IMG/VR virus record: IMGVR_UViG_3300026488_000021
Location: 18,023 to 82,022 of that record
Length of the DNA: 64,000 bases
Direction: 5' to 3' (one strand)
DNA from: a virus
In this document: positions 1 through 64,000 of the stretch, piece after piece
How the letters are laid out: each line of letters opens with the position of its first letter
Numbering within the stretch: the first letter of the stretch is position 1
Position numbers and translations under genes: made by a program
Notes under the pieces: model-generated
Seen by the model: the letters and a program-made list of their open reading frames with translations, nothing else
What the model was told of the DNA's origin: nothing
Databases searched by the model: none

Positions 1-3000
1 AAGTTGTTTTATTGAGATACTGAATTAGAAAAATTATTACAAGATAAAGATATAAGATGATTGCAAAATTATTATAAAAATCTAGACAAAAAAGCTGCAC
101 AATATGATTTGGAGAATGCTGATGCTGCTCTAACCACATTAAACAGTCATACATATTTCCTAGAAAAAGTAAAAGATAAAATATTTTTTGCAGATAAAAC
201 TACGGTTGAAAGGAATACAAAAAGAATTTATAAAGATTGATTTAGAGATTTTTCTAATTTATATGATATCCGGAATGAAAGTAAATTTAAATATTGAGAT
301 ATCCTAAACCAATTAAGAAAAGAGAATAAGACAGAAGAGTATAATATCTCTGAAATACTAAACCAGATAAATCAACAAAGATGAACAAATTATAAATTTG
401 TATGATTTGTTAATAAAGATACTGCTCTTTTACAGGATTCTGAATGAAATGTTTTTGTAGTAAATACCTGAATGTTCCAACAAGATATCGATACAATCAT
501 AAATTACTTTTCTGCTGATATCGGTTGAGAATATTGAATGAAAGATTTTACACATGCAAAAGAAATAACAAAAAACAAATTTTGAGAAGATATTGCTAAC
601 AATATTTCAGATGTAGAAAAAGTTGCATATATAGAAGAACAATATAAAGAATTAAAAAAGAGATTCGATGAGTGAAAATTGTGAGACTTAACAAAAGAGG
701 AGGTTCAAGAACTTATCAGTTGATTAGAGAAAGAAGCAGATAGTTTGATAGAAGATAACCTAATAAGATATACTGAATTAGTTCATAAGTTTCCTGAGTA
801 TATAACTGGGAAGTTAGAACATAGATTTTGAGAAAATGTATTATCTACATTTTGAATTAATAGTTATTTAGTAAATTTATTGTCTAACATTGAATTAATT
901 GAAGAATATTCACCTGAATTAGCTACTATGATTAAGAAAATTTTAAGGGTTAATGAAACAAAAGTAAAGGATTTACAGATAGATTTATTAAAAAAATTAA
1001 ACACTTTAATTACAGAAAATCCTAAAATTGTAGATGAAATAGAGCAATACGAACCTATGATGGTAGTATTAGATACATTACAAAAGAGAATAAAAAACTT
1101 AGAAACAGATAAATGAATAAAATTAGAGGATGAGTTTTATATGTATTATCAAAAAGAATTATTAAATTTAGATAATTATGAAGATAAACTGATAAAATTT
1201 AAGAATTACATAAACCAATATTTAGAGAATATTGGTAAATGAGATTATAAGATTACAGATGAACAAATTATGGTTCAGAGGAATTTGTTCGAAAGGAGTA
1301 AAAATGCATTTTCAAAAGAATGATATGTTTGATATGCGTTCTTAAAATACTGAATTGATACTTCTATTAGAGTCCCATTTAAATATAAAATTAAAACTGA
1401 CTTACAGGTAATAACAAGAGAATTTGTAAAAGCTTATCCAAAGTTGGATGAAAATATATTATATGATAAGATAATAGATATTTTTTCTAAAAACAAAAAC
1501 TTAATTGTATGATTTAATAATCTTAGATCAACATTTGAACCTTTTGATAAAGCATACCAAGAATCTGTTTGAAGCCAATATAGTTTGATAGATATATTAC
1601 TACAAAAAGCTTGAATGAATGAAAACAATATTAAGAGAATCAAAGGGGATTTATATTGAAAATCAGTATTTTGAGATAATAAATGGTATGAAGTAATTTG
1701 AATAATTAGAGACATTTATTATAAAACTTCTATGACATTATTTGGTGGTAAAGGTTTATCTATTGCTTTCCAGAACTTATATACAATTCCTGAATCATTA
1801 TCATTATATCAAATAAAAAATCCTTGACAATATAAGGAATTCTTAAATATATTAAATGAATTAAATAATCAAAAAATAAAAAAGAAATTAGAACAAGAAA
1901 TATTCTCGCCATTAGAAAATGAGATTATAAAATATTCTGAAAATAACAAACTTACTTGGGATATTAGGATAGCAAATAAATTCAATTTATGGTTATACAA
2001 AATTCTTAAAAAATTTAATTTAAATAGTTTAGCTGATGCTGTATTAAACAAGAAACTTGTTCAGCAATTGAATTGAGTTATATTTAATCCTGCTGGTGTG
2101 GTAGATGAATTAGCTAAAAAAACTTTTGTTAAAGACAAAATATTTGACTATGTTCTTAACGATGCTTGAATTGATATGAATGAATTGAAATTATTAGTTG
2201 ATAAAGCTAACAAATGAGATTTAGAAGCATTAGCTACAATTAATAAACTAATAGATGATGCGAATGAAAAAGCTTTGGTAGAATATACAAGATTGTATAA
2301 AGTTGCTTATCATGCAGGTTTAACTAGGAATTCGTTTTCTAGACATATCTTCTTAAATATATTCTCTTCTTGGTGAAGTAAAAAATTTGCGTCATATATG
2401 ACAGACATATTTATTACACCTATTAGAGATGCTGCTACAATTTATAGAATAACTTGAAGTACAAAAGCAGCAACAGCTAGTTTATTTTCATCACTAGTTA
2501 AATCAAAAAGATTACAAGCAATTCTAAAACAATTATATATGGCTTCATTTTTAATATACAATATCCATAAAGATACAGAAGTTGACTGAGATGAAGTAAA
2601 AGCTATAAAAGAAGCACTAATCCCATTCCAAGCATTTCAATCGTTTGTTTTAACAAGAGCTATTGGTAAAGCTATTGACTACTGACTTATAGCATACAAA
2701 GATGATGCTGATTTTTGAAAAACATTGTTATGGACTTTACACTGATTTTGACAAGCAGTATTTAGTAATTTTATGAAAGATGTAAAATACTTTTGACAAT
2801 TAGTGTGACAACCAGCTATATATTTAGCTATGTGAAAAGATGACCAAGCTATTTACACATTCTTTTATAATCTTGTAAATGCAGCAAATACTACATTATC
2901 GTATAATATGTTTGATCAATATAAATGAGTATATACAACAAGATTTGATAGTAAAACTAGATTGTGATTGTTAGAATGAGCCTTATGATTTCCATTAACA

Positions 3001-4470
3001 AAATGGTGAGAAGAGAAATGGGATCTTGTAAATGAGAACAAATATAAAGAGTTTTTAAAGAAATGAATGTCTAGTATAGTAAAGGATTATAAATTATCAT
3101 TTTTATGAAGTTATTACGCAGCCAGTTATTCATATAAGTTTACTAAGCTATGACAACAATTAGATAGTGATGTTGACTTTAAAATAATGAAAGAAACTTG
3201 AGAAATTCCTGATAGTTTATTAGAAGATGATAAGAGTATAAATAAATTGTATAACTTTATAACAAAATCTGATTACTTACAATGATGGAATCTGGAATGA
3301 TGAACAACTGAATGGCAGTGAAAATTGTGATTAATATTTAATGAGCTACAAGAAAAATGATATGACCTAAATAAACTTATTGTAATAGTTAATTCTAGTT
3401 TAATTAAGTGAGATACACAGACAGCATTAAAATTGCTAGCTTGATTAGACACAAAAGCAGGTGCAACTATGATTACAGCATATATGGCGCAAAAGGAATA
3501 CCAATCATTAGTAAATAATTTAAAAACATCTTTGTGAGTTAAGAAAATATCTGATATACCACAAGACACATTAAGACAAATAAAAGTAAATATTATTAAA
3601 AAATACCTTCCTGTATTAGAATGATTAGATAAGCATTTACACTCAAAAGTATCATGATACTACATACAAAAAACATATTGAGATAATAAAGACTTATATA
3701 CAAATGATATTAAAAAAGATATGGAATTAGAGTTATTTGCAGAACTAATAGATTTACAAAAAACAGATTTTAATAATCAATTATTTACTAGTATCCCTGC
3801 TAAGTTATTGAGAGATACTGATAAAGAAAACTTCCAACCTATGTTAGATAGACTTTGGAATTTAATAGATAATTTATGAGTATCATCTACTACAAAGACT
3901 ATTGCTAAAACTGCATTGTTATATGCAAATTTAAATAAGGTTAAGGATTTATTATTATCTAATCCAGATAAATATTGACCTTACGTAAATAAACTTGCTG
4001 ATTTAATTTGGGAAACAGACAAGAGAATTCAAGCTAATCCGGAAATATTAGAATGATTATTTTCAAACAATACAAAGGTAAAACCAAATAGATTTGGATT
4101 AGTAGATACAAAACCTGCTAAATTAGCTAGGCATATAAAGAAAGAGATTTCTAAACTAAAAGAGTTAACTTTAAAACTACCGACATATAAACCAAAAGCA
4201 TTCTCAAAAATTAAATATTCGGTATACAATCCTAAAACTTTAAAAACTAATATTAAAATAGATGCAAATAAAATCTGAATTAGAAGAGAAAAATTGAAAC
4301 CAATCAACCCAGGACAACTTAGAACTGAAATCCTTAGAACAAGAGAAAAATATATTAAAGCCAAAAGAGCTAGGAAACCTAAAACAAAACCTGTTGGAAA
4401 AACATACAAGAAGACAAAACCAAATAAAGCAACTAGAACAAAAATTAAACCAAGTAGGGTTAACAGATAA
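1..4470 (+). CDS. Giant (>1489 aa, 5'-truncated) protein, probable internal virion/DNA-ejection protein
   Basis: Frame 1 reads open to TAA at 4468-4470 with TGA=Gly. Helical, with hydrophobic segments and a K/R-rich tail. Function inferred from size and context. Confidence 0.6.
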
Positions 4471-4939
4471 TTTTACCTTTAAAAAATTAAAAGATCAAAT
4501 ATTTAATTCTATCAGGATAGCTCCTAATTGAGAAGCTATTCCTGATTTTCCTAATATGCTATCAGCAATTAAAATACGGAAAATCCTTAGATGATACCAA
4601 AAAAAAGGTCTAACTCTCGAAGACCTTTTATGATTGACTGATGAATTATCTAATAAGGCAAAAGTTCACATTTTATTAGATGAAATTTGATTAACCGATG
4701 AGGCTGTATTTGAACAATTAAAATATATTATGGAGAATGCTTATTTTGTTGTAAAAACTGAGGACTGATATGTAAAAGCTCCTGAAAATAAAACCATAAA
4801 TATGGCTGTAAGAGAATATAGTCTGTTAAAAGATTACATCGAAGATGATACTATGAATGCTTTAAATTTGTTTAAAGTAGATAATCACAGATTACAAATA
4901 ATCTTTTGAGATGAATTATCTCTTCCAGATTACCATTAG
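4262..4939 (+). CDS. Hypothetical protein, terminase small subunit-like, with an internal duplication
   Basis: ATG 4262 to TAG 4939. Two copies of GLTD..(F)..LK...(P-D/E)...A. Overlaps the upstream gene by 209 nt. Confidence 0.5.
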
Positions 4940-5240
4940 GCTTCATCTGATAAAGGGATGAAGCTTTTTCTTTTTTAAAATAAACTAAAACAAAAGCATT
5001 TGGATACAATTCTTTTAGGTTACCTATTTGATGTTCTTTTAATAGTCTCTTAATATTTGTTTTTGAGGTTGGTGCTACTTTCAATTCTACTGCTTTTATG
5101 TTTCATTTATATGATATAAATGTATCAAAGGGTTTTCTAACATTTCAAATATCTGGAATTTTATAAATCCATCATCACATTTGTCTTATTAGTTTAGTAA
5201 AAACAGCTTGAAAATCTTTTTCTTTTTCTATTGAAATCAT
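4872..5240 (-). CDS. PD-(D/E)XK nuclease, Holliday junction resolvase (RecU/VRR-NUC-like)
   Basis: MISIEKEKDFQ...KIPDIG..KPFD...AVELK...EHQ. Confidence 0.75.
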
Positions 5241-5290
5241 TGATAAGTTTGTTATAAAATTTAAAGATATTTATTCCTTATAATAAAGAT

Positions 5291-5662
5291 ATGAAATACA
5301 ATATTCAAGATTTAATTAAGAAAGCTGTATCATTAGAAAAAAGAATGATTGACAATAATAATAAACAAGCACTTATAGATTATCTTAATTTGTTTACTCA
5401 GATAAAAACTATTGTTGAGGATTTAAGAGTTACTATGTTTACTGATTTCTTAGAGAATAATTGATTACAACAATTCTCAATGTTAAGAACTGACGATAAT
5501 ATCGCTACTGTTATTATTGCAGAATGAAGACCAAAAGAAATTGTAGATGCTGCTAAGAATTTTAGAAGATGTAAAATTTTGTTAGCAAGAATGCATAAGT
5601 TTATAGATGCATTACCAGATAGTTATTTAAAAGTAAATATAACAGATTTAGAAGTAAAATAG
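5291..5662 (+). CDS. Hypothetical protein
   Basis: 123-aa ORF with TGA=Gly, A-rich start context. Confidence 0.6.
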
Positions 5663-5666
5663 TATA

Positions 5667-6170
5667 ATGCCAAAAACTTTAACAAAAGTGAAGAGAGAGA
5701 TTATTGTTTTGAATAATGTTACCCATAAAGAAGAAATTATAAATCAATGATGAGTAACAAAATTTTTACAATTAGATGACACTCCAAATTCTTTTTCTTG
5801 ACAAGCTTGAAAAGTTGTAGTTGTTAAAGACACAGAAGATTGATTAGAATTTTCTTCTGCTAGCAATGTGAAAGAGTTGTGAGATTTAGAAGATGTGGAT
5901 TTAACTTGAATACAAGATAAATTTATTTTAAAATATGATGCTAGTAGTTGAACTTGGAAAGTATCAGAGGATAAATCTGATAAATATTATGAACAAGAAT
6001 TTACTGATGCTACTAGTGTAGATGTACCTCACAACCTTTGAAAGTATCCTTGTGTGATTATAATGGATACAACCTGAATGGCTTTACAATGAGATATTCA
6101 ATATGTAGATTTAAATAATGTGAAAATTTATTTTAACGAAGCGACTAGCGGGAAAGTAGTGTGTAATTAA
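5667..6170 (+). CDS. Virion fibre/decoration protein
   Basis: FLQLDDTPNSFSGQAGKVVVV, LGDLEDV, HNLGKYP motifs typical of phage fibre/appendage proteins. Confidence 0.65.
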
Positions 6171-6224
6171 TCTTGCCTGTGTAATAGTCACAGGCAGAAT
6201 GTTTTATATCTTATAGTTATAGAA

Positions 6225-7235
6225 ATGGCAAGAAAATTCTTAGTTGATTTAGATCTAAACCAAAACCAGTTATTGAACGGTGTTATTCATAAAGGAACAT
6301 CTGAGCCAACATCAGCAGTTGAAGGACAAATTTTTTTCAATACATCGGAAGATAAGCTTAAAATTTATGATGGCTCTGCTTGGATTGTATTACAAGATAA
6401 TGCTAGTGCATTATTATCAGATTTAAATGATACAGATATCCAATCTGTTGCAGATGCGCAAGTATTAATTTATAATTCATCTACTGGTAAGTGGGAAAAT
6501 AAAACTTTATCAGGGGATATATCAGTAGATAATACAGGAGCTGTTACAATTAATGATGGTGCGGTTCAATTTGATGATATTGATAGTAATGCCATCTCAT
6601 CTGACTTAGCAAATGATGCTAGTTCTACAAAAGTAGCGAGAGCGGATGCTGTTAAGTCTTATGTTGATAACGCTGTTGCAACTACTGATGCATTCACACT
6701 TAAAGGTGAGATTGATGCTAGTACAAATCCAGATTATCCTGCTGCTGATGCTGGTGATGCTTATGTAATTAGTGTTGCTGGTAAAGTTGGTTGAACTAAT
6801 GGTACACCTGTGGAAGTAGGTGATATGATTATCTGTAAGCAAGATGGAACTGCTAGTTGAGACGAGGCAACAGTAGGTGATAAGTGGATTAAGATACAAA
6901 GAAACACTGATTACGCTACAACTGATGTAATGGGTCTTGTTAAATTAGCTACACAAGCAGAAGCAGAAGCTAAATCTGATACTCAAAAAGTAGTAACACC
7001 TGCTACATTAGTAAACTATACAAAAAGGTTTTCACAAGCATTTGGTAATACAACTGATACAAGTTATACAATTACACATAACCTAGATAATAAGTTTGTA
7101 GTTGCTAAGGTTTATGATAGCTCAACAGGAGCAGAAGTTGAAACAGATATTACTTTGATTGATAATAATTCTTTAAGAGTAGATGTCTCAACAGCACCAG
7201 GCGATAATGCATTGACAATTGCTATAATTGGATAA
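6225..7235 (+). CDS. Fibre/appendage structural protein (336 aa)
   Basis: Track ORFs 6225 and 6930 join through two TGA. Motifs GQIFFNT..LKIYDG.W, LSDLND, GLVKLATQAE, ITHNL. Confidence 0.75.
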
Positions 7236-7243
7236 TAATTTAT

Positions 7244-7267
7244 AGGGGAGGTTTCTTCCTCCCTTTG
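7244..7267 (+). terminator. Probable intrinsic terminator hairpin
   Basis: AGGGGAGG-tttctt-CCTCCCCT just after the 6225 gene. Confidence 0.6.
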
Positions 7268-7302
7268 AATTGTTGAATACTTTAATTGAATAATTCAAAT
7301 TG

Positions 7303-7506
7303 ATGAAGAAACTTAACCCTATTGAGCTAAAAAAAATACAATCAACTGCACAAGCCGATAATTGATATGTAAAACTTTATATAAAAGATGATGGAAATCT
7401 ATATATACAAGACGAGAATTGAAATGAAAAGATGTTAGCTGTAAATGGAGAATTAGTTGATCTAAACACTAAGAAATATATGTGGCTTATGAGTTTAAAT
7501 AATTAA
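7303..7506 (+). CDS. Small virion-associated protein
   Basis: GYVKLYIKDDGNLYIQDENGNE, within the fibre cluster. Confidence 0.55.
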
Positions 7507-7514
7507 TAACTAAG

Positions 7515-8150
7515 ATGAAACCAATTGTTTTAGAAAATTGATATTCATTAGTAGCTTCACTGTGAGAAGCTACAAATAGTAGCAATGTAAATTATTGTAT
7601 ATCATACAGTATAAGTTGAACTAGTTTTGAAGAAAAGATAGCTGTATGATGATTATCTAATACTAGCGATACTACACTATTAGACAATCAAACTACAGAT
7701 AAATATGTTATAGCTAACATATCGTTTTATAATGAAGACGATATTCAACATACTATTTATCTAAAAATTAATGATTGAACTAATACATATACAATCGAAA
7801 AATATTGAATAAGTAATTGAGATAGTACCTGATGAGACTGAGCTTGAAACTGAGTAGATGAAAAGGTAAAAGCTGATAGTTGAGATCCTATTGCTTGATA
7901 CTTGTCTGATAAAGTAGATTGAAATACTATTGAAGTTGATAGTAATAATCATAATATTAAAGTAGCACAAGCATATGACGCTATATTAGTACATAAAAAT
8001 TGAGATGAAACTATATGATGAAATAAGATATTTAGTAATAACCTAGAAATAAGCAATCCTTGATGATGACTTGTTCTTACAGATAGTAATGGGAATAGGT
8101 ATTTATTAAAAGTAGATGATAATGGAGATTTAGAACTTAATAGTCTATAA
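7515..8150 (+). CDS. Tail fibre-related protein with shared C-terminal motif
   Basis: KVKADSGD..AGYLSDKVDG, VHKNGDETIGGNKIF; C-terminus GGGLVLTDSNGNRYLLKVDDNGDLELNSL. Confidence 0.7.
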
Positions 8151-9055
8151 TGTATGGTAGATTAAAAGCACAAAACTTCTACAAAACTACATTAGCTTCA
8201 CAAATACCTGCCTGAGATCCTTCTGATACAACAGAGAAATCTTTCCAAGTATCAGAAGCTCCTGTTGGTAAAATGTGATGGTTAATTGTAGATTTTGTAA
8301 ATAATAAAAGAGAAATCATCTTTTATCATAATGTAAATTGAAATACAGTTTATTATTATGATTATAATAGACAATATCCGTCTTATACTCACGAGATTGG
8401 TAGTATAATACAAATGAATGATGTGGCTGAAATTATAAATCGGTTAAGTAATAATATAGATGATTTGTGATATATACAAAAGAAAACTTGATTAAACATA
8501 CTGGTAAGATGAGGTATTGTATTCTGAAAGAATTGACCAATTGAAATATGAGATACAGAAATTATATTAGATGATAATTCTACAAGTTATATTGTTGTTG
8601 ATTTTAATGACAATTTAATTAAAAAAGTAGATAGTATAGAGGTTAATCATATACCATTAGCAAGAGTTGTGACAGCTTGATGAAATATTATAACAATTAA
8701 TAATATTAAGTCTACTGTAAGATGATATATAACCTGGGATATGATAGATAAAAGCTGAAGTAAATTAAATGATATAGAAGATGTTGATGTTGATAGCGTC
8801 TCGGATTGAAAGGTGTTGATATATAATTGAGTATGAAATAAATGGCAAGCTGGCTGAAATGTTACATCTGAACATTTCACTGATTTAATTGATACGCCAG
8901 GTGGGTATTCCGGTGAATGATGAAAGATGTTATATGTAATGCCTGATGAAAGTTGAATATGATTCACTAAGGATGTTATTTTACAATGAGATGATTGAAA
9001 TATTTATCAATTAAAAGTTAATTCTGACTGATTATTAGAATTACATTCTTTATAA
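8150..9055 (+). CDS. Tail fibre/baseplate-related protein with shared C-terminal motif
   Basis: AQNFYKTTLAS..., IPLARVVTAGG; C-terminus ILQGDDGNIYQLKVNSDGLLELHSL. Confidence 0.7.
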
Positions 9056-9068
9056 TTAAACAATTAAG

Positions 9069-10112
9069 ATGACTTTAAAAGGTATAAATGCTAGTGAATA
9101 TAAAAGAAATTGAGTCGCTGAAATGCAACCTAATTGACTTATGGTGCTTAATAGTAATTGAGATGTAGAAGCACCTAGTGGTAAGAAGTTTGTTTGAGAT
9201 GGGAGTGGATTAAGTAATATTCAAGCACAGACTTTTGTTTTTGGCGATTGAAGTGATTGAGATTTAATAATAACATCTTGAACTACTAATCTGAACTTAA
9301 ATCAAGCTTATCAATTTTCTAGCATAAATATTGCTAGTGGTGCTACATTGTCGACAACAGATACAAACTGAAATATGCTAATTAAATGTAATTGAGATGT
9401 TCAAATCGATTGAGATATAGATTTAAATGGTAAGTCGTATTTAGACTTTAAGTCTCTATTTTGAATAGAAATTAGTTGATGAATATGATGAACTGCTTGA
9501 AGATGATGATATTGATGAACTGTTGATGGTGGTGATGGAACTGGTGAATGATGACACTCATATATGGTATATACGAATTACTACAGCAAAGATTGAGGTC
9601 AATGAAGTTGATGAGGTTGATGAGGGGCAGTAGACGAGGATGAACATTCAAATTGAGGAATCGGTACACTGACTACTGGTGGTAATTGATGAAGTGTTAG
9701 TGATGCAACTTGATGAAAGGGAGGTGACCCAGGTGAAAGATGATTAGCTTGATGAGGACTTGTACTTAATTGTAAGAATATAGAATTGAATGGTAATATA
9801 TATCTGAATTGAGAAGACTGATGAAATTGAGAAAATGGTACAAATTGAACTAGAAGTAGTACATACGAGACTAATGCTGGTGGTTGATGAGGTGGTTGAG
9901 GTAGTGGTTGATGAGGTGGTTGATTTTTTATACTTTTTACACCCAAAGATATTACATTAAGTAATATTTATGTTAATTGAGGTAATTGATGAATAGGTGG
10001 TCTATGATGACAATGAACTGCTGGAAGTGATTCTAACTGAGATAATTGATGAGATTGACAAGCTGGTGCTAATGGGAATATTAAATTTATAAATGTAAAT
10101 AAATTATTCTAA
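9069..10112 (+). CDS. Glycine-rich tail fibre / receptor-binding protein
   Basis: FGDGSDGDL, GGGGGGGGSGGGGGGFFIL encoded by mixed TGA/GGT codons. Confidence 0.8.
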
Positions 10113-10382
10113 ATGCATATAGAACTATTATTTAATAACGAGTTCATAGTCTGACTTAGAACTAATTGGCATAATCCTAAAAATCCCCCCAAACCAGAGA
10201 ATGTCTATAATCTACCTGCTAGTGAGGTTAAAAGACTTATAGAATTTTTAGCAGGTAGACCTGTTGTAAAATGTTTGGATAATGAAAAACCAGACTTTGA
10301 ATATCATAATCTAAAATTAAGAGCACTTGATTTAGGTAATGTAAAAGCTTTAAAATCGGTTAAAAGATATTTAGATAAATAA
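10113..10382 (+). CDS. Hypothetical protein
   Basis: 89-aa ORF immediately after the fibre gene. Confidence 0.55.
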
Positions 10383-10393
10383 TTTTTCAAAAA

Positions 10394-10870
10394 ATGTTCT
10401 ACTGAATTAAAAATTGAAAAGTGTTTATTATAAGTGAAGAGAAAACAAAAGTAAAAGTAGATAAATGGGTAGAAAGTGATGTAGTCAATTGAGTTTATGA
10501 AGATTGAAAAATTGTACCAAAAGAAGAAAGTGAAGAATACAAAAAACAAATGGAAGAATATAAACAAAAAATGTTAGAAGAAGAAATACAAAAAATAAAT
10601 AAATGTTTTGACAAAACAATTAAAGATTATATTAAGGCCTACCCAGAAATGGAAGTAGAAACCTGGGAGACAAAGAGAGTAGAAGCTGAAAAAGTACTAG
10701 CTTGACAAGAAAGTGAATATCTAAACAAGCTAGCAGAAGCAAAAGGTGTAGATGTTAAAGAACTAGCCAAAAAAATAAAAGAGAAAGCAGATGCTTATGC
10801 TGATATGTATACTAAACTAGAAGCTGAAAAAGATAAAAAAATAGAAGAGTTAAAACAAAAACTTAAATAG
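10394..10870 (+). CDS. Tail fibre assembly chaperone-like protein
   Basis: YPEMEVETWETKRVEA...LAEAKGVDVKELAKKI motif, downstream of fibres. Confidence 0.6.
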
Positions 10871-10891
10871 GGCAACCGCCCTATGATTAAA

Positions 10892-10919
10892 TTGAAAAAT
10901 AAAGACAAATGACTATACT
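10892..10919 (+). promoter_or_regulatory. Sigma70-type promoter
   Basis: TTGAAA-N16-TATACT after the hairpin ATAGGGC-aacc-GCCCTAT. Confidence 0.6.
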
Positions 10920-10960
10920 ACCACATATAGTGGTAGTTTATTTTTTTATATACATACATA

Positions 10961-12427
10961 ATGAAACACGATAGAGAAGTCTTATTGCGCGTAAAAGAGT
11001 TAAACGAACAAGGATACAAATCTAAAGAAATTAAAAAAATAATTGAAGAAGAATTATGAATTGTTGTTAGTGATAGAACAGTGAGATGGTGGTTAAAAAA
11101 TAAAATTGATGAACTTGAAAACGATTTAAAAAAGTTAAATGATGAAATAGAAAGCAGACAGACATTTGAGATTATAGAGAATGAAGATTGAAGTGTAGAC
11201 ATTGTAATGTATAGGAAAGTATGAGAAGAAAAACATAGGTATGTGTTTCCGTTAGAATTAATAGTTAATATATTTAAGGATTATTCTAGATATGGATGAA
11301 ATCTATCTTGATTACAAGTTCAAAGGAAATACAACTTAAAACCTGAAGCTTGGCAATTACTTAAGAATAGATTAAACTTGTACAAAGATAGTGATGTAAT
11401 TCCTGATTGGGCGTTGGAATATGTAGAATGAAAATGGTGAGAGGATAAGGTTGAAGAAGTGATTAGAGATGTAACATATGAAGCTGTACAGAATAAATAC
11501 AAGAATAAATTAGTAAAACAATATGAAAGACAAAAAGATAGAGAATACGAGAAAGCTATCAAAAAACTATATGACTTAGAGGAGTTTTTATGAATGTTAA
11601 AAGAATACCTGGAATCTTATAACCCTGAGAAAATTATTACAGCTGAAGATTTAAACAAACTACACAGACAAAACTTAGATAAACATAATAACGATACATT
11701 ATATACTGCAATAACTGATATACATATCGGTAAAGAAGATACAGATAAAATTATAGAAAGAATAAAACAGGTTACCGAATATGTTTGTAATAGACCAGAA
11801 AGAAATGTTAAGTTGTTTATATTATGAGACATACTTGAAACTATTGTAAGATGATGAATGCATGTATGACAGACAGATGATATGGATTGACCATATGGAT
11901 TTGATTTGATAATGAAAACTGTTGAAGTATTTGAAGAGATGTTTGTTAGAATATATAGCAGTTGAAAGAAACTAGATGTATATGGTATAACTTGAAATCA
12001 CGATCGTATTGGTCAAAAAGATAGCTTTGAATATACAGGGTGACTTATTATTTATGAAATGATAAGAAGATGACTGCAACAACTAGAAATAGAAATTAAC
12101 TATCTAAGAGAAGTTTGGAATACAGTAGAGACAGATGATTTTACCTTTATACTTCAACATTGACATATTTGATGAACTAAGAGAAGATTGTCTGATATAC
12201 TATGGGAATATGGGAACTCACAGAAATATAATATCTTACTTCAAGGTCATATACATTCTTGAGTACTTGAAGAATGAAATAGAAAATGAATGAGGATTAT
12301 TGTGCCATCGCTAGCTGGTGATTGAATGTACAATAAAGCCTTATGAATCAGTAGTAGCACCTGATTTGTAGTAATTAAAAAATGAATTAAAGATAAGCCC
12401 GAGGTGAGTTTTATTTATTTAGATTAA
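10961..12427 (+). CDS. Calcineurin-like metallophosphoesterase/nuclease with N-terminal HTH
   Basis: TDIHIG, LGDILE, TGNHDR, QHGH, QGHIH motifs, several with TGA at the invariant Gly. Confidence 0.85.
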
Positions 12428-12430
12428 TAG

Positions 12431-12682
12431 ATGAAAACAATAAAAATAAGAGATTATGTAAACTGAGCAAAGGTAGTGTGAAGTTGGGAAACTTGAAAAA
12501 AGATTAGAGAAGACATTGACAAATACGACAAGGCCATACTTGATTTCGAGTGAATAGAAACTACATGTACTGCTGTATTTAATAATATGTTATACGACTT
12601 TGATAAAATAAAAGATAAAGTTAAATTTAAAAACTGTAATGATTATATTAAAAAAATTATAATAGAAGTAATTAATTTATAA
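12431..12682 (+). CDS. STAS-like (DUF4325-type) small protein
   Basis: IKIRDY...GKKIRE....AILDFEGIE..T.VFNN...KVKFKN. Confidence 0.55.
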
Positions 12683-12699
12683 CTTTAAATAATTATAAA

Positions 12700-13077
12700 A
12701 TGGAGTTAAATCTAAACCTATCTTCCTGAAGATTAATAGAATACAACTCAGATAAGGAACAACTAAGTTTGTTGGAGATAGATAAAAACGAAGATTGAAA
12801 TGAAGAATTAAATGTGTCGACATATAATACTGATGATGTGTCAGATCTAACTGACTTGATATATGATTTAACATATGAGATGTATGATAAGTATTGAGAA
12901 AATTATTATGTTATAAAGTGATGCTGACATAAGTTAGAATGTGAATGATACTGAGACAAGAAAAATAAAAGGTGAGTATTATTAAATATCTGAAGGTTGT
13001 TATATGAATATTGGAATTGAGAATATGATGAAAACGAGACTATAAGTTATATAAAAAAAGAATTAAGCTCTGACTAG
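12700..13077 (+). CDS. Acidic hypothetical protein
   Basis: 125-aa ORF with TGA=Gly, followed by a terminator. Confidence 0.55.
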
Positions 13078-13127
13078 ACGTCAGAGTTTTTTATTTAAAT
13101 AAAAAAACCTTGCCGCGATGGCAAGGT
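13067..13127. terminator. Convergent intrinsic terminators
   Basis: GCTCTGAC-tagac-GTCAGAGT+T-run (+) and ACCTTGCC-gcgat-GGCAAGGT with T-run on (-). Confidence 0.7.
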
Positions 13128-13294
13128 ATCGCCTGGACTCATACTGAGCACACAGGACTTTTGCATAGATTGCTGGGGCCTCACGCCAGCGTAGTGTAGC
13201 AGAGCCTGTTACTTTATTGCCTTGGCTAGTAGGCGAACAGGATACTACACTTTCGGGGAGACCTCCTCGCTAGCCACAGCTCCCCAAGACCTGT
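13103..13294 (-). ncRNA. Putative structured ncRNA (multi-stem junction with loop-loop pairing)
   Basis: GC-rich island. Stems GGGGAG/CTCCCC, GTGTAG/CTACAC, CCTGTT/AACAGG, GCTGG/CCAGC; closing ACAGG/CCTGT; loops TGGCTAG and CTAGCCA are complementary. Confidence 0.6.
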
Positions 13295-13304
13295 ATTTAT
13301 ATAA

Positions 13305-13556
13305 TTATTCTTTTTTCTTTTTCAAGTCTTTTTGTTTTTTCTCGTATTCCCTTTTTATTTTTTCCTCCAATTCCATTGTAAGCGATTCCTCTAATTCCGC
13401 TACAAATTGTCAGTACGATTTAGCTTCTTGAATCAATGAAGATACAACGTTGTATGCATCCAAACCATAACCTTTTAAAGCCATGTTCATAAGTTCTTGG
13501 ATCAATCTAAATCCTTGTTCGTTTACAATGATGATTGGTTGTTCTTGTGTATTCAT
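13305..13556 (-). CDS. Hypothetical coiled-coil protein
   Basis: MNTQEQPIIIVNEQGF... 83 aa. Confidence 0.65.
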
Positions 13557-13730
13557 GTTATATTATTAATTTATAAAAGCAATATAATAACCAGCTATAA
13601 GCTGGCGAAAAGAGATTAGAAGAAGAGAATGTGATTGTTGACACAGGTTTACTTTTGTATTCTTTCTTTAAATAGAAGGGTTCCTTGGATTAGCTAGTTA
13701 GATTAGAATGATAGAAACTTGATAGAAATA

Positions 13731-13804
13731 CGGAGCTGACGGGATTCGAACCCGCGACCTCCTGCGTGACAGGCAGGCGTTCTAGCCAGCTGAACTACAG
13801 CTCC
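13731..13804 (-). tRNA. tRNA-Asp(GTC), CCA not encoded
   Basis: GGAGCTG..TAGTTCAGCTGG..CCTGC-CTGTCAC-GCAGG..GTTCGAATCC..CAGCTCC-G cloverleaf. Confidence 0.95.
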
Positions 13805-13834
13805 ATAATGTAGGGATATACCCTACAAAATAAT

Positions 13835-14089
13835 TTACCTAATCATTTTATTAAAGAATCAAATCAAATCATCAAATGAATTTATCTCAATAACTTCAAC
13901 ATCTGGATTAGGTTTATCTTCACCATCTGTGTACGGATCTTCTTTATTAGTACAGTGTTCAATTAACTTACTTCTTAACTCCCTAAAGAACATATCCCAG
14001 AATGTATTCCCGTCTTTGAATTTATCATGGTATACTTTAGACCAGATTCTCATTTCTTTAATTACTTGATTGATTTGTTTGTTTGTCAT
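13835..14089 (-). CDS. Hypothetical protein
   Basis: Track ORF extended through TGA to TAA. Confidence 0.6.
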
Positions 14090-14098
14090 TATTATTAT

Positions 14099-14533
14099 TT
14101 AACGAATAAAATAATAAGTATTGCCTATCTTTATAACTTCACTATCCTCAGTTCAGTATCAATAATTAAGTGGTCAAGTAAATTGTCAAGTATTTGATTT
14201 AATTCAATTAAAATATAAATATTCTCAAGATTCTCATAGATTGTCAATATAGAAAGTAGATCATTCTTGAACATCTTGTAATTTTCTAATACTATTAATT
14301 CATATACTACAATATATTTCAACAGAAGTATTATTAATTAAATAAGTATAATCATCTTTTAGAATTAATGTTTTAGCTATAACTTCATGTATATTCAACT
14401 CATATCTTATTATTATATCTATTAACTTCATTTTATATACTTTATTATCTACTTTACATATATATAAATTATCTAGTCATTTATATATACCTTTATATTT
14501 TTCATAAGCTTCTATAAGTTCTTTATAATCCAT
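14099..14533 (-). CDS. Hypothetical protein
   Basis: MDYKELIEAYEKY... 144 aa with TGA=Gly. Confidence 0.55.
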
Positions 14534-14957
14534 TGTTGTTTTTAGGATATAAATATTCATTCTCTATTCAGTTTATTTTTTTTATTCAAAGCTTTTTAAA
14601 CTCCTCTCTATATTTATCAGAGTTAAACAAAGCATCTAACGAAATTAAATCTCAGTTATCTAGTTCAACAAAGAATGAAGCTCTATCTTCATCATATATA
14701 ACTGTTCAATAATATGTACCATGTTTTCAATCTAGTAATTCTACTCAGAATGCTATTATATCTCATTCATATATATCCTTATTATTTTTATCTTGAAATC
14801 AAGTAAACAATAATATTTCATAGTCTTGTCTTAATTCATTATCTTTATTAGATACTATTATTGACCATAGCAATCAAGGATTTACATTCACAAGATCTTT
14901 TCACTTGTATACTTTTTTTGTAGCTTTCTCAAATAGAGCTAGTTTAAAGTTTTCCAT
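14523..14957 (-). CDS. YopX family protein
   Basis: FTGFQDKNNKDIYEGDII signature. Confidence 0.8.
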
Positions 14958-15221
14958 TTATTTGTTATTTATCTTATAAATTTCGTATATTAAATTATAC
15001 AATCCTTCTACATCGTTTTCGTTATTACATACAAATTGTCAACCTGTATCTAAATTTTTTCACATAATATTATATTTATATATATGTCATCATAACATAT
15101 TTTCTCATTCATTTATTACATATATATCCATATTGTATCAGTTATCACATTTCAATGACAACATTTCTTTTGTCTTAATTATTCCTTTTAGTTGATTTTT
15201 AAATGATTCTTTATTTAGCAT
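14958..15221 (-). CDS. Hypothetical protein
   Basis: 87-aa ORF, abutting its neighbour. Confidence 0.5.
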
Positions 15222-15256
15222 TTTATATTATACATAATTAAATAGTTAAGTAACTA

Positions 15257-15586
15257 TTATTTAAGTTTAGGTAAGTTAAAGAGGCATTCTAATACTACAT
15301 ATATCTCTCAGGCAGATAAAAATATGAGACTTACTACTTCAAATATTCGTTGGAATCAGTATATAATTATCATAAATGGTGTTATAAATACATGAATAAT
15401 TATTCATATTATGCTTAGTATTGTATATCTAATTAGTAACCATATATATTGTAGATATCTATTTTTTCAAGATAAATACATTGTATATGAATAACTCCCC
15501 CAAGACCACTCACTTGGTTTTAAGAAATCAGTCAATCAATATACAGTCCATCAATAATATGTAATTTTACACGATCTTTTAGACAT
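15257..15586 (-). CDS. Hypothetical membrane protein
   Basis: Hydrophobic stretch IWLLIRYTILSIIGIIIHVFITPFMIIYG. Confidence 0.5.
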
Positions 15587-15603
15587 TTTAATTTATTTAT
15601 TTT

Positions 15604-16167
15604 CTAAAATCAAATTCATCTCCAACTTCTCTTCCACATATCTATGAAATAAATAGCCTGTTGTAATCTATCTGCAATACTTCAATGTAAAGTCCTGATT
15701 GTTAGTTTATTGTTTTGAGAATAAGCGTTATGTAACTCTTCTAAAACCCTCTTGTTTACTCCTCTCCTAAGTTCTTCGTTTGTATGTCTTACTCAATCAT
15801 TTTCTATCTCAAACTCAATTGGTAGATAGAAAATAATGTCATATAAATATGGTGAATATTTTCTAACTATCTTTTTAATATTCTCATCATCACAATATGC
15901 TGGTATAAGATTAATTGGAGTATCTGTTATTAAGTCGTCATACTTTCACGCAACGGCTAATGTTGTATGGACTAACCATCTTTGATAATCTAGTTTTTGT
16001 TCTTCTGTATGTTTATTGAAATCAAATGACAGAAGTTCTGCTAATTCTCTTTCAGTGTTGATATCTAAGTGTATTTTATCTCAGTATACTCTTTCATATT
16101 TTTCTTTAAGTTGATAAGCTAACGTAGTCTTTCAAGTTGAGAAAGCTCAAACAATTCCTATCTTCAT
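15604..16167 (-). CDS. P-loop nucleotide kinase (AAA_28/NadR-Ttd14-like)
   Basis: MKIGIVGAFSTGKTTLA Walker A (both Gly = TGA), ITDT, YDIIFYLP, ENDGVRH. Confidence 0.8.
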
Positions 16168-16172
16168 TTGTC

Positions 16173-16616
16173 TTAGTTAGAATTTAAATATCAACCAGTT
16201 GAACCAAACCCTCATTGTCTTTCCGTTACATTTTCTTTTTCCCAATTATCATACAAATTCTTATCAACTAATTTAATTAGTTCACAATCATCTCATATAA
16301 CTTCCATCTGTGCAATCCTTTCTCATCTCTTAATTTCCACTGGGGTATCTGTAAAGTTATATAACATAGCCTTAGCTTCGTTTCTATAATCTGCATCTAT
16401 AATACCAACACTATTTGCAAGCATCAATCCTTTCTTTAAAGGTAGACTACTTCTGACATACAGTTTCCAAGCGAAATCTGTTTTAATACCAAGTCATACC
16501 AATTTAACTTCACCTGGATTAATTACTACGTTCTCAGCAGATTTTAAATCTAAACATAAACTATTAGATGTTCCTTTCATAGGTAATAAGTTTTCATCAT
16601 AACTAATTACTTTCAT
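16173..16616 (-). CDS. dut: dUTPase (trimeric)
   Basis: LDL, RSSL, NSVGIIDADYR, GERIAQ, ERQGGFGSTG. Confidence 0.92.
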
Positions 16617-17058
16617 AATCTTTTCTTTTAAAAACTAAATCTTCCCGAATAGGGGAAACAAACTTAACCTCAACAGCGGACGGTAGATAATTCCACCAAT
16701 TCTTTGGTTTTTTTCAAAATGTATCAGTAAATTTAGTATATCATGGCATTTTTAAGATAATGTTCCCGTTTCCGTCATACACATATCAAGTATACATATA
16801 TCTATCTCAATGAGTTCATTTTCATCTTTGTGCTAATTCTTGTATTAGTTTTTTTGTAATTTTGAGTTCCTTTACTCATTTTTTCCTCATTAACATACAT
16901 ACATAAGAAGCTAGTCATCACCTTGTTAAATTAGTACCAGCTACCAATTCATTTATTGTTTTGTCTCATATTATATATCTATTCCCTGTTGGTCATTTAA
17001 CCATCTTAATTGTTTTTCATACATTTTGTGCTAATATATCAATTGCTCTTACAAACAT
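16603..17058 (-). CDS. Hypothetical protein
   Basis: 151-aa ORF with TGA=Gly. Confidence 0.55.
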
Positions 17059-17068
17059 TGCTCTGGGT

Positions 17069-17506
17069 TTAATTTAAATATGTAAATACTTTATCAATAT
17101 TTGGTTCTCTATTATTCGCTTTTGCTGACAATATTTCCAAGAATGCTAATCTCAACAAATCTTCTGGAAGCATTGTCATACCTAATATTCCTTTCATAAC
17201 TCACAATATTTTATCTTTATCTTGATTTCAAAAGTACATATATCAAATAGTAGCTATCATATATTCTATTATTCATTCTAACACTTTTCCAATATCTTTA
17301 TTATACCAGCATTGTATAATCATATTTCTATATTTATCCATATCTTGTTCATATTTTTTTAACAATTGTTTTGTATTTCAATCTTTATTTTTTTCTAAAA
17401 ACTCAGTTGTTTTATCAAGTAAATCATCCCAATACAAAGTATCAATCACTTCTTTCTTTTTATCAGCATAAATATTACCCAATGCTTTTTCTAATTCTTT
17501 ATTCAT
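17069..17506 (-). CDS. Hypothetical protein
   Basis: MNKELEKALGNIY... 145 aa. Confidence 0.5.
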
Positions 17507-17790
17507 TATTTATTTTTAAGGTATAAATATATTTGTCTCTTTGCAAAATAAGTCATCAATAATTTTAATTCATCTAGTTTTTTAATTTTACGTTTTCAGA
17601 TTTTACTATACTCCTCATCTAAATTAGTTACTGCTCTATTATATTCTTTTTCAGAATACTTTCTTAATCTTTTTTCTAAATCCCAAAAAATATCACAATA
17701 TTTTTTAATAGCTTTACCAAGTAAATGATTAGATATATTTACATTATCTTTAAGAAATCTTTTAAAAGCATTTGCATCTGCTACTAACAT
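17506..17790 (-). CDS. Hypothetical protein
   Basis: Track ORF extended through TGA. Confidence 0.55.
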
Positions 17791-18470
17791 AATCAATTAT
17801 CTTTAAATCGTAAAGATGTTTCTTTTACATCCGTTCATAAGTATATAGAAACAAAATGGAATGGATTTCAATGCGCCCTTCATTTAGAAGAAAAGTCAGT
17901 AACTATATTTTGCGTAGTATTAGCTCTCCATCAGTCTGTCCATCTTCAATGCTCATATAAGGCATAAGTATCATATCAAACCTTTTTATATTCTATTCAC
18001 AATTTATCTAATACAGATAAGATTGGTATTCTTTTTAAATCTTCAATATCAGGTAAATCTATTTTTTCTCACTTAATAATCACTGGTTTATATTCTTTTT
18101 TTCTAGGGAAGCATTCCTCATAAATATCAGATAACTCAACATAAGGTTCAATCCTTTCAAAATCTACTACATATTTAGATGTATTTGCTATAAATAATAT
18201 GTTTTCTACTTCTTGTAAATCAAGATTATGTTTTTTTCTTATATTCTGTATATTTTCTTCTATCCACTTTTTGATTTCTTCAACTATTTCTTCCTGTGTT
18301 TTTTCTATTAACAAACAGGATAATCAATCTTGTTCGTATATTATATAATCTATTTGCTGTCATCGGTTAGATATTTTGTCATTATGTCTCTCTACTATTC
18401 TTTGTAATACCTTCTTAGGTGCTCTTATTAATTTATATTTCACACAATCTGGTAGCTCTGAAAAATACAT
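17784..18470 (-). CDS. Hypothetical protein with primase zinc-binding-domain-like C-terminus (no Cys)
   Basis: DLKRIPILSVLDKLGIEY...VTDFS.KG..GNPFHFV; resembles CHC2-type primase accessory domains. Confidence 0.45.
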
Positions 18471-18486
18471 TGCTCTATATTAGTAT

Positions 18487-18936
18487 TTAAAATTCAACCT
18501 CTTCAAGTTCTATATCTTCATCTTGGATTTCATCTTTATAAGAGAATTTAAATTTGAAATATATTTCATCATTTTTATTTCTCTTTTTCTCAATATTACA
18601 CCAATATTCATCATTATATTTAAAAGCACAAGACACACCATCTTCCCTAATAAATTTCCAAATTACATATTCTTGTCATCATACTTTTATTTTTCATAAA
18701 GCTTTTTTATTCTCTTGAAATATCAACTCAGCATCTTTATGTCAGTCTGGTGTAGCCAATTTAAATTTATAAATAATCTCTTCTCAATAATCTCATTTTC
18801 TTCTATCAGTTAGATCATCTTTATCTACTGTGGTAATCTTTACTACTTTTTTATAACCATCTAATGGTTGTCAGTTAAAATCTTTATCAAATTCTTTTTC
18901 CCAAATTTTGTTAAATGTTGTTTTAGTTTCTGTCAT
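18487..18936 (-). CDS. Possible ssDNA-binding protein
   Basis: Beta-rich, acidic tail ending in Phe (DEDIELEEVEF), within the replication cluster. Confidence 0.4.
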
Positions 18937-19315
18937 AATATTGTTTTATTAAATAAAATATAAATCATTTTATAAATTTTGTAGCTCTATAATCAACCCA
19001 TCATCTTGTACTTACAACATCCTCTAATTTTATATGCATATCATCCTTCTTAACTTTATTTTTAAGGTAGTTCCCAAATTTAACAAGATTAGTATCTGTA
19101 AAATATGGATTCGGAATATATCTATTAGTAAGATGTCTTTTATGTATCTTAATATATAGTTTTCAATTTTCTTTATAAAATCTAACAGCCAATCAAATTT
19201 CTTCGCTTTTTTTTTGAAGCCACTTATTTCTATATTGCAAAGATTTTCAGGTAAGGTTTCCTAATGATTTTATAAACTCTTTTGGCTCTAATGTAATTAA
19301 CTCTCTTAAATTCAT
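18923..19315 (-). CDS. Hypothetical protein
   Basis: 130-aa basic ORF. Confidence 0.5.
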
Positions 19316-19325
19316 CTTGTATTAA

Positions 19326-21560
19326 TTAATTTATAAACTCGTACATGAATGCTTGCCAAAGTCTATTTTTGTAATTTGCTAAGTATCTAAATAAATATTG
19401 AACAATCCATTCAGTTCTTTTATCTCTTTCTTTTAATAATCTGCTTATGTTTATAACAATATTTTGGTTTTCACTTGTATCATCTTTAACTAATTGTTTA
19501 ATAGCTTGAATAGCATGATGCTTACTTCCAAGTTCTTCTGGAATATATAAATCGATAGTCACCTCTTCACCAACATCTCATCTTATATTGATTGACTGTT
19601 CCTTTTTATTATACAAGATAGTTTTTACAAAAAACTCTTTTAATTCATCTTTACCCTCAATAATAGCTCTATGTATTTTTGATGTTTTCTCTATGATAGT
19701 TTCAAGTTCTTCCTTAGAGAATACTTTGTAAATATCATTAACAATCCTTAACCAAGCATAGTTATTATCTATTCTAGCTTCTCAATTATCAATCCAATCT
19801 TTATATTTAGATAAGTCAACATCTTTCACTTTATCCCACATATCTGCAAGAACAGATTTTCAATTAAGACTTTTTCTGATTTTCTTATAAGTCTCTTTAT
19901 CTGTATGTAATGATTTATCTAATTGAACATAGATAGATCTATTCATAACAGACATATACTTTGGTGCTTTCTCTCAACCAATAACAACAGGAGATAACAT
20001 ATTGTATGTAACAACACTTTGATCTGCTCTACCTTTCTTTGCATCTTTTTCATTATAAACTCATCTTAACATTTCTTCTATTTCAGATGAGATATTTCAA
20101 GTAAACTCATCAAAGAATATTGGCGCATAATCTCATAACTCATTTTGAACTGCAAATGTTCTTGTTCCTTCTAATGTCATTGCTCTTGGTTGAATTGTTA
20201 CATTTCCATCTTTTATTGGCGTAGGTGACAATCCCACAAGTTTCATCATCATTTGTATAGTTTCAGTTTTACCTGATTCAGTAAATCAGATAACCTGTAA
20301 GATTGGTGTTGGTATTCATTGCTGGAATAAATCCTTTTTAAGGAAAGCTCATAAGAACCATAGGAATATAATATAGTGATAAGGTTCTCTTAAATATCAC
20401 TTCATAATTTTCTTTGCTTCTTGTATAGTTATTTGTTCTCAAATAGTAGTAGCATATTTAGGAGCAAATACTTTAAATTCTTCATCTGTATCTTTATACA
20501 ACATCTGTCATCAATGGACAAATATTTTTTTTTCTAGATCAATTCAATTATGTTCTACAATTTTAAACTCAGGTATATTATCTTCATCTATCCATTGGTC
20601 TAGTGCTGAATAAAACATTTGAAATGTTTTTCAAGTCGTCATCATTCTTATTCATTGTCATCATAATCTTTTATTGAAATGGTCTGTATTCTGATAATAT
20701 GGGAAGATAATATCTCATTCGAAGTAGTAGTATCTTTTCTTAATATCAGTAATCACATTATTTAAGACATCGTAATTAGACTCATACCATCCTACCAGTT
20801 TCAACGGTTTATCAATAATTACACTTTCAACTTCTGCATCTCAATTTGTTTTAATTGAATATACTCCGTCTTTTCTAAATTCTATTTTATGTGTATCACT
20901 GATATTATACATATAATAGATATCTGTCTCTTCTATACCATCTATTCAGAATTGCTGTAATAACTTATTCAGTTTTGTAATACTTCATTTAGCAAGTCTA
21001 TACAAACAATCAAACACATTTCAAGATATATTGTCATCTTTATTTCTTATATCTAAGACAATTCCTAGTTCATTAGATACAAATACTTCTTGATTTTCTA
21101 TCTCATCAACAAACAATTTCGCACCTACATCCTCTGGTAAAATAAGAGAATTAACTTTCTCTTTAAGTTCTGCTAAATCTCAATTTAATTCTAAATCTTT
21201 ACTTATAAGTTGTAAAGCTTTCGATAATATTGACAAGTCTTTTATAGAAGGTTCTGTATTCTTTATTGTTAAGTCATACACTTCTTTCTTCCATTCTCAT
21301 ATTTTAATCTTCCCTCAATTATCAACCTGCCATCATATTAACTTCCACCGATTTGGTTTGATGTTTTTAGTTAACTTCTGTATCACAGTATCCTTATTAG
21401 AAATTATTGCCTTCTTATTTCAGAATTCTCAAACTACATTAAAGATAGGTAGATCTATTGCTTCCTTAGAAATCTTTCTAAGCAAAATTCCATTATCAAT
21501 GAAAGCATATTTTGCTTTATCTTTAATAGTAGTTTTTCAATCTTTATCTAAGTATTTCAT
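19326..21560 (-). CDS. Replicative primase-associated helicase (DUF927/SF3-like)
   Basis: 744 aa. PILQVIGFTESGKTET Walker A, PIFFDEF Walker B, LRGVYNEKDAKKGRAD. Confidence 0.75.
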
Positions 21561-21570
21561 AACTTAGCTG

Positions 21571-21891
21571 TTATTCAATAAATCATTCTCTATTTACATC
21601 TGTTATAATTCAAACATATTCAGCATCTGTATTTATTTTTTCTCAATTTTTAAGTCAATATACTCTTCATTGTTTGTCTCTTACTAAAATTACGGATTTT
21701 AAGTCACATACAGCAATACCATTCCTAAATGTATGTACTCAATAATTTGTCATTCTGTTCATGTCAAATCCTTTTGCAGCTTCTGTATATTCTTCTATAC
21801 TTGCTTTTATTATTTGTGGTTCATTATTTTTTTTATTTTCAAGCTTTTTAATCTTTTCATTCAGACTCTTCAAAGAAAGTTTCTCTGCCAT
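21571..21891 (-). CDS. Hypothetical protein
   Basis: MAEKLSLKSL... 106 aa. Confidence 0.55.
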
Positions 21892-22129
21892 TGTTTTTTT
21901 TGTTACCATATAAATAAGCAACTATTGGACTAAATCATCTTTTACTAATATCTAAAAACAGATCTGTCATCTTATCGTAAAACTCTATACCTTCTTTCTT
22001 TCAATACTTTCTAATACTCTCTTCTAATAAGAATTGTGGTTTACCAGCAAATCTAATTAGGATATTGTTTTCAGAATTCTTAAAATAAATTCAATTGTCA
22101 TCAACATATGTTTTAAAATAGATTTTCAT
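21848..22129 (-). CDS. Hypothetical protein
   Basis: MKIYFKTYVDDNG... 93 aa. Confidence 0.5.
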
Positions 22130-22139
22130 CTTGCTCTTG

Positions 22140-23489
22140 TTATATATTAAATAGTTCTTTAATATCTTCCTTCTTTTTATATTGATTTTTAATTTCTTCT
22201 GCAAGTGATTTTAATTGTATAGATTTTTCTATATCAATCAAGTAATTCTTATATTTTTTTATTTCTATGTCTCACCACATTTCTTTATAAGCTTTCATTC
22301 TTTCTCTTACTTGCGAGTATAAATTCCCATCCTGGAAATCATAATATTCTGGATTCTCTGAACCTCTTAGTATTCTTCCAATAGCTTGTTTTACTTGTGC
22401 CTTAAATTTTACGAACATAAAGTAAAAAGCTGTATCTAATGGAGGATGATCAAATCAAGTTCCTACTGACTGATAAGTTGCAACCATTACTCATTTTTTT
22501 TCTGTCAATTCTTTTAATATTTCTTCTCTTTTCTTTTTACTAACTTTTCAAGTATAAGCAGCAGCAGAGATTCAAAGTTTATTTAATGCAACTGCTATTC
22601 ACTCAGCTATATCAGTTCTATCTACAAATATTATTCACATATTTCTGTCTCATCTTTTCATTACATCTTCAACTAAGAATAAGAAGTGAGCTAATCTTTC
22701 TGTATCCCAATACATTGTATCGACCAAGTCCTGCCAGTCAACAGCATTATAAGATTTACTAAACTTATAATAATAAACCTCAGGATTTTTAGGTCGTATT
22801 CAACTGTCGATATATACATTATTAAACATTTTAAATAATGCTTCTGAGGGAAAATTATTTAACTCTGGGGTTCAAGTAAATCAATATACTTTGTCATACT
22901 TATATTGACAGAAGAAATGTATTCTGTTTCTTGTGGTAAACTGCATATGTATCTCATCTATTAGTACTTGTTTGTAAATACTATCTAGTGATAACTTCTC
23001 CCAATACATATCAAAGGATCTTGAAACAATAATAAGAACCTTAGGAGGATTAGTTCTACTAAACTTATCCTTATTAAATATTTCTACTTCAATTCACAAT
23101 CATTTAAACTTCTCGTATAATCATTTTGCAATCTCTGTCTTCGGTGCAATAACTAAGGTATGTCAAGAATATACCTTAGCTATCGCAGCCATCATATAAC
23201 TTTTCCCTGACCCCACACCTGATAAAAGAAGTCAATAATTATATTTCAATAATTTCTCAACTGCTTCTTTTTGTTTAGGTCTAAGAAAATCTGGTAGTTG
23301 TATACTATCTTTAGTTTCTTTTTCTATCCCAAATGTCCTTGGTAAAATATATGTATTGCTTCATCTTTTTTTTTCAAAAAGTTTAAGCTGTTTAGGTCGC
23401 GCTTCATTAAATGGATTTTGCTCTTTAAATATTAGCTCTTTTGGTAACTCAAAACTTAAAACTTTATCTCAGATTCTGTAATATTTCAT
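22140..23489 (-). CDS. SF2 DEAD/DEAH-box helicase (ResIII/UvsW-like)
   Basis: LRPKQ, GVGSGKS, DEIH, FTGTP, GTGFDHPPLD, QAIGRILR. Confidence 0.9.
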
Positions 23490-24202
23490 TCCTCTACATT
23501 AAGTTTAAATAATGGACATTTCTCTTTTAATTCACAGAAATGACACATTCTATTTTGTTTAGGTTCATAATCATCAAAGTCTTGTGAGTTTTGATATTCT
23601 ATAACTACTTTTTTAATTTTCTTTAAACAGTCTTCTTTTGTAAATTCTCTTTCAAACTCCTTTAAACTTGCACTACTTTTCTTTTCGAGAACTACATATC
23701 TAAACTTAGCTTTATTAAATCAAAAGTATTCCATAGCCAAATATGAGTATACTGTTGATTGTAAACTTTCATTCCAAATATCATCTCATTCATACCAATT
23801 CTTATTATTAGATGTTTTCCAGTCTATGATTAAGAGTTCTTGACTTTGTCAAGAATCTCTTATAGCAACCAAATCTGCTGTTCAAGTAATCCATGTATTC
23901 TCTATTTTTTTTACAAATGGAATTTCTGTATAGACAAAGTTATAGACATTGTCTATTTGTTGTCTATATTGAATAACTTTATCTGCAAGCTTGTCTATTA
24001 TTTTTTTAGTTTTCAAGTCTGGATTTATTTCTTTCGAATACCAGTCTATCATCTCTTTCTTACTTTCTGGATGTCTACTTACAAAGTGAATTAAATCTCA
24101 TAAAGCACTCACTTCTATTGGTATATTTACTTCTCAATATTTAAACTTATATGGACAAGTATTATAGATAGACAAGCTTGTAGTTCTTATTTGATTAGTC
24201 AT
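23456..24202 (-). CDS. Cas4/RecB-like PD-(D/E)XK exonuclease with 4-Cys (Fe-S) motif
   Basis: CPYKF..G..IH..TE..GTADLV..IIDWKT..Q..Y..CHFC.....C. Confidence 0.85.
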
Positions 24203-24773
24203 TACAATTATTAAATTTATAAATCTCATTTCAATACACATCTCGTCCTTTAGGTTTACATCTTGCAAATACCTCTATCTTCTTTAAATTAGGATACATA
24301 ATATCTAAGTTCTCTCTAACCTTATCAGGCTTTCTACTATGTTCTCTTATAGGCTCTGCTATGATTTGATTTATCATAGGTTTAGCAGGTTTAAATCTTC
24401 ATCCATTCTTTCACTTAATTCATATTAATACTAGTTCCACATTACTAGCTGTATAATATCAGGGATTAATCCTATAACTTCAATCTTTATTTATTTTTAC
24501 CCATGTAAAAGCTACAGTTTTATAAACAAATCACCAATACTTCATAAGTTCAATAGCAAAATCAAGTCTAGGACATGTAGCCCACATAAACATTATACAG
24601 TCTTTATTTGCCAGACTACTTATAACATTCTTAAAGTTTAGTAGTTCTTCATCTCTCATAAGAGGATAGTGTTTCATAGCTCATCCTCAAAACTTTATTT
24701 TATTTTTTCTTTCTCATCAAGTTTTCCTAGAATTATACCACCAAGGTGGATCAATATAAATCAAGTCATACAT
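24195..24773 (-). CDS. MT-A70 family N6-adenine methyltransferase
   Basis: YDLIYIDPPW, HYPLM, FMWAT, WGF.YKT, EHSRKPD, IEVFAR, G(CGA)DVYGNE. Confidence 0.92.
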
Positions 24774-25081
24774 TATTTAATCTCTTTTACTTGTAAATAA
24801 GCTGTCTCTTTTTCTTCTAAATATTCTTCTGCTCATTCTTTAACTAATGCTTTTGTATCGATTACAATTTTAACAGCATCTGGATATTTTCTCTTTACTT
24901 CTAATTCATCTATATCTGGTTTTAATTTATAAGAAAGTCTTACTACTTTCTTTACAATAAAATTGTCGACCTTTTCTTCTTCAATTCCTTCTTGAAGAAG
25001 CTCAGCTTCAAGTTGTTTTATTTCTTCTTGAAGCTGTTTCAATTGTTGTTTTTTTTCTACTAATAATTTTAGTTTATTCAT
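24773..25081 (-). CDS. Coiled-coil protein (Gp157/Gam-like position)
   Basis: Coiled coil plus IDTKALVK, between the annealase and the methylase. Confidence 0.45.
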
Positions 25082-25083
25082 AT

Positions 25084-25749
25084 CTATTTTTTATCAGATA
25101 AAGCTTTTCTCCATTCGTCTGCAATCTTCTTTAGTTCTTCTGTATTTACTTTTCATTTTTCTATTAACTGTTTTAGATTATTTTCTTTAGCCCATTGTTG
25201 TCTCACTATCTCAAACTCTTCAACTGTCTTAGGATTCTTAGTTGCAATATATTCTGCAAAGTCTGCTACATAATCTTTATCTGTATTATCAACAATTTTC
25301 TCAGCTTTCTTCTCAACTTCTTCAAATGTTTTTTCAATAGCTTCTTCCTCTTGTGGGAATTCGAAGATCTTAGCTACATATTTTAATGCATCTTTAAATG
25401 CTCTAGCCCTCAATCTTGATATCCCACCATACAATCCGTCACTAAGTAATGTTTTACTAGTAAGATTCAAAGCACCTAATCCTTCAAACACTCTTCAATC
25501 TTTTAATGTAATAACACAAGTTTGTAGCAAAGCCACAGCTGAATTAGAACTAGCCAATTTTTCGACTGGTTTAAATTCAACTCTTTCTAGGATATCTAAC
25601 TGTCTTGCTATATCTCTAATAAATTTTACATCAACATATTCTTGTCATTTAAAATCCTTCTTTAGAATATCAGTTGGTAGATATTCATTTATTGAATACT
25701 CTTTTCCTTCAATAATTACCTTAGTTGTAGTAGCTTTTTTTGTAGCCAT
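25084..25749 (-). CDS. Sak/Rad52-like ssDNA annealing protein
   Basis: KGQEYVDV...CVITL.DG..EGLG...ARAFKDALK; close to the Cas4-like exonuclease. Confidence 0.6.
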
Positions 25750-25760
25750 TATTATTTAGT

Positions 25761-26108
25761 TTAAGATTTAAAATATTTTTCATAAGCTTTTTTAGGAATT
25801 TTGTTCCCATATTTTTTCTTGTAATAATAATACATCTGATCTCAGATGTACTTAATAGCCTTGTGTTTAGGTGGTAGTTCTACTAAATTATCTTCTATAA
25901 GATAATCTTTAATATCAAGTCAAAGTTCTTCTACCATTTTTTTAATCCTCTTAAACACTTTGTCTGTAAAATACTTAACTCTTTTATCTTTAAGAACCTG
26001 ATAAGACAATCAGTACTTTCAATAAACCTCACCTAATGTCTTACCAAGTTCAATTACTTTCTTTTTTACATCTTTTGTAAGTGTATCTGTATCAACCTTT
26101 GTAAGCAT
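25761..26108 (-). CDS. Hypothetical protein, possible HTH regulator
   Basis: ELGKTLGEVYGKYGLSYQVL helix-turn-helix-like segment. Confidence 0.45.
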
Positions 26109-26130
26109 TCTTATTCTTATTATTTACAAT

Positions 26131-28478
26131 TTAAATAGTATCATTTATTAAATCTTTTATAATTATTTTTAACCAGGTTATATCTTCTCTTAAACAATCA
26201 TCATATTCTAGTTCATTCAATTTTAATATATCTAGAACATTTACTTCTTTACTATTCAAAAGACTTAATAATTTTTCTGGACAGTTAAATTTGTCTTTAT
26301 CCCGCTCTATAATTTGCTCTACATTAACCCTCATTTTAATTTAGTTATTAGATAAAAAAGTTTCCCAACTCTTTCATAAAAACTCTTTTCTCTTTTTGAG
26401 ATATATTTCATAATCTTTTTTATTACTAACCTCATACATTACAACATCATTCGCAAAGATGTTATAATATCTGTTCCAATCTCATCTAACTTTTATCATT
26501 TTTGCATCTACTTCTACTAAGTGTTGATAGTTTATCATCTCGATTTTACTTTATAATATAAATATTTTCACATATAAATAAAGGATTTTACAGCTGAACT
26601 AAACAATGTTTTTAAAGCTGTAAAGAACTTGTCTTGCTCTTGTATCCATTTTTTTTGATAATCTTTTCTTAAAGTGTAATCTATAAATGTCATTTTAATA
26701 ATTATTAGGAATTAAATTCTTTCAATCTCAATACTTACCTTTGGTATTTCATCCTTCTCAATTGGAAGTTCCTTTTCTATGAACTGATAAATTTTCTCGT
26801 TCAAATCATCTATGAACTGGTCTCTTATTTCTCTTAGTGTATAAGTGTTGTCATCAGGTCATTTATATACACCATCAGGCAACATATCATCATCAGTATA
26901 CTGACTTTGGAACCAATCCCAGTATTCATATAAGGCTTTTTGTAATCTTAATTCTGGTGTCATTTTTATTTTATAAAGAAATAAATAAAAGGTCAAACCA
27001 ACATACAAATAAGTCAAACTACACTTATTAATTGTCCTTGCTTAAATATCATATCGTCCTCATATCATATCCCAATTTTCATCAATAAATCTCCAATAAA
27101 TACACAGATTAGAAATCCAATTTCCATTAATATTATTTGTAGCATTTTTATTTAGTTATAGAATAAATACTTCTAAGTAGGAACCAATATTCCTTTTCTC
27201 AGTATAAACTTATGTATTCTTGTTTTAATTTTTCGTCTTCAGGATTTTGTTGTATTCTTTCTTTTAAATCTAACCTAGCTACGAATCTAGCTAGGTCCTC
27301 TGACAAACCTAATTCTTTTGCTCTTTCATATGTCATTTTAATTACTTTGAAAATCTAAAAGTATCTATATATCTTATTTTAACTTTAATCAGAAACCAGT
27401 TTTATGTAGCATCCTGTGTGTGTATCATTATTTATATGTAAAATATAATTTCATTTACTCTCTAATATTTTCTTTACATCTTCTTTTTTTAATTTCCTTA
27501 CTTCTTTAAGTAAAAAAGGTTCAAGCTCTCTAAGTTCTCATTTATATTTTATTTTAACTTTTTTAGAGAACTCCTTTCATAGAATATATGAGTTATACAA
27601 TTTTTTTAGTAACTCACATATAAAATTATAATTATATTCATAGTAAATGTAATTTATTCTTATTTTCTTAATTTTAGTATTAGGATTAAGTAGTCTAGAT
27701 ATAGTATGTAAATCTCAATCTTCGTTAATTAAATAAAAATCCGTTAGAGCAATTATACTATAATCCTTGTCATCTATAAGTAATGCCTGATCAAAGAAAC
27801 ATCAAAATTCATTAAATGCAGTTATATATTTTCCTATATCCATTTTTCAAATTTATTATGTTGTAAAAGTACTTTTATCTCTTCTCATGTTAAATATTTC
27901 TTTATTTTCTTTTCTAATTTATTTTTTAATTTTTTAAAGATATTTATTTTCATATCTAAAAAAGAAATCTCAGTAACACTAGATATTATTTGAGAAGTTC
28001 ATTCAAAGTCAACACCACTTAACCCTACACTTAAATCTAAAATAAATAATCTTTTTGTGTTTATTCTATCCAATTCTTGTATTAATTCATCATATTTATG
28101 TCTATATGTATCAACGTATGCTAAGAATATTTTAGCATATGTTTCTATTTCTCCTATATCTCGATCAACTTCATAAGTGGGTATATTTAATTTATATTCA
28201 GTTTCTTTAGGACTAACTAGCTTTAAACATCATTTATTTAAAGATAATCAACTACTTGAATAGTATCAATTATCCTCTTTAATTTTGTATGTTACAAAGT
28301 TTTCTTTTCTAAATAAAATATGTTTTTTACTACATATTCCTTGATAAGAATATCAATATTTTGTAAGTTCATAATCTATATAATCATTATATTTATCTAA
28401 TAGTTTAATTACGTCTGGAATTATATCCGTTTTTTTAATATAATAGTCTAATTTAAATATTAACTTCATATTACTCAT
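26131..28478 (-). other. Run of small early genes: 26131-26334, 26341-26538, 26532-26693, 26712-26963, 26966-27145 (2 TM), 27148-27336, 27385-27843, 27834-28478
   Basis: Tightly tiled ATG-started ORFs with TGA=Gly and A-rich leaders; no recognisable motifs. Confidence 0.6.
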
Positions 28479-28481
28479 TTT

Positions 28482-29105
28482 TTATTCTTTTAAATCAAAT
28501 AAAATTCCCCAATCTTTTTTACATTCTACCAAACATCTCTCTGCATCTGACTTATACATAAACATTATTCCATCAATAGTCATAGCTGTTTCTAGGATGA
28601 TCTCTAATTCATTAGTATCCTTATAATAGGCTACCCTATATCATCAATGATAAGTTCAATCTTCATCCCTATTAAGTCATAATAGAGCTTTATTCTTCCA
28701 AATCCATCTTTTAATTCTTGCTAATGCTTTCCTTTTTCTTAATTCTTTTTCTGCTTCCTCTTCTGTTAAAAAAACATTTCACATTTCTAATCTTCTTTCG
28801 AATCCGCTTCATAACAATCAATCAACATCAATTATCTCTCATCTATCATTAATATAAAAGTATGCCCCACGATTTTTTAATTCATAGATACTTTTGGGTG
28901 TCTCCTCCACCTCTTCTAACCATCAATTATATTCTAGTTCTGTAATCATCCTTTCTAATATTCATAATAAATGCTCATCAACAGTTTGAAAGGATGGAGT
29001 TGTGTTATCACTACATTCCTCAAAATATACATCTCAATCTTCATATACTATTATGTCTCAAGCTTTTGCTCCAGGCAAGTCCTTTAATAATTTAAATTTT
29101 TTCAT
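28482..29105 (-). CDS. Conserved phage hypothetical protein
   Basis: KFKLLKDLPGAKAG, WLEEVE, GNVFLTEEEAEKE. Confidence 0.65.
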
Positions 29106-29145
29106 TTGTTTATTTAATTAAGTTATAAAATTATTATTTTCTTAT

Positions 29146-29472
29146 CTAGGATTTCATATTAAATGGTCAAGTAATAATTATTTTTTCATCATCAAAGATT
29201 AATACTTCTCATTTTATGTATTCTGTTGGATTAAATTCATCGTCTAATCGTTGTCAAGTAGATGGTTGTTTATATAGTGTTAACAAGAATTGTCAATCAA
29301 TATTATATACTTTATATCTTTCAAGGTTAGCATCTTCTAGCAATGCATCGAAGACTCCTTGTGATATAAATTCATTATCCATTTTTTTTAACTGTTTAAT
29401 AATGTATACTTTCTTTATTAAGTCAAATTTAAAATAGTCAAGTAATTCAAGTAATGTTCCTTTGTGTAACAT
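29146..29472 (-). CDS. Hypothetical protein
   Basis: 108-aa ORF. Confidence 0.55.
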
Positions 29473-29476
29473 TAGT

Positions 29477-30046
29477 TTATTTTGTTAAAAAATTAAACAC
29501 ATAATTGAAGTGTCTCCATCAGTTCGGACAATGATATCTATACATTCCCGAACTAGCTTCTTCAGTACAATATCTACTCAAAGATGGTCTTCAGTTTAAG
29601 CTGTAGAAAAATCTAGCTCAACCTTTCCATCTCCAGGTATACCAGTATTTGGTATACCTTGACAACCAATCGTCTAGATTTTCTGATAGGTTTTTGAAAC
29701 CGTATACTTTAACTCACATACATTGACCTTTCCAACAGTGCTTGAATCCTCAACTTTCAGCCATAGCTATTCAAGCAGTAACTATAATACAATTTTCTAC
29801 ACTTCAAGTTATTATCCACTTCTTGCATTTATTGATAACGAGTGAAGATTCATAATCACTAAATCAAAGCTGCCTCATTCAGTTGTATAATTCAACTGCT
29901 CTTTCTCACCAGCAGTATCACCATACAACTTTTTTACATCCAAGCGGTTCGTAGTTGTATGCTTTAGTTTGAACCGCTCAGATAATGATTAATACAATTC
30001 CGCTAGCTACTAGTAGTGTAGCTAGCCAGGTTAGGTTCTTACTCAT
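29477..30046 (-). CDS. Exported/membrane-anchored lysozyme-like protein
   Basis: N-terminal hydrophobic segment LATLLVASGIVLIIIGA, GIAMAESGG motif, multiple Cys, SRYC...CPNGW. Confidence 0.55.
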
Positions 30047-30064
30047 GTTGTTTTTGTTTATTTT

Positions 30065-32939
30065 TTAAAAGCTTAAAGATATTATTCATTTTTCTATTTT
30101 TTGTTTTGCTTCTTCAATTTTTTTTATAGAGTATCATTCATCTTGCAATTTCTTTACAATACAATCCCAATCTCCTCAACATTCTTTCTCTGCTGTAAGA
30201 TACTCTGCTAGACTTACCTGATAATAATCATCCTTTTTTAAATATATAGTTAAAAAGATAAATAACAAATCACTTCAATAATTTATTCTTATTTCTTTAT
30301 TATTCCAACTACACTTAGATAAAGCTAACTTCATGTTGTTTTCCACGTCATTGTTAGCTCTCATAGCTAATTTTTTAATACAATTCTTTTTATTTAAACC
30401 TTGTAAATCTTTAGTATACCATAACATTGTTGCGTGATACATATCAACTAATAGATATTCCTTGTATTCTTTTTTAGGAATATATTTTCAGTCCATAACT
30501 ATCTTTATTCATTTTTTATTTACATAATCTGTAATATAATCTAGAATTATTTCTGCAGCTTTTTCGTTTATATTATACATTTTTTTTATTTTTAATTTTA
30601 AAATTCTTCTATTAACTTAAACAAATCTATTAACTTTATCCTTCATGTTTTTGTTTCTATATAAACCCTTAATCAAGGGTATCTGTGCACATCCTCACTA
30701 TATTCTCAATCTAGTTTATCCATCAGTGCTACAAATCTATCTTCCATCTTAAAGACATCTGTACTTGAATATACATCATCTGAGAAAATAAAGCTTCAGT
30801 CTGCTTCAATTATCATTTCTCTTTTACCAGTATCATAACGTTTTAGTTTTACTTCGTATTCTACTTCCTTTTGTAACTCTTCCTTAGTGTATTTTTTTGT
30901 AAATAGTCAAGGAATAATATAACTTTCTCAATCTTTACTTTTTTGAGGAATTATAGATTTATCTACAAATGCTAAAGTCATATTTATTTATTTAGAATGT
31001 AAAATATTTTTAATAGCTATCTTAAGATAGCTTATCTCACAAGTAGCAGGGGTCATATCGTATACTCTTTTTAAATATTTTACTACTTGTGGCAGGATAC
31101 CTTTTTCTTTACAAAAGGTATATAATTCTTGTTTAGTCATCTGTCTAGTAAATTAAAAATTAAAAAGATTTTCTAGTTTTAACCAACTGTTGAAGGATAT
31201 CTCTTAAAACATGTTCTTCAACGGTTGTTATAGTCCATCACTTTTCTTTTAGTTTTTCTTGTAGTTTTGTTATTAAGTTTAAATCTTGAGCTGTTTTTAA
31301 CATTTCATTATAGTTTTTATTTTCTAACATTTTTTTCTTTTTAATAAGTAAAAATATCTTCAGGTCGTTTATATTCTCAATCAGGTTCTGCTCATTCTAC
31401 TAAATCTATATAATCGTCTTCATCTTTAAATTTTACTTTAAGTATACCCCGTTTAATAAATGCATCTTCTATATCGTCTATAGTTTTTCAGTATTCTTCT
31501 AATTTCTCAAGTATTCTTTCTCAATCAAAATCTACATAACATTTATATTCAGCTGATATACCTTCAGCTTTGCTTGATTGTATTTCTTTCAACATTTCTT
31601 TTATATTCATTTTTTTTATTTAATTAAATTATAAAATTCTTTAAAACAATTATATTTTCTACTAAATTTCACTTCTTCACAACCTATGATTTCCAATAAT
31701 CTTTTACAGTTTTCGATGTTTCTTCATTGATTAAGAAGCTCAAATTTAAACTCATCTATTAACTTAACACATCAATTTTTAGCTTCATACACGTCAATTT
31801 GATAAACTCAACAATTCACAATTCTATCTAATAACTCAACATCTCTACTTTCAAACTTATCAAATACAAGTACTACTCCTAGATGATATTCTACATCATA
31901 TGTTTTATTGTTTTTACTTTTAACTCACCATCATTTTTTATCCGAATAAGTGATGGTTATTTCATCGTCTTCAAGTTTTATTTTCTTTTTATTTGTTATA
32001 ATTGCTATGTCTTCTAATTCAGGACTTATTGGTTTGTCTTCCGACCAAATAGCAACAAGTCCAGCTTCTTTCAACTCTTTTTTAAATCCTTCTGACTGGT
32101 TTTTAAGTAAAAAAAACTTTTGATTTATTTTTTTATAAGTAATTATTTTCATTTTTATTTTTAAATTTAAGAATTAAAAACACCAGCACTTGCTGTATCT
32201 AGTAGTAGCTGGTCTTCAAGGATTTTTAGCAGGTCTTGTCTTAGACCTGCTTTTTTTGCTACTTTAACGGCTTCTTTTAACTCTTCTACTGTTCAATACA
32301 AACAAATGTTTTCTATTGCTTGGTTCACCAACCAAGCATCTTTACTTGTAAGATTTTCAATTTGCTTCTTAATATTCATTTTTTTATTTTAAGAAATAAA
32401 TATTATAGTTTATAAACTAAATTTATAGTTTAAATTATGAAGTTCTTTATCAGCATATTCATCAATTACATTATATATACCATCCTCTATTGCCCATCTC
32501 GGAGTTCACCCAGTAAATTTTATATCTACATAAGGAACTGTATACTCCTTATCTTCATCTTCGTTTTCTACTTTTTCTGCTATATAACTAATAAGTTTAT
32601 TCAATGTTTTAGTATAATCAATTTTTCAATCTATTGTGTATCCTTTTAGATTTACCTTTTCTTCTTCATTAATCTGTTCTATGATTTCTTCTAATACATT
32701 CTCTCTTGCAATCTGAAATATTCTTTCTAAAACATCCATCCTTAAATCATTAAGATAGATATATACACTTTTTATCATTACTTTTTTTAATTAAGAAATA
32801 AAAACTGGTACTATCTATTTATATAGTACCAAAAGCCGTGCTTCTTGCAATAAGTCAGAAGCCGGCTCCTTCACTCTTTATCTAAGCCATATTTTAATAG
32901 GGCTTTAATAAGCCTCTTAATCCTTCTAAGTTGTTTCAT
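30065..32939 (-). other. Run of small early genes including 30065-30580, 30598-30981, 30988-31140, 31341-31610, 31616-32152, 32410-32778, 32811-32939
   Basis: ORFs preceded by A-rich leaders (often AAATAAAAAAATG), with hairpins between some. Confidence 0.6.
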
Positions 32940-33014
32940 TTTTTTTATTTATAAAATATAAAAAACCTGGAATCTCTAAATTAAAGAAATTAATCTACGT
33001 AGAACTTAGCTTCT

Positions 33015-33317
33015 CTAACTTCCCGCTCGTCTGCAAGGCACGCACATACCTGCTTTTCGAGCTGCTAAGTCCTGGGCTTCTTCATAATTAGAAGCCCGAA
33101 TTAAATCGTTCAGTTGTAGCACACCTTGGTGATAAGCTACAACATGATATGGACGCAAGATTTCTGCGTCCATAAACTTTTTAGCAAATTCAACAGCTTC
33201 CTCATAGCTGTTGAATTCTTTTTCAAAGTCAGCAACCCTTCCTGATGGGTTGTTATTATCCTCAAAGTAAGGGTCGTAAGTATAGACCCTTACTTTATAT
33301 TTTTTAAATTCTTTCAT
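33015..33317 (-). CDS. First gene of the leftward (early) transcript, hypothetical
   Basis: 100 aa, no TGA, repeated (S/N)YEEA motif. Confidence 0.7.
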   Translation of the reverse strand: MKEFKKYKVRVYTYDPYFEDNNNPSGRVADFEKEFNSYEEAVEFAKKFMDAEILRPYHVVAYHQGVLQLNDLIRASNYEEAQDLAARKAGMCVPCRRAGS

Positions 33318-33339
33318 TTTTTTATTTTTAAAGAATAAA

Positions 33340-33928
33340 ATATAAAAACACGATAAGTCGTGCTTTTATATTTGCGGTCGACTATATTTTTTTCTGGAGC
33401 CTCGACCGCAAGGCTCAACAGGAGTCTTTTTTGTTTAACCGGTGTTTCCCCTCACCGGTAAAACCACCCGTGTAAATATATTTAATCCAAGAGGCGAGCC
33501 AGGCGGTGCTTTGAACTCGCCCCTTGTTGAATTTAGTTTTTATCCTATCTCGAGCTATAACCAGTAGGCAACTACTCCTACTGGAAACGCTCGACCACTC
33601 GCCCCGTCGGTCCGTTGCTCGTCCACACCAACCAAGCGTAAGCTACGCTACACGCCCAGCCGGTGCTTCATCCAAGCTGTCCCCCGCTTCGGGGCGGTGG
33701 ATGCGGAGCCGGAGCCCCGCTAATGTTAAATATCTACCCTTTTAACTGATAAGCAAGGGGTAGGACCAGCCGTCCTTGCTTACCAGCCCAGCCCAGGAAT
33801 TGAAACCTATAGGCTGGTAGCAGGTTTTAGCCCCTGCTAGGGCTTTATAAGTATTACGGCTTAATACCGTAACACTATCAAGGAACTTCGTTTTAGCCCC
33901 TCCGTCGGGGTATCCGTTCCCTGATGCT
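33340..33928 (-). ncRNA. Putative ~600-nt highly structured leader / large ncRNA
   Basis: GC-rich island between a promoter and the first early ATG; more than 10 hairpins; repeated GGGGCTAAAAC. Confidence 0.55.
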
Positions 33929-33934
33929 GTTAGT

Positions 33935-33962
33935 AGTATAATCATTTTTTTAAAATTTTCAA
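33935..33962 (-). promoter_or_regulatory. Early promoter
   Basis: TTGAAA-N16-TATACT, embedded in the inverted repeat AATCATTTTTTTAAAA...TTTTAAAAAAATGATT. Confidence 0.65.
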
Positions 33963-33981
33963 GACTTTTTTAAAAAAATGA

Positions 33982-34234
33982 TTTAGATTGTATAGAAGGA
34001 GTTTTAATAAAAGCCTTATTGAAGCTGGTTTTTAGGTGTTATACAATGTAAAAAAAATAAAAATTAAATTATAGGTATGTAAAAAAAATAATGAAATATG
34101 TTTCATAATGCGTAAAATTTTGAAATTATAAATTTTTATAGGTATAAAAAAAAAAAATAAAATTTTACATTGTATAGTGGTTTAAACCCTAGTATATATG
34201 GGGTTTCTCAAAGATGGGGTCTATACAATCTAAA
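33982..34234. repeat. Two inverted 72-bp arms flanking an AT-rich core; putative replication origin
   Basis: Each arm = TTTAGATTGTATAGA-N43-TATACAATGTAAAA (33982-34053 and reverse complement of 34163-34234). Confidence 0.6.
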
Positions 34235-34863
34235 CGTTTTTGTGTAAAAGAGAATTGAAAGATTTAAAAGGTTATTATAGAGACACTAGATGTATAATAA
34301 GTAATTAGACATACTTAAAATAAAAAAGTAAGATAAAAAAGGATTGAAAAAGTTAAAAAGAGAGTTTGAATTTTTTTGATTTTTTAAAAAATTTTTCTTC
34401 ATCTATTAGTTTAGTTTACATAAAATATAATTTATGTAAAGTAGACCGGGGGGGTGCGGGGGGGGTGGCGCGCACCGCACAGGACGCGTGTAAAGCAGAC
34501 CGCAGGTTAAACCTAGAATGTAGGGCTAAGGTCTGAAAAGTATAGGAAGAAACTTTGTGAAATTGAAAATCTCGCAAGTTTGATGTGCTGTAAGGTGTAT
34601 CTATCGTCAGCAACCAAAAAACTTTAAAATTTGAAAAAATCGTAATGAAAGTATGCGGGGTTTCGGCGTCAATTTTACCCTAAAATTTTGTAGGGCTAGC
34701 TTGTCTACCCCAAGCCTTACCCAACCGTTGTGTCGCTGCGCCGCTTCTTTGTTGTCTTCATTGTTTTCTTTCCGCTTGTTTGTCCGCTAATAATACAGCT
34801 TTCCTCTTCTTTCTTCGGGGGCGCCCCTCCCCAAGGTACTTCTTTTTTGTAGGGCTTATCCAA

Positions 34864-34926
34864 TTCCCTCCTAAAAACCTTCCGATTAAACAACCTTCCC
34901 TCCCAAACCTCCGATTAAACAACCTT
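34864..34926 (+). repeat. Imperfect ~30-bp tandem repeat
   Basis: TTCCCTCC..AAACCT(T)CCGATTAAACAACC twice. Confidence 0.7.
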
Positions 34927-35163
34927 AAACCTACTAATTAAGGATTTAAACCTCTAACTTAAAACCTAAACTTACACTTACTAATTTAAATAAACTTACT
35001 AACATTACTAACTTAATCATTTTAGTATATAAACAATTTTAACTAAATACTAACAAACTCAATTTAATAAAATAAGTAAAAATACTAAGAATATTATTTT
35101 AATCAGAATATTCTTTTACTAAGAATAGTAAAACTCAAATTATACTAAAAAGCTAAGATAATC

Positions 35164-35191
35164 TTGAAACTAAACTGAATATAATTATAAT
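35164..35191 (+). promoter_or_regulatory. Rightward (late) promoter
   Basis: TTGAAA-N16-TATAAT. Confidence 0.65.
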
Positions 35192-35225
35192 GTTAGTATA
35201 TTTATAATTTAAGTAAATTACTAAA

Positions 35226-35774
35226 ATGAGAATTCAAGCAAAGACAACAGATAATATTTTGATTGAATTGAGTAAAGCATTTGGTTGAACAAAATGATTA
35301 GAATACTATATTGAGTATTTAAAGAAATGAACAACAGGGAGTGAGGTAGCTGATATGTACTTGGAGAGCAAATGATTAACAAAAGGGAACACTAGTGTTT
35401 TATCAGAAGAAAAGTTAAAAGAACAAATAAAGAAGGAATACGAAGAGAAAATGAGGAAACTTGAAGAGCAAGATGAGGAGATTATAGAGAGGTTGGAGTG
35501 AGAGATTAGTAGATTACAAGAGAAGATTGAGTATTTAGAAAAAGCTGAACCTGCTTATGATTGTGATAAAGTTATAATATCATTAGCTAATAAATTAAGA
35601 CAAGCTTATAATTATGCTGTTAGGTTATCAGATAATAAAGAGGATTGAAGTAGATATGAAAGAGATGCTAGGCTGTTGAAGAAGGAATTTGAGAAGAAAT
35701 TTTGAGTGGATATAGAGAATTATGACGAACCGATCGAGGAATTAGTAAAAAATTTTAAAGAGTTAAATAAGTAA
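35226..35774 (+). CDS. Coiled-coil hypothetical protein upstream of TerL
   Basis: 182 aa, in the usual TerS position but with no TerS motif recognised. Confidence 0.55.
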
Positions 35775-35775
35775 T

Positions 35776-38700
35776 ATGTTAGCATTAAAACTACACGATT
35801 TAAAAAACTGAGTAATTTACCATCCACATCCTTTAAAGAACCCGTTAGCTTGGGACAAGGAGGATTTTGTATTTTATGATAAGAGAGTTGATAAATTACT
35901 AAAATGGAAGTTAAGATATCTTTATAATAATTGAAATCCTAAGATTGTAAAGAAAGAAATAGAAATATTAAATACTACGTATACATTGGAAGAGTTAGAA
36001 GTTCCTAAAAACATTCCTGAAGATATAAAAGTTATTTTACAAGAGTTTGAAGACACAAAAAAAGAGTATATAGCAGATGCTGTTAAAAAAAAACTATATG
36101 GAGATTTAGAATATACAATAGCGGTTGAACTTCTTATTAGTGAGAAAAAATGAATTAAATTAGAAAATGTTGATAAAAATAATTTGGAATATTTGTTTTC
36201 GCTACCGTTTAAAACTTTTTATAAGCAAGCTAAAAGATTGATTGATAGATGAGAAATTACTAATACAGATTTAGATAATATTGTTATTAAAAAAACATCT
36301 AAATATTATTATAATCCTAAACTACCAGTCCCTTATATACCACTATTAGCAAGAGAACATGTTTACACACCAGATTGAAATCCTTGGAATCCGAAACTTG
36401 GTCAGATATATTATTTGTATCATGAAGTTGAAAATACGGTTAACTTATTATTATCAAAAAGACAATATGGTAAAGGAGGGTATGTATCATTAAAATGATT
36501 TCAATATAGAATGGCTGATTGAACATTTAAAAAGGCTAAGGATATAAAAGTCTGAGATAAGTTATTAGCTTCTGATAAAAGGTGATATACTAACGTAGTT
36601 GGCATATCTCTCACAAAAGAACCTGTTTATAAAATTACTCTTTCTAACTGAGCTTATTATTATGCTACTACAGAACATCAACATGTAACTGCTGAGAATT
36701 ATAAAAATTGAAAGTTTGTTTGACCTTATAAAAATACAGTTGAACTTCAAAAATGAGACTTTATACCTTATATGCATAATATAGAGATTAAGTGAAAACA
36801 TGAGAATATTTATAAAATGAAATTATTGTGATATTGGTTGTGAGATTGAACAGTTGCTAGTGATAGTTATGTAAACACAATGTCTTTAGAAATTAGTTGC
36901 TGAACTAATCAAGCTTATATAGATAAGCTTATTCAATATGCTAAATATTTGTGATTAAAAGCAAGAGTGGAGTTAGATACTAGAAAACAAAATCATTGTG
37001 TACATATATACTGATTTGATAATATGAAAGATATTTATAAAAATAAAAGTTGAACTAAATATATTCCTAATTTTGTGTTTGGATTAGATAAAGAATGAAA
37101 GCGAGCTGTGATAGAATGATTATTATGAAGTGATTGATATATACAGATAAAACACAACTGAGTTGTTACAATAGAGTACTGTAGTAAATCTGAAGAACTT
37201 ATTAGAGGATTGCAAATATTGTTAGCAGATGTTTGAGTGTTGTCAAATATTAAAAGCAGATTTATGAAAACGAATTTTAATAAACATAAATGATGAGATA
37301 CCTATTGGTATTTGTATATTACAGATAGACAAAGTGTTTTAGATATATTTGAACACACAAATCTTGATCACAAGCTTAATTATGAAGATGCTTATAATAT
37401 TATTACAACAAACACTAAATTATCCAATTCTAAACATTCTATAATTCCTATGATTGCAAAAGAAGAACAGAAACAAGTAATATCGTGGGAAGAAAAAGTT
37501 AGATTAGGAATTAGAAATATTCAGTATAATTTCCAAAGACGGAAAGCTCCTTACTACTGATTAGAACACTGGTTAAAATATCATTGGGTTAGAGTAGAAA
37601 GTATTGAAAAGATAGGAGAGGAAGAAGTTATACATATACAAGTGGATTGAGATAATTTGTTATGGACAGGATGAGTTTTAACACATAATTCACTTCTTAC
37701 TACCTTAATTGCATTTCAGCATTTAATGATGGATTGAGAGAATTCTATACTATATTTGGTTGAGGCTGAAAATAAAATACTTCCAATCATGCAATATTTT
37801 GAAAGAGGTTTAAAGAAATATAAGCAGGCTTGAATTTTTTCTATGTCAAAAAATGATTATACTATAACTTGTAAAATAACTGGTAATGTATTAAAGTTTA
37901 TGTCAGCATGAAGTAGGACTGGTGTTAAAGGATATTCTTTTAAAAAGGTAATAATTGATGAAGCTGATTACATAAGTGACGATGTATTCTTTTCTTTAAT
38001 TCCAATATTTAATAAACCTGGTGGTAAATTTTATGCGGTATCAACAGTAGCGTTTGATGTTAAATGAGGTTCAACTTGGTTTTATGATTTGGCTAAAGAT
38101 ATAGAACTAGGATTAAATAAAATGATTTGAGACATTCCATCACAAGCACTAACAATCACTCTGTATGAAGATGAGTGAGTTACAAAGCAACAATTACAGA
38201 TGTTTGAGATAATCCGTAAAAGAGATCCAGATCGTTTTTTGTGAGATTACATGTGTATTAGGTGAGATCAAGATACATTGTGGGATAAAAATAAATTGAT
38301 TAGCCCTATTAGTTCAGATGAATATAAAAAGAAGAATGTAATAAATGTCTTAATTTCTCTGGATCCAGCTAAAAAATATGACTATGGTGGATTGGTTGTT
38401 AGTTATATTATTGAAGAAGACTGAAAAAATTATATAGTTCCAGTAGTAGCTGATGAGTTAGAAAAGATGGAATATTATCAACAAATAGAGATTGTTAAAA
38501 AATATGTAGATTTGGCTTTAATAAATCAATTCCCAGTTAATGTTATTATAGACGAAACTGGTGTTTGAGCTGCTGTATCAGAAATGTTAAAGCAACAAAT
38601 ACCAAATGCACACTTAATTAAATTGATGTATACCGCAGGGAATAATATTACAGAAAAAAATGGAGCTATTTATGTTCCTAAGAAAGAATTAGTTGATACA

Positions 38701-38982
38701 TTATCAACACTTGCATCAGAATGAGAGGTTAAAATTCCGTATGATTTAAAGAATTTGATAGAACAGCTTGATACTTATAGGTATGTAAATGGGAAATACG
38801 AAGCTATTACTTGACATGATGATGTGATAGAAAGTTTTTTGAATACAACATTTATTTATAATTATAAACTAAAAAAACACTTGAAATTATTTTGAACATC
38901 TGTAAACTGACAAACAGATGATATCATAACAATACCTCCGCCTAGTCAAACTAGACAAAGATTAAGAAAGTTTCTTTATTAA
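35776..38982 (+). CDS. terL: Terminase large subunit containing an intein
   Basis: KRQYGK|S Walker A, VIIDEADY Walker B, SLDPAKKYD, IDETGVG, HDDVIES. Confidence 0.92.
36475..37689 (+). mobile_element. Intein (405 aa) with LAGLIDADG homing endonuclease
   Basis: MADGTFKKAKDIKVGD, ATTEH, LLGYWLGDG, IEGLLGSDG, VESIEKIG, VLTHN|S; splits the P-loop GK|S. Confidence 0.92.
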
Positions 38983-38995
38983 ATAAACCATCGCG

Positions 38996-40846
38996 ATGGA
39001 ATTTAAAGATTTACAAAATGTAGTTAGTTATTACGAAGAAAGTATATTCCCGGCTTTCTTGGATTATTATAAAAAATACTATTGAGACTTATCAGAAAGA
39101 AAACAATATATAAAAGACTGGCAAGCTAATGAGCCGGCTAAAATTCTGGCTAGAATAGTTGATACTTTTTGGTCGAGAATATACGATAATCAATTTAGAT
39201 TTTATGTTTCGCCTAATAGACAAAAAGATGTTCAAACAGCGAAAGCAGTACAGAATCTGTTAGTTTGGGCTATACAAGTTTCAAATTTGAAACGTAAATT
39301 TTTTAATTCTGCTAAGGATGCTTTAATTACTTGAGAAGGATACGGTAGGGTTAAATATACAATTAAAAAAGATAAGGTTTCATATTTTAATCCTAAATCT
39401 GGTAAGAAAGAATTTTATATTAAGAATGTAGAATACCCTGATTACGTGTATATTTCACCATTTAACATTATGGTGGATCCAACAGCACAAGGATTCGAAA
39501 GCGCTAGATATGTAGTTGCTAGAAGACTGATGACTGAGGATCAAATTAAAAAAGAATATTCTGTTCTTACTGGTGAGATTAAATGATTAGAAAAACTGAA
39601 AGACGAGGAGGTTGCTCAATATTTGTATACAACAGATTGGTTAGCTTTAAAAAACCAAGCTTTATATAATTCGTCTGTATCTGATCCTGTAACTGACGAC
39701 ACAGTGCAATTTGATCCAAATAAATATTTTGAAGTTATAGAATATTGGGAGGCAGATAGGCTTATAATTTGGGTAAATTGATATAAAATTTATGATTGAG
39801 AAAATCCATTACCAATTAAGACATTACCATTTATTCAAATAACTTATAATCAAGAACCTTGAACTCCTAGGTGAATTGGGTTATGATTTCAATTAAAACA
39901 TATAGAGGAAGTTTGAACTGCTGTAATAAATGCATTTCTAGATGATATGAAATTAAAAACTACACCAGTCTATAAGAAAAGAATTTGATTAAATACAATT
40001 AAGTGATTAAATACTGAGCTAGATATTGAACCAGGTATGACAATTCCAGTAGAAGATCCAAATGATTTGTTAGTTATGGAACTTGGTAGACTTAATTATG
40101 ATTTACAAAATATGTACCAGTTCTTATTAAATGAAGCTATGATGATAGCTGGTGTGAATGATATTGTAATGTGATGACCTTTAATGAAAGTTGATAGAAG
40201 TGCTACAAGTTCAGCGGGTAGAATAGAAAGTTTTAAAGCTAGAACTTTAAACTTTTTTGATAGTATAAACCAATCTTTATGAAAGATTGCTGAACTATGG
40301 CTAGGTATGATTATAGCTTATAATCAAGGTAAGAAATTTGAATATAAAATATTTGATGAACAACAAAAGAAAACTATTTTTCAGAATATAAAACTTGAAG
40401 ATATAGAATGACAATTTGATGTTATATTTGATACACAGCAATTAAAATCAGCGATGAGAGATGTAGCTTTACAAAAGAAACTAAACTTCTTGCAAGTTGC
40501 TGCTCAGTTAGCAGTTGATCCAGTTACACAACAACCAATTGTTAACTTAAAGAAATTGGTTGAGAAAATTTGATACGATTTGGACCTACCTGATGTATTG
40601 TATGAAAATAAAGAAGAACCTAAAAGAAAAACTAAGTTACAACAACCTATACAAAATCAAGAAAAACCACAGGTACAGGAACAACCACAGTCACAACCAC
40701 AACAAGAAAATACAGAACAGTTAGTTAATCAACTTATAAATGCTGTTAATGAATGAGTAGAAGAACCAGTTGAGAATCCAAATCCAGAGGATGCTCAGAT
40801 ACAACAACAATTGTTAGCTACTGCTTTAAATGCTAATGCTTGATAA
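38996..40846 (+). CDS. Portal protein (P22/podovirus-type)
   Basis: KDALITGEGY, ISPFNIMVDP, ARYV, EVIEYW, GENP...LPF, DRSAT; follows TerL. Confidence 0.85.
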
Positions 40847-41061
40847 TGTTATTTAAAGATATACAAATTAAATTTGAGATTGAACCTACGAATCTAGAAC
40901 AATATGTAAATCAAGAATGTTTTGATGAATTTGTAAAGTTTGTAAGGAATTATATGATAGATAAAATTAATAAATCTGAATATGAAAAAGCGGATGTCGC
41001 AAAAGAAATTCTATCTACACTTTATTATTTAAAGTGAAAAAAGTCTTGACTTTCTATTTAG
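40846..41061 (+). CDS. Small hypothetical protein
   Basis: 71 aa between portal and scaffold. Confidence 0.55.
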
Positions 41062-41115
41062 TTTTTTTATAACCCTTAATGATAAGGGCTTTTTATTATA
41101 TTAGGGATATTACAA

Positions 41116-41985
41116 ATGGTTAAAATTAAAGATATGGAACAAATGTTTGATATTGAAAACGAACAAACTAAGGAACCAACAATTGAACCTGAAACAGTAG
41201 AAGAAGCAGAAGATATGGAAGATGAGAAATTAATAAATGCAATGTTTGGTTTAGAAGAAGAACCTGAGGTAGAAGAAGATAATAATGTAGAAGAAGAGAA
41301 TAATAATGTAGAAGAAAAAAATAACAATATAGAAGAGGAACCTACTGTGGAGAATGTTCAAAAAGAAGATAATGAAGAATCAGAATTAAATACTAACGAA
41401 GGGCAAGAGCAAGGGGGAACAGAAGAAGAAAAACCAGTTGAGAATTTGATTGAAGATTTACTTTCTGACGCAGAGAAAATTGGTGGTGAAGAAGTAGATG
41501 CAGCTGCACAAGAAGTTCAAGATGCGATTGATGAGGGCGCGCCACAAGACGAAATCTTACAGAAGTTAGCTGAGCTTGAAGAAGCTTTGGCTAACGAGAC
41601 TTTAACAAATGAAACTTTATCTAAGGAAAAAGAACAACTTATTCAGAGAATATCTGAATTGCAAGACAAACTTGCAGAATACGAAATGAAAAGCTATGAG
41701 TATGGAACAATTGAAAAAGCTTTGGAGGAAGATCCAAGTTTAAAATGATTTGTAAAGATTTTAGCTTATTATAAGCTAGATCCAAATAAAGTTGGGAAGG
41801 AGAGATTAATTTCAGCTCTTGATAATCTAACTCAATCTGAGTTCGGAGTTTCTATTAAATCTCTTCTTGACCAAAAAGCGAAAGAAGAAAATAAGAAAAT
41901 GACTATGGGAGAAGAAAAAACTCCTATTGAAATAAATGTGTCAACTGACACAGAAAATCCTATTGAGGATATGTTTGATATTTAA
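41116..41985 (+). CDS. Capsid scaffolding protein
   Basis: Very acidic N-terminus, coiled coil, directly before the capsid gene; single TGA. Confidence 0.75.
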
Positions 41986-42007
41986 TTTATTTGGTAAATA
42001 ATTAAAA

Positions 42008-43336
42008 ATGGCTAACTTATTGACAAAACTACAAGATAAACAAGGTATTGGTTTGTATTCACAATTGATTGCAAAACAAAGAAGTCCGTTTATGTCTGAT
42101 ATACTATTTGGACAAGATATTAACGATCCGTCTTCTACATTGTCTTTTAAAGGGATTTTATTACAAAAGACAACAACAAAAGACGGTAAATCAGTAGAAT
42201 GGAGATTGATTTCAGCTAATGAGGATTATTCTACTCTTGCTGCAAATGCTGCTGCTGGTGCTACATCTATTGATGTAGTTGATGCTACTCCATTCTCAAT
42301 TGGTGATGATATTGAAGTTGGAACAGGTACTGCAAATGCAGAAAGAAAATATGTTACTGCTATTACTGGTAATACATTAACATTGGATTCTGCATTAGCT
42401 AATGATCATTCTGCTGGTGATCAAGTATTGTCTATAACACACGCAAAAGGTGTTGGTGAAGTAGCAGATAAAGGACAAGGTGTATGGACAGATGATACAG
42501 AATCAAACTTCTTCCAAACATTTGATGCTGTACTGGAAGTAACAAAGGATGAATTAAATGCTCATATTATGGCTGGTTCTGGTGCTTTTAATATTTCTAT
42601 GAAACAAGCACTAAGTCAAAAACAAATTGATGCTGGTATTGATAATTATTTAAAATTGGAATTTATTAGAGTATTTGGTTATGATATTCTTAGAAGTGTA
42701 GAAAATGCATTCTGGAGTGGTAGAAAAGCTGAAATAAATGTTGGTGGTAAATTAAGAAGATTTACTGGTGGTTTTGAAGAATATAAAACAACTGATGAAA
42801 CAATTGATGCTTCTACTTTGACAGATAAGGAATTGTTTGATAAAATTGTTTCTCACATTTATGATGTAGAAAACTTAGCATCATCAATTAATGCTAACGA
42901 AGTTGTAGTTGTATGCAATAATGCGTTCTTCAAAAAATTCTTGACATTACAACCATCTGGTATTGCATTACCTGAAAAACCAACAAAAGATGGTTATAGA
43001 TTAACAGAAATTATGTTAGGAAACAAAACATATCAAGTATATTACTCTCCTGCTTTGGATAAATTAACAGCTAATAATCCAACAGTTGGTAGATTGTATG
43101 TATTCCCAAAAGATACAATTGCTGCTAAAACAAGAGAATATACAGATGTAGATGCTAAACAATTGAAGGCTGTTAAGGGTGGTCCAGATATTAAAGTTAC
43201 ATATGATCCAACTGCTCAAGCTGCTGGTGATGTATGGAGATTCTACTTTATGTATGAAGTTGCATTCATCTTTGGTGCATATACACCAAATAAGGCATTG
43301 GATGTTTATAGAAAAATTACAGTTACAAATATCTAA
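42008..43336 (+). CDS. Major capsid protein (HK97 fold, SU10/DUF5309-like)
   Basis: VEW, NFFQTF, VENAFWSG, RRFTGG; strong codon bias; terminator downstream. Confidence 0.85.
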   Translation: MANLLTKLQDKQGIGLYSQLIAKQRSPFMSDILFGQDINDPSSTLSFKGILLQKTTTKDGKSVEWRLISANEDYSTLAANAAAGATSIDVVDATPFSIGDDIEVGTGTANAERKYVTAITGNTLTLDSALANDHSAGDQVLSITHAKGVGEVADKGQGVWTDDTESNFFQTFDAVLEVTKDELNAHIMAGSGAFNISMKQALSQKQIDAGIDNYLKLEFIRVFGYDILRSVENAFWSGRKAEINVGGKLRRFTGGFEEYKTTDETIDASTLTDKELFDKIVSHIYDVENLASSINANEVVVVCNNAFFKKFLTLQPSGIALPEKPTKDGYRLTEIMLGNKTYQVYYSPALDKLTANNPTVGRLYVFPKDTIAAKTREYTDVDAKQLKAVKGGPDIKVTYDPTAQAAGDVWRFYFMYEVAFIFGAYTPNKALDVYRKITVTNI

Positions 43337-43342
43337 TTATAG

Positions 43343-43369
43343 AATACAGCCTAACCGGCTGTATTTTTT
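43343..43369 (+). terminator. Intrinsic terminator after capsid gene
   Basis: AATACAGCC-taacc-GGCTGTATT-TTTT. Confidence 0.8.
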
Positions 43370-43431
43370 CTATTGAAAAAAATATTTATTTCTTTACTGT
43401 AATAGGTAGGTTTATAATTTATTAACAAATT

Positions 43432-44031
43432 ATGATAAAAAGTAATCAAACTGTTTGAAGTTTTATTCAACAGGTAGCTATGATGGTTAATGAAATAGTA
43501 TCATCAAATATGTTTAATGATAATTTTTGGATTTCGATTTTGAATTGGAGTATGAACTATATTTATTGATATCATAAATGGAGTTGGAATATTTATTATG
43601 AAGAGGTAGATGTAATAAATTATGAAGCAGAAGTTACTTATCCTATTCAGGAAATTATTGAAGTTATTGACGATTTATGAAATTTATATATTCAATGAGA
43701 GTATAAGCCAGACACTGGTGTATTTGTTAAAAAATGAAATAAATTGTATTTTAATAATGACTTTGTAGGAAATAAAATTACAGTGGCATATAGAAGATGG
43801 TTTATTCCGTATACTGTAAATGATATGTCATCTACATTAGATATTCCAGCACAGTTAGAATGACCATTAGCTAGTTTAATGCAGTTTAGAATTACACCGA
43901 TTTGGTTGTGAGAGTGAAGTTGAGGTATGATGAATAATTACTTACAGATTGCAATAAATGAGTTAAATCAATTTAGACAAATTGATACATATGAAGAAGC
44001 TCAAAGACCTTTAAACCCTAAGAGGAGATAA
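43432..44031 (+). CDS. Podovirus-type head-tail adaptor (T7 gp11/P22 gp4-like role)
   Basis: HKWSW, ITVAYRR, LDIP motifs; synteny. Confidence 0.65.
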
Positions 44032-45779
44032 TGGCTATACAACAATTGGATATAAGACCACAAGAATGATTTAATCAGATTTATAGTGAATTAGTGAATA
44101 ATGAAATTGTAAATACTCCTTACAATAAAGATTATTCATCTAAATTTTTCTTTTTTAAAAAGAGAAAGTGAATAAAAGAGTATAAGAGAAAAGATGGTTA
44201 TGGTTTTTTAGATTATGCTGTGTACACTGATAATAATTGAAATAAAGAGTTCTTCCTGACTAGAAGACAATCAGACAATGCTTATGTAATATTTGATTGA
44301 GATTTGAATCAAGTTCTAGAAATTTCTGAGTGATGAATTTGTGATAGATTTTATTCGGTATTATGATGAGGAGAGAGTAGATATGACAATTGAACTGTGT
44401 CTAGTTCAGATGCAACTCATATTACTGATAATTCTAAAAATTGGAGTAATAATGAATTAGCTGGTTATTATGTTTATATAGATGATTGAACTGGTGCTTG
44501 ACAACTTAGACAAATATTGTCTAATACTTCTGATACCATCGAGGTAAGTTGATGGAGTGCTAATCCTTGAAGTTGAGCTAGTTATGTGATATATACTAGT
44601 TTAGTAGACAATATAGTTGTTCCATATAATAATTGAGCCTATATATTTGATTGAGAACAATGGTATGACTCTGCTGTGTTTTCTTGATATAAAATAAAAT
44701 GAATGGAGGTTTGGAATAGTAGGTTATGGTATGCTACTGGGAATCAAATAATATATTCTGATGAATGAGATTATTATTTTTCTCCTGCTGGGAATGAGCT
44801 ATTTATTTCAAATCTTGATATAAATAATTTATATTGATTTTGAAATTATTTATTTGTTACTACACCTAAAAGTATTTGAGTTGTGTATAAGGGATTCTCT
44901 ACAACAGATTGAACTCCGTTTTTCATAATTAAAGAAGGGGTGTCACAAGTATGAGTTAAAAATAGGTTTGGGATTTGAAGATATAGGGATGTACTTTACT
45001 TTGTATCGTCGGATCTAAGATTGTATTCACTAGGAGTAACCATGCTTGGAGAGGAAACAGTTTTTAAGTTTCAAGATAATTGAACATTGCCTTCAAATTT
45101 TATTGAAAAATACTATGATAAAGATATAAAACTTTATAGTGATATAAATTATTTGTATTTATTTTGTATAGATGGTGGTAAGACAAAAGAAATATATTAT
45201 AATGATTTGTACAAAGGATGGTTGAATAATGAGTATATGGTAAAGATTAATAGTAAAAAATTATTATTATCGCAGGAATATGTGCTATGAGATTGATTTG
45301 TTTGAACCAGAGAGTGATATAAAGATTTAGACGCTACTTATTGACAAAAGATTAGATGTGTAGTTGGTGAGCCTGATATATTTATGTGGAAAGATATTAA
45401 ATATGTTAATATTTTGTTGTGAAAGAGTGATTATATACAGAACTGAATCTTAACAGTTACATCACATATCTGAAATAAGAAAGTAGAAAGAAAAATAGAT
45501 TTAGCGAGAACTTGATATATTTCAGATATGTGAGATATTATAGAGAACACATACTGAAGTACATTAATTTGATATCCATTATTTGGTTGAGATTTAGGGT
45601 ATTTAAGTGAATATATATCTGATATTGATATTATTCAAGTTTGATTAAATATGACTTGACAACTAATTGAATTTACAATTGATACAGGTGAATGAGATAA
45701 TTGAATATTTTATGGTGGTATGATGGTATATTATAATTTGTTAAACCCTAAATTAAAATATTATAGAAACATTATTTAA
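44031..45779 (+). CDS. Podovirus-type tail nozzle/stabilisation protein (beta-propeller)
   Basis: 582 aa, WNSRLWY..IIYSD, inserted TDNSKNWSNNELAG...GTGAGQ.RQI..NT domain; synteny. Confidence 0.65.
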
Positions 45780-45796
45780 TTAATAAAAATTGTAAA

Positions 45797-47173
45797 ATGA
45801 CAATACAAGAATATTATAATAGACTTGCTAATATGTCAGGAGAAGAGTTGTATAAAAAAATCAGACAAAAATATTGAGATGTATCCTGATTTGCGTTAGC
45901 ATATAATAAAGCTTTAAATAATTATGCAGGAGCAGATAAAGATAAATATAGAGATTTGATAAGTAAGATTGAAGCAAAAGTTGGAGAATATATGAAGGCT
46001 CAACAAAATAAAAATGTTCAGAAAAATAATACTCAGTCCATAAGTGTTGATAACTTGCCTACGAAGGTGGATTTTAATACAAAGATAAATAAACCTAAAT
46101 TACCAAAAGAACCTACTCCGTATGACCTTTGATTCCAGTCTTGATTTAATTCAGCTTTATGACAATTTTCGTCTAAACTGTCTGAGTTACAAAAAGCTAC
46201 AAATAAAGCATTAGAAAGTTTTAAGAATAAATTATGATTAACTGATAAGCAATTATTTAACTTAAAAAATAGATTTGATGTATTTAATCAAAAAGTAAAT
46301 CTGATTGATAATATTATAAAAAGTAAAGATGAAGTATATCAAAACTTATTTAAATGATTGAAAGAGAATCTAGATACATTATCAGAGAAATATGGTGATA
46401 CATATGCGAAGATATGAGAAAGATTAAATAATTATGAAAAGTTGATGTGAGATACATTTAATAAAATGAAAGAAAGACTTAATAAAATTTGAGAGAACTA
46501 TAAGAAAATATTACAATTTAATCAAGCTGCCGCTGGTAGCGCAGCAGAAAAGCAATTAAGATGAGCTACTGGGAAGTGAGCACAATTAAGGGTTGCTAAT
46601 TATTTGCAAGAATTCGCACAGAAATGAGATACAGAACTAGCAAAATTACAGGTGCAGTTAGCACAACAAGCAAATGCATTAGATCAAGAATTCTTGAGAC
46701 TTAAGAAACTTATTATAAATGATAAAAATTTAACTGATAGAGAAAAAGTTAAGGTGTTAGATGATTTACAAAATAGATATAACAATTTATTAAATTTACA
46801 AGCTAAGTGGTGAATTAGTAAAGTAGACGCATATGCTGAACCTAGGCAAGAACAATTAGCAAAAGAAGAGAGAGATGTTGAAGCAATACAAGCACAAAAA
46901 TTACAAAATGTGTTACAAAAATTAAATTATGAGTGGGCTACAAATCCTAAAAATAGGGATATAATAATAAATAAAATTATTTCACAATTAAAGGTTCCAA
47001 TACCAAAAGAATACTTACAAAAACTTAAAACAGCAAAGGATTTTAATGAGGCTTTGTTAGAATTAAAGAATTATGTAAACAAAAATACCCAAGTACGAAG
47101 TGCATTAGATAAACTATTACAATATAGTAAGACAAAAAATAATTTACAATCTAATCAATGAGCCTCCAGCTAA
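45797..47173 (+). CDS. Probable DNA ejection / internal virion protein
   Basis: 458 aa, Q/K/A-rich coiled coil, AAEKQLRGATGKG; follows the nozzle gene. Confidence 0.6.
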
Positions 47174-47594
47174 TTACTGAAAAGATTTAACACCAATAAT
47201 ACAATCTTTAAGGGCTCAGAAACCGGAATTTAACATTGCTACTGTTACAAATAATCCTGGAAATATACTTTACAATCCAAAATTAGAAAAGTATTTGTGA
47301 ATAAGCTGATATTATAAAGCACCAAATTGATATACATATGCTGTATTTGATAGTCCACAGAAATGAAAGGAAGCTATTATTAGATTAATGTCATTGCCTA
47401 GTTATTCCAGTTTTAGTCTTGCGCAAGCTTTACAAAGATGGACTTGAACAAAAAATAATGTTCATTCAAGAATAATTGGTAATTGTTGTCCTGAGTTGTT
47501 AGCTATGAGAGTATCTGATATTCTTAAAAATCCTGAATATACTGCTAAACTACAAAATGCTATAGCAAAATGAGAATGATACCAAGGTCAATAG
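47109..47594 (+). CDS. Virion lysozyme-like domain with no own start codon (+1 frame to upstream gene)
   Basis: TNNPGNI...YAVFDSPQKG..A...AQALQRW...AIAKGEGY; no ATG/GTG/TTG before the NNPGN motif. Confidence 0.6.
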
Positions 47595-47625
47595 ACCTTG
47601 ATTTTTTTATAGAAAAAACTATTCT
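47583..47625 (+). promoter_or_regulatory. Overlapping terminator and promoter at the module junction
   Basis: CAAGGTC-aata-GACCTTG+T-run; TTGATT-N16-TATTCT. Confidence 0.55.
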
Positions 47626-47655
47626 AATTTTAGTTTAATTATATAAAAGCTTAGT

Positions 47656-48525
47656 ATGACTGGTATAAAACTGAATTTAAATTTAGGAAGGAATAGAGAT
47701 AGAGGAAGAGAAAAGAAAAAAATTATAATAAGTGCATCAAATCTTTGAGGTTGAGAGTGATGAACAAGTAATACTTGAGAATCAAAGTATGTTAGGGACG
47801 GATATTCAACAAGATTTGATGAGAATGTGAGTGTTGATAATGTAGAAGAAGCATTAGATGTTATTTTTCAATTTACTTCTATTCCACCATCTGCTTCTAT
47901 AAGAATAAATCCTTCTACTACTTTATATGAAGTGTGAGCTAATGTTACTATAACATCAGAAGGTAAATGAGAATTAGGACAAAACCCTTCTTGAACTTTA
48001 ACTTTACTAAAAGTATTAAAAGATTGAAGTGATTGGTTTAGTCGAACTAATCCTTCGCCTTGAACTTGGTATTGACAAAATGATAATATAGATATTGTCT
48101 TAAATGAAACTACAAATTATAGGGTTTATGTAGAAGATAATCAAGGAAGGAATAATTATTCAGATTATATTAGAGTGTATTGAACTTATCCTTATTATGC
48201 TACCACACAAGATATTACAGTTTTAACTAAACAACCTTTAGAACCATACAATAGTATTTATTTTCAAGCTAATATGGTAGCAGAAACTGATACTGATAAA
48301 CAAAAGGTTGATTTTGAAAAAAATATAGCAATTACTTGAATACAGTTTTATAATACGATATCTTGACAATGGGAACGGTTAAATTGAAGTAAAAGTGCTA
48401 GTTTGAATAATTGGAATATTACAGATATAACACACGATGTTCAATGAAAAATTGTTAATTACAAAAGATACACTTATACTGGAGTTAAGGTATGAGCTAG
48501 AAAATTAAGGTTTTATACAAATTAA
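47656..48525 (+). CDS. Ig-like virion structural protein
   Basis: NVEEALD, PPSASI, YEVG, YPYYATT, YKRYTYTG. Confidence 0.65.
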
Positions 48526-48534
48526 AAATAAATA

Positions 48535-50151
48535 ATGGCAAGAAATAAATGAATAATACCATTTTCTTGAAACTTTGAGCTACAAGTAGCAGCTCCATTA
48601 GATGCTAGGCAATATGTTGAAACAAAGGCAGACTTAACTAATGCTGCTACTTGGGAAGCTTTAGATGGGAATAGTTATGCTTACAAATGAATGATAGTAG
48701 CAGTCTACAATGATACGCCAGAAAACAATGGTGTATATGTTTTAGTTTGAGATGATGTGACTGATCCTGCTAGTTGGATTTCTGCTAAATGAGATGTAGA
48801 TAAAGACTTATCTAATGTAGATGATAATACAGTATTAAATAAAGTAAAGAACGTTGATTGAGATTGAAGCTGACTTGACGCTGATAAAGTTGATTGAAGG
48901 GATGTAGATGATACAAAAACAGATAATACTGTACTATGGACGGCTAAAAAAATATGAGATGAACTTAATAAAAAGGTAGACAAAGAAGAATGAAAATGAT
49001 TGTCTACGAATGACTTCACTGATACTTATAAGAATAAATTAGACTGAATTGAAGATTGAGCTGAAAAAAATGTACAATCTGATTGGAATCAAACAGATAA
49101 TACAATGGATGATTATATTAAGAATAAACCAGATTTATCTATTTATGAAGAGAAAGTAAATAAAGTATCGTCTTGGCAGTCTACTCCAGACAATACTCAT
49201 TATCCTAGCGAGAAATTGGTAAAAGACAATTTAGATGATTTGCAAGACAATAAAGCTGATAAAATAACCTCGTGAACGGAGAATAATTTTGTCTCAATAG
49301 ATAATACGTGAAACATAAAAGACAGTTGAAAAAAAGCTGATGATTTTGCAACTGCAACACATACACACAATTGGACAGAAGTAAATAAGACTTGAAGCAA
49401 ATTATTTGACATTGAAGATGTACCAGCTTATACAGGGAATGCGGGTAAAGTATTAGCTGTTAATAGTACAGAAGATTGATTAGAATGGGTGGATTGATGA
49501 GGTTGATGATGAGGTTGATGATGAGGTTGATGATGAGGTTGATGAGGTGGTTGATGAACTATACCTAATAATCCATATGCAATATATAAACTTAATTGAG
49601 ATTTAACAGACAGTAGTTGAAATTGAAGAGATTTAACATTGTATATTTGAACTCCAACTTATAAGACAGAGTGAGATATTACATATGTTGACACAAGAAG
49701 TAATAAAATTGCTACAAGAATGGATGGTGGTACCTTACTAAACCAATGGACCTTTTATGTTAAATTAAGAGATGTTGGAACAAGTACTCGGCAAACCATC
49801 TTTGGTTGAGAGACTAATGATAATATTGCAGTTTCAATATATAAAAGTAGTAATAAATATGTTATTAACTGATATAAATCTGGACACTGAACTCAATATT
49901 CCTATGCAAGTGATGTTAATGTAGATTGAAATTGGCACAAATTAGCAATTAGTTATAACAATTGAACTATCAAAATATATATGGATTGACAATTTAAAGT
50001 CTCTAAGAGTTGAACTTTGGACTTTAACTGTAATACATTTTTTTCTGATGAATATAATAGTGCGAATGAGCCTGCATCTTGAGAATTTGATGAAATAATT
50101 GTATACGATAGAGTATTAACAGATAGTGAAGCAAAAAGTTTAACAAGTTAA
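48535..50151 (+). CDS. Fibre protein with poly-Gly linker and C-terminal LamG/ConA-like domain
   Basis: PLDAR, DGDGSGLDAD, KVDKEEGKGLSTNDFT, NVQSDW, G21, YKLNGD..DSSGNG, DGNWH, DEIIVYDRVLT. Confidence 0.85.
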
Positions 50152-50177
50152 AATTTTATATTTTAAAAAAAATAATT

Positions 50178-50504
50178 ATGCCTAAAATTAAAGAAAATAA
50201 AGAATTGAAATATTTAATTCAAGCAGGTGAAGAATTATATCCTTGAAGATTTCTATGAATTTTAGATGGAAAGATTATTTTAAAATGATGAGATAAAGTT
50301 GATGAAGATAAAGTCAATGAATACATAAAAAAACTTAAAAAGAAAGAAAACATTCTCTCAATAGCAACTATTACAGACCAACTTAATTTAATGGCTTGAG
50401 TACTAGCAGAACAAGTAGAAGCAAAACCAGAAGAGGAAAGAACAGATTTAGAAAAAAAAGCCTTAAAGGTTTATAAATCTATAATGAAAATTTTAAGTCA
50501 ATAA
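50178..50504 (+). CDS. Hypothetical protein (fibre chaperone position)
   Basis: 108-aa ORF. Confidence 0.5.
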
Positions 50505-50563
50505 ATTGAAATATTTAAAAACTAAGTATGATAAAACCACTTTATGTGGTTATTTTTTAAAAA

Positions 50564-50941
50564 ATGAGAGTTGTTGAAAGAATTTTGCAAGAAAATTGAG
50601 CTACAATTGAGATGTTAAGAACCAATCCAGATTGTAATTGATGTGGTGGTAAAGGAGGAATTGATTTTGAAAATCTAATGAAAGCTTTGCCTTATTTTAG
50701 AAAGGATAAGGGTAAGCAATTGTTAGAAGACCTACATTTAATCTGTTGCCTACACGATATTTGCTTTGCTAGATGAGGAGGTTTATTGGATTTTTGGACT
50801 TGCAATTATAAATTTGCCTACAATGTGATAAAGCTTCTTCATTGGACTGATACTATAAGTAGAATGATTGTTTTTTTAGTTATATTTGGAGGAACAACAA
50901 TTTTTGGTTGAAAATATTTTAATTGGATAAAGAAAAAATAA
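50564..50941 (+). CDS. Phospholipase A2-like protein with hydrophobic C-terminus
   Basis: CNGCGGKGG...CCLHDICFARGG...VIFGG. Confidence 0.6.
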
Positions 50942-51279
50942 TGGACCAAACAATGATTAAATTATTATCAGATTTCGGAATAACAGGTGCTATGTATATT
51001 TTAATAATTCTAGCTTTTATTAAATATCTACCTAAATATTTAGAAAAACAAACGGAGGAAATAGAAAAAATAAATAATTTACATAGAGAGCAAATTAAAG
51101 AATTAACAGAAAAATTTGAAAAAATCACAGATAAAATAGTATGAAGTTTCGAGAAACAAATACAAAAATCTGATGATTGGCATAAACAACATCAAGCAGT
51201 TCTTAACGAGGTTAAAAATGATGTAAAAGATGTTAAAAGCTTTTTAATCAGAAAAATAAATAAAGATGGAAAAGATTAA
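50941..51279 (+). CDS. Holin-like protein
   Basis: Single TM (FGITGAMYILIILAFI) plus coiled coil, before the peptidase. Confidence 0.65.
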
Positions 51280-52108
51280 AGATTGATATTTTGGAGCAAT
51301 AGAGCAATACAACCAGCAGGACTATTTACTTGCTGGTAGTGAGTTAAATATTGATAATTTGAAAGACCAAAAAGAAAACTACTGGACTAACCAAATAGCC
51401 TACAATCAGTTTTACATCAATAATTCAATGTGTACTATTATTGCTGGTGCTGGTATTTTAAGCAATTATTTTAATTATACTTATAGTAAAGAGGAATTGC
51501 TAAGACTAGTTGAACTAGCAAAAAAAGAAAATCCACCATTTAGAGATTGAAGAGGTTGGTATATTTACAAGTGAGTAGATTTAAACAGAAAATATTGGAA
51601 CCAGAAAAATCCAGATAAGCAAGTAATAACTTATAGAATAGAAACTTGAAGTAAAGAATTTTATAAACTACTTGAAAAAGGTTATCATATCCAAGGATGA
51701 TTTAGATGAAATAGAGAGTTTAGTAAAGATAAAAAAGATGATTGTAAGATAAATAAAGTAGAAGCTATCTGAAAGCCTACTTATTGACACAGTATTTATT
51801 TTGCTATGAAGAATTGAAAAATTTATGTTGTTGATAGCTATAAAGGCTTTGGTTGTAATGTATATGAGGTTGTAAACTTTAAAAAGCTAGTAGAAAATAA
51901 GGTTTATTTTAAATACAGCTATGTTTATATTCCTAAAAAAAATATTATGAACCAATTAGAAAAAGATATTGCTATGGTAGAAAAAGCAATAGAATGTTGA
52001 ATAACTCATAACAAAAAAGAATTAGAAGATATAAAAAAATGAAAATACACACAAGACAACAGAACCACAATAAAAATTATGAGAGCAAAAAAAATAGAGT
52101 GTAAGTAA
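51266..52108 (+). CDS. Papain-fold cysteine peptidase, probable endolysin
   Basis: YNQ....SMCTIIAGA, YGHSI, VVDSY. Confidence 0.65.
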
Positions 52109-52175
52109 TTAGATAAATTGAAAAAAAGGGCTAGTGGTTATTATACTACTAGCTTTTTAATTTTAAATAAAAACA

Positions 52176-52598
52176 ATGTATGGAGTAATAGATATAGATT
52201 ACATAAACAATAACAGCTTAATTCAAAACTTAATTGATGAACCAGATAATGTAAAAAATAACTACATAAACAGAGCAGAGGCTATAATTTTTTCTTATAT
52301 TAATTTAAACCAATTTAAGCAAGAAGATTGAATTTATAATTTCCCAGAAGATTTAAAACTTGCTACATTGTTTGTAGTAGAGTACTTATATTTGAATTGA
52401 TGAACTTTTAAACAATCTTGAATAAAATCAGAAAAGATTGGAGATTATAGCTATACACTTTCAGACCAACAGATAAATAAACTTTCAGAGATTGATATGC
52501 CAATAAACATTGTAAGTATCTTAAATAAATACAGAAAAAAAGCTAGTTTTTATGATATAACTATTTGAGGATATGATAGACAATATGCTAATCAATAA
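52176..52598 (+). CDS. Siphovirus-type head-tail connector (SPP1 gp15-like)
   Basis: RAEAII..Y, PEDLKLAT, IKSEKIGDYSYT, ILNKYR. Confidence 0.8.
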
Positions 52599-52905
52599 AG
52601 TAAAACTTTTTGAAAAACAAATAACCAATGAAGGAGGTATAAGAAAAGAAACACTAAACGAATTGTGAGAATATAAAGGGAGATTAGGTTGATTTTATTC
52701 AAGTTGAGACCAAAGCCAGGTTTGAGTTCAAAAAATAGTAGAAGACAAAAGAATATTGTATTTAGAAAAATGAACTCCTGCTAAAAAATGACTAGTAGCA
52801 AAAGTAGATATAGAGGACGAAGAATATGAGATTTTAAATGTCTATAAAGTACAAGATATGAATTGAGTTAATCACCTTAAATGTTTAATTAAAACAATAA
52901 AGTAA
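52573..52905 (+). CDS. Head closure protein (SPP1 gp16-like)
   Basis: EYEILNV...NHLKCL; synteny. Confidence 0.65.
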
Positions 52906-53381
52906 TGTTTATAAAATGGGATAAAAGTGCTTTACAAAAAATATATAAAGCACCTTGAAAAGCTTTATATAAGACTTGACTTTATTTGGAAACTAAAATC
53001 AAAGAAGAAATTAAAGATAAAGCTTATGATACAGGTGATTTTTTAAGGAGTGTAAATACAAGAAAAGTAAAAGAAAACGAAGTAAGAGTTGGTAGTAATC
53101 ACATTCAAGCTTGGATTATGGAATATTGAAGAAAACCTGGTAAATTTCCAAATCTTGATGCTTTGGTATGATGGGCTTGAAGACACTGATTTCATAAAGA
53201 TAGTAGAACTAAACCATATGATAGTTTGTCAAGTGAAGCAAAAGGTAAAGTGTATGTTCTGGCAAGAAGTATTGCAAGAAAATGAATAAAGCCTAGAAGA
53301 ATATTTAGAGATACCTTTGAGAGATTTAAAAAAGATTTAAATAAAAAATATCAAAAATTTTTAAAAGATTTTCTAAAATAA
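52905..53381 (+). CDS. HK97 gp10-like neck protein
   Basis: DTGDFLRS, VG...A.IMEYGRKPGKFP..L..W, LARSIARKG..PR. Confidence 0.8.
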
Positions 53382-53714
53382 ATGAAAAGAATTAAAATAA
53401 AAGAGTTTTGATGGACATTAGAACTGTTTAGTAAAAATGAGAAAGAATATTTTGAAAAAAGAGTTTGACAGACAATGGATAGATGATGTGATTGATTAAC
53501 AATCACAGATAATGAAAGGTTATTAACAGATATAATAGTATTAGAAGATTATTGGAATACAGTGCCACACGAAATTACTCATTTTGTATCACATATGTTT
53601 AATGCAATATGAGTAGAATTTGATGATGAACTGTGGGCTTATTATATTTGATTTTATACTAAGGAATACTTTAAATATTTAGAAAAACAAGAATGAACTT
53701 GAAAAAAGCAATAG
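53382..53714 (+). CDS. Small HExxH zincin-like protein
   Basis: VPHEITH...DDELWAY. Confidence 0.6.
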
Positions 53715-54091
53715 CAGATTGGATTATAAACAATTCAGATTTACAACCTATTATTGGGGATAGAGTTTATAGAAATAAAGCTACTATAACAGACCAAACA
53801 CCATTTATAGTTTATAGCTTTGATAGAGTTGTAAATCAATGGGCTTGATGGAATAATAACCATCATTATTTAGGTTATTCAGTTATACTTGATGTAGTTT
53901 GAAAATATGAAGAGCAAGACCAAATGGAGTTTGTGAGAGACTATCTTATAAAAAAATGGAATGGGTTTAGTTGAGAACTAACAAGTGATTGGAGTTGAAT
54001 TATTTGACTTAGAGAATTTGTAGATTTATATGATGATAAAACCGACTTGTTAGTTTATAGGGTAGAGTTTTTGTTTAAAGAGGTTATATAA
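53693..54091 (+). CDS. Tail terminator (DUF3168-like)
   Basis: IIGDRVY...TPFIVY...LDV; synteny. Confidence 0.75.
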
Positions 54092-54161
54092 ATTGAAAAA
54101 AAACTAGATTAACTAAATTTAAGTTGTTGCTACAAAATATTTTAAATTATAAATTATAAGA

Positions 54162-54926
54162 ATGGCACAAACAGTTATACAAAATGAAAAAGCTTTATTG
54201 CCTTGAAGTGGTATTATTTATGTAGGTGAAGATTGGAGCTCATTAGTCAATATTTGAGCTTTTAGAGACCTAGTATACAATCATAAATCAGAAACAGCTA
54301 CAATCTCTTTTGATAATGTAGAAGATATTAAAAGAGTAAAGTATTTTAATAAAGGGTCTTTTGAGTTTAAACTTGCAGAGGTCGATAGTTCTATTTGGCC
54401 TTTGTTTAATAAAGGGTTAATTGATGTAAACTATGTCCCAGCTACTACTCAATCAGTTACAGATGAAGAAGTAACTATGAAAGCTGATAAAGTAGTATTA
54501 TTAGCAAACAAAAATGGAGATTGAACAAGAGTTGCTAATATTGTTGTGAAATCAGCTGATTGAGCCACAACATATACAGAGGGAACAGATTATGAGGTTG
54601 TAGTTGATGCAAGAGGTTATACAGGTTTAGTTATTGTAGATGGTGGTGGTATCAACGATGGAGACACTGTAAAAGTAAGCTATGACTACACACCAGTTAA
54701 ATATAGAAGTATAACATTTAAAGCATCCGGTATTAGTCAACCTATTGTTGCAAGATTTGAACATACTTCAAACGATGGTAAAAAATGTATTATTGACCTT
54801 GAGAATGTTTCTAACATTAAAACCCTTGGTATTGATTTTGTAGGTGATAATGATGATGATGTAGCAACAATGGATATTGAATTAGAAGGTTATGTTAAAG
54901 AATTTATAGACGAGATTACTGTTTAG
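54162..54926 (+). CDS. Major tail tube protein
   Basis: GSGIIYVG..NIGA, FKLAEV, inserted TYTEGTDY..VKVSYDY domain; terminator at 54955-54978. Confidence 0.8.
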
Positions 54927-54997
54927 TAAATTGATAAAAATCTAAAAAGATTATAAAAGGAGTGTAAAACTCCTTTTTATTTAATTAAAGACTTAAA

Positions 54998-55267
54998 ATG
55001 GTATTAGTAGTAAATACAGATTGGAAACCTACTGCTGAAGAAAGAAAAAAAATGCCTATTACAGCATTTTTACAACCTTCAACAAGGAAATATCCTTATA
55101 AAGTTAAAGTTAATCCAGACACAAAAAGAAAAGTTAGTATAGATAGTAAAGGTGTTTGGGCTATAAGCTGTAAAATGTTAAAAGATGCTTTTACATTGGC
55201 AAATATGCATTGAGCTACTAAAACTGCTAGTAAAGCTAAAAAACTTATTGACAAATATTGTAAATAA
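54998..55267 (+). CDS. Small basic protein (ER..(L/M)P..AF..P..RKYP family)
   Basis: AEERKKMPITAFLQPSTRKYPY. Confidence 0.55.
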
Positions 55268-55289
55268 TTTTATTTTTTAAATTATAAAA

Positions 55290-55610
55290 ATGGCTATAAA
55301 ACTTGACGACTTCTTGCCTAAAACTGTTGAAGTAGAATTTAAGTGAGAAAAGATAATTCTTAAAGAACCTACTATTGAAGATTTATTAGAAATTCAAAAA
55401 ATAAGTTTAGATATAGAACAAGGGAAAATTAACGAGGTAGAAGGAGCAATTAAAATCTTATCCTTACTAGCTGAAAAAGATAAACAAGAAACTTTTGAAA
55501 AGACTTTGAAGATTTTGCCTTATTCTAAATTATTAGAATTTCAAAAACAAGTATTTAAAGAATTGGGTTTAGGACAAAATGAGGTTGAGAATGAGACAGC
55601 GAACAAATAA
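55290..55610 (+). CDS. Tail assembly chaperone (G)
   Basis: Between tail tube and tape measure; slippery G GGT TTA at 55565-55571. Confidence 0.8.
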
Positions 55611-55795
55611 TTTACTTGATTTCAATATTTATGAAATATTACAATCAACCTCATAGTGAGATAATGAAGATGAGAGTTTGACAATTCTTTGCTTATTTGG
55701 ACCAGATAGAAAAAATAGAAAATCCAGAAAAAGCTAAAAAACCTAAAAAAGTTAGTATGGATGAGTTTAAAAATATGATTATGGGAGGTAGATAA
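55568..55795 (+). CDS. Tail assembly chaperone -1 frameshift extension (T)
   Basis: -1 frame open from the slippery site: FMKYYNQPHSEIMKMRVGQF. Confidence 0.7.
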
Positions 55796-55851
55796 ATTGA
55801 AACCTCCCTTTTTTGTTTACTATAAAAATAGTTTAGAACTAAAAGAAAATA

Positions 55852-58629
55852 ATGGCAAATCAAAAAGTATGAGAATTATATCTTTGACTTAGAGCTGATA
55901 TTGATTGACTAAAAAAAGACCTAGCAAACTTAAACAAAAAAGTATCTTCACAAGCAAAAAGAACCTGACAAAGTATTTGAAAAGAAATTTCAAATTGAAT
56001 TATGTGAGCTATTGGTAAACTTGGTGGGATAATAGCAGCTTTTGAAGGTATAAGAAAAAGCTTAGACTTATCTTGAATTTTAGAACAAAATCAAGTTGCT
56101 TTTGAAACATTATTATGAAGTGCTGAAAGAGCCCAAAGGATGATGAAAGAATTGACAGATTTTGCTAAAAACACACCTTTTGAATTATTAGGGCTACAAG
56201 ATACAGCAAAACAACTTATAGGTATGGGATTTGAAGCTAAACAAGTTATTCCTACTTTACAAATTTTAGGTGATGCTGTTAGTGCAGTAGGAGCTTGACA
56301 AGAAGGACTACAAAGAGTAGTAAGAGCATTGGTGCAGATTAAAGCAAAAGGTAAACTATCAGCAGAAGAAATGATGCAGTTGGCTGAAACTTGATTGCCT
56401 GTTTATGATATTTTGAGAGAAAAACTACATTTGACAGGCAAAGAAATGGCTAACTTATGAAATGCTTGAATAAAAGCAGGTGATGCTATTCAAGCTATTA
56501 TGGAAGGGTTGCAAGAAAGATATCAAGGTATGATGGAGGCACAAAGTAAGACTTTCAAAGGTATGTTATCAAACTTAAAAGATAGTATAGATATATTTTT
56601 AGCTGAGATATGAAAAAGTTTGCTACCTAGAATTAAAGAATGGTTAAGTGTTATTTTAGATTTCTTTGCTAAATGGTGAAAATTTTTGGCAAGTGAGATA
56701 TGAAAAACACTTACAACAATTTTTGGCGGAGCAGTAGAGTTTGCGTCTAGTGTAGTGAATTTATTTAAAAAAGTGTTTAGTATTCTCTGAAAAGATAACC
56801 AAAAAGCAGTTAAATGAATTGGATTAAATTGGCAAAGTTTATTTTACTATCTTAGGACTTGATTTAGAACAATTGTTTTTATAGCAAAAGCAGTAGTTAA
56901 AACTATTTGATGATTTTTTGGTATGATGGCTACTGCTGTAAAGAAGATTTTTGCTAAAATAGTAAATTATTTTGTAGACAAAATAAATTTCTTGATTGAT
57001 GGTTTTAATGCTCTTTGAGATAAATTTTGATTTACTTTTGATAAACTAGAAAAAGTAAGTTGGTGAGCTGGTGAAGACATAAGTAAGTCAATGAAACTAG
57101 CAACATCAAGTATTATGAAGGATTGGTGAGATTTAACTTTTAAGATGGCTTACGATTATTTACAAACAACAAAAAAAATTGAAGAAGCAAATAAGACAGT
57201 TTGATTTTCAGCAAAGAAATTTACTTTTGATGTTAAATGACTTTATACAGTTTTCAATAAGGCTTTCTCTTGAATTTGACAAACAACCTGAGCTGTAAAA
57301 CAACAATTTAAGGAACTTATAGACAAAGTAAACAATACAACTAAATCTATATCATCTTGATTATCTAAACAACTTAATCTTTACGATAAGGTAAAGGAAA
57401 AACTTATAAAAATAAAAGAAAAATATGAAGACTGGAAAAAAACAGCACACGATGCTATTTTAAGTATTAACCACGATTTAGCTAGTTTAGATCAAGAGAA
57501 AAATAACCAACTAGCTGAAAGATATGTAGAAATTCAAAAAGAATTACAAGAAACTTTAAAGAAGACAGAGGAATTAAAACAAAAAGCTAATCAAGAAGAA
57601 CAACAAAAACAACAGAGACTTATTGAATTACAAAATAGACTTAATATTCTTTTACAAAAGCAAGCTGAATTTACAGACAAAACAAAAGAGAGTACAAAAC
57701 TTTCAATTCAAAATCAAATACAATCAATACAACAACAAATAGAACAATTAAAAACTCAATCTACAAATCTTTCTGAATTATCAGAGTTAGAACAAAAAAG
57801 AATACAATTAGAAAAAGAACTACAAATAATCAAACAAAACGCACCAGAACAAATCCTAAAAGAAAAAGAGGCTTACGATAAATTAACAGAAAGTCAAAGA
57901 ATCTTGTATGAATACGAGAAAAAAAGACAACAGCTATTAGAACAAAAAGCTATTTACGAAGCTATTGAAGGACAAAAAGGATTATTAGAAAATGTTATAC
58001 AGGTTAAAGAGCAAGATTGACAACTTACAGCCGAATATTTTGACAAACAAAAACAACAATGGATAGAAATTACTAATTGGGAAAACATTCAACTAGCAGT
58101 AAGATTGGAAAATAAAAGACAAGCTCTTTTGCAGGAAACCCAAATCCAACTTGATGCTTTAGAACAAATTAAACAAGCTACACAAAATCAAACAGAAGAA
58201 CTAAAACAAATCTGGTCTAACTATAATAACTATTTGAAAATAGATACAGCAAATACTGTTGCAAAACTTCTTACAGAATATCAAAGAATAGTAAATCAAT
58301 TAAAACAAGTTTATTTATGGCAAAAGAAAACAAAAACAGCTTCAAAATGACACCATATGTGATGACTAGTAAAATGATTTGCAACAGGTTGATTTACAGG
58401 TTGAAATACTCCGTTAAAACCTGCTTGAATAGTTCACCAAGGGGAATATGTTATTCCTAAATGGATGACTGATACTTATAGATGATTAGTTGGAGCCTTA
58501 GAGAAAATAAGAATATGACAATCAACTAGTATAGTTAACCAGAATAAGAACTTTACTGTAAGTGAAATTGTTATAAATCAAGATGTAGATATTTTAAATG
58601 AACTTAATAGATTTAATTGGTTATATTAA
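55852..58629 (+). CDS. Tape measure protein (925 aa)
   Basis: EQNQVAFETLLGSAERA, FAKNTPFE, KGKLSAEEMMQL, SNLKD, FATGGFTG..PAGIVHQGEYV. Confidence 0.93.
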
Positions 58630-58633
58630 ATAA

Positions 58634-59536
58634 ATGCTTTGAAAAAAATATTGGTATAAATGACAAGAAATAAGTGTTTGAGTTTTAGAATATTGAATTG
58701 ATTTTACAAGAAATTGGGTTAGTGGCATTTCTAACATAGACCGGAAAATTTTAAGCACAAAAGAAAATAAATTAGATTATAAAGGCTCACATTGAGCTTT
58801 TGTTTCTCCTACATTAGCGCATTGAAGATATATAAGAATTGAAGGATTGGTTCGGTGAAAGACAAGAGCTGATTTATTAGAGGGTATGAACTACATAGAG
58901 ACTTTATTTGCTTTACAAGCTTACACTTACGAAACGGAATTAAACAGATTGGAATTTATAGATGAAAGTGACTATAGGTGGTACATAGATTGTAAAGTAA
59001 GAACACCTGTAAGCTGGGATTTTGAGACAGATGATATGAACGATTGAACCATAAGAAGATATAAAGTAGAACTATTTGCACCTAGTCCTTTTATTTACAG
59101 TGTAGAGGACTTATTTGTTGATTTTAATGAAGGGGATTATTGAGGAATAAAACTTGGAACTAAACTATGAACTAAATTTGATACAGCTTACAATAAAATA
59201 CATTGTAAGCAAACAGCTTGAAATTTTCAAAGTCCTACTATCTGGGAAGTAGATATTTTAAAGGATTGTGAGGACTTATTTATTTACGATATTGATACTA
59301 ATAGTAAGTTCTATATGAGATGAAGCTTTAAGCAATGAGACCATATAACTATTGATTGATTTAATTTGGTTACTTACAAAAATTGATACAGACTAGATTG
59401 AGTTCTTACAGATGATAGCTTATTCCCAGTAGTTAGTAAAGAAACAAACTTTATTATAAGAGATAAATATTCTATGTTTTATAATGTTGAGAATAGCTTA
59501 ATTTGAACTGTTAAATTTAAAAATGTAATTTTATAA
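58634..59536 (+). CDS. Distal tail protein (Dit)
   Basis: HG....., GRYIRIEG, VELFAPSPFIYS; follows TMP. Confidence 0.75.
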
Positions 59537-59537
59537 A

Positions 59538-60662
59538 ATGAATAATTTACAAGCCAGAATATATACACCACAATGAGATTTAATACAAACTCATTTTAAT
59601 TTTACAGAATTAGAAATTCTAAAAAAAAGAAATGATAAATGATTTTGTAAACTATGATTAGATCTAAAAGATGAAGTCAAAAAAGAAAATCTAAATCTAT
59701 GAAATAAATTAGAATTAGTTTTAGTTTATCCAAAAGAAATTCTGGTTGAATACTGATGATGAGTAAGTAAACGGTGGACTTTTGAAGATTTGCAAGATAA
59801 GACATTTACAGATTTATGAAACTTAAGATTTATTGATTTATGAAATAAAGTGGATTGATGAGTTATAAAAAGAATAAATTGGGAGGCTTGAACTTTATTT
59901 GTTTGATACTTAGAAAATATAGAAGTTGATAAAGATATAAGACTTATCTTTGTTGATAGTTTTGGATTTACTCAGTATAGAATTTTAAAAGAGAATGTAG
60001 ATTGAAACTTTGGGCTTGTAGATTTCTTAAATGATAGATGAATAAAAGCAATTTGAGAAAATAAGCAAGTCCATATAAAAGAAAATAAATGACAAACATT
60101 TTATAATATTTTAAAAGATACAATAAGACAGTATAAACTAACAATTAAAAGCAACTTAGAAAACATAGAAGTAAACAACACTAAAAAAAGCTGAAGAAGG
60201 TTTATTTATTCTGCTTTAAATGCTTATAACAACAATATAGTTGATTTTAAAATAACATCATCAATTAAAAATCTTGCTAATAGAGTTTTGAACAAAGATA
60301 GTGATTGAAATTATACCGAAAAAGAAGATTGAACCAGTATTTATAGACATTGATTGATTGAAAAATTTGAAAATGCTGATGTAAATAATTTAGACCTATA
60401 TAAGGAACAAAAAGAAGAAGTTGCTGTAAATGTTATTTTAACAAATTGGTTTAGTTTAGATGTATGAGATAGTGCAAAGATTATTATAAATTGAAAGTTT
60501 GACTATTTAAATATAAATTTTGAAGGAGTTTTGGAAGAAAAAAGATTTAATCTAAAAGAAGGGATAATTATACAATTAAAGTTTAGTAAAGGAATTAAAA
60601 CAATGGAATTTTTAGACAAGTTTAATTATTTGCAAGAGAATGTTTATAAAATAAATCTATAA
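59538..60662 (+). CDS. Tail tip/hub protein (Tal-like)
   Basis: LANRV, SIYRHGLIE, LDVGD; follows Dit. Confidence 0.65.
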
Positions 60663-60663
60663 A

Positions 60664-62385
60664 ATGACAATACAATACATAAACGAAGCTGATATAGTAA
60701 GAACTACTTGAAGAAATAAAATAAATTCAAATTTCATTGATTTAGATAATAGTAAGGCTGAAAAGAATTTGTCAAATGTTGATGATAGTATAATTTTAGA
60801 AAAATTAAAAAATGTTGATTGAGATGGAAGTTGACTTGATGCTGATTTATTAGACTGATTTGATAGTAATGATTTTGAAAAAGTAGTAAATAAAGTTTCT
60901 TCTTGGCAAACTACACCAGATGATATTCATTATCCATCTGAAAAACTAGTTAAGGATAGTTTAGATTTAAAAGCAGATGACAACGAAGTAGTTCATTTGA
61001 CTTGAACTGAAACTATAACAGGTAGAAAAACATTTAACAATGATGTAGATATAAATTGAGATGTAAATATTGATTGAAATGTAAATATAAAATGAAATCT
61101 TAATTATGTAGATACAGAAAATTTACAAGTAGAAGATAAAGTTATTATTTTAGATAAAGGCTGAAGCAATGCAGATTGAAGCTGATTAGAAGTAGAAGAA
61201 AATTGAAGTATAGTTGCAAGTCTAAAATACAATAAATGAGATAATAGATGGAATGATTGAGTTGATAACCTAGCAAGAGTTGGAGAAATAACAGACTTAG
61301 ACAACAACAAGGCAAATAAAGACTTATCAAATGTAAGTAATACAGATTTCCTTAATAAAATTAAAGCAGTAGATTGAAGTTGAAGTTGAATAGATGCTGA
61401 CTTGTTAGATTGAAAACAAGCTAGTGATTTTGCTTTATCCTCTCATACTCACAATTGGTGAGATATAAGTAAGAGTTGAAGTAAATTGTCTGATATAGAA
61501 GATGTACAAGCTTACACTTGACAAGCTTGAAAATTATTAGCTGTTAAGAATACAGAAGATTGAACTGAATGGGTACCAGTTGAAGCTGTAAGTTGAACTG
61601 ATGAACTTGTAAAAGCAGACAGTTGAGATAGCACAGCTGGTTATTTATCTGACAAGGTTGATTGAAGTACTCTAGAAGTAGATACATCTACCCATAAGAT
61701 TAAAGTAAAAGATTGAGTATTTGCAACTGATAGTAATGTTGTGCATAAAACTTGAGATGAAACTATAAGTTGAGTAAAAACATTTTCTGGTACTATAAAT
61801 TTAACTGGTGAATTTGATTGGCAAGCATCTAAAAACTTTAAATTAAAAGGAAGTTGAGAATGGAGTTTTGACTTCTCAGATGATGATGGGAATGATTATT
61901 TACAGGTACGGGCACCTAATATATGAACTATTTTTGCAGTAAGGAATAATTGAAGACTTTGATTTAAAGTAAGTAATCCTAAAATAAGTTTTGCGTTTTG
62001 AGATAATGATACTGGATTAAATTATGTTAGTGATTGAGAGTTTGATTTTTATTCAAATAATTCTGCAAAATTACAAATTAAACCCTCATATATATGAATA
62101 CAAGTAAAAACAGTCTTATATGATAATCCTATTTATCTAAGGAGTAGTTGAGATGATAATCATATTATTTGATTTGCTAGTTGGATAGATTGACCTGAAA
62201 TTAGATGATGCCAAGGAGTATGAATAGCAAAAAATTGTTGAGGATATACAAGAATAGCACAATTTAAGGGTAATGATATGGAACTTTTACAAAATTGATG
62301 ATGAATTATATTAAGAGACTGAAATTGAAATAGATATAAACTATCTGTAAACTCAAATTGAGAACTTGAATTAAATTCAATTTAG
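60664..62385 (+). CDS. Tail fibre with shared C-terminal motif
   Basis: DGDGSGLDADLLDG twice, VHLTGTETITG.KTF, GDNDTG; C-terminus GGGIILRDGNGNRYKLSVNSNGELELNSI. Confidence 0.85.
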
Positions 62386-62427
62386 ATTTAATCTTTTTAA
62401 AAAACTTTATATTATAAAAAAATAATA

Positions 62428-62577
62428 ATGTACAAAATTGATACTAACTTAATAAATGCTTTATTAGAATATTTAGCAAACAGACCATACAGGGAAGTAT
62501 TTCAATTGATTAATGCTTTACAGAGACTAGAGAAAATAGAAGAAGAAAAAAAAGATTTAAAAACTAAAAGAAAATAA
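62428..62577 (+). CDS. Small fibre-associated protein
   Basis: LEYLANRPYREVFQLI. Confidence 0.55.
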   Translation: MYKIDTNLINALLEYLANRPYREVFQLINALQRLEKIEEEKKDLKTKRK

Positions 62578-63083
62578 TGGCTATAATAACTTGATTGCTT
62601 AATTGAAATAACATCAATAAAGATTGGCAAATTTGAATATTTTGACAATTATTTACTCCTGGTATAATTTATTGATTTGACATAACAGATAATTGAGATT
62701 GAACTTTAACTGTTTGACCTTGACTTGCTTTGGTTGGGGTCAATAGATGAAGTGAGAATATGGACTTTCTAGTTGTTGTTAGAAATTCCGATAATTATAC
62801 ACTTTGAAAAAATGATTGAATATTAGCTATAAAAGTAGATTACACAAAAATCCAGGATGGAGCTTGAAATAGTGAACTTTGAGATAATATAGCAACAATA
62901 GAAATACAACCTACTGAAAATGATTTCAGTCCTAATTTTATAGAGAAATTGACTGAAATAAGTGGTTGAAATGTAAATGATATAAGACAAGAAGTAGGAG
63001 TAAAACTATGGAATAAAGTACAAAATAAATTCTATAAAATAGATATCAATGATGATTGAAACCTTGAAACTAATGAACTTTAA
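62577..63083 (+). CDS. Baseplate/fibre anchor protein with shared C-terminal motif
   Basis: PGIIYGF, LTVGPGLA, DIR; C-terminus FYKIDINDDGNLETNEL. Confidence 0.65.
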
Positions 63084-63100
63084 AATTTAATTAAAAAACT

Positions 63101-63874
63101 ATGGCTTTAAAATGAATAAATGCTAGTGAATATAAAAGAAATTGAGCTGCTGAAATGCAACCTAATTGATTGGTTATACTTAATGATAATTGAGATTTAG
63201 ATTTAAGTTGACATACAATTATTGCAAATATTGTTAATAATGTTACCATTGATTATATTGCAACAGATTATACGACTTGAGATAATAATATAATCATTGC
63301 AAAACCATATTGTTGACCTATCAATATAAATATTGGTAAAAAAAATATTTTTTATACGATTAAAAATCTAGAAAGAAAAGTTGATATTTGGGAATCAAGG
63401 GAAAGCCTGCCATTCGCAACATCTGGTATATTTGGATGTTGCATATGAGATTATATCTATATAGTTGATAAAGATAAGCATACGCTTAGATACGATATAG
63501 AGAATGATACTTGGAAGCAATTATCAGACTCACCAGTATGATATCGGAGAATGGCAGCTTGAAATTATAACAATAAATTAGTAATAGTATCATCGAACAT
63601 ACCAGCAATTTATGACCCTAATACAGATAGTTGGACAACAGGTAGTAGCTGACCACAAACTTGAAGAGTGAGTGGTAATATAATATGACAATACATTTAT
63701 TGTTATTATCATAATAATAAACTCTATAGATACGATATAGAAAATGATACTTGGGAGCAACTATCGGATAAACCTGGTTCTCCTCAAGAAGGTTGTGATG
63801 CAGATGTAGTGAACTGAAAATTATATGTAGTGTGATGATATGACTCAGATTACTCCGAGACCCCAGAAGTATAG
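63101..63874 (+). pseudogene. Kelch-repeat receptor-binding protein, truncated by an insertion
   Basis: YDIENDTW twice, YDPNTDSW, GKLYVVGG; ends abruptly at EV-TAG where EVYD is expected. Confidence 0.7.
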
Positions 63875-64000
63875 AGTCTGTTCCTAAAAAGTGTGTAAGA
63901 AAAAAATATTTAAAAAGCAGGAAAAGTTATAATCTTCCTGCTTTTTTACTTACTTATTTTATAACAATGATAAATAACCCTATTACCAACAAAATAGTAT
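63874..64000 (+). mobile_element. Left end of a probable insertion sequence (IS5-like end)
   Basis: TA|GAGTCTGTTCCTAAA break inside a Kelch blade, a hairpin, and a new ORF start MINNPITNKIV at 63967; transposase lies outside the window. Confidence 0.5.

Follow-up and report, generated by a model that had tools for sequence, protein, structure and literature searches.

A tailed phage genome in which CGA and CGG probably encode tryptophan in addition to TGA encoding glycine

The closest described system is that of the Absconditabacteria, for which Codetta predicted that CGA and CGG are translated as Trp together with UGA as Gly (Shulgina & Eddy 2021, eLife, PMC8629427). The same CGA/CGG to Trp change was recovered again by a k-mer method (bioRxiv 10.64898/2026.04.02.715157). 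The tRNA-UCG and tRNA-CCG of these bacteria have the identity elements of Trp (G73 and the absence of A20), and a tRNA-GCG remains for CGU and CGC (PMC8629427). Hence, the computational precedent cited in the original prediction, which had proposed this doubly recoded code for the phage studied here, does exist. For the Gracilibacteria, CGG to Trp was predicted in only some members (PMC8629427). Changes of a rare Arg codon at low GC, as in the phage, are also known from Anaerococcus and a clade of RFN20 Bacilli (CGG to Trp) and from Peptacetobacter (CGG to Gln) (PMC8629427), but in these bacteria CGG alone has changed and TGA is a stop, whereas in the phage CGA is Trp-like too and TGA is Gly. 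On the virus side, Liu et al. 2023 (mBio, PMC10746230) described code-25 phages and prophages from Absconditabacteria and Gracilibacteria, and most of the predicted Absconditabacteria phages are, like the present phage, dense in TGA and unreadable in table 11. The phages of that study come from human and animal microbiomes and are linked to their hosts by CRISPR spacers, whereas the host of our phage, probably from a hydrothermal vent, is deduced from its code alone. That work contains no mention of CGA, CGG or a sense-codon change, and our literature searches found no description of a CGA/CGG sense-codon change in phages. The code is thus known for bacteria and code-25 phages have been published, and a phage with CGA and CGG as Trp would be a further case of a known code.

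The DNA analyzed (the window) is a stretch of 64,000 nucleotides, bases 18023-82022 of one linear IMG/VR virus contig of 82,022 bp with a CheckV completeness of 75% and a GC content of 27.8%. The best DNA match among public runs was a hydrothermal-vent metagenome, which is probably the source sample, and related strains were present in four runs of a second study. There was no RNA run among those listed as containing the phage sequence, and none of the 40 variants listed of about 1,840 in the sequencing runs fell on a CGA or CGG codon. The genome encodes portals, tail and fibre proteins and two terminases, one of which is interrupted by an intein that contains a LAGLIDADG endonuclease; these identify a tailed phage. 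Also encoded are a holin, a serine recombinase, a helicase and an MT-A70 methyltransferase. Searches of viral contigs with the portal, the helicase, a capsid alignment and one further alignment (A7) yielded no close relatives, the matches to the helicase alignment being all standard-code at 22-28% identity. Neither the capsid nor a 744-aa protein had a relative among GenBank phages, and the portal gave only two distinct distant matches there.

The first recoding, TGA as Gly, is solid, since the glycines of the FGGGA motif of the MT-A70 protein are encoded by TGA and the TGA codons of the phage face GGN or TGA in related contigs. In the codon exchange matrix, Gly stood opposite Gly in 690 of 1130 Gly-class pairs. 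When ORFs of at least 80 aa were counted, 106 were found in table 25 versus 23 in table 11, and TGA makes up 4.5% of the codons in credible genes (1129 of 25,161, counted over the whole 82 kb). The capsid and scaffold-type genes are nearly free of reassigned codons (window 42008-43333, 41116-41982 and 6225-7232, all on the plus strand, and genome 7930-9069 in the left arm). None of the 32 Gly codons of the major capsid gene is TGA, and the gene is free of CGA and CGG, whereas in the next gene 43 of 64 are TGA; the capsid homologues of two related contigs have 0 of 33 (L012) and 9 of 33 (L014).

The code that very probably applies to the phage, judged from its sequence, is TGA as Gly, CGA and CGG as Trp, and AGA, AGG, CGT and CGC as Arg, that is, the code of the Absconditabacteria type. 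Both systems share the same three reassigned codons, AGA as the main Arg codon and a low GC content (0.26-0.38 in Absconditabacteria, PMC8629427; 28% in the phage). In the set of 25,161 codons we counted 16 CGA, 22 CGG, 11 CGT and 1 CGC, together with 610 AGA, 115 AGG and 265 TGG. CGA and CGG therefore occur at 6.4 and 8.7 per 10,000 codons, as compared to mostly <37 and <7 in Absconditabacteria (PMC8629427). CGG is the commonest CGN codon despite the 28% GC, which would be odd for an Arg codon and is expected if CGG arises from TGG. Under the proposed code, about 12.5% of the Trp positions (38/303) would be spelled CGA or CGG. The evidence also differs in kind, because that for the Absconditabacteria is a genome-wide Pfam tally and that for the phage comes from codons that alternate among related phages and from a few protein-family columns. 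Of the 38 CGA/CGG codons in credible genes, whose positions are collected in Table 1 with those of the genes discussed below, about half had usable homologues for the column tests. All six further codons named in the original prediction (those starting at 28161, 29248, 31449, 48376, 49789 and 58742) are present, as is the GNHD[CGT] motif given there for Arg, which belongs to a Metallophos_2-like gene (window 12005).

Table 1. Positions of the genes and CGA/CGG codons considered in this work (window coordinates, except those preceded by L001)
Feature	Position	Strand	Observation
MT-A70 adenine methyltransferase gene	24195..24773	-	Pfam PF05063, E 4e-20
CGA, MT-A70 residue 177	24243..24245	-	near-invariant Trp of G-W..(W)GNE motif
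Serine recombinase, two CGA codons	L001:1-885 (left arm)	-	
Lysin-like protein, three CGG codons (126, 208, 332)	L001:12474-13556		
CGG, 1637-aa protein	271..273	+	opposite TAT (Tyr) in L012
CGG, 301-aa fibre-cluster protein	8441..8443	+	opposite TAT in L010 and L015
CGG, 573-aa fibre/baseplate protein	61909..61911	+	TCT in L015; non-conserved
CGA, 458-aa protein	47096..47098	+	non-conserved column (AAT, CAA in relatives)
CGA, helicase residue 31	23397..23399	-	close homologues W/Y, one R
CGA, helicase residue 232	22794..22796	-	close homologues W5/R2, never G; ambiguous
CGA, 228-aa early protein residue 221	17808..17810	-	homologues R x4, W x1
CGA, 228-aa early protein residue 36	18363..18365	-	non-conserved (T, T, S, A, K)
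CGA, intein LAGLIDADG part, large terminase	37102..37104	+	non-conserved (A, A, Q, G, R, V, T)
CGG, fibre protein Laminin_G_3 domain	49789..49791	+	His in single PDB homologue
CGA in hydrophobic stretch PFMIIIYGFQ[CGA]IFEVVSLIFL	15347..15349	-	no homologues
CGG	16645..16647	-	no homologue in Pfam/PHROGs
Further CGA/CGG codons	starts 21348, 26302, 31365, 37540, 48043		no homologue in Pfam/PHROGs
Further CGA/CGG codons	starts 58853, 59772, 63545		no homologue in Pfam/PHROGs
CGA, CGA, CGG, CGG, CGG	starts 28161, 29248, 31449, 48376, 58742		no alignable homologue (Pfam, PHROGs)
tRNA-Asp(GTC)	13730..13805	-	sole tRNA gene in 82-kb genome

The original prediction started from the C-terminal motif of the MT-A70 protein, EVFARCKPKG[CGA]DVYGNE, and the presence of this CGA (TCG on the plus strand) was confirmed from the sequence. 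The gene contains 11 in-frame TGA read as Gly, and three of its invariant Trp columns (residues 11, 64 and 91) are TGG, the fourth being the CGA. A search of 1.84 billion representative proteins retrieved 10,320 homologues, and we tallied 150 diverse ones among the best. In these best 150 of 10,320, the column of residue 177 held W 129 times, F 6, L 2, N and K once each, and R and Y never, with G before it (122) and D..GNE after it. Similarly, in a 25-row alignment, in which many of the homologues are clearly from standard-code, GC-rich organisms, the residue was W in 22 of 24. The PDB alignment of MT-A70 ends upstream of the codon. A second protein, the serine recombinase, was compared with about 30 standard-code Chloroflexota homologues, leaving out the locus of one genome (G042). 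The column of CGA61 was Y15 F6 M2 L2 R2 H1 W1 A1 and that of CGA279, in a Y.G...[Y/W] motif, was Y14 W6 G3 S2 R1 T1, so that both are about 70% Y, F or W with at most two R; three PDB recombinases have F, Y and M at the CGA61 site. Therefore, three CGA codons of the phage occupy columns that consist largely of Trp or other aromatic residues and have little or no Arg. As to the other CGA columns, two are ambiguous and three non-conserved, and close homologues alternate between W and R. These results can be set against the standard reading, according to which CGA and CGG are rare Arg codons, as table 25 as defined has them, and the Trp-like columns are Trp-to-Arg substitutions or chance. A few columns, described below, do align with Arg, but the lack of any R among the approximately 140 residues of the MT-A70 column and its rarity in both recombinase columns speak against this explanation, which we consider very improbable also in view of the codon exchanges that follow.

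The lysin-like protein gave access to related phages at the DNA level. The search with this protein matched seven IMG/VR and nine metagenome loci, all 16 with in-frame TGA, and some (L010 and L012-L015) have further genes in common with the phage; there was no tRNA in the related loci of the sixteen-row codon table. To compare codons, CGA and CGG were masked as X before alignment. The holin codon CGG28 stood opposite TGG in three relatives, and the lysin-like CGG208 opposite TGG in seven, with TCA or TCT in a distant group. The lysin-like CGG126 faced CGG five times, TGG three times and CGA once; in database translations, this column resembled an invariant Arg. In addition, the lysin alignment includes columns, such as NS[W] and [W]RY, where a TGG of the phage corresponds to CGA in six relatives or in one. 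At the DNA level, CGG thus behaves as Trp in the holin and at the lysin-like positions 126 and 208, and two more CGG stand opposite TAT. A sequencing error was rejected because CGG is common to five contigs at one column. Over all aligned pairs, the CGA and CGG codons of the relatives were found opposite phage TGG in 16 of 198 pairs versus 2 of 412 opposite phage Arg codons (odds ratio 18, Fisher 8e-7, the pairs being phylogenetically dependent). The Arg-class codons of the phage faced Arg 180 times, Lys 82 times and TGG in 0 of the 412 pairs, and its CGA and CGG never faced Lys or Gly codons. Under the standard reading, the TGG/CGG/CGA alternation in single columns would need repeated radical swaps of Trp and Arg at conserved sites.

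Seven of the loci (L003-L009, e.g. IMGVR_UViG_3300028914_000087) belong to a second group of TGA-recoded phages of 31-36% GC that has only the lysin-like gene in common with the phage. In this group CGA is more frequent than TGG (48 TGG, 79 CGA and 43 CGG in the long ORFs of L003), and CGT and CGC are common. It looks like a further-advanced stage of the same reassignment.

A similar picture was obtained at the protein level, where TGA had been translated as Trp in the database entries related to the lysin-like protein, the helicase and a 228-aa protein, as indicated by a W wherever the phage has Gly. A W in these homologues means TGG or TGA, and for this reason we sorted the columns by the codon of the phage itself. 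Opposite phage AGA or AGG, 311 homologue residues comprised R 170, K 71 and W 0; opposite TGA, 348 residues comprised W 227, G 47 and R 0; opposite TGG, 120 residues comprised W 103, R 4 and G 0; and opposite CGA or CGG, 57 residues comprised W 18, R 21, Y 13, K at most 1 and G 0. The CGA/CGG columns show neither the Arg signature (K) nor the Gly signature (G) and have a mix of R and W like that of the TGG columns. The contrast between W 0 of 311 opposite true Arg codons and 18 of 57 opposite CGA/CGG is a further point against the standard reading. AGA, AGG, CGU and CGC still behave as Arg, with CGT and CGC too few to be separated; the contexts of CGT are basic, the numbers (11 and 1) being small. 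The public protein predictions of the relatives (P0003-P0014, P0166-P0172 and P0177-P0181) have Trp at each TGA-encoded Gly, and what would be CGA/CGG-encoded Trp appears in them as Arg.

Since several columns are rich in Tyr (those of the recombinase, and the TAT opposite four CGG), we also considered that CGA and CGG might stand for another aromatic residue, namely Tyr. A crude BLOSUM sum, in which every column was counted whether favourable or adverse, gave W 17.5, Y 17.6 and R -10.0 for CGG and W 4.4, Y 8.8 and R -1.0 for CGA. The sum thus favours Y or W over R and puts Y at or above W, with the two close, so that Trp was preferred because of the TGG/CGA/CGG alternation and the MT-A70 column. 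The latter is devoid of Tyr, and TGG occupies the columns of the holin and the lysin; both points contradict the Tyr reading. Another way to obtain Trp, C-to-U editing of CGG into UGG, was rejected because it would also turn CGA into UGA and hence into Gly, and the CGA columns are aromatic and never Gly. Taken together, Tyr and editing are the least probable of the explanations that we weighed. On the basis of several independent columns and two exchange statistics, we believe that Trp for CGA and CGG, on top of Gly for TGA, is the most plausible reading. The original prediction had counted a single position as strongly diagnostic; the support extends past MT-A70 to the recombinase columns and to the codon and protein exchanges.

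Four columns were Arg-like or ambiguous, namely lysin-like CGG332, helicase CGA232, CGG256 of the terminase TerL1 and the intein CGA, and four further CGA/CGG columns were merely non-conserved. The only firmly aligned Arg-like column is that of CGG332, directly before LEPNRP, where the phage codon faces TAT in four near relatives and AGA, CGC or CGT in six distant ones; since the nearest relatives all have Tyr, Trp is still plausible there. Helicase CGA232 faces R in about 38 distant standard-code homologues (a subfamily with a "TRP" motif) and E in about 36. In the close homologues of the helicase and of the 228-aa protein, R probably stands for CGA or CGG and W for TGG. For TerL1 CGG256, the letter chosen to represent the codon decides whether R/N or a conserved F/W stands opposite it, which shows that translating CGA and CGG as R biases the alignments; a PDB search with TerL1 gave no match. 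The intein CGA faces R or E of PI-SceI depending on a gap, and its column is not conserved in seven Chloroflexota LAGLIDADG motifs. The large terminase (window 35776-38982, plus strand) is split by this intein of approximately 400 aa with a LAGLIDADG_3 endonuclease (Pfam). Of the 33 Gly codons of the intein, 27 are TGA, a heavier use than in the exteins, and the intein is thus no recent arrival from a standard-code genome; it also carries two CGA/CGG codons. The fibre protein with a Laminin_G_3 domain has a paralogue, both of 538 aa (window 48535-50151, plus strand, and genome 9298-10911), and the two carry an identical CGG and context, VKLRDVGTST[CGG]QTIFGGETND. In PDB Kelch matches, the CGG position was outside the aligned part.

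The two Arg-like columns in the lysin-like protein and the helicase mean that to read all CGA and CGG as Trp with no ambiguity would be an overstatement. They could be explained by mixed decoding, in which most CGA and CGG would be Trp and some would be Arg, or both, through a competing host tRNA-Arg, a heterogeneity that might be tolerated at about 38 sites. Besides the true Arg codons opposite CGG332 and the R of the distant helicase subfamily, such ambiguity is left possible by PMC8629427 itself. Nevertheless, these same columns are aromatic or alternate between W and R in the nearest relatives (TAT x4; W5/R2), no CGA/CGG column has the R/K pattern of Arg columns, and the intein, in which two CGA/CGG codons occur, shows full adaptation to TGA as Gly. 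For these reasons we regard mixed decoding as unlikely, although less so than a plain Arg reading, and retain Trp as the meaning of CGA and CGG.

PHROGs contained no family for ten CGA/CGG-bearing proteins. The codon in the hydrophobic stretch (Table 1) is consistent with Trp. A classifier based on neighbour composition in Trp versus Arg contexts, which is a weak one, gave an AUC of 0.57 (p = 0.09 against Arg). The two codons were unevenly distributed. CGA occurs 11 times in the 6,876 codons of the early minus-strand block (window approximately 13800-33300) versus 5 times in the 18,285 codons of the plus-strand late blocks, and CGG 4 times in the former versus 18 in the latter (Fisher 0.003 for the CGA/CGG asymmetry). 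It is conceivable, though doubtful, that this, together with the near absence of reassigned codons from the capsid and scaffold genes, reflects a module-specific use of reassigned codons with a bearing on expression or host range and not mere mosaic ancestry. Such use could be caused by a temporal tuning to the host pools of tRNA-UCG and tRNA-CCG, or by selection for core genes that remain readable in both codes.

Another 14 CGA/CGG codons, in short ORFs of a GC-rich region (window 33015-34922), were set aside. At 33400-33800 and 34400-34900, the GC reaches 60% versus 28% in the genome, with no credible ORF, and Rfam at E up to 0.1 contained no family for these stretches; the region is probably mostly RNA or otherwise non-coding. 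Immediately downstream of the GC-rich leader there is an ORF of 100 codons (33018-33317, minus strand) with neither TGA nor TGG and with three CGA/CGG in its final 30 codons (...LI[CGG]ASNYEEAQDLAA[CGA]KAGMCVPCR[CGA]AGS). Its 3' end is 43% GC, and a Pfam search gave no family.

The phage differs from the Absconditabacteria in being a virus without a tRNA-UCG, tRNA-CCG or tRNA-Gly(UCA) of its own, the search for a tRNA for CGA, CGG or TGA having covered the whole 82-kb genome. As tRNA-Asp is its entire set, decoding would have to rely on the tRNAs of the host. Around the tRNA-Asp gene (window 13334-14000), depth rises to 220-960 in four runs of the other study, and loose ends accumulate at 13738 and 13784; it is likely that tRNA-Asp genes of other organisms were placed on that of the phage. 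We propose that the CGA, CGG and TGA codons of the phage would be decoded by host tRNAs, and that the decoders of CGA and CGG would be the tRNA-UCG and tRNA-CCG with predicted Trp identity known from the host clade. The host would accordingly be a bacterium of the Absconditabacterales (SR1) or of a close lineage with the same code. The Trp-like CGA points to the Absconditabacterales, as PMC8629427 has only CGG to Trp for some Gracilibacteria. The code put forward in the original prediction is supported, and its narrowing of the host to SR1 draws on the code only, CGG to Trp being predicted in some Gracilibacteria as well. Searches of bacterial genome contigs found no relative with the lysin alignment and, with MT-A70, a standard-code Anaerolineaceae MAG contig of 51% GC as the only match.

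These results have consequences for annotation. Table 11 shatters the genome, and NCBI table 25 (Candidate Division SR1 and Gracilibacteria), whose TGA as Gly opens the long ORFs of the phage, keeps CGA and CGG as Arg and so writes about 38 Trp-like positions as Arg. At the CGA/CGG sites, both tables would mistranslate about 1 residue in 650, and either table 25 or a translation with TGA as Trp misplaces residues at conserved Trp, for example in the MT-A70 motif. For host prediction, a Trp-like CGA as well as CGG would indicate the Absconditabacterales, which is narrower than code 25. The TGG/CGG/CGA alternation in phages provides independent evolutionary support for a reassignment that has so far been computational (PMC8629427; bioRxiv 10.64898/2026.04.02.715157). 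Finally, the code would act as a barrier to host switching, as a move to a standard-code host would mean about 38 Trp-to-Arg changes and about 1,100 premature stops.

Follow-up and report, generated by a model that had tools for sequence, protein, structure and literature searches.

Results

Organization and genetic code of the phage genome

The window analyzed here is a stretch of 64,000 nucleotides, comprising bases 18023 to 82022 of an IMG/VR phage contig of 82,022 bp and 28% GC. A metagenome run from a hydrothermal vent contains this DNA in full and may be its source; among the sequencing runs listed for the stretch of the element, none is an RNA run. Under translation table 11, only four open reading frames of at least 120 amino acids were found. 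When TGA was read as a sense codon, the window was full of genes, in some of which TGA accounted for as much as 16% of the codons. In addition, a 100-aa gene of the window has a homologue (3202-3516) on the related contig L003, described below, in which both in-frame TGA codons lie opposite glycine codons (GGA and GGT) of the window gene. Because of the TGA-rich genes and this TGA/Gly alignment, we assigned the phage to genetic code 25 (TGA = Gly). From that code, we infer that the host is a bacterium of the Gracilibacteria/Absconditabacteria type.

The genes are laid out in two arms separated by a 1.9-kb noncoding region, and the element that is the subject of this study lies within that region. 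The leftward arm, on the minus strand from 33317 down to approximately 14100, encodes an SF2 helicase, a PD-(D/E)XK nuclease, an MT-A70 methylase, a dUTPase, and YopX. The gene content agrees with the view of the earlier note that the element precedes a leftward early operon, which here is an arm of early and replication genes of ~19 kb (~20 kb in that note). The rightward arm, on the plus strand from 35226, encodes a large terminase with an intein, a P22/SU10-type portal, and a capsid protein free of TGA codons. Its strong promoter (35164-35191, 11 of 12 consensus matches) sits 34 nt ahead of the first gene of the arm, and since this distance is so short, a long leader is peculiar to the leftward arm.

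Two other features of the genome deserve mention. The large terminase (35776-38982, plus strand; 1068 aa) carries a LAGLIDADG endonuclease in its intein, while the orthologue on L003 (5089-6999) is 636 aa long and has no intein. Furthermore, there is a second GC island at 13104-13303 on the minus strand (52% GC), at the far end of the leftward arm and downstream of a tRNA-Asp gene. It has a terminator at its end (13127-13107), lacks a T-arm motif, and is probably another small structured RNA.

Promoter, terminators, and extent of the element

The earlier note described a TTGAAA-N16-TATACT promoter ahead of a GC-rich tract, and this is what we found on the minus strand at 33962-33935. The sigma-70-like promoter, which we call P_L, consists of TTGAAA (33962-33957), a 16-nt spacer, and TATACT (33940-33935). 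With 10 of 12 consensus matches, it was the top minus-strand promoter-like site between 32900 and 35400 in a consensus scan. Transcription would start near 33928 on the minus strand, giving a predicted noncoding transcript of ~590 nt (33338-33928) with a GC content of up to 60%.

At its 3' end, the predicted transcript runs into an intrinsic-terminator-like hairpin (33373-33338, minus strand; inverted repeat I1) of the form AUAUAAAAGCACGA-CUUA-UCGUGUUUUUAUAU, which has a 16-pair stem, a 4-nt loop, and a U-rich tail, with a GC core of just 3 pairs. The consensus scan thus found here the GC-containing stem-loop and U-run by which a Rho-independent terminator is recognized, and because of this hairpin and U-run, which the earlier note does not list, the element is potentially a discrete transcript. 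A second terminator-like hairpin of the leftward unit follows ~500 nt further on (32832-32805, minus strand), so that the layout reads promoter, 590-nt folded RNA, terminator, 100-aa gene, small open reading frame, and second terminator. Beyond it, the consensus scan returned no further minus-strand terminator over ~19 kb, until 13127-13107. The same kind of scan produced no second conspicuous promoter ahead of the 19-kb operon. Given that promoter calling is hard at 28% GC, however, the downstream genes may have promoters of their own.

Composition, folding, and coding capacity

No GC island of the contig is larger than the element, whose GC content is 0.57-0.60 against 0.28 for the genome and which is densely folded. 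As RNA, the minus strand of 33330-33935 had a predicted free energy of -262.6 kcal/mol (z -9.5 versus shuffles), which bears out the description of a GC-rich hairpin tract in an AT-rich genome. The plus strand reached -208.6 kcal/mol (z -5.1), leaving the minus strand 54 kcal/mol better. This advantage is due to G-U pairs, which the earlier note had pointed out in several stems and which make up 21 of the 183 pairs (~11%) in minus-strand stems of at least 3 bp; a single 16-bp helix holds 7 of them. When DNA parameters were used instead, the two strands folded alike and significantly (z -6.5 and -7.3). A GC-regressed folding scan of the 64-kb window in 150-nt steps identified 32776-33900 as the sole long contiguous run of excess folding, and within the stretch from 33451 to 33900 the excess was confined to the minus strand.

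The element appears to lack coding capacity. Under code 25, no open reading frame in the element exceeded 79 aa and none was protein-like, in line with the earlier judgment that the tract has no credible reading frame. AUG occurs once in the element, where dinucleotide-preserving shuffles gave an expectation of 5.9 (P = 0.004), and G exceeds C on the RNA-like strand. These results support a noncoding element on the minus strand that is structured at the level of RNA. A different origin, namely the capture by the phage of a GC-rich coding fragment from a donor, was ruled out given the lack of a protein-like frame and the extreme fold.

Predicted helices and domains

Every hairpin listed in the earlier note was present in the sequence. 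H1 (33925-33916/33886-33877, minus strand) is formed by AUCAGGGAAC/GUUCCUUGAU, with CCCC-GACGGA-GGGG nested inside. The others are GUGUUACGG/CCGUAAUAC, UAGCAGG/CCUGCUA, UAAGCAAGG/CCUUGCUUA, UCGAGC..CCAGUAGG/CCUACUGG..GCUCGA, GGCGAG/CUCGCC, ACCGGUG/CACCGGU, and UUGCGGUCGA/UCGACCGCAA. CAUCCA/UGGAUG and CUACCC/GGGUAG were also found, as alternative or pseudoknot pairings.

The predicted helices, all on the minus strand, fall into three domains. The 5' module (33744-33930) comprises H1 to H5: beyond H1, these are H2 (33876-33850), H3 (33839-33818), which is a UAAAA-loop hairpin with the loop GGCUAAAA, H4 (33817-33788), and H5 (33787-33745), whose loop CUACCC is able to pair with GGGUAG at 33741-33736. 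The central GC-rich domain (33548-33722) contains H6, which has a UCCG tetraloop, the long arm H7 (33700-33595), which includes the 16-bp helix with 7 G-U pairs, and H8 (33594-33550). In the 3' domain (33372-33526), H9 (33526-33488), H10 (33464-33433), and H11 (33411-33372) are separated by A/U-rich linkers. A predicted long-range helix between CUGUUG (33416-33421) and UAACAG (33932-33927) would enclose H1 through H10.

With respect to potential targets, RNA positions 175-189, on the 3' strand of H5, form a perfect 15-nt complement to the mRNA of a plus-strand gene of 458 aa (window 46238-46252). It was the only antisense match of the RNA within the window. Its score was borderline (blastn-short E 0.029), and it may be due to chance.

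Search for known RNA families

The earlier note had proposed running Infernal cmscan against Rfam and had raised ROOL and GOLLD as a size class to which the RNA might belong. In a cmscan of the whole 64 kb against Rfam 15 at gathering scores, the sole match was the tRNA-Asp at 13731-13804. Neither ROOL (RF03087) nor GOLLD (RF01998) matched at the gathering score or at E<=10, and nothing beyond size links the element to these families. Likewise, there was no gathering-level match in the element to RNase P, tmRNA, 6S, group I or II introns, riboswitches, ribozymes, or rRNA. A permissive-filter search of 32800-35300 at E<=10 yielded nothing relevant, the best scores being 12-19 bits against thresholds of 36-114. 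ARAGORN called the tRNA-Asp and no tRNA or tmRNA in the element, where the string closest to a T arm, GUUUCAAUUCC in H4, has a loop of 8 nt instead of a GGUUCRANUCC-type loop and is not accompanied by an acceptor stem. Finally, a blastn search of 50,697 INPHARED phage records was negative, and IMG/VR likewise holds no record that resembles the element. Since no family or tool matched, the element is not ROOL, GOLLD, RNase P RNA, tmRNA, an intron, or a known leader.

Relatives of the phage

Protein-anchored searches of IMG/VR with the portal, the capsid, a capsid relative (P0002), capsid alignments, and an alignment of the 100-aa protein recovered no relative, and neither did a capsid-alignment search of the GTDB genome set. 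An exhaustive HMMER search with the capsid found P0002, which is 52% identical, and P0004, a 78%-identical fragment. The sole relative recovered together with its contig, in one metagenome scan, was L003 (Ga0256836_1000093), which has a capsid of 50% identity and the same TerL-portal-capsid order as the window. Contigs from a second study carry the element's stretch at ~87-98% identity, so close variants of it exist, some nearly identical and others ~88% identical.

The control region of L003 is homologous in parts to that of the window. The two phages have in common an operator palindrome, TAATGAAATATRTTTCA, which occurs once in the window (34090-34107) and three to four times in L003 (2250-2512); the 95 matches to it in IMG/VR were single chance occurrences, none on contigs encoding related proteins. 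At 3750-4000, L003 has approximately 11 tandem TTGTATACAA sites, the equivalent of which in the window is a set of four TGTATAG-type sites. GCCCTACA is present three times in the window (34519-34526, 34689-34696, and 34848-34855) and four times in L003 (2858, 2898, 3595, and 3638), always on the minus strand. In both phages it is confined to the intergenic control region, against a chance expectation of 0.2; an iteron or some regulatory site is one possible explanation. A GC block with long G/C runs (CCGGGGGGGTGCGGGGGGGGTGGCGCGCACCGCAC, plus strand) at 34440-34540 in the window and 2620-2740 in L003 is recognizably conserved, unlike the RNA. It may be a site for packaging or recombination, or an origin.

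The counterpart RNA of L003

L003 has a similarly placed promoter, TTGATT-N16-TAATAT (read by eye), which precedes a counterpart RNA. The region behind it is 526 nt long and GC-rich, folds at -256.2 kcal/mol on the minus strand (z -11.2) and at -218.5 kcal/mol on the plus strand, and has terminators or U-runs at its end, ahead of the next genes. It looks like two units. RNA-A is ~210 nt long with a terminator at its end. RNA-B carries an 18-codon mini-ORF behind the usual gene-start motif, followed by pseudoknot-like hairpins (1569-1625, minus strand) and a tRNA-like module (1376-1500, minus strand). This module has a 7-bp acceptor stem (GGGCCUG/CAGGCCC), a T arm (CCGGG-UUCGAAU-CCCGG), and two inserted hairpins with complementary loops. 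ARAGORN did not call it, and Rfam returned only the tmRNA 3' end (12.7 bits) and mascRNA (23 bits).

Direct comparison of the two RNAs was negative: there was no blastn match, the Smith-Waterman score fell below the shuffle mean (z -0.6), and a covariance model of the central domain (R1) had no match in L003. A conserved, ornate fold of ~600 nt therefore gains no backing from this comparison, because the L003 sequence at the corresponding position cannot be aligned. A model of the 5' 187 nt (R2), however, aligned over its full length to L003 1696-1875 on the minus strand, at the start of RNA-A. It scored 14.4 bits, where a spurious, hairpin-rich site of L003 scored 17, and the model-fitted alignment had an E value of 0.0076 over 85 kb and of 6e-5 within the corresponding 700 nt.

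In the R2 alignment, H1 retains its architecture: the outer stem has 10 bp, the bulge has 3 nt, and the loop of the inner hairpin has 6 nt. At least 7 of its pairs are altered on both sides. The 7-bp stem of H3 is also kept, 5 of its pairs being altered on both sides, and its 8-nt loop is similar in the two phages (GGCUAAAA versus GAAUAAAA in L003). H5 keeps its GCUGG...CCAGU ends. Moreover, a long-range UAACAG/CUGUU helix is common to both RNAs and closes just before the terminator region; in L003, UUUAACAGC/GCUGUUAAA closes RNA-A just ahead of its terminator. Because the spurious 17-bit match outscores the 14.4-bit alignment, which is itself fitted by the model, these likenesses are only suggestive of a 5' module that would be homologous between the phages. 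The remaining ~400 nt appear to be specific to this lineage.

The downstream 100-aa gene

The first gene downstream of the element (33015-33317, minus strand) starts 20 nt past the terminator, is 100 codons long with no TGA, and is itself rich in hairpins. Its L003 homologue (3202-3516, minus strand) is sited differently and shares 65% nucleotide and 51% protein identity. In a set of 5.8 billion proteins, the 100-aa protein had no homologue but itself. Its AlphaFold model had a pLDDT of 55.7, and the ESM Atlas yielded small phage hypothetical proteins only.

Although this is a conserved protein gene, near-perfect hairpins run throughout it, and a stretch of 386 nt has a folding z of -10.6. The positions of the first three hairpins agree between the two phages, and some pairs have changed on both sides (e.g., at EFNSYEEAVEF versus EFASLEEAREF). 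Selection for structure thus seems to act inside the coding sequence. In one strain of the second study (X4), the 5' half of the gene (window 33171-33317) is replaced by 146 unrelated letters between flanks of 87-96% identity, which suggests mosaic variation among strains at the start of the early operon.

A duplicated loop motif

The earlier note reported that one short string, GGGGCTAAAAC, occurs twice, and our count was the same. There are exactly two copies, at 33890-33900 and 33824-33834 on the minus strand, and none elsewhere in the 82-kb contig, where 0.26 would be expected by chance. In the RNA, the first copy of GGGGCUAAAAC (33890-33900) lies in the 3' part of the inner hairpin and internal loop of H1, and the second (33824-33834), 66 nt downstream, forms the loop of H3. 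When IMG/VR was searched with the motif pair, the sole match was an unrelated GC-rich contig with tandem 36-nt repeats. On this high-GC viral contig (IMGVR_UViG_3300037706_000080, positions 1-130), the 36-nt units end in GGGGCTAAAAC and are separated by ~23-nt spacers, an arrangement that is CRISPR-like in appearance with unusually short spacers. The matches in the GTDB genome set were genuine CRISPR arrays of bacteria that do not use code 25.

It is conceivable that the copies of GGGGCUAAAAC mimic CRISPR, as a degenerate mini-array on the plus strand or as an anti-repeat decoy on the minus strand directed against host CRISPR RNA. The reverse complement of the motif, GTTTTAGCCCC, begins real CRISPR repeats of 29-30 nt with a period of ~66 nt in Desulfurella, a Deferribacterales MAG, Helicobacter, Campylobacter, and others. 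The copies here are likewise 66 nt apart, and copy 1 on the plus strand loosely resembles a whole CRISPR repeat. Yet the two copies have only 12 nt in common, the 36-nt "spacer" between them is hairpin H2, and no plus-strand transcription is predicted. Code-25 hosts (Gracilibacteria and Absconditabacteria) are reported to have mostly type V-A and in some cases III-A CRISPR systems (PMC10746230), which also argues against mimicry, and none of the genomes bearing the GTTTTAGCCCC repeat uses code 25. A CRISPR mini-array would show at least two near-identical, full-length repeats matching a host array, and the copies here do not. We therefore consider mimicry extremely improbable and treat the resemblance as a coincidence.

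Discussion

Our results reveal a real RNA-like fold at the head of the leftward arm that matches no Rfam family. As a new RNA class it is at most a candidate, since the usual standard is statistically supported covariation across several independent homologues and a single relative was recovered. It is probably a lineage-specific, modular immediate-early leader and noncoding RNA. As the best explanation, held tentatively, we propose that the element serves both as a cis-acting leader of the leftward early transcript and as a stable, terminated RNA, with a 5' module that lets polymerase pass the two terminators in the manner of put or nut. Under this proposal, the sigma-70-type RNA polymerase of the host would initiate at P_L near 33928 and transcribe ~590 nt of GC-rich hairpins. 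Transcription could then stop at the intrinsic terminator (33373-33338), releasing a discrete RNA with stable hairpins capping both ends, or it could continue past this site into the 100-aa gene and then the ~19-kb early/replication operon. The 5' module would act in cis, on its own polymerase or on the nascent RNA, to allow passage of both terminators.

Several findings favor such a leader. The minus strand folds far better than the plus strand as RNA, the element is part of the sole long run of excess structure in the 64 kb, and it has no credible reading frame and few AUGs. Should P_L be the promoter on which the early and replication genes depend, two terminators stand in the way of polymerase. 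The element is a natural candidate for their control, because it is transcribed just before them and because its promoter-proximal part alone shows signs of conservation. Promoter-like and terminator-like sites flank it, and minus-strand terminators are found only at 33373-33338, at 32832-32805, and near 13.1 kb. By the consensus scans, its position is that of put and nut sites, behind an early promoter and ahead of the operon's first terminators. L003, with its similarly placed promoter, its strand-biased folded region, and the R2 alignment to the start of that region, is consistent with this reading as well, as are the variants of the stretch in the second study. On the other hand, ~590 nt far exceeds what is needed, given that put-type antiterminators are ~70 nt long (PMC9378689). 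In addition, we found no alternative pairing for the 5' half of the terminator stem, the RNAs of the two phages are not similar in primary sequence, and the L003 homologue of the 100-aa gene does not lie downstream of its RNA.

Alternatively, the RNA may act in trans, as a discrete, stable, ornate molecule of the ROOL/GOLLD size class that is made early and serves as a particle, a scaffold, or a decoy for a host factor. The promoter-to-terminator unit of ~590 nt ending at 33373-33338 would suit such a molecule, as would the extreme strand-specific fold, the depletion of AUG, and a GC enrichment that is typical for structured RNAs of AT-rich genomes. The RNA also has motifs repeated internally and displays its unique motif twice in loops, and ROOL and GOLLD, which are also associated with phages and comparable in size, set a precedent by assembling from RNA alone (PMC12286853, PMC5737381). 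But known ornate RNAs retain sequence and fold across phyla, whereas ~400 nt of this one have no counterpart in a phage with a 50%-identical capsid, and no Rfam model matched even at E<=10. On balance, a role in trans seems doubtful, if possible. The divergence between the two phages could also mean that the fold has no specific function, and that the tract is a generic hairpin-rich spacer stabilizing or insulating early transcripts, like the RNase III-processed leader of T7, or an accumulation of GC-rich hairpin repeat elements. Hairpin density, rather than sequence, is what has been maintained between the phages, and the neighboring 100-aa gene is packed with hairpins too. We nevertheless find this quite unlikely: the tract is present in one copy, with no similar sequence elsewhere in the 82-kb contig, the order of H1, H3, and H5 and the loop of H3 look conserved, and the depletion of AUG points to selection on the RNA itself.

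The location of the element raises yet another scenario, in which it is a replication-linked element beside the origin-like palindromes at 33982-34234, as a G-rich R-loop or primer transcript (like ColE1 RNA II or T4 oriF) or as the ssDNA priming hairpins that the earlier note had offered as an alternative. The element is ~20 nt from an AT-rich region of symmetric inverted repeats, at which the arms diverge and cumulative GC skew is at its minimum. Its RNA-like strand has more G than C, and its size is near that of ColE1 RNA II. The significant DNA-parameter folds on both strands leave the priming hairpins some room, and the asymmetry in G-U pairs weakens them: the 54 kcal/mol advantage of the minus strand is one expected of RNA rather than of a duplex or a cruciform. 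Furthermore, transcription heads away from the palindromic core, an ordinary terminator ends the element, and no link to a primase or initiator was found. A role in replication is improbable. The cis-acting leader remains our preferred reading.

A broader view is that the element represents a new class of modular early RNA in phages of hosts with TGA = Gly, of the Gracilibacteria/Absconditabacteria type. In such a class, a conserved 5' module of ~190 nt, composed of H1, the GNNUAAAA-loop hairpin, and the GCUGG hairpin, would reprogram transcription or capture a host factor, and would be joined to interchangeable 3' cargo domains. The cargo would be the 400-nt ornate domain here, and in L003 the mini-ORF, the pseudoknot-like hairpins, and the tRNA-like module. 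At present we rate this generalization as rather unlikely.

Gene regulation in phages of the unculturable candidate-phyla bacteria that use code 25 is almost entirely unexplored. If the 590-nt RNA is the first product of the early promoter, it would be either a cis-regulatory leader of very large size or an ornate phage RNA of a new kind. With promoter, RNA, and terminator contained in ~650 bp, it is also a clonable object for studying the control of early transcription. More generally, the comparison with L003 suggests that RNAs of this kind can be modular and fast-evolving, and for that reason conservation-based searches would miss them.

Several known systems resemble the element in part. 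ROOL (~580 nt) and GOLLD share with it their size class, their location in phages, their many helices, and their noncoding nature (PMC5737381, PMC12286853). They differ in that the element has no covariance-model match, does not lie beside tRNAs, and is mostly unconserved in L003. The put RNA of HK022 is a promoter-proximal antitermination RNA of ~70 nt with two stem-loops (PMC9378689). Like put and the nut sites of lambda, the element would be a folded nascent RNA placed immediately behind an early promoter and ahead of the first terminators, and signs of conservation are found in its promoter-proximal part. At ~590 nt with at least 11 helices it is far larger than put, to which no likeness in sequence or structure was seen.

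ColE1 RNA II is a highly folded primer precursor of ~550-600 nt made from a sigma-70 promoter beside a replication origin. The element would be transcribed away from its presumed origin, ends in an intrinsic terminator, and has no equivalent of the antisense RNA I that we could find, yet it is similar in size, in folding, and in having a sigma-70 promoter that adjoins an origin-like region. Finally, the early RNA leader of T7 is processed by RNase III, and in P4 (CI) and P1 (C4), regulatory RNAs derived from the leader are released by RNase P. The element is comparable to all three in that it, too, would be a long structured leader without translation, at the start of an early operon of podovirus-like type whose first genes are separated by hairpins. 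No processing sites are recognizable from its sequence. While the RNA of the window has no tRNA-like module, the L003 region does end in one, which, as in the leaders of P4 and P1, RNase P could cut.
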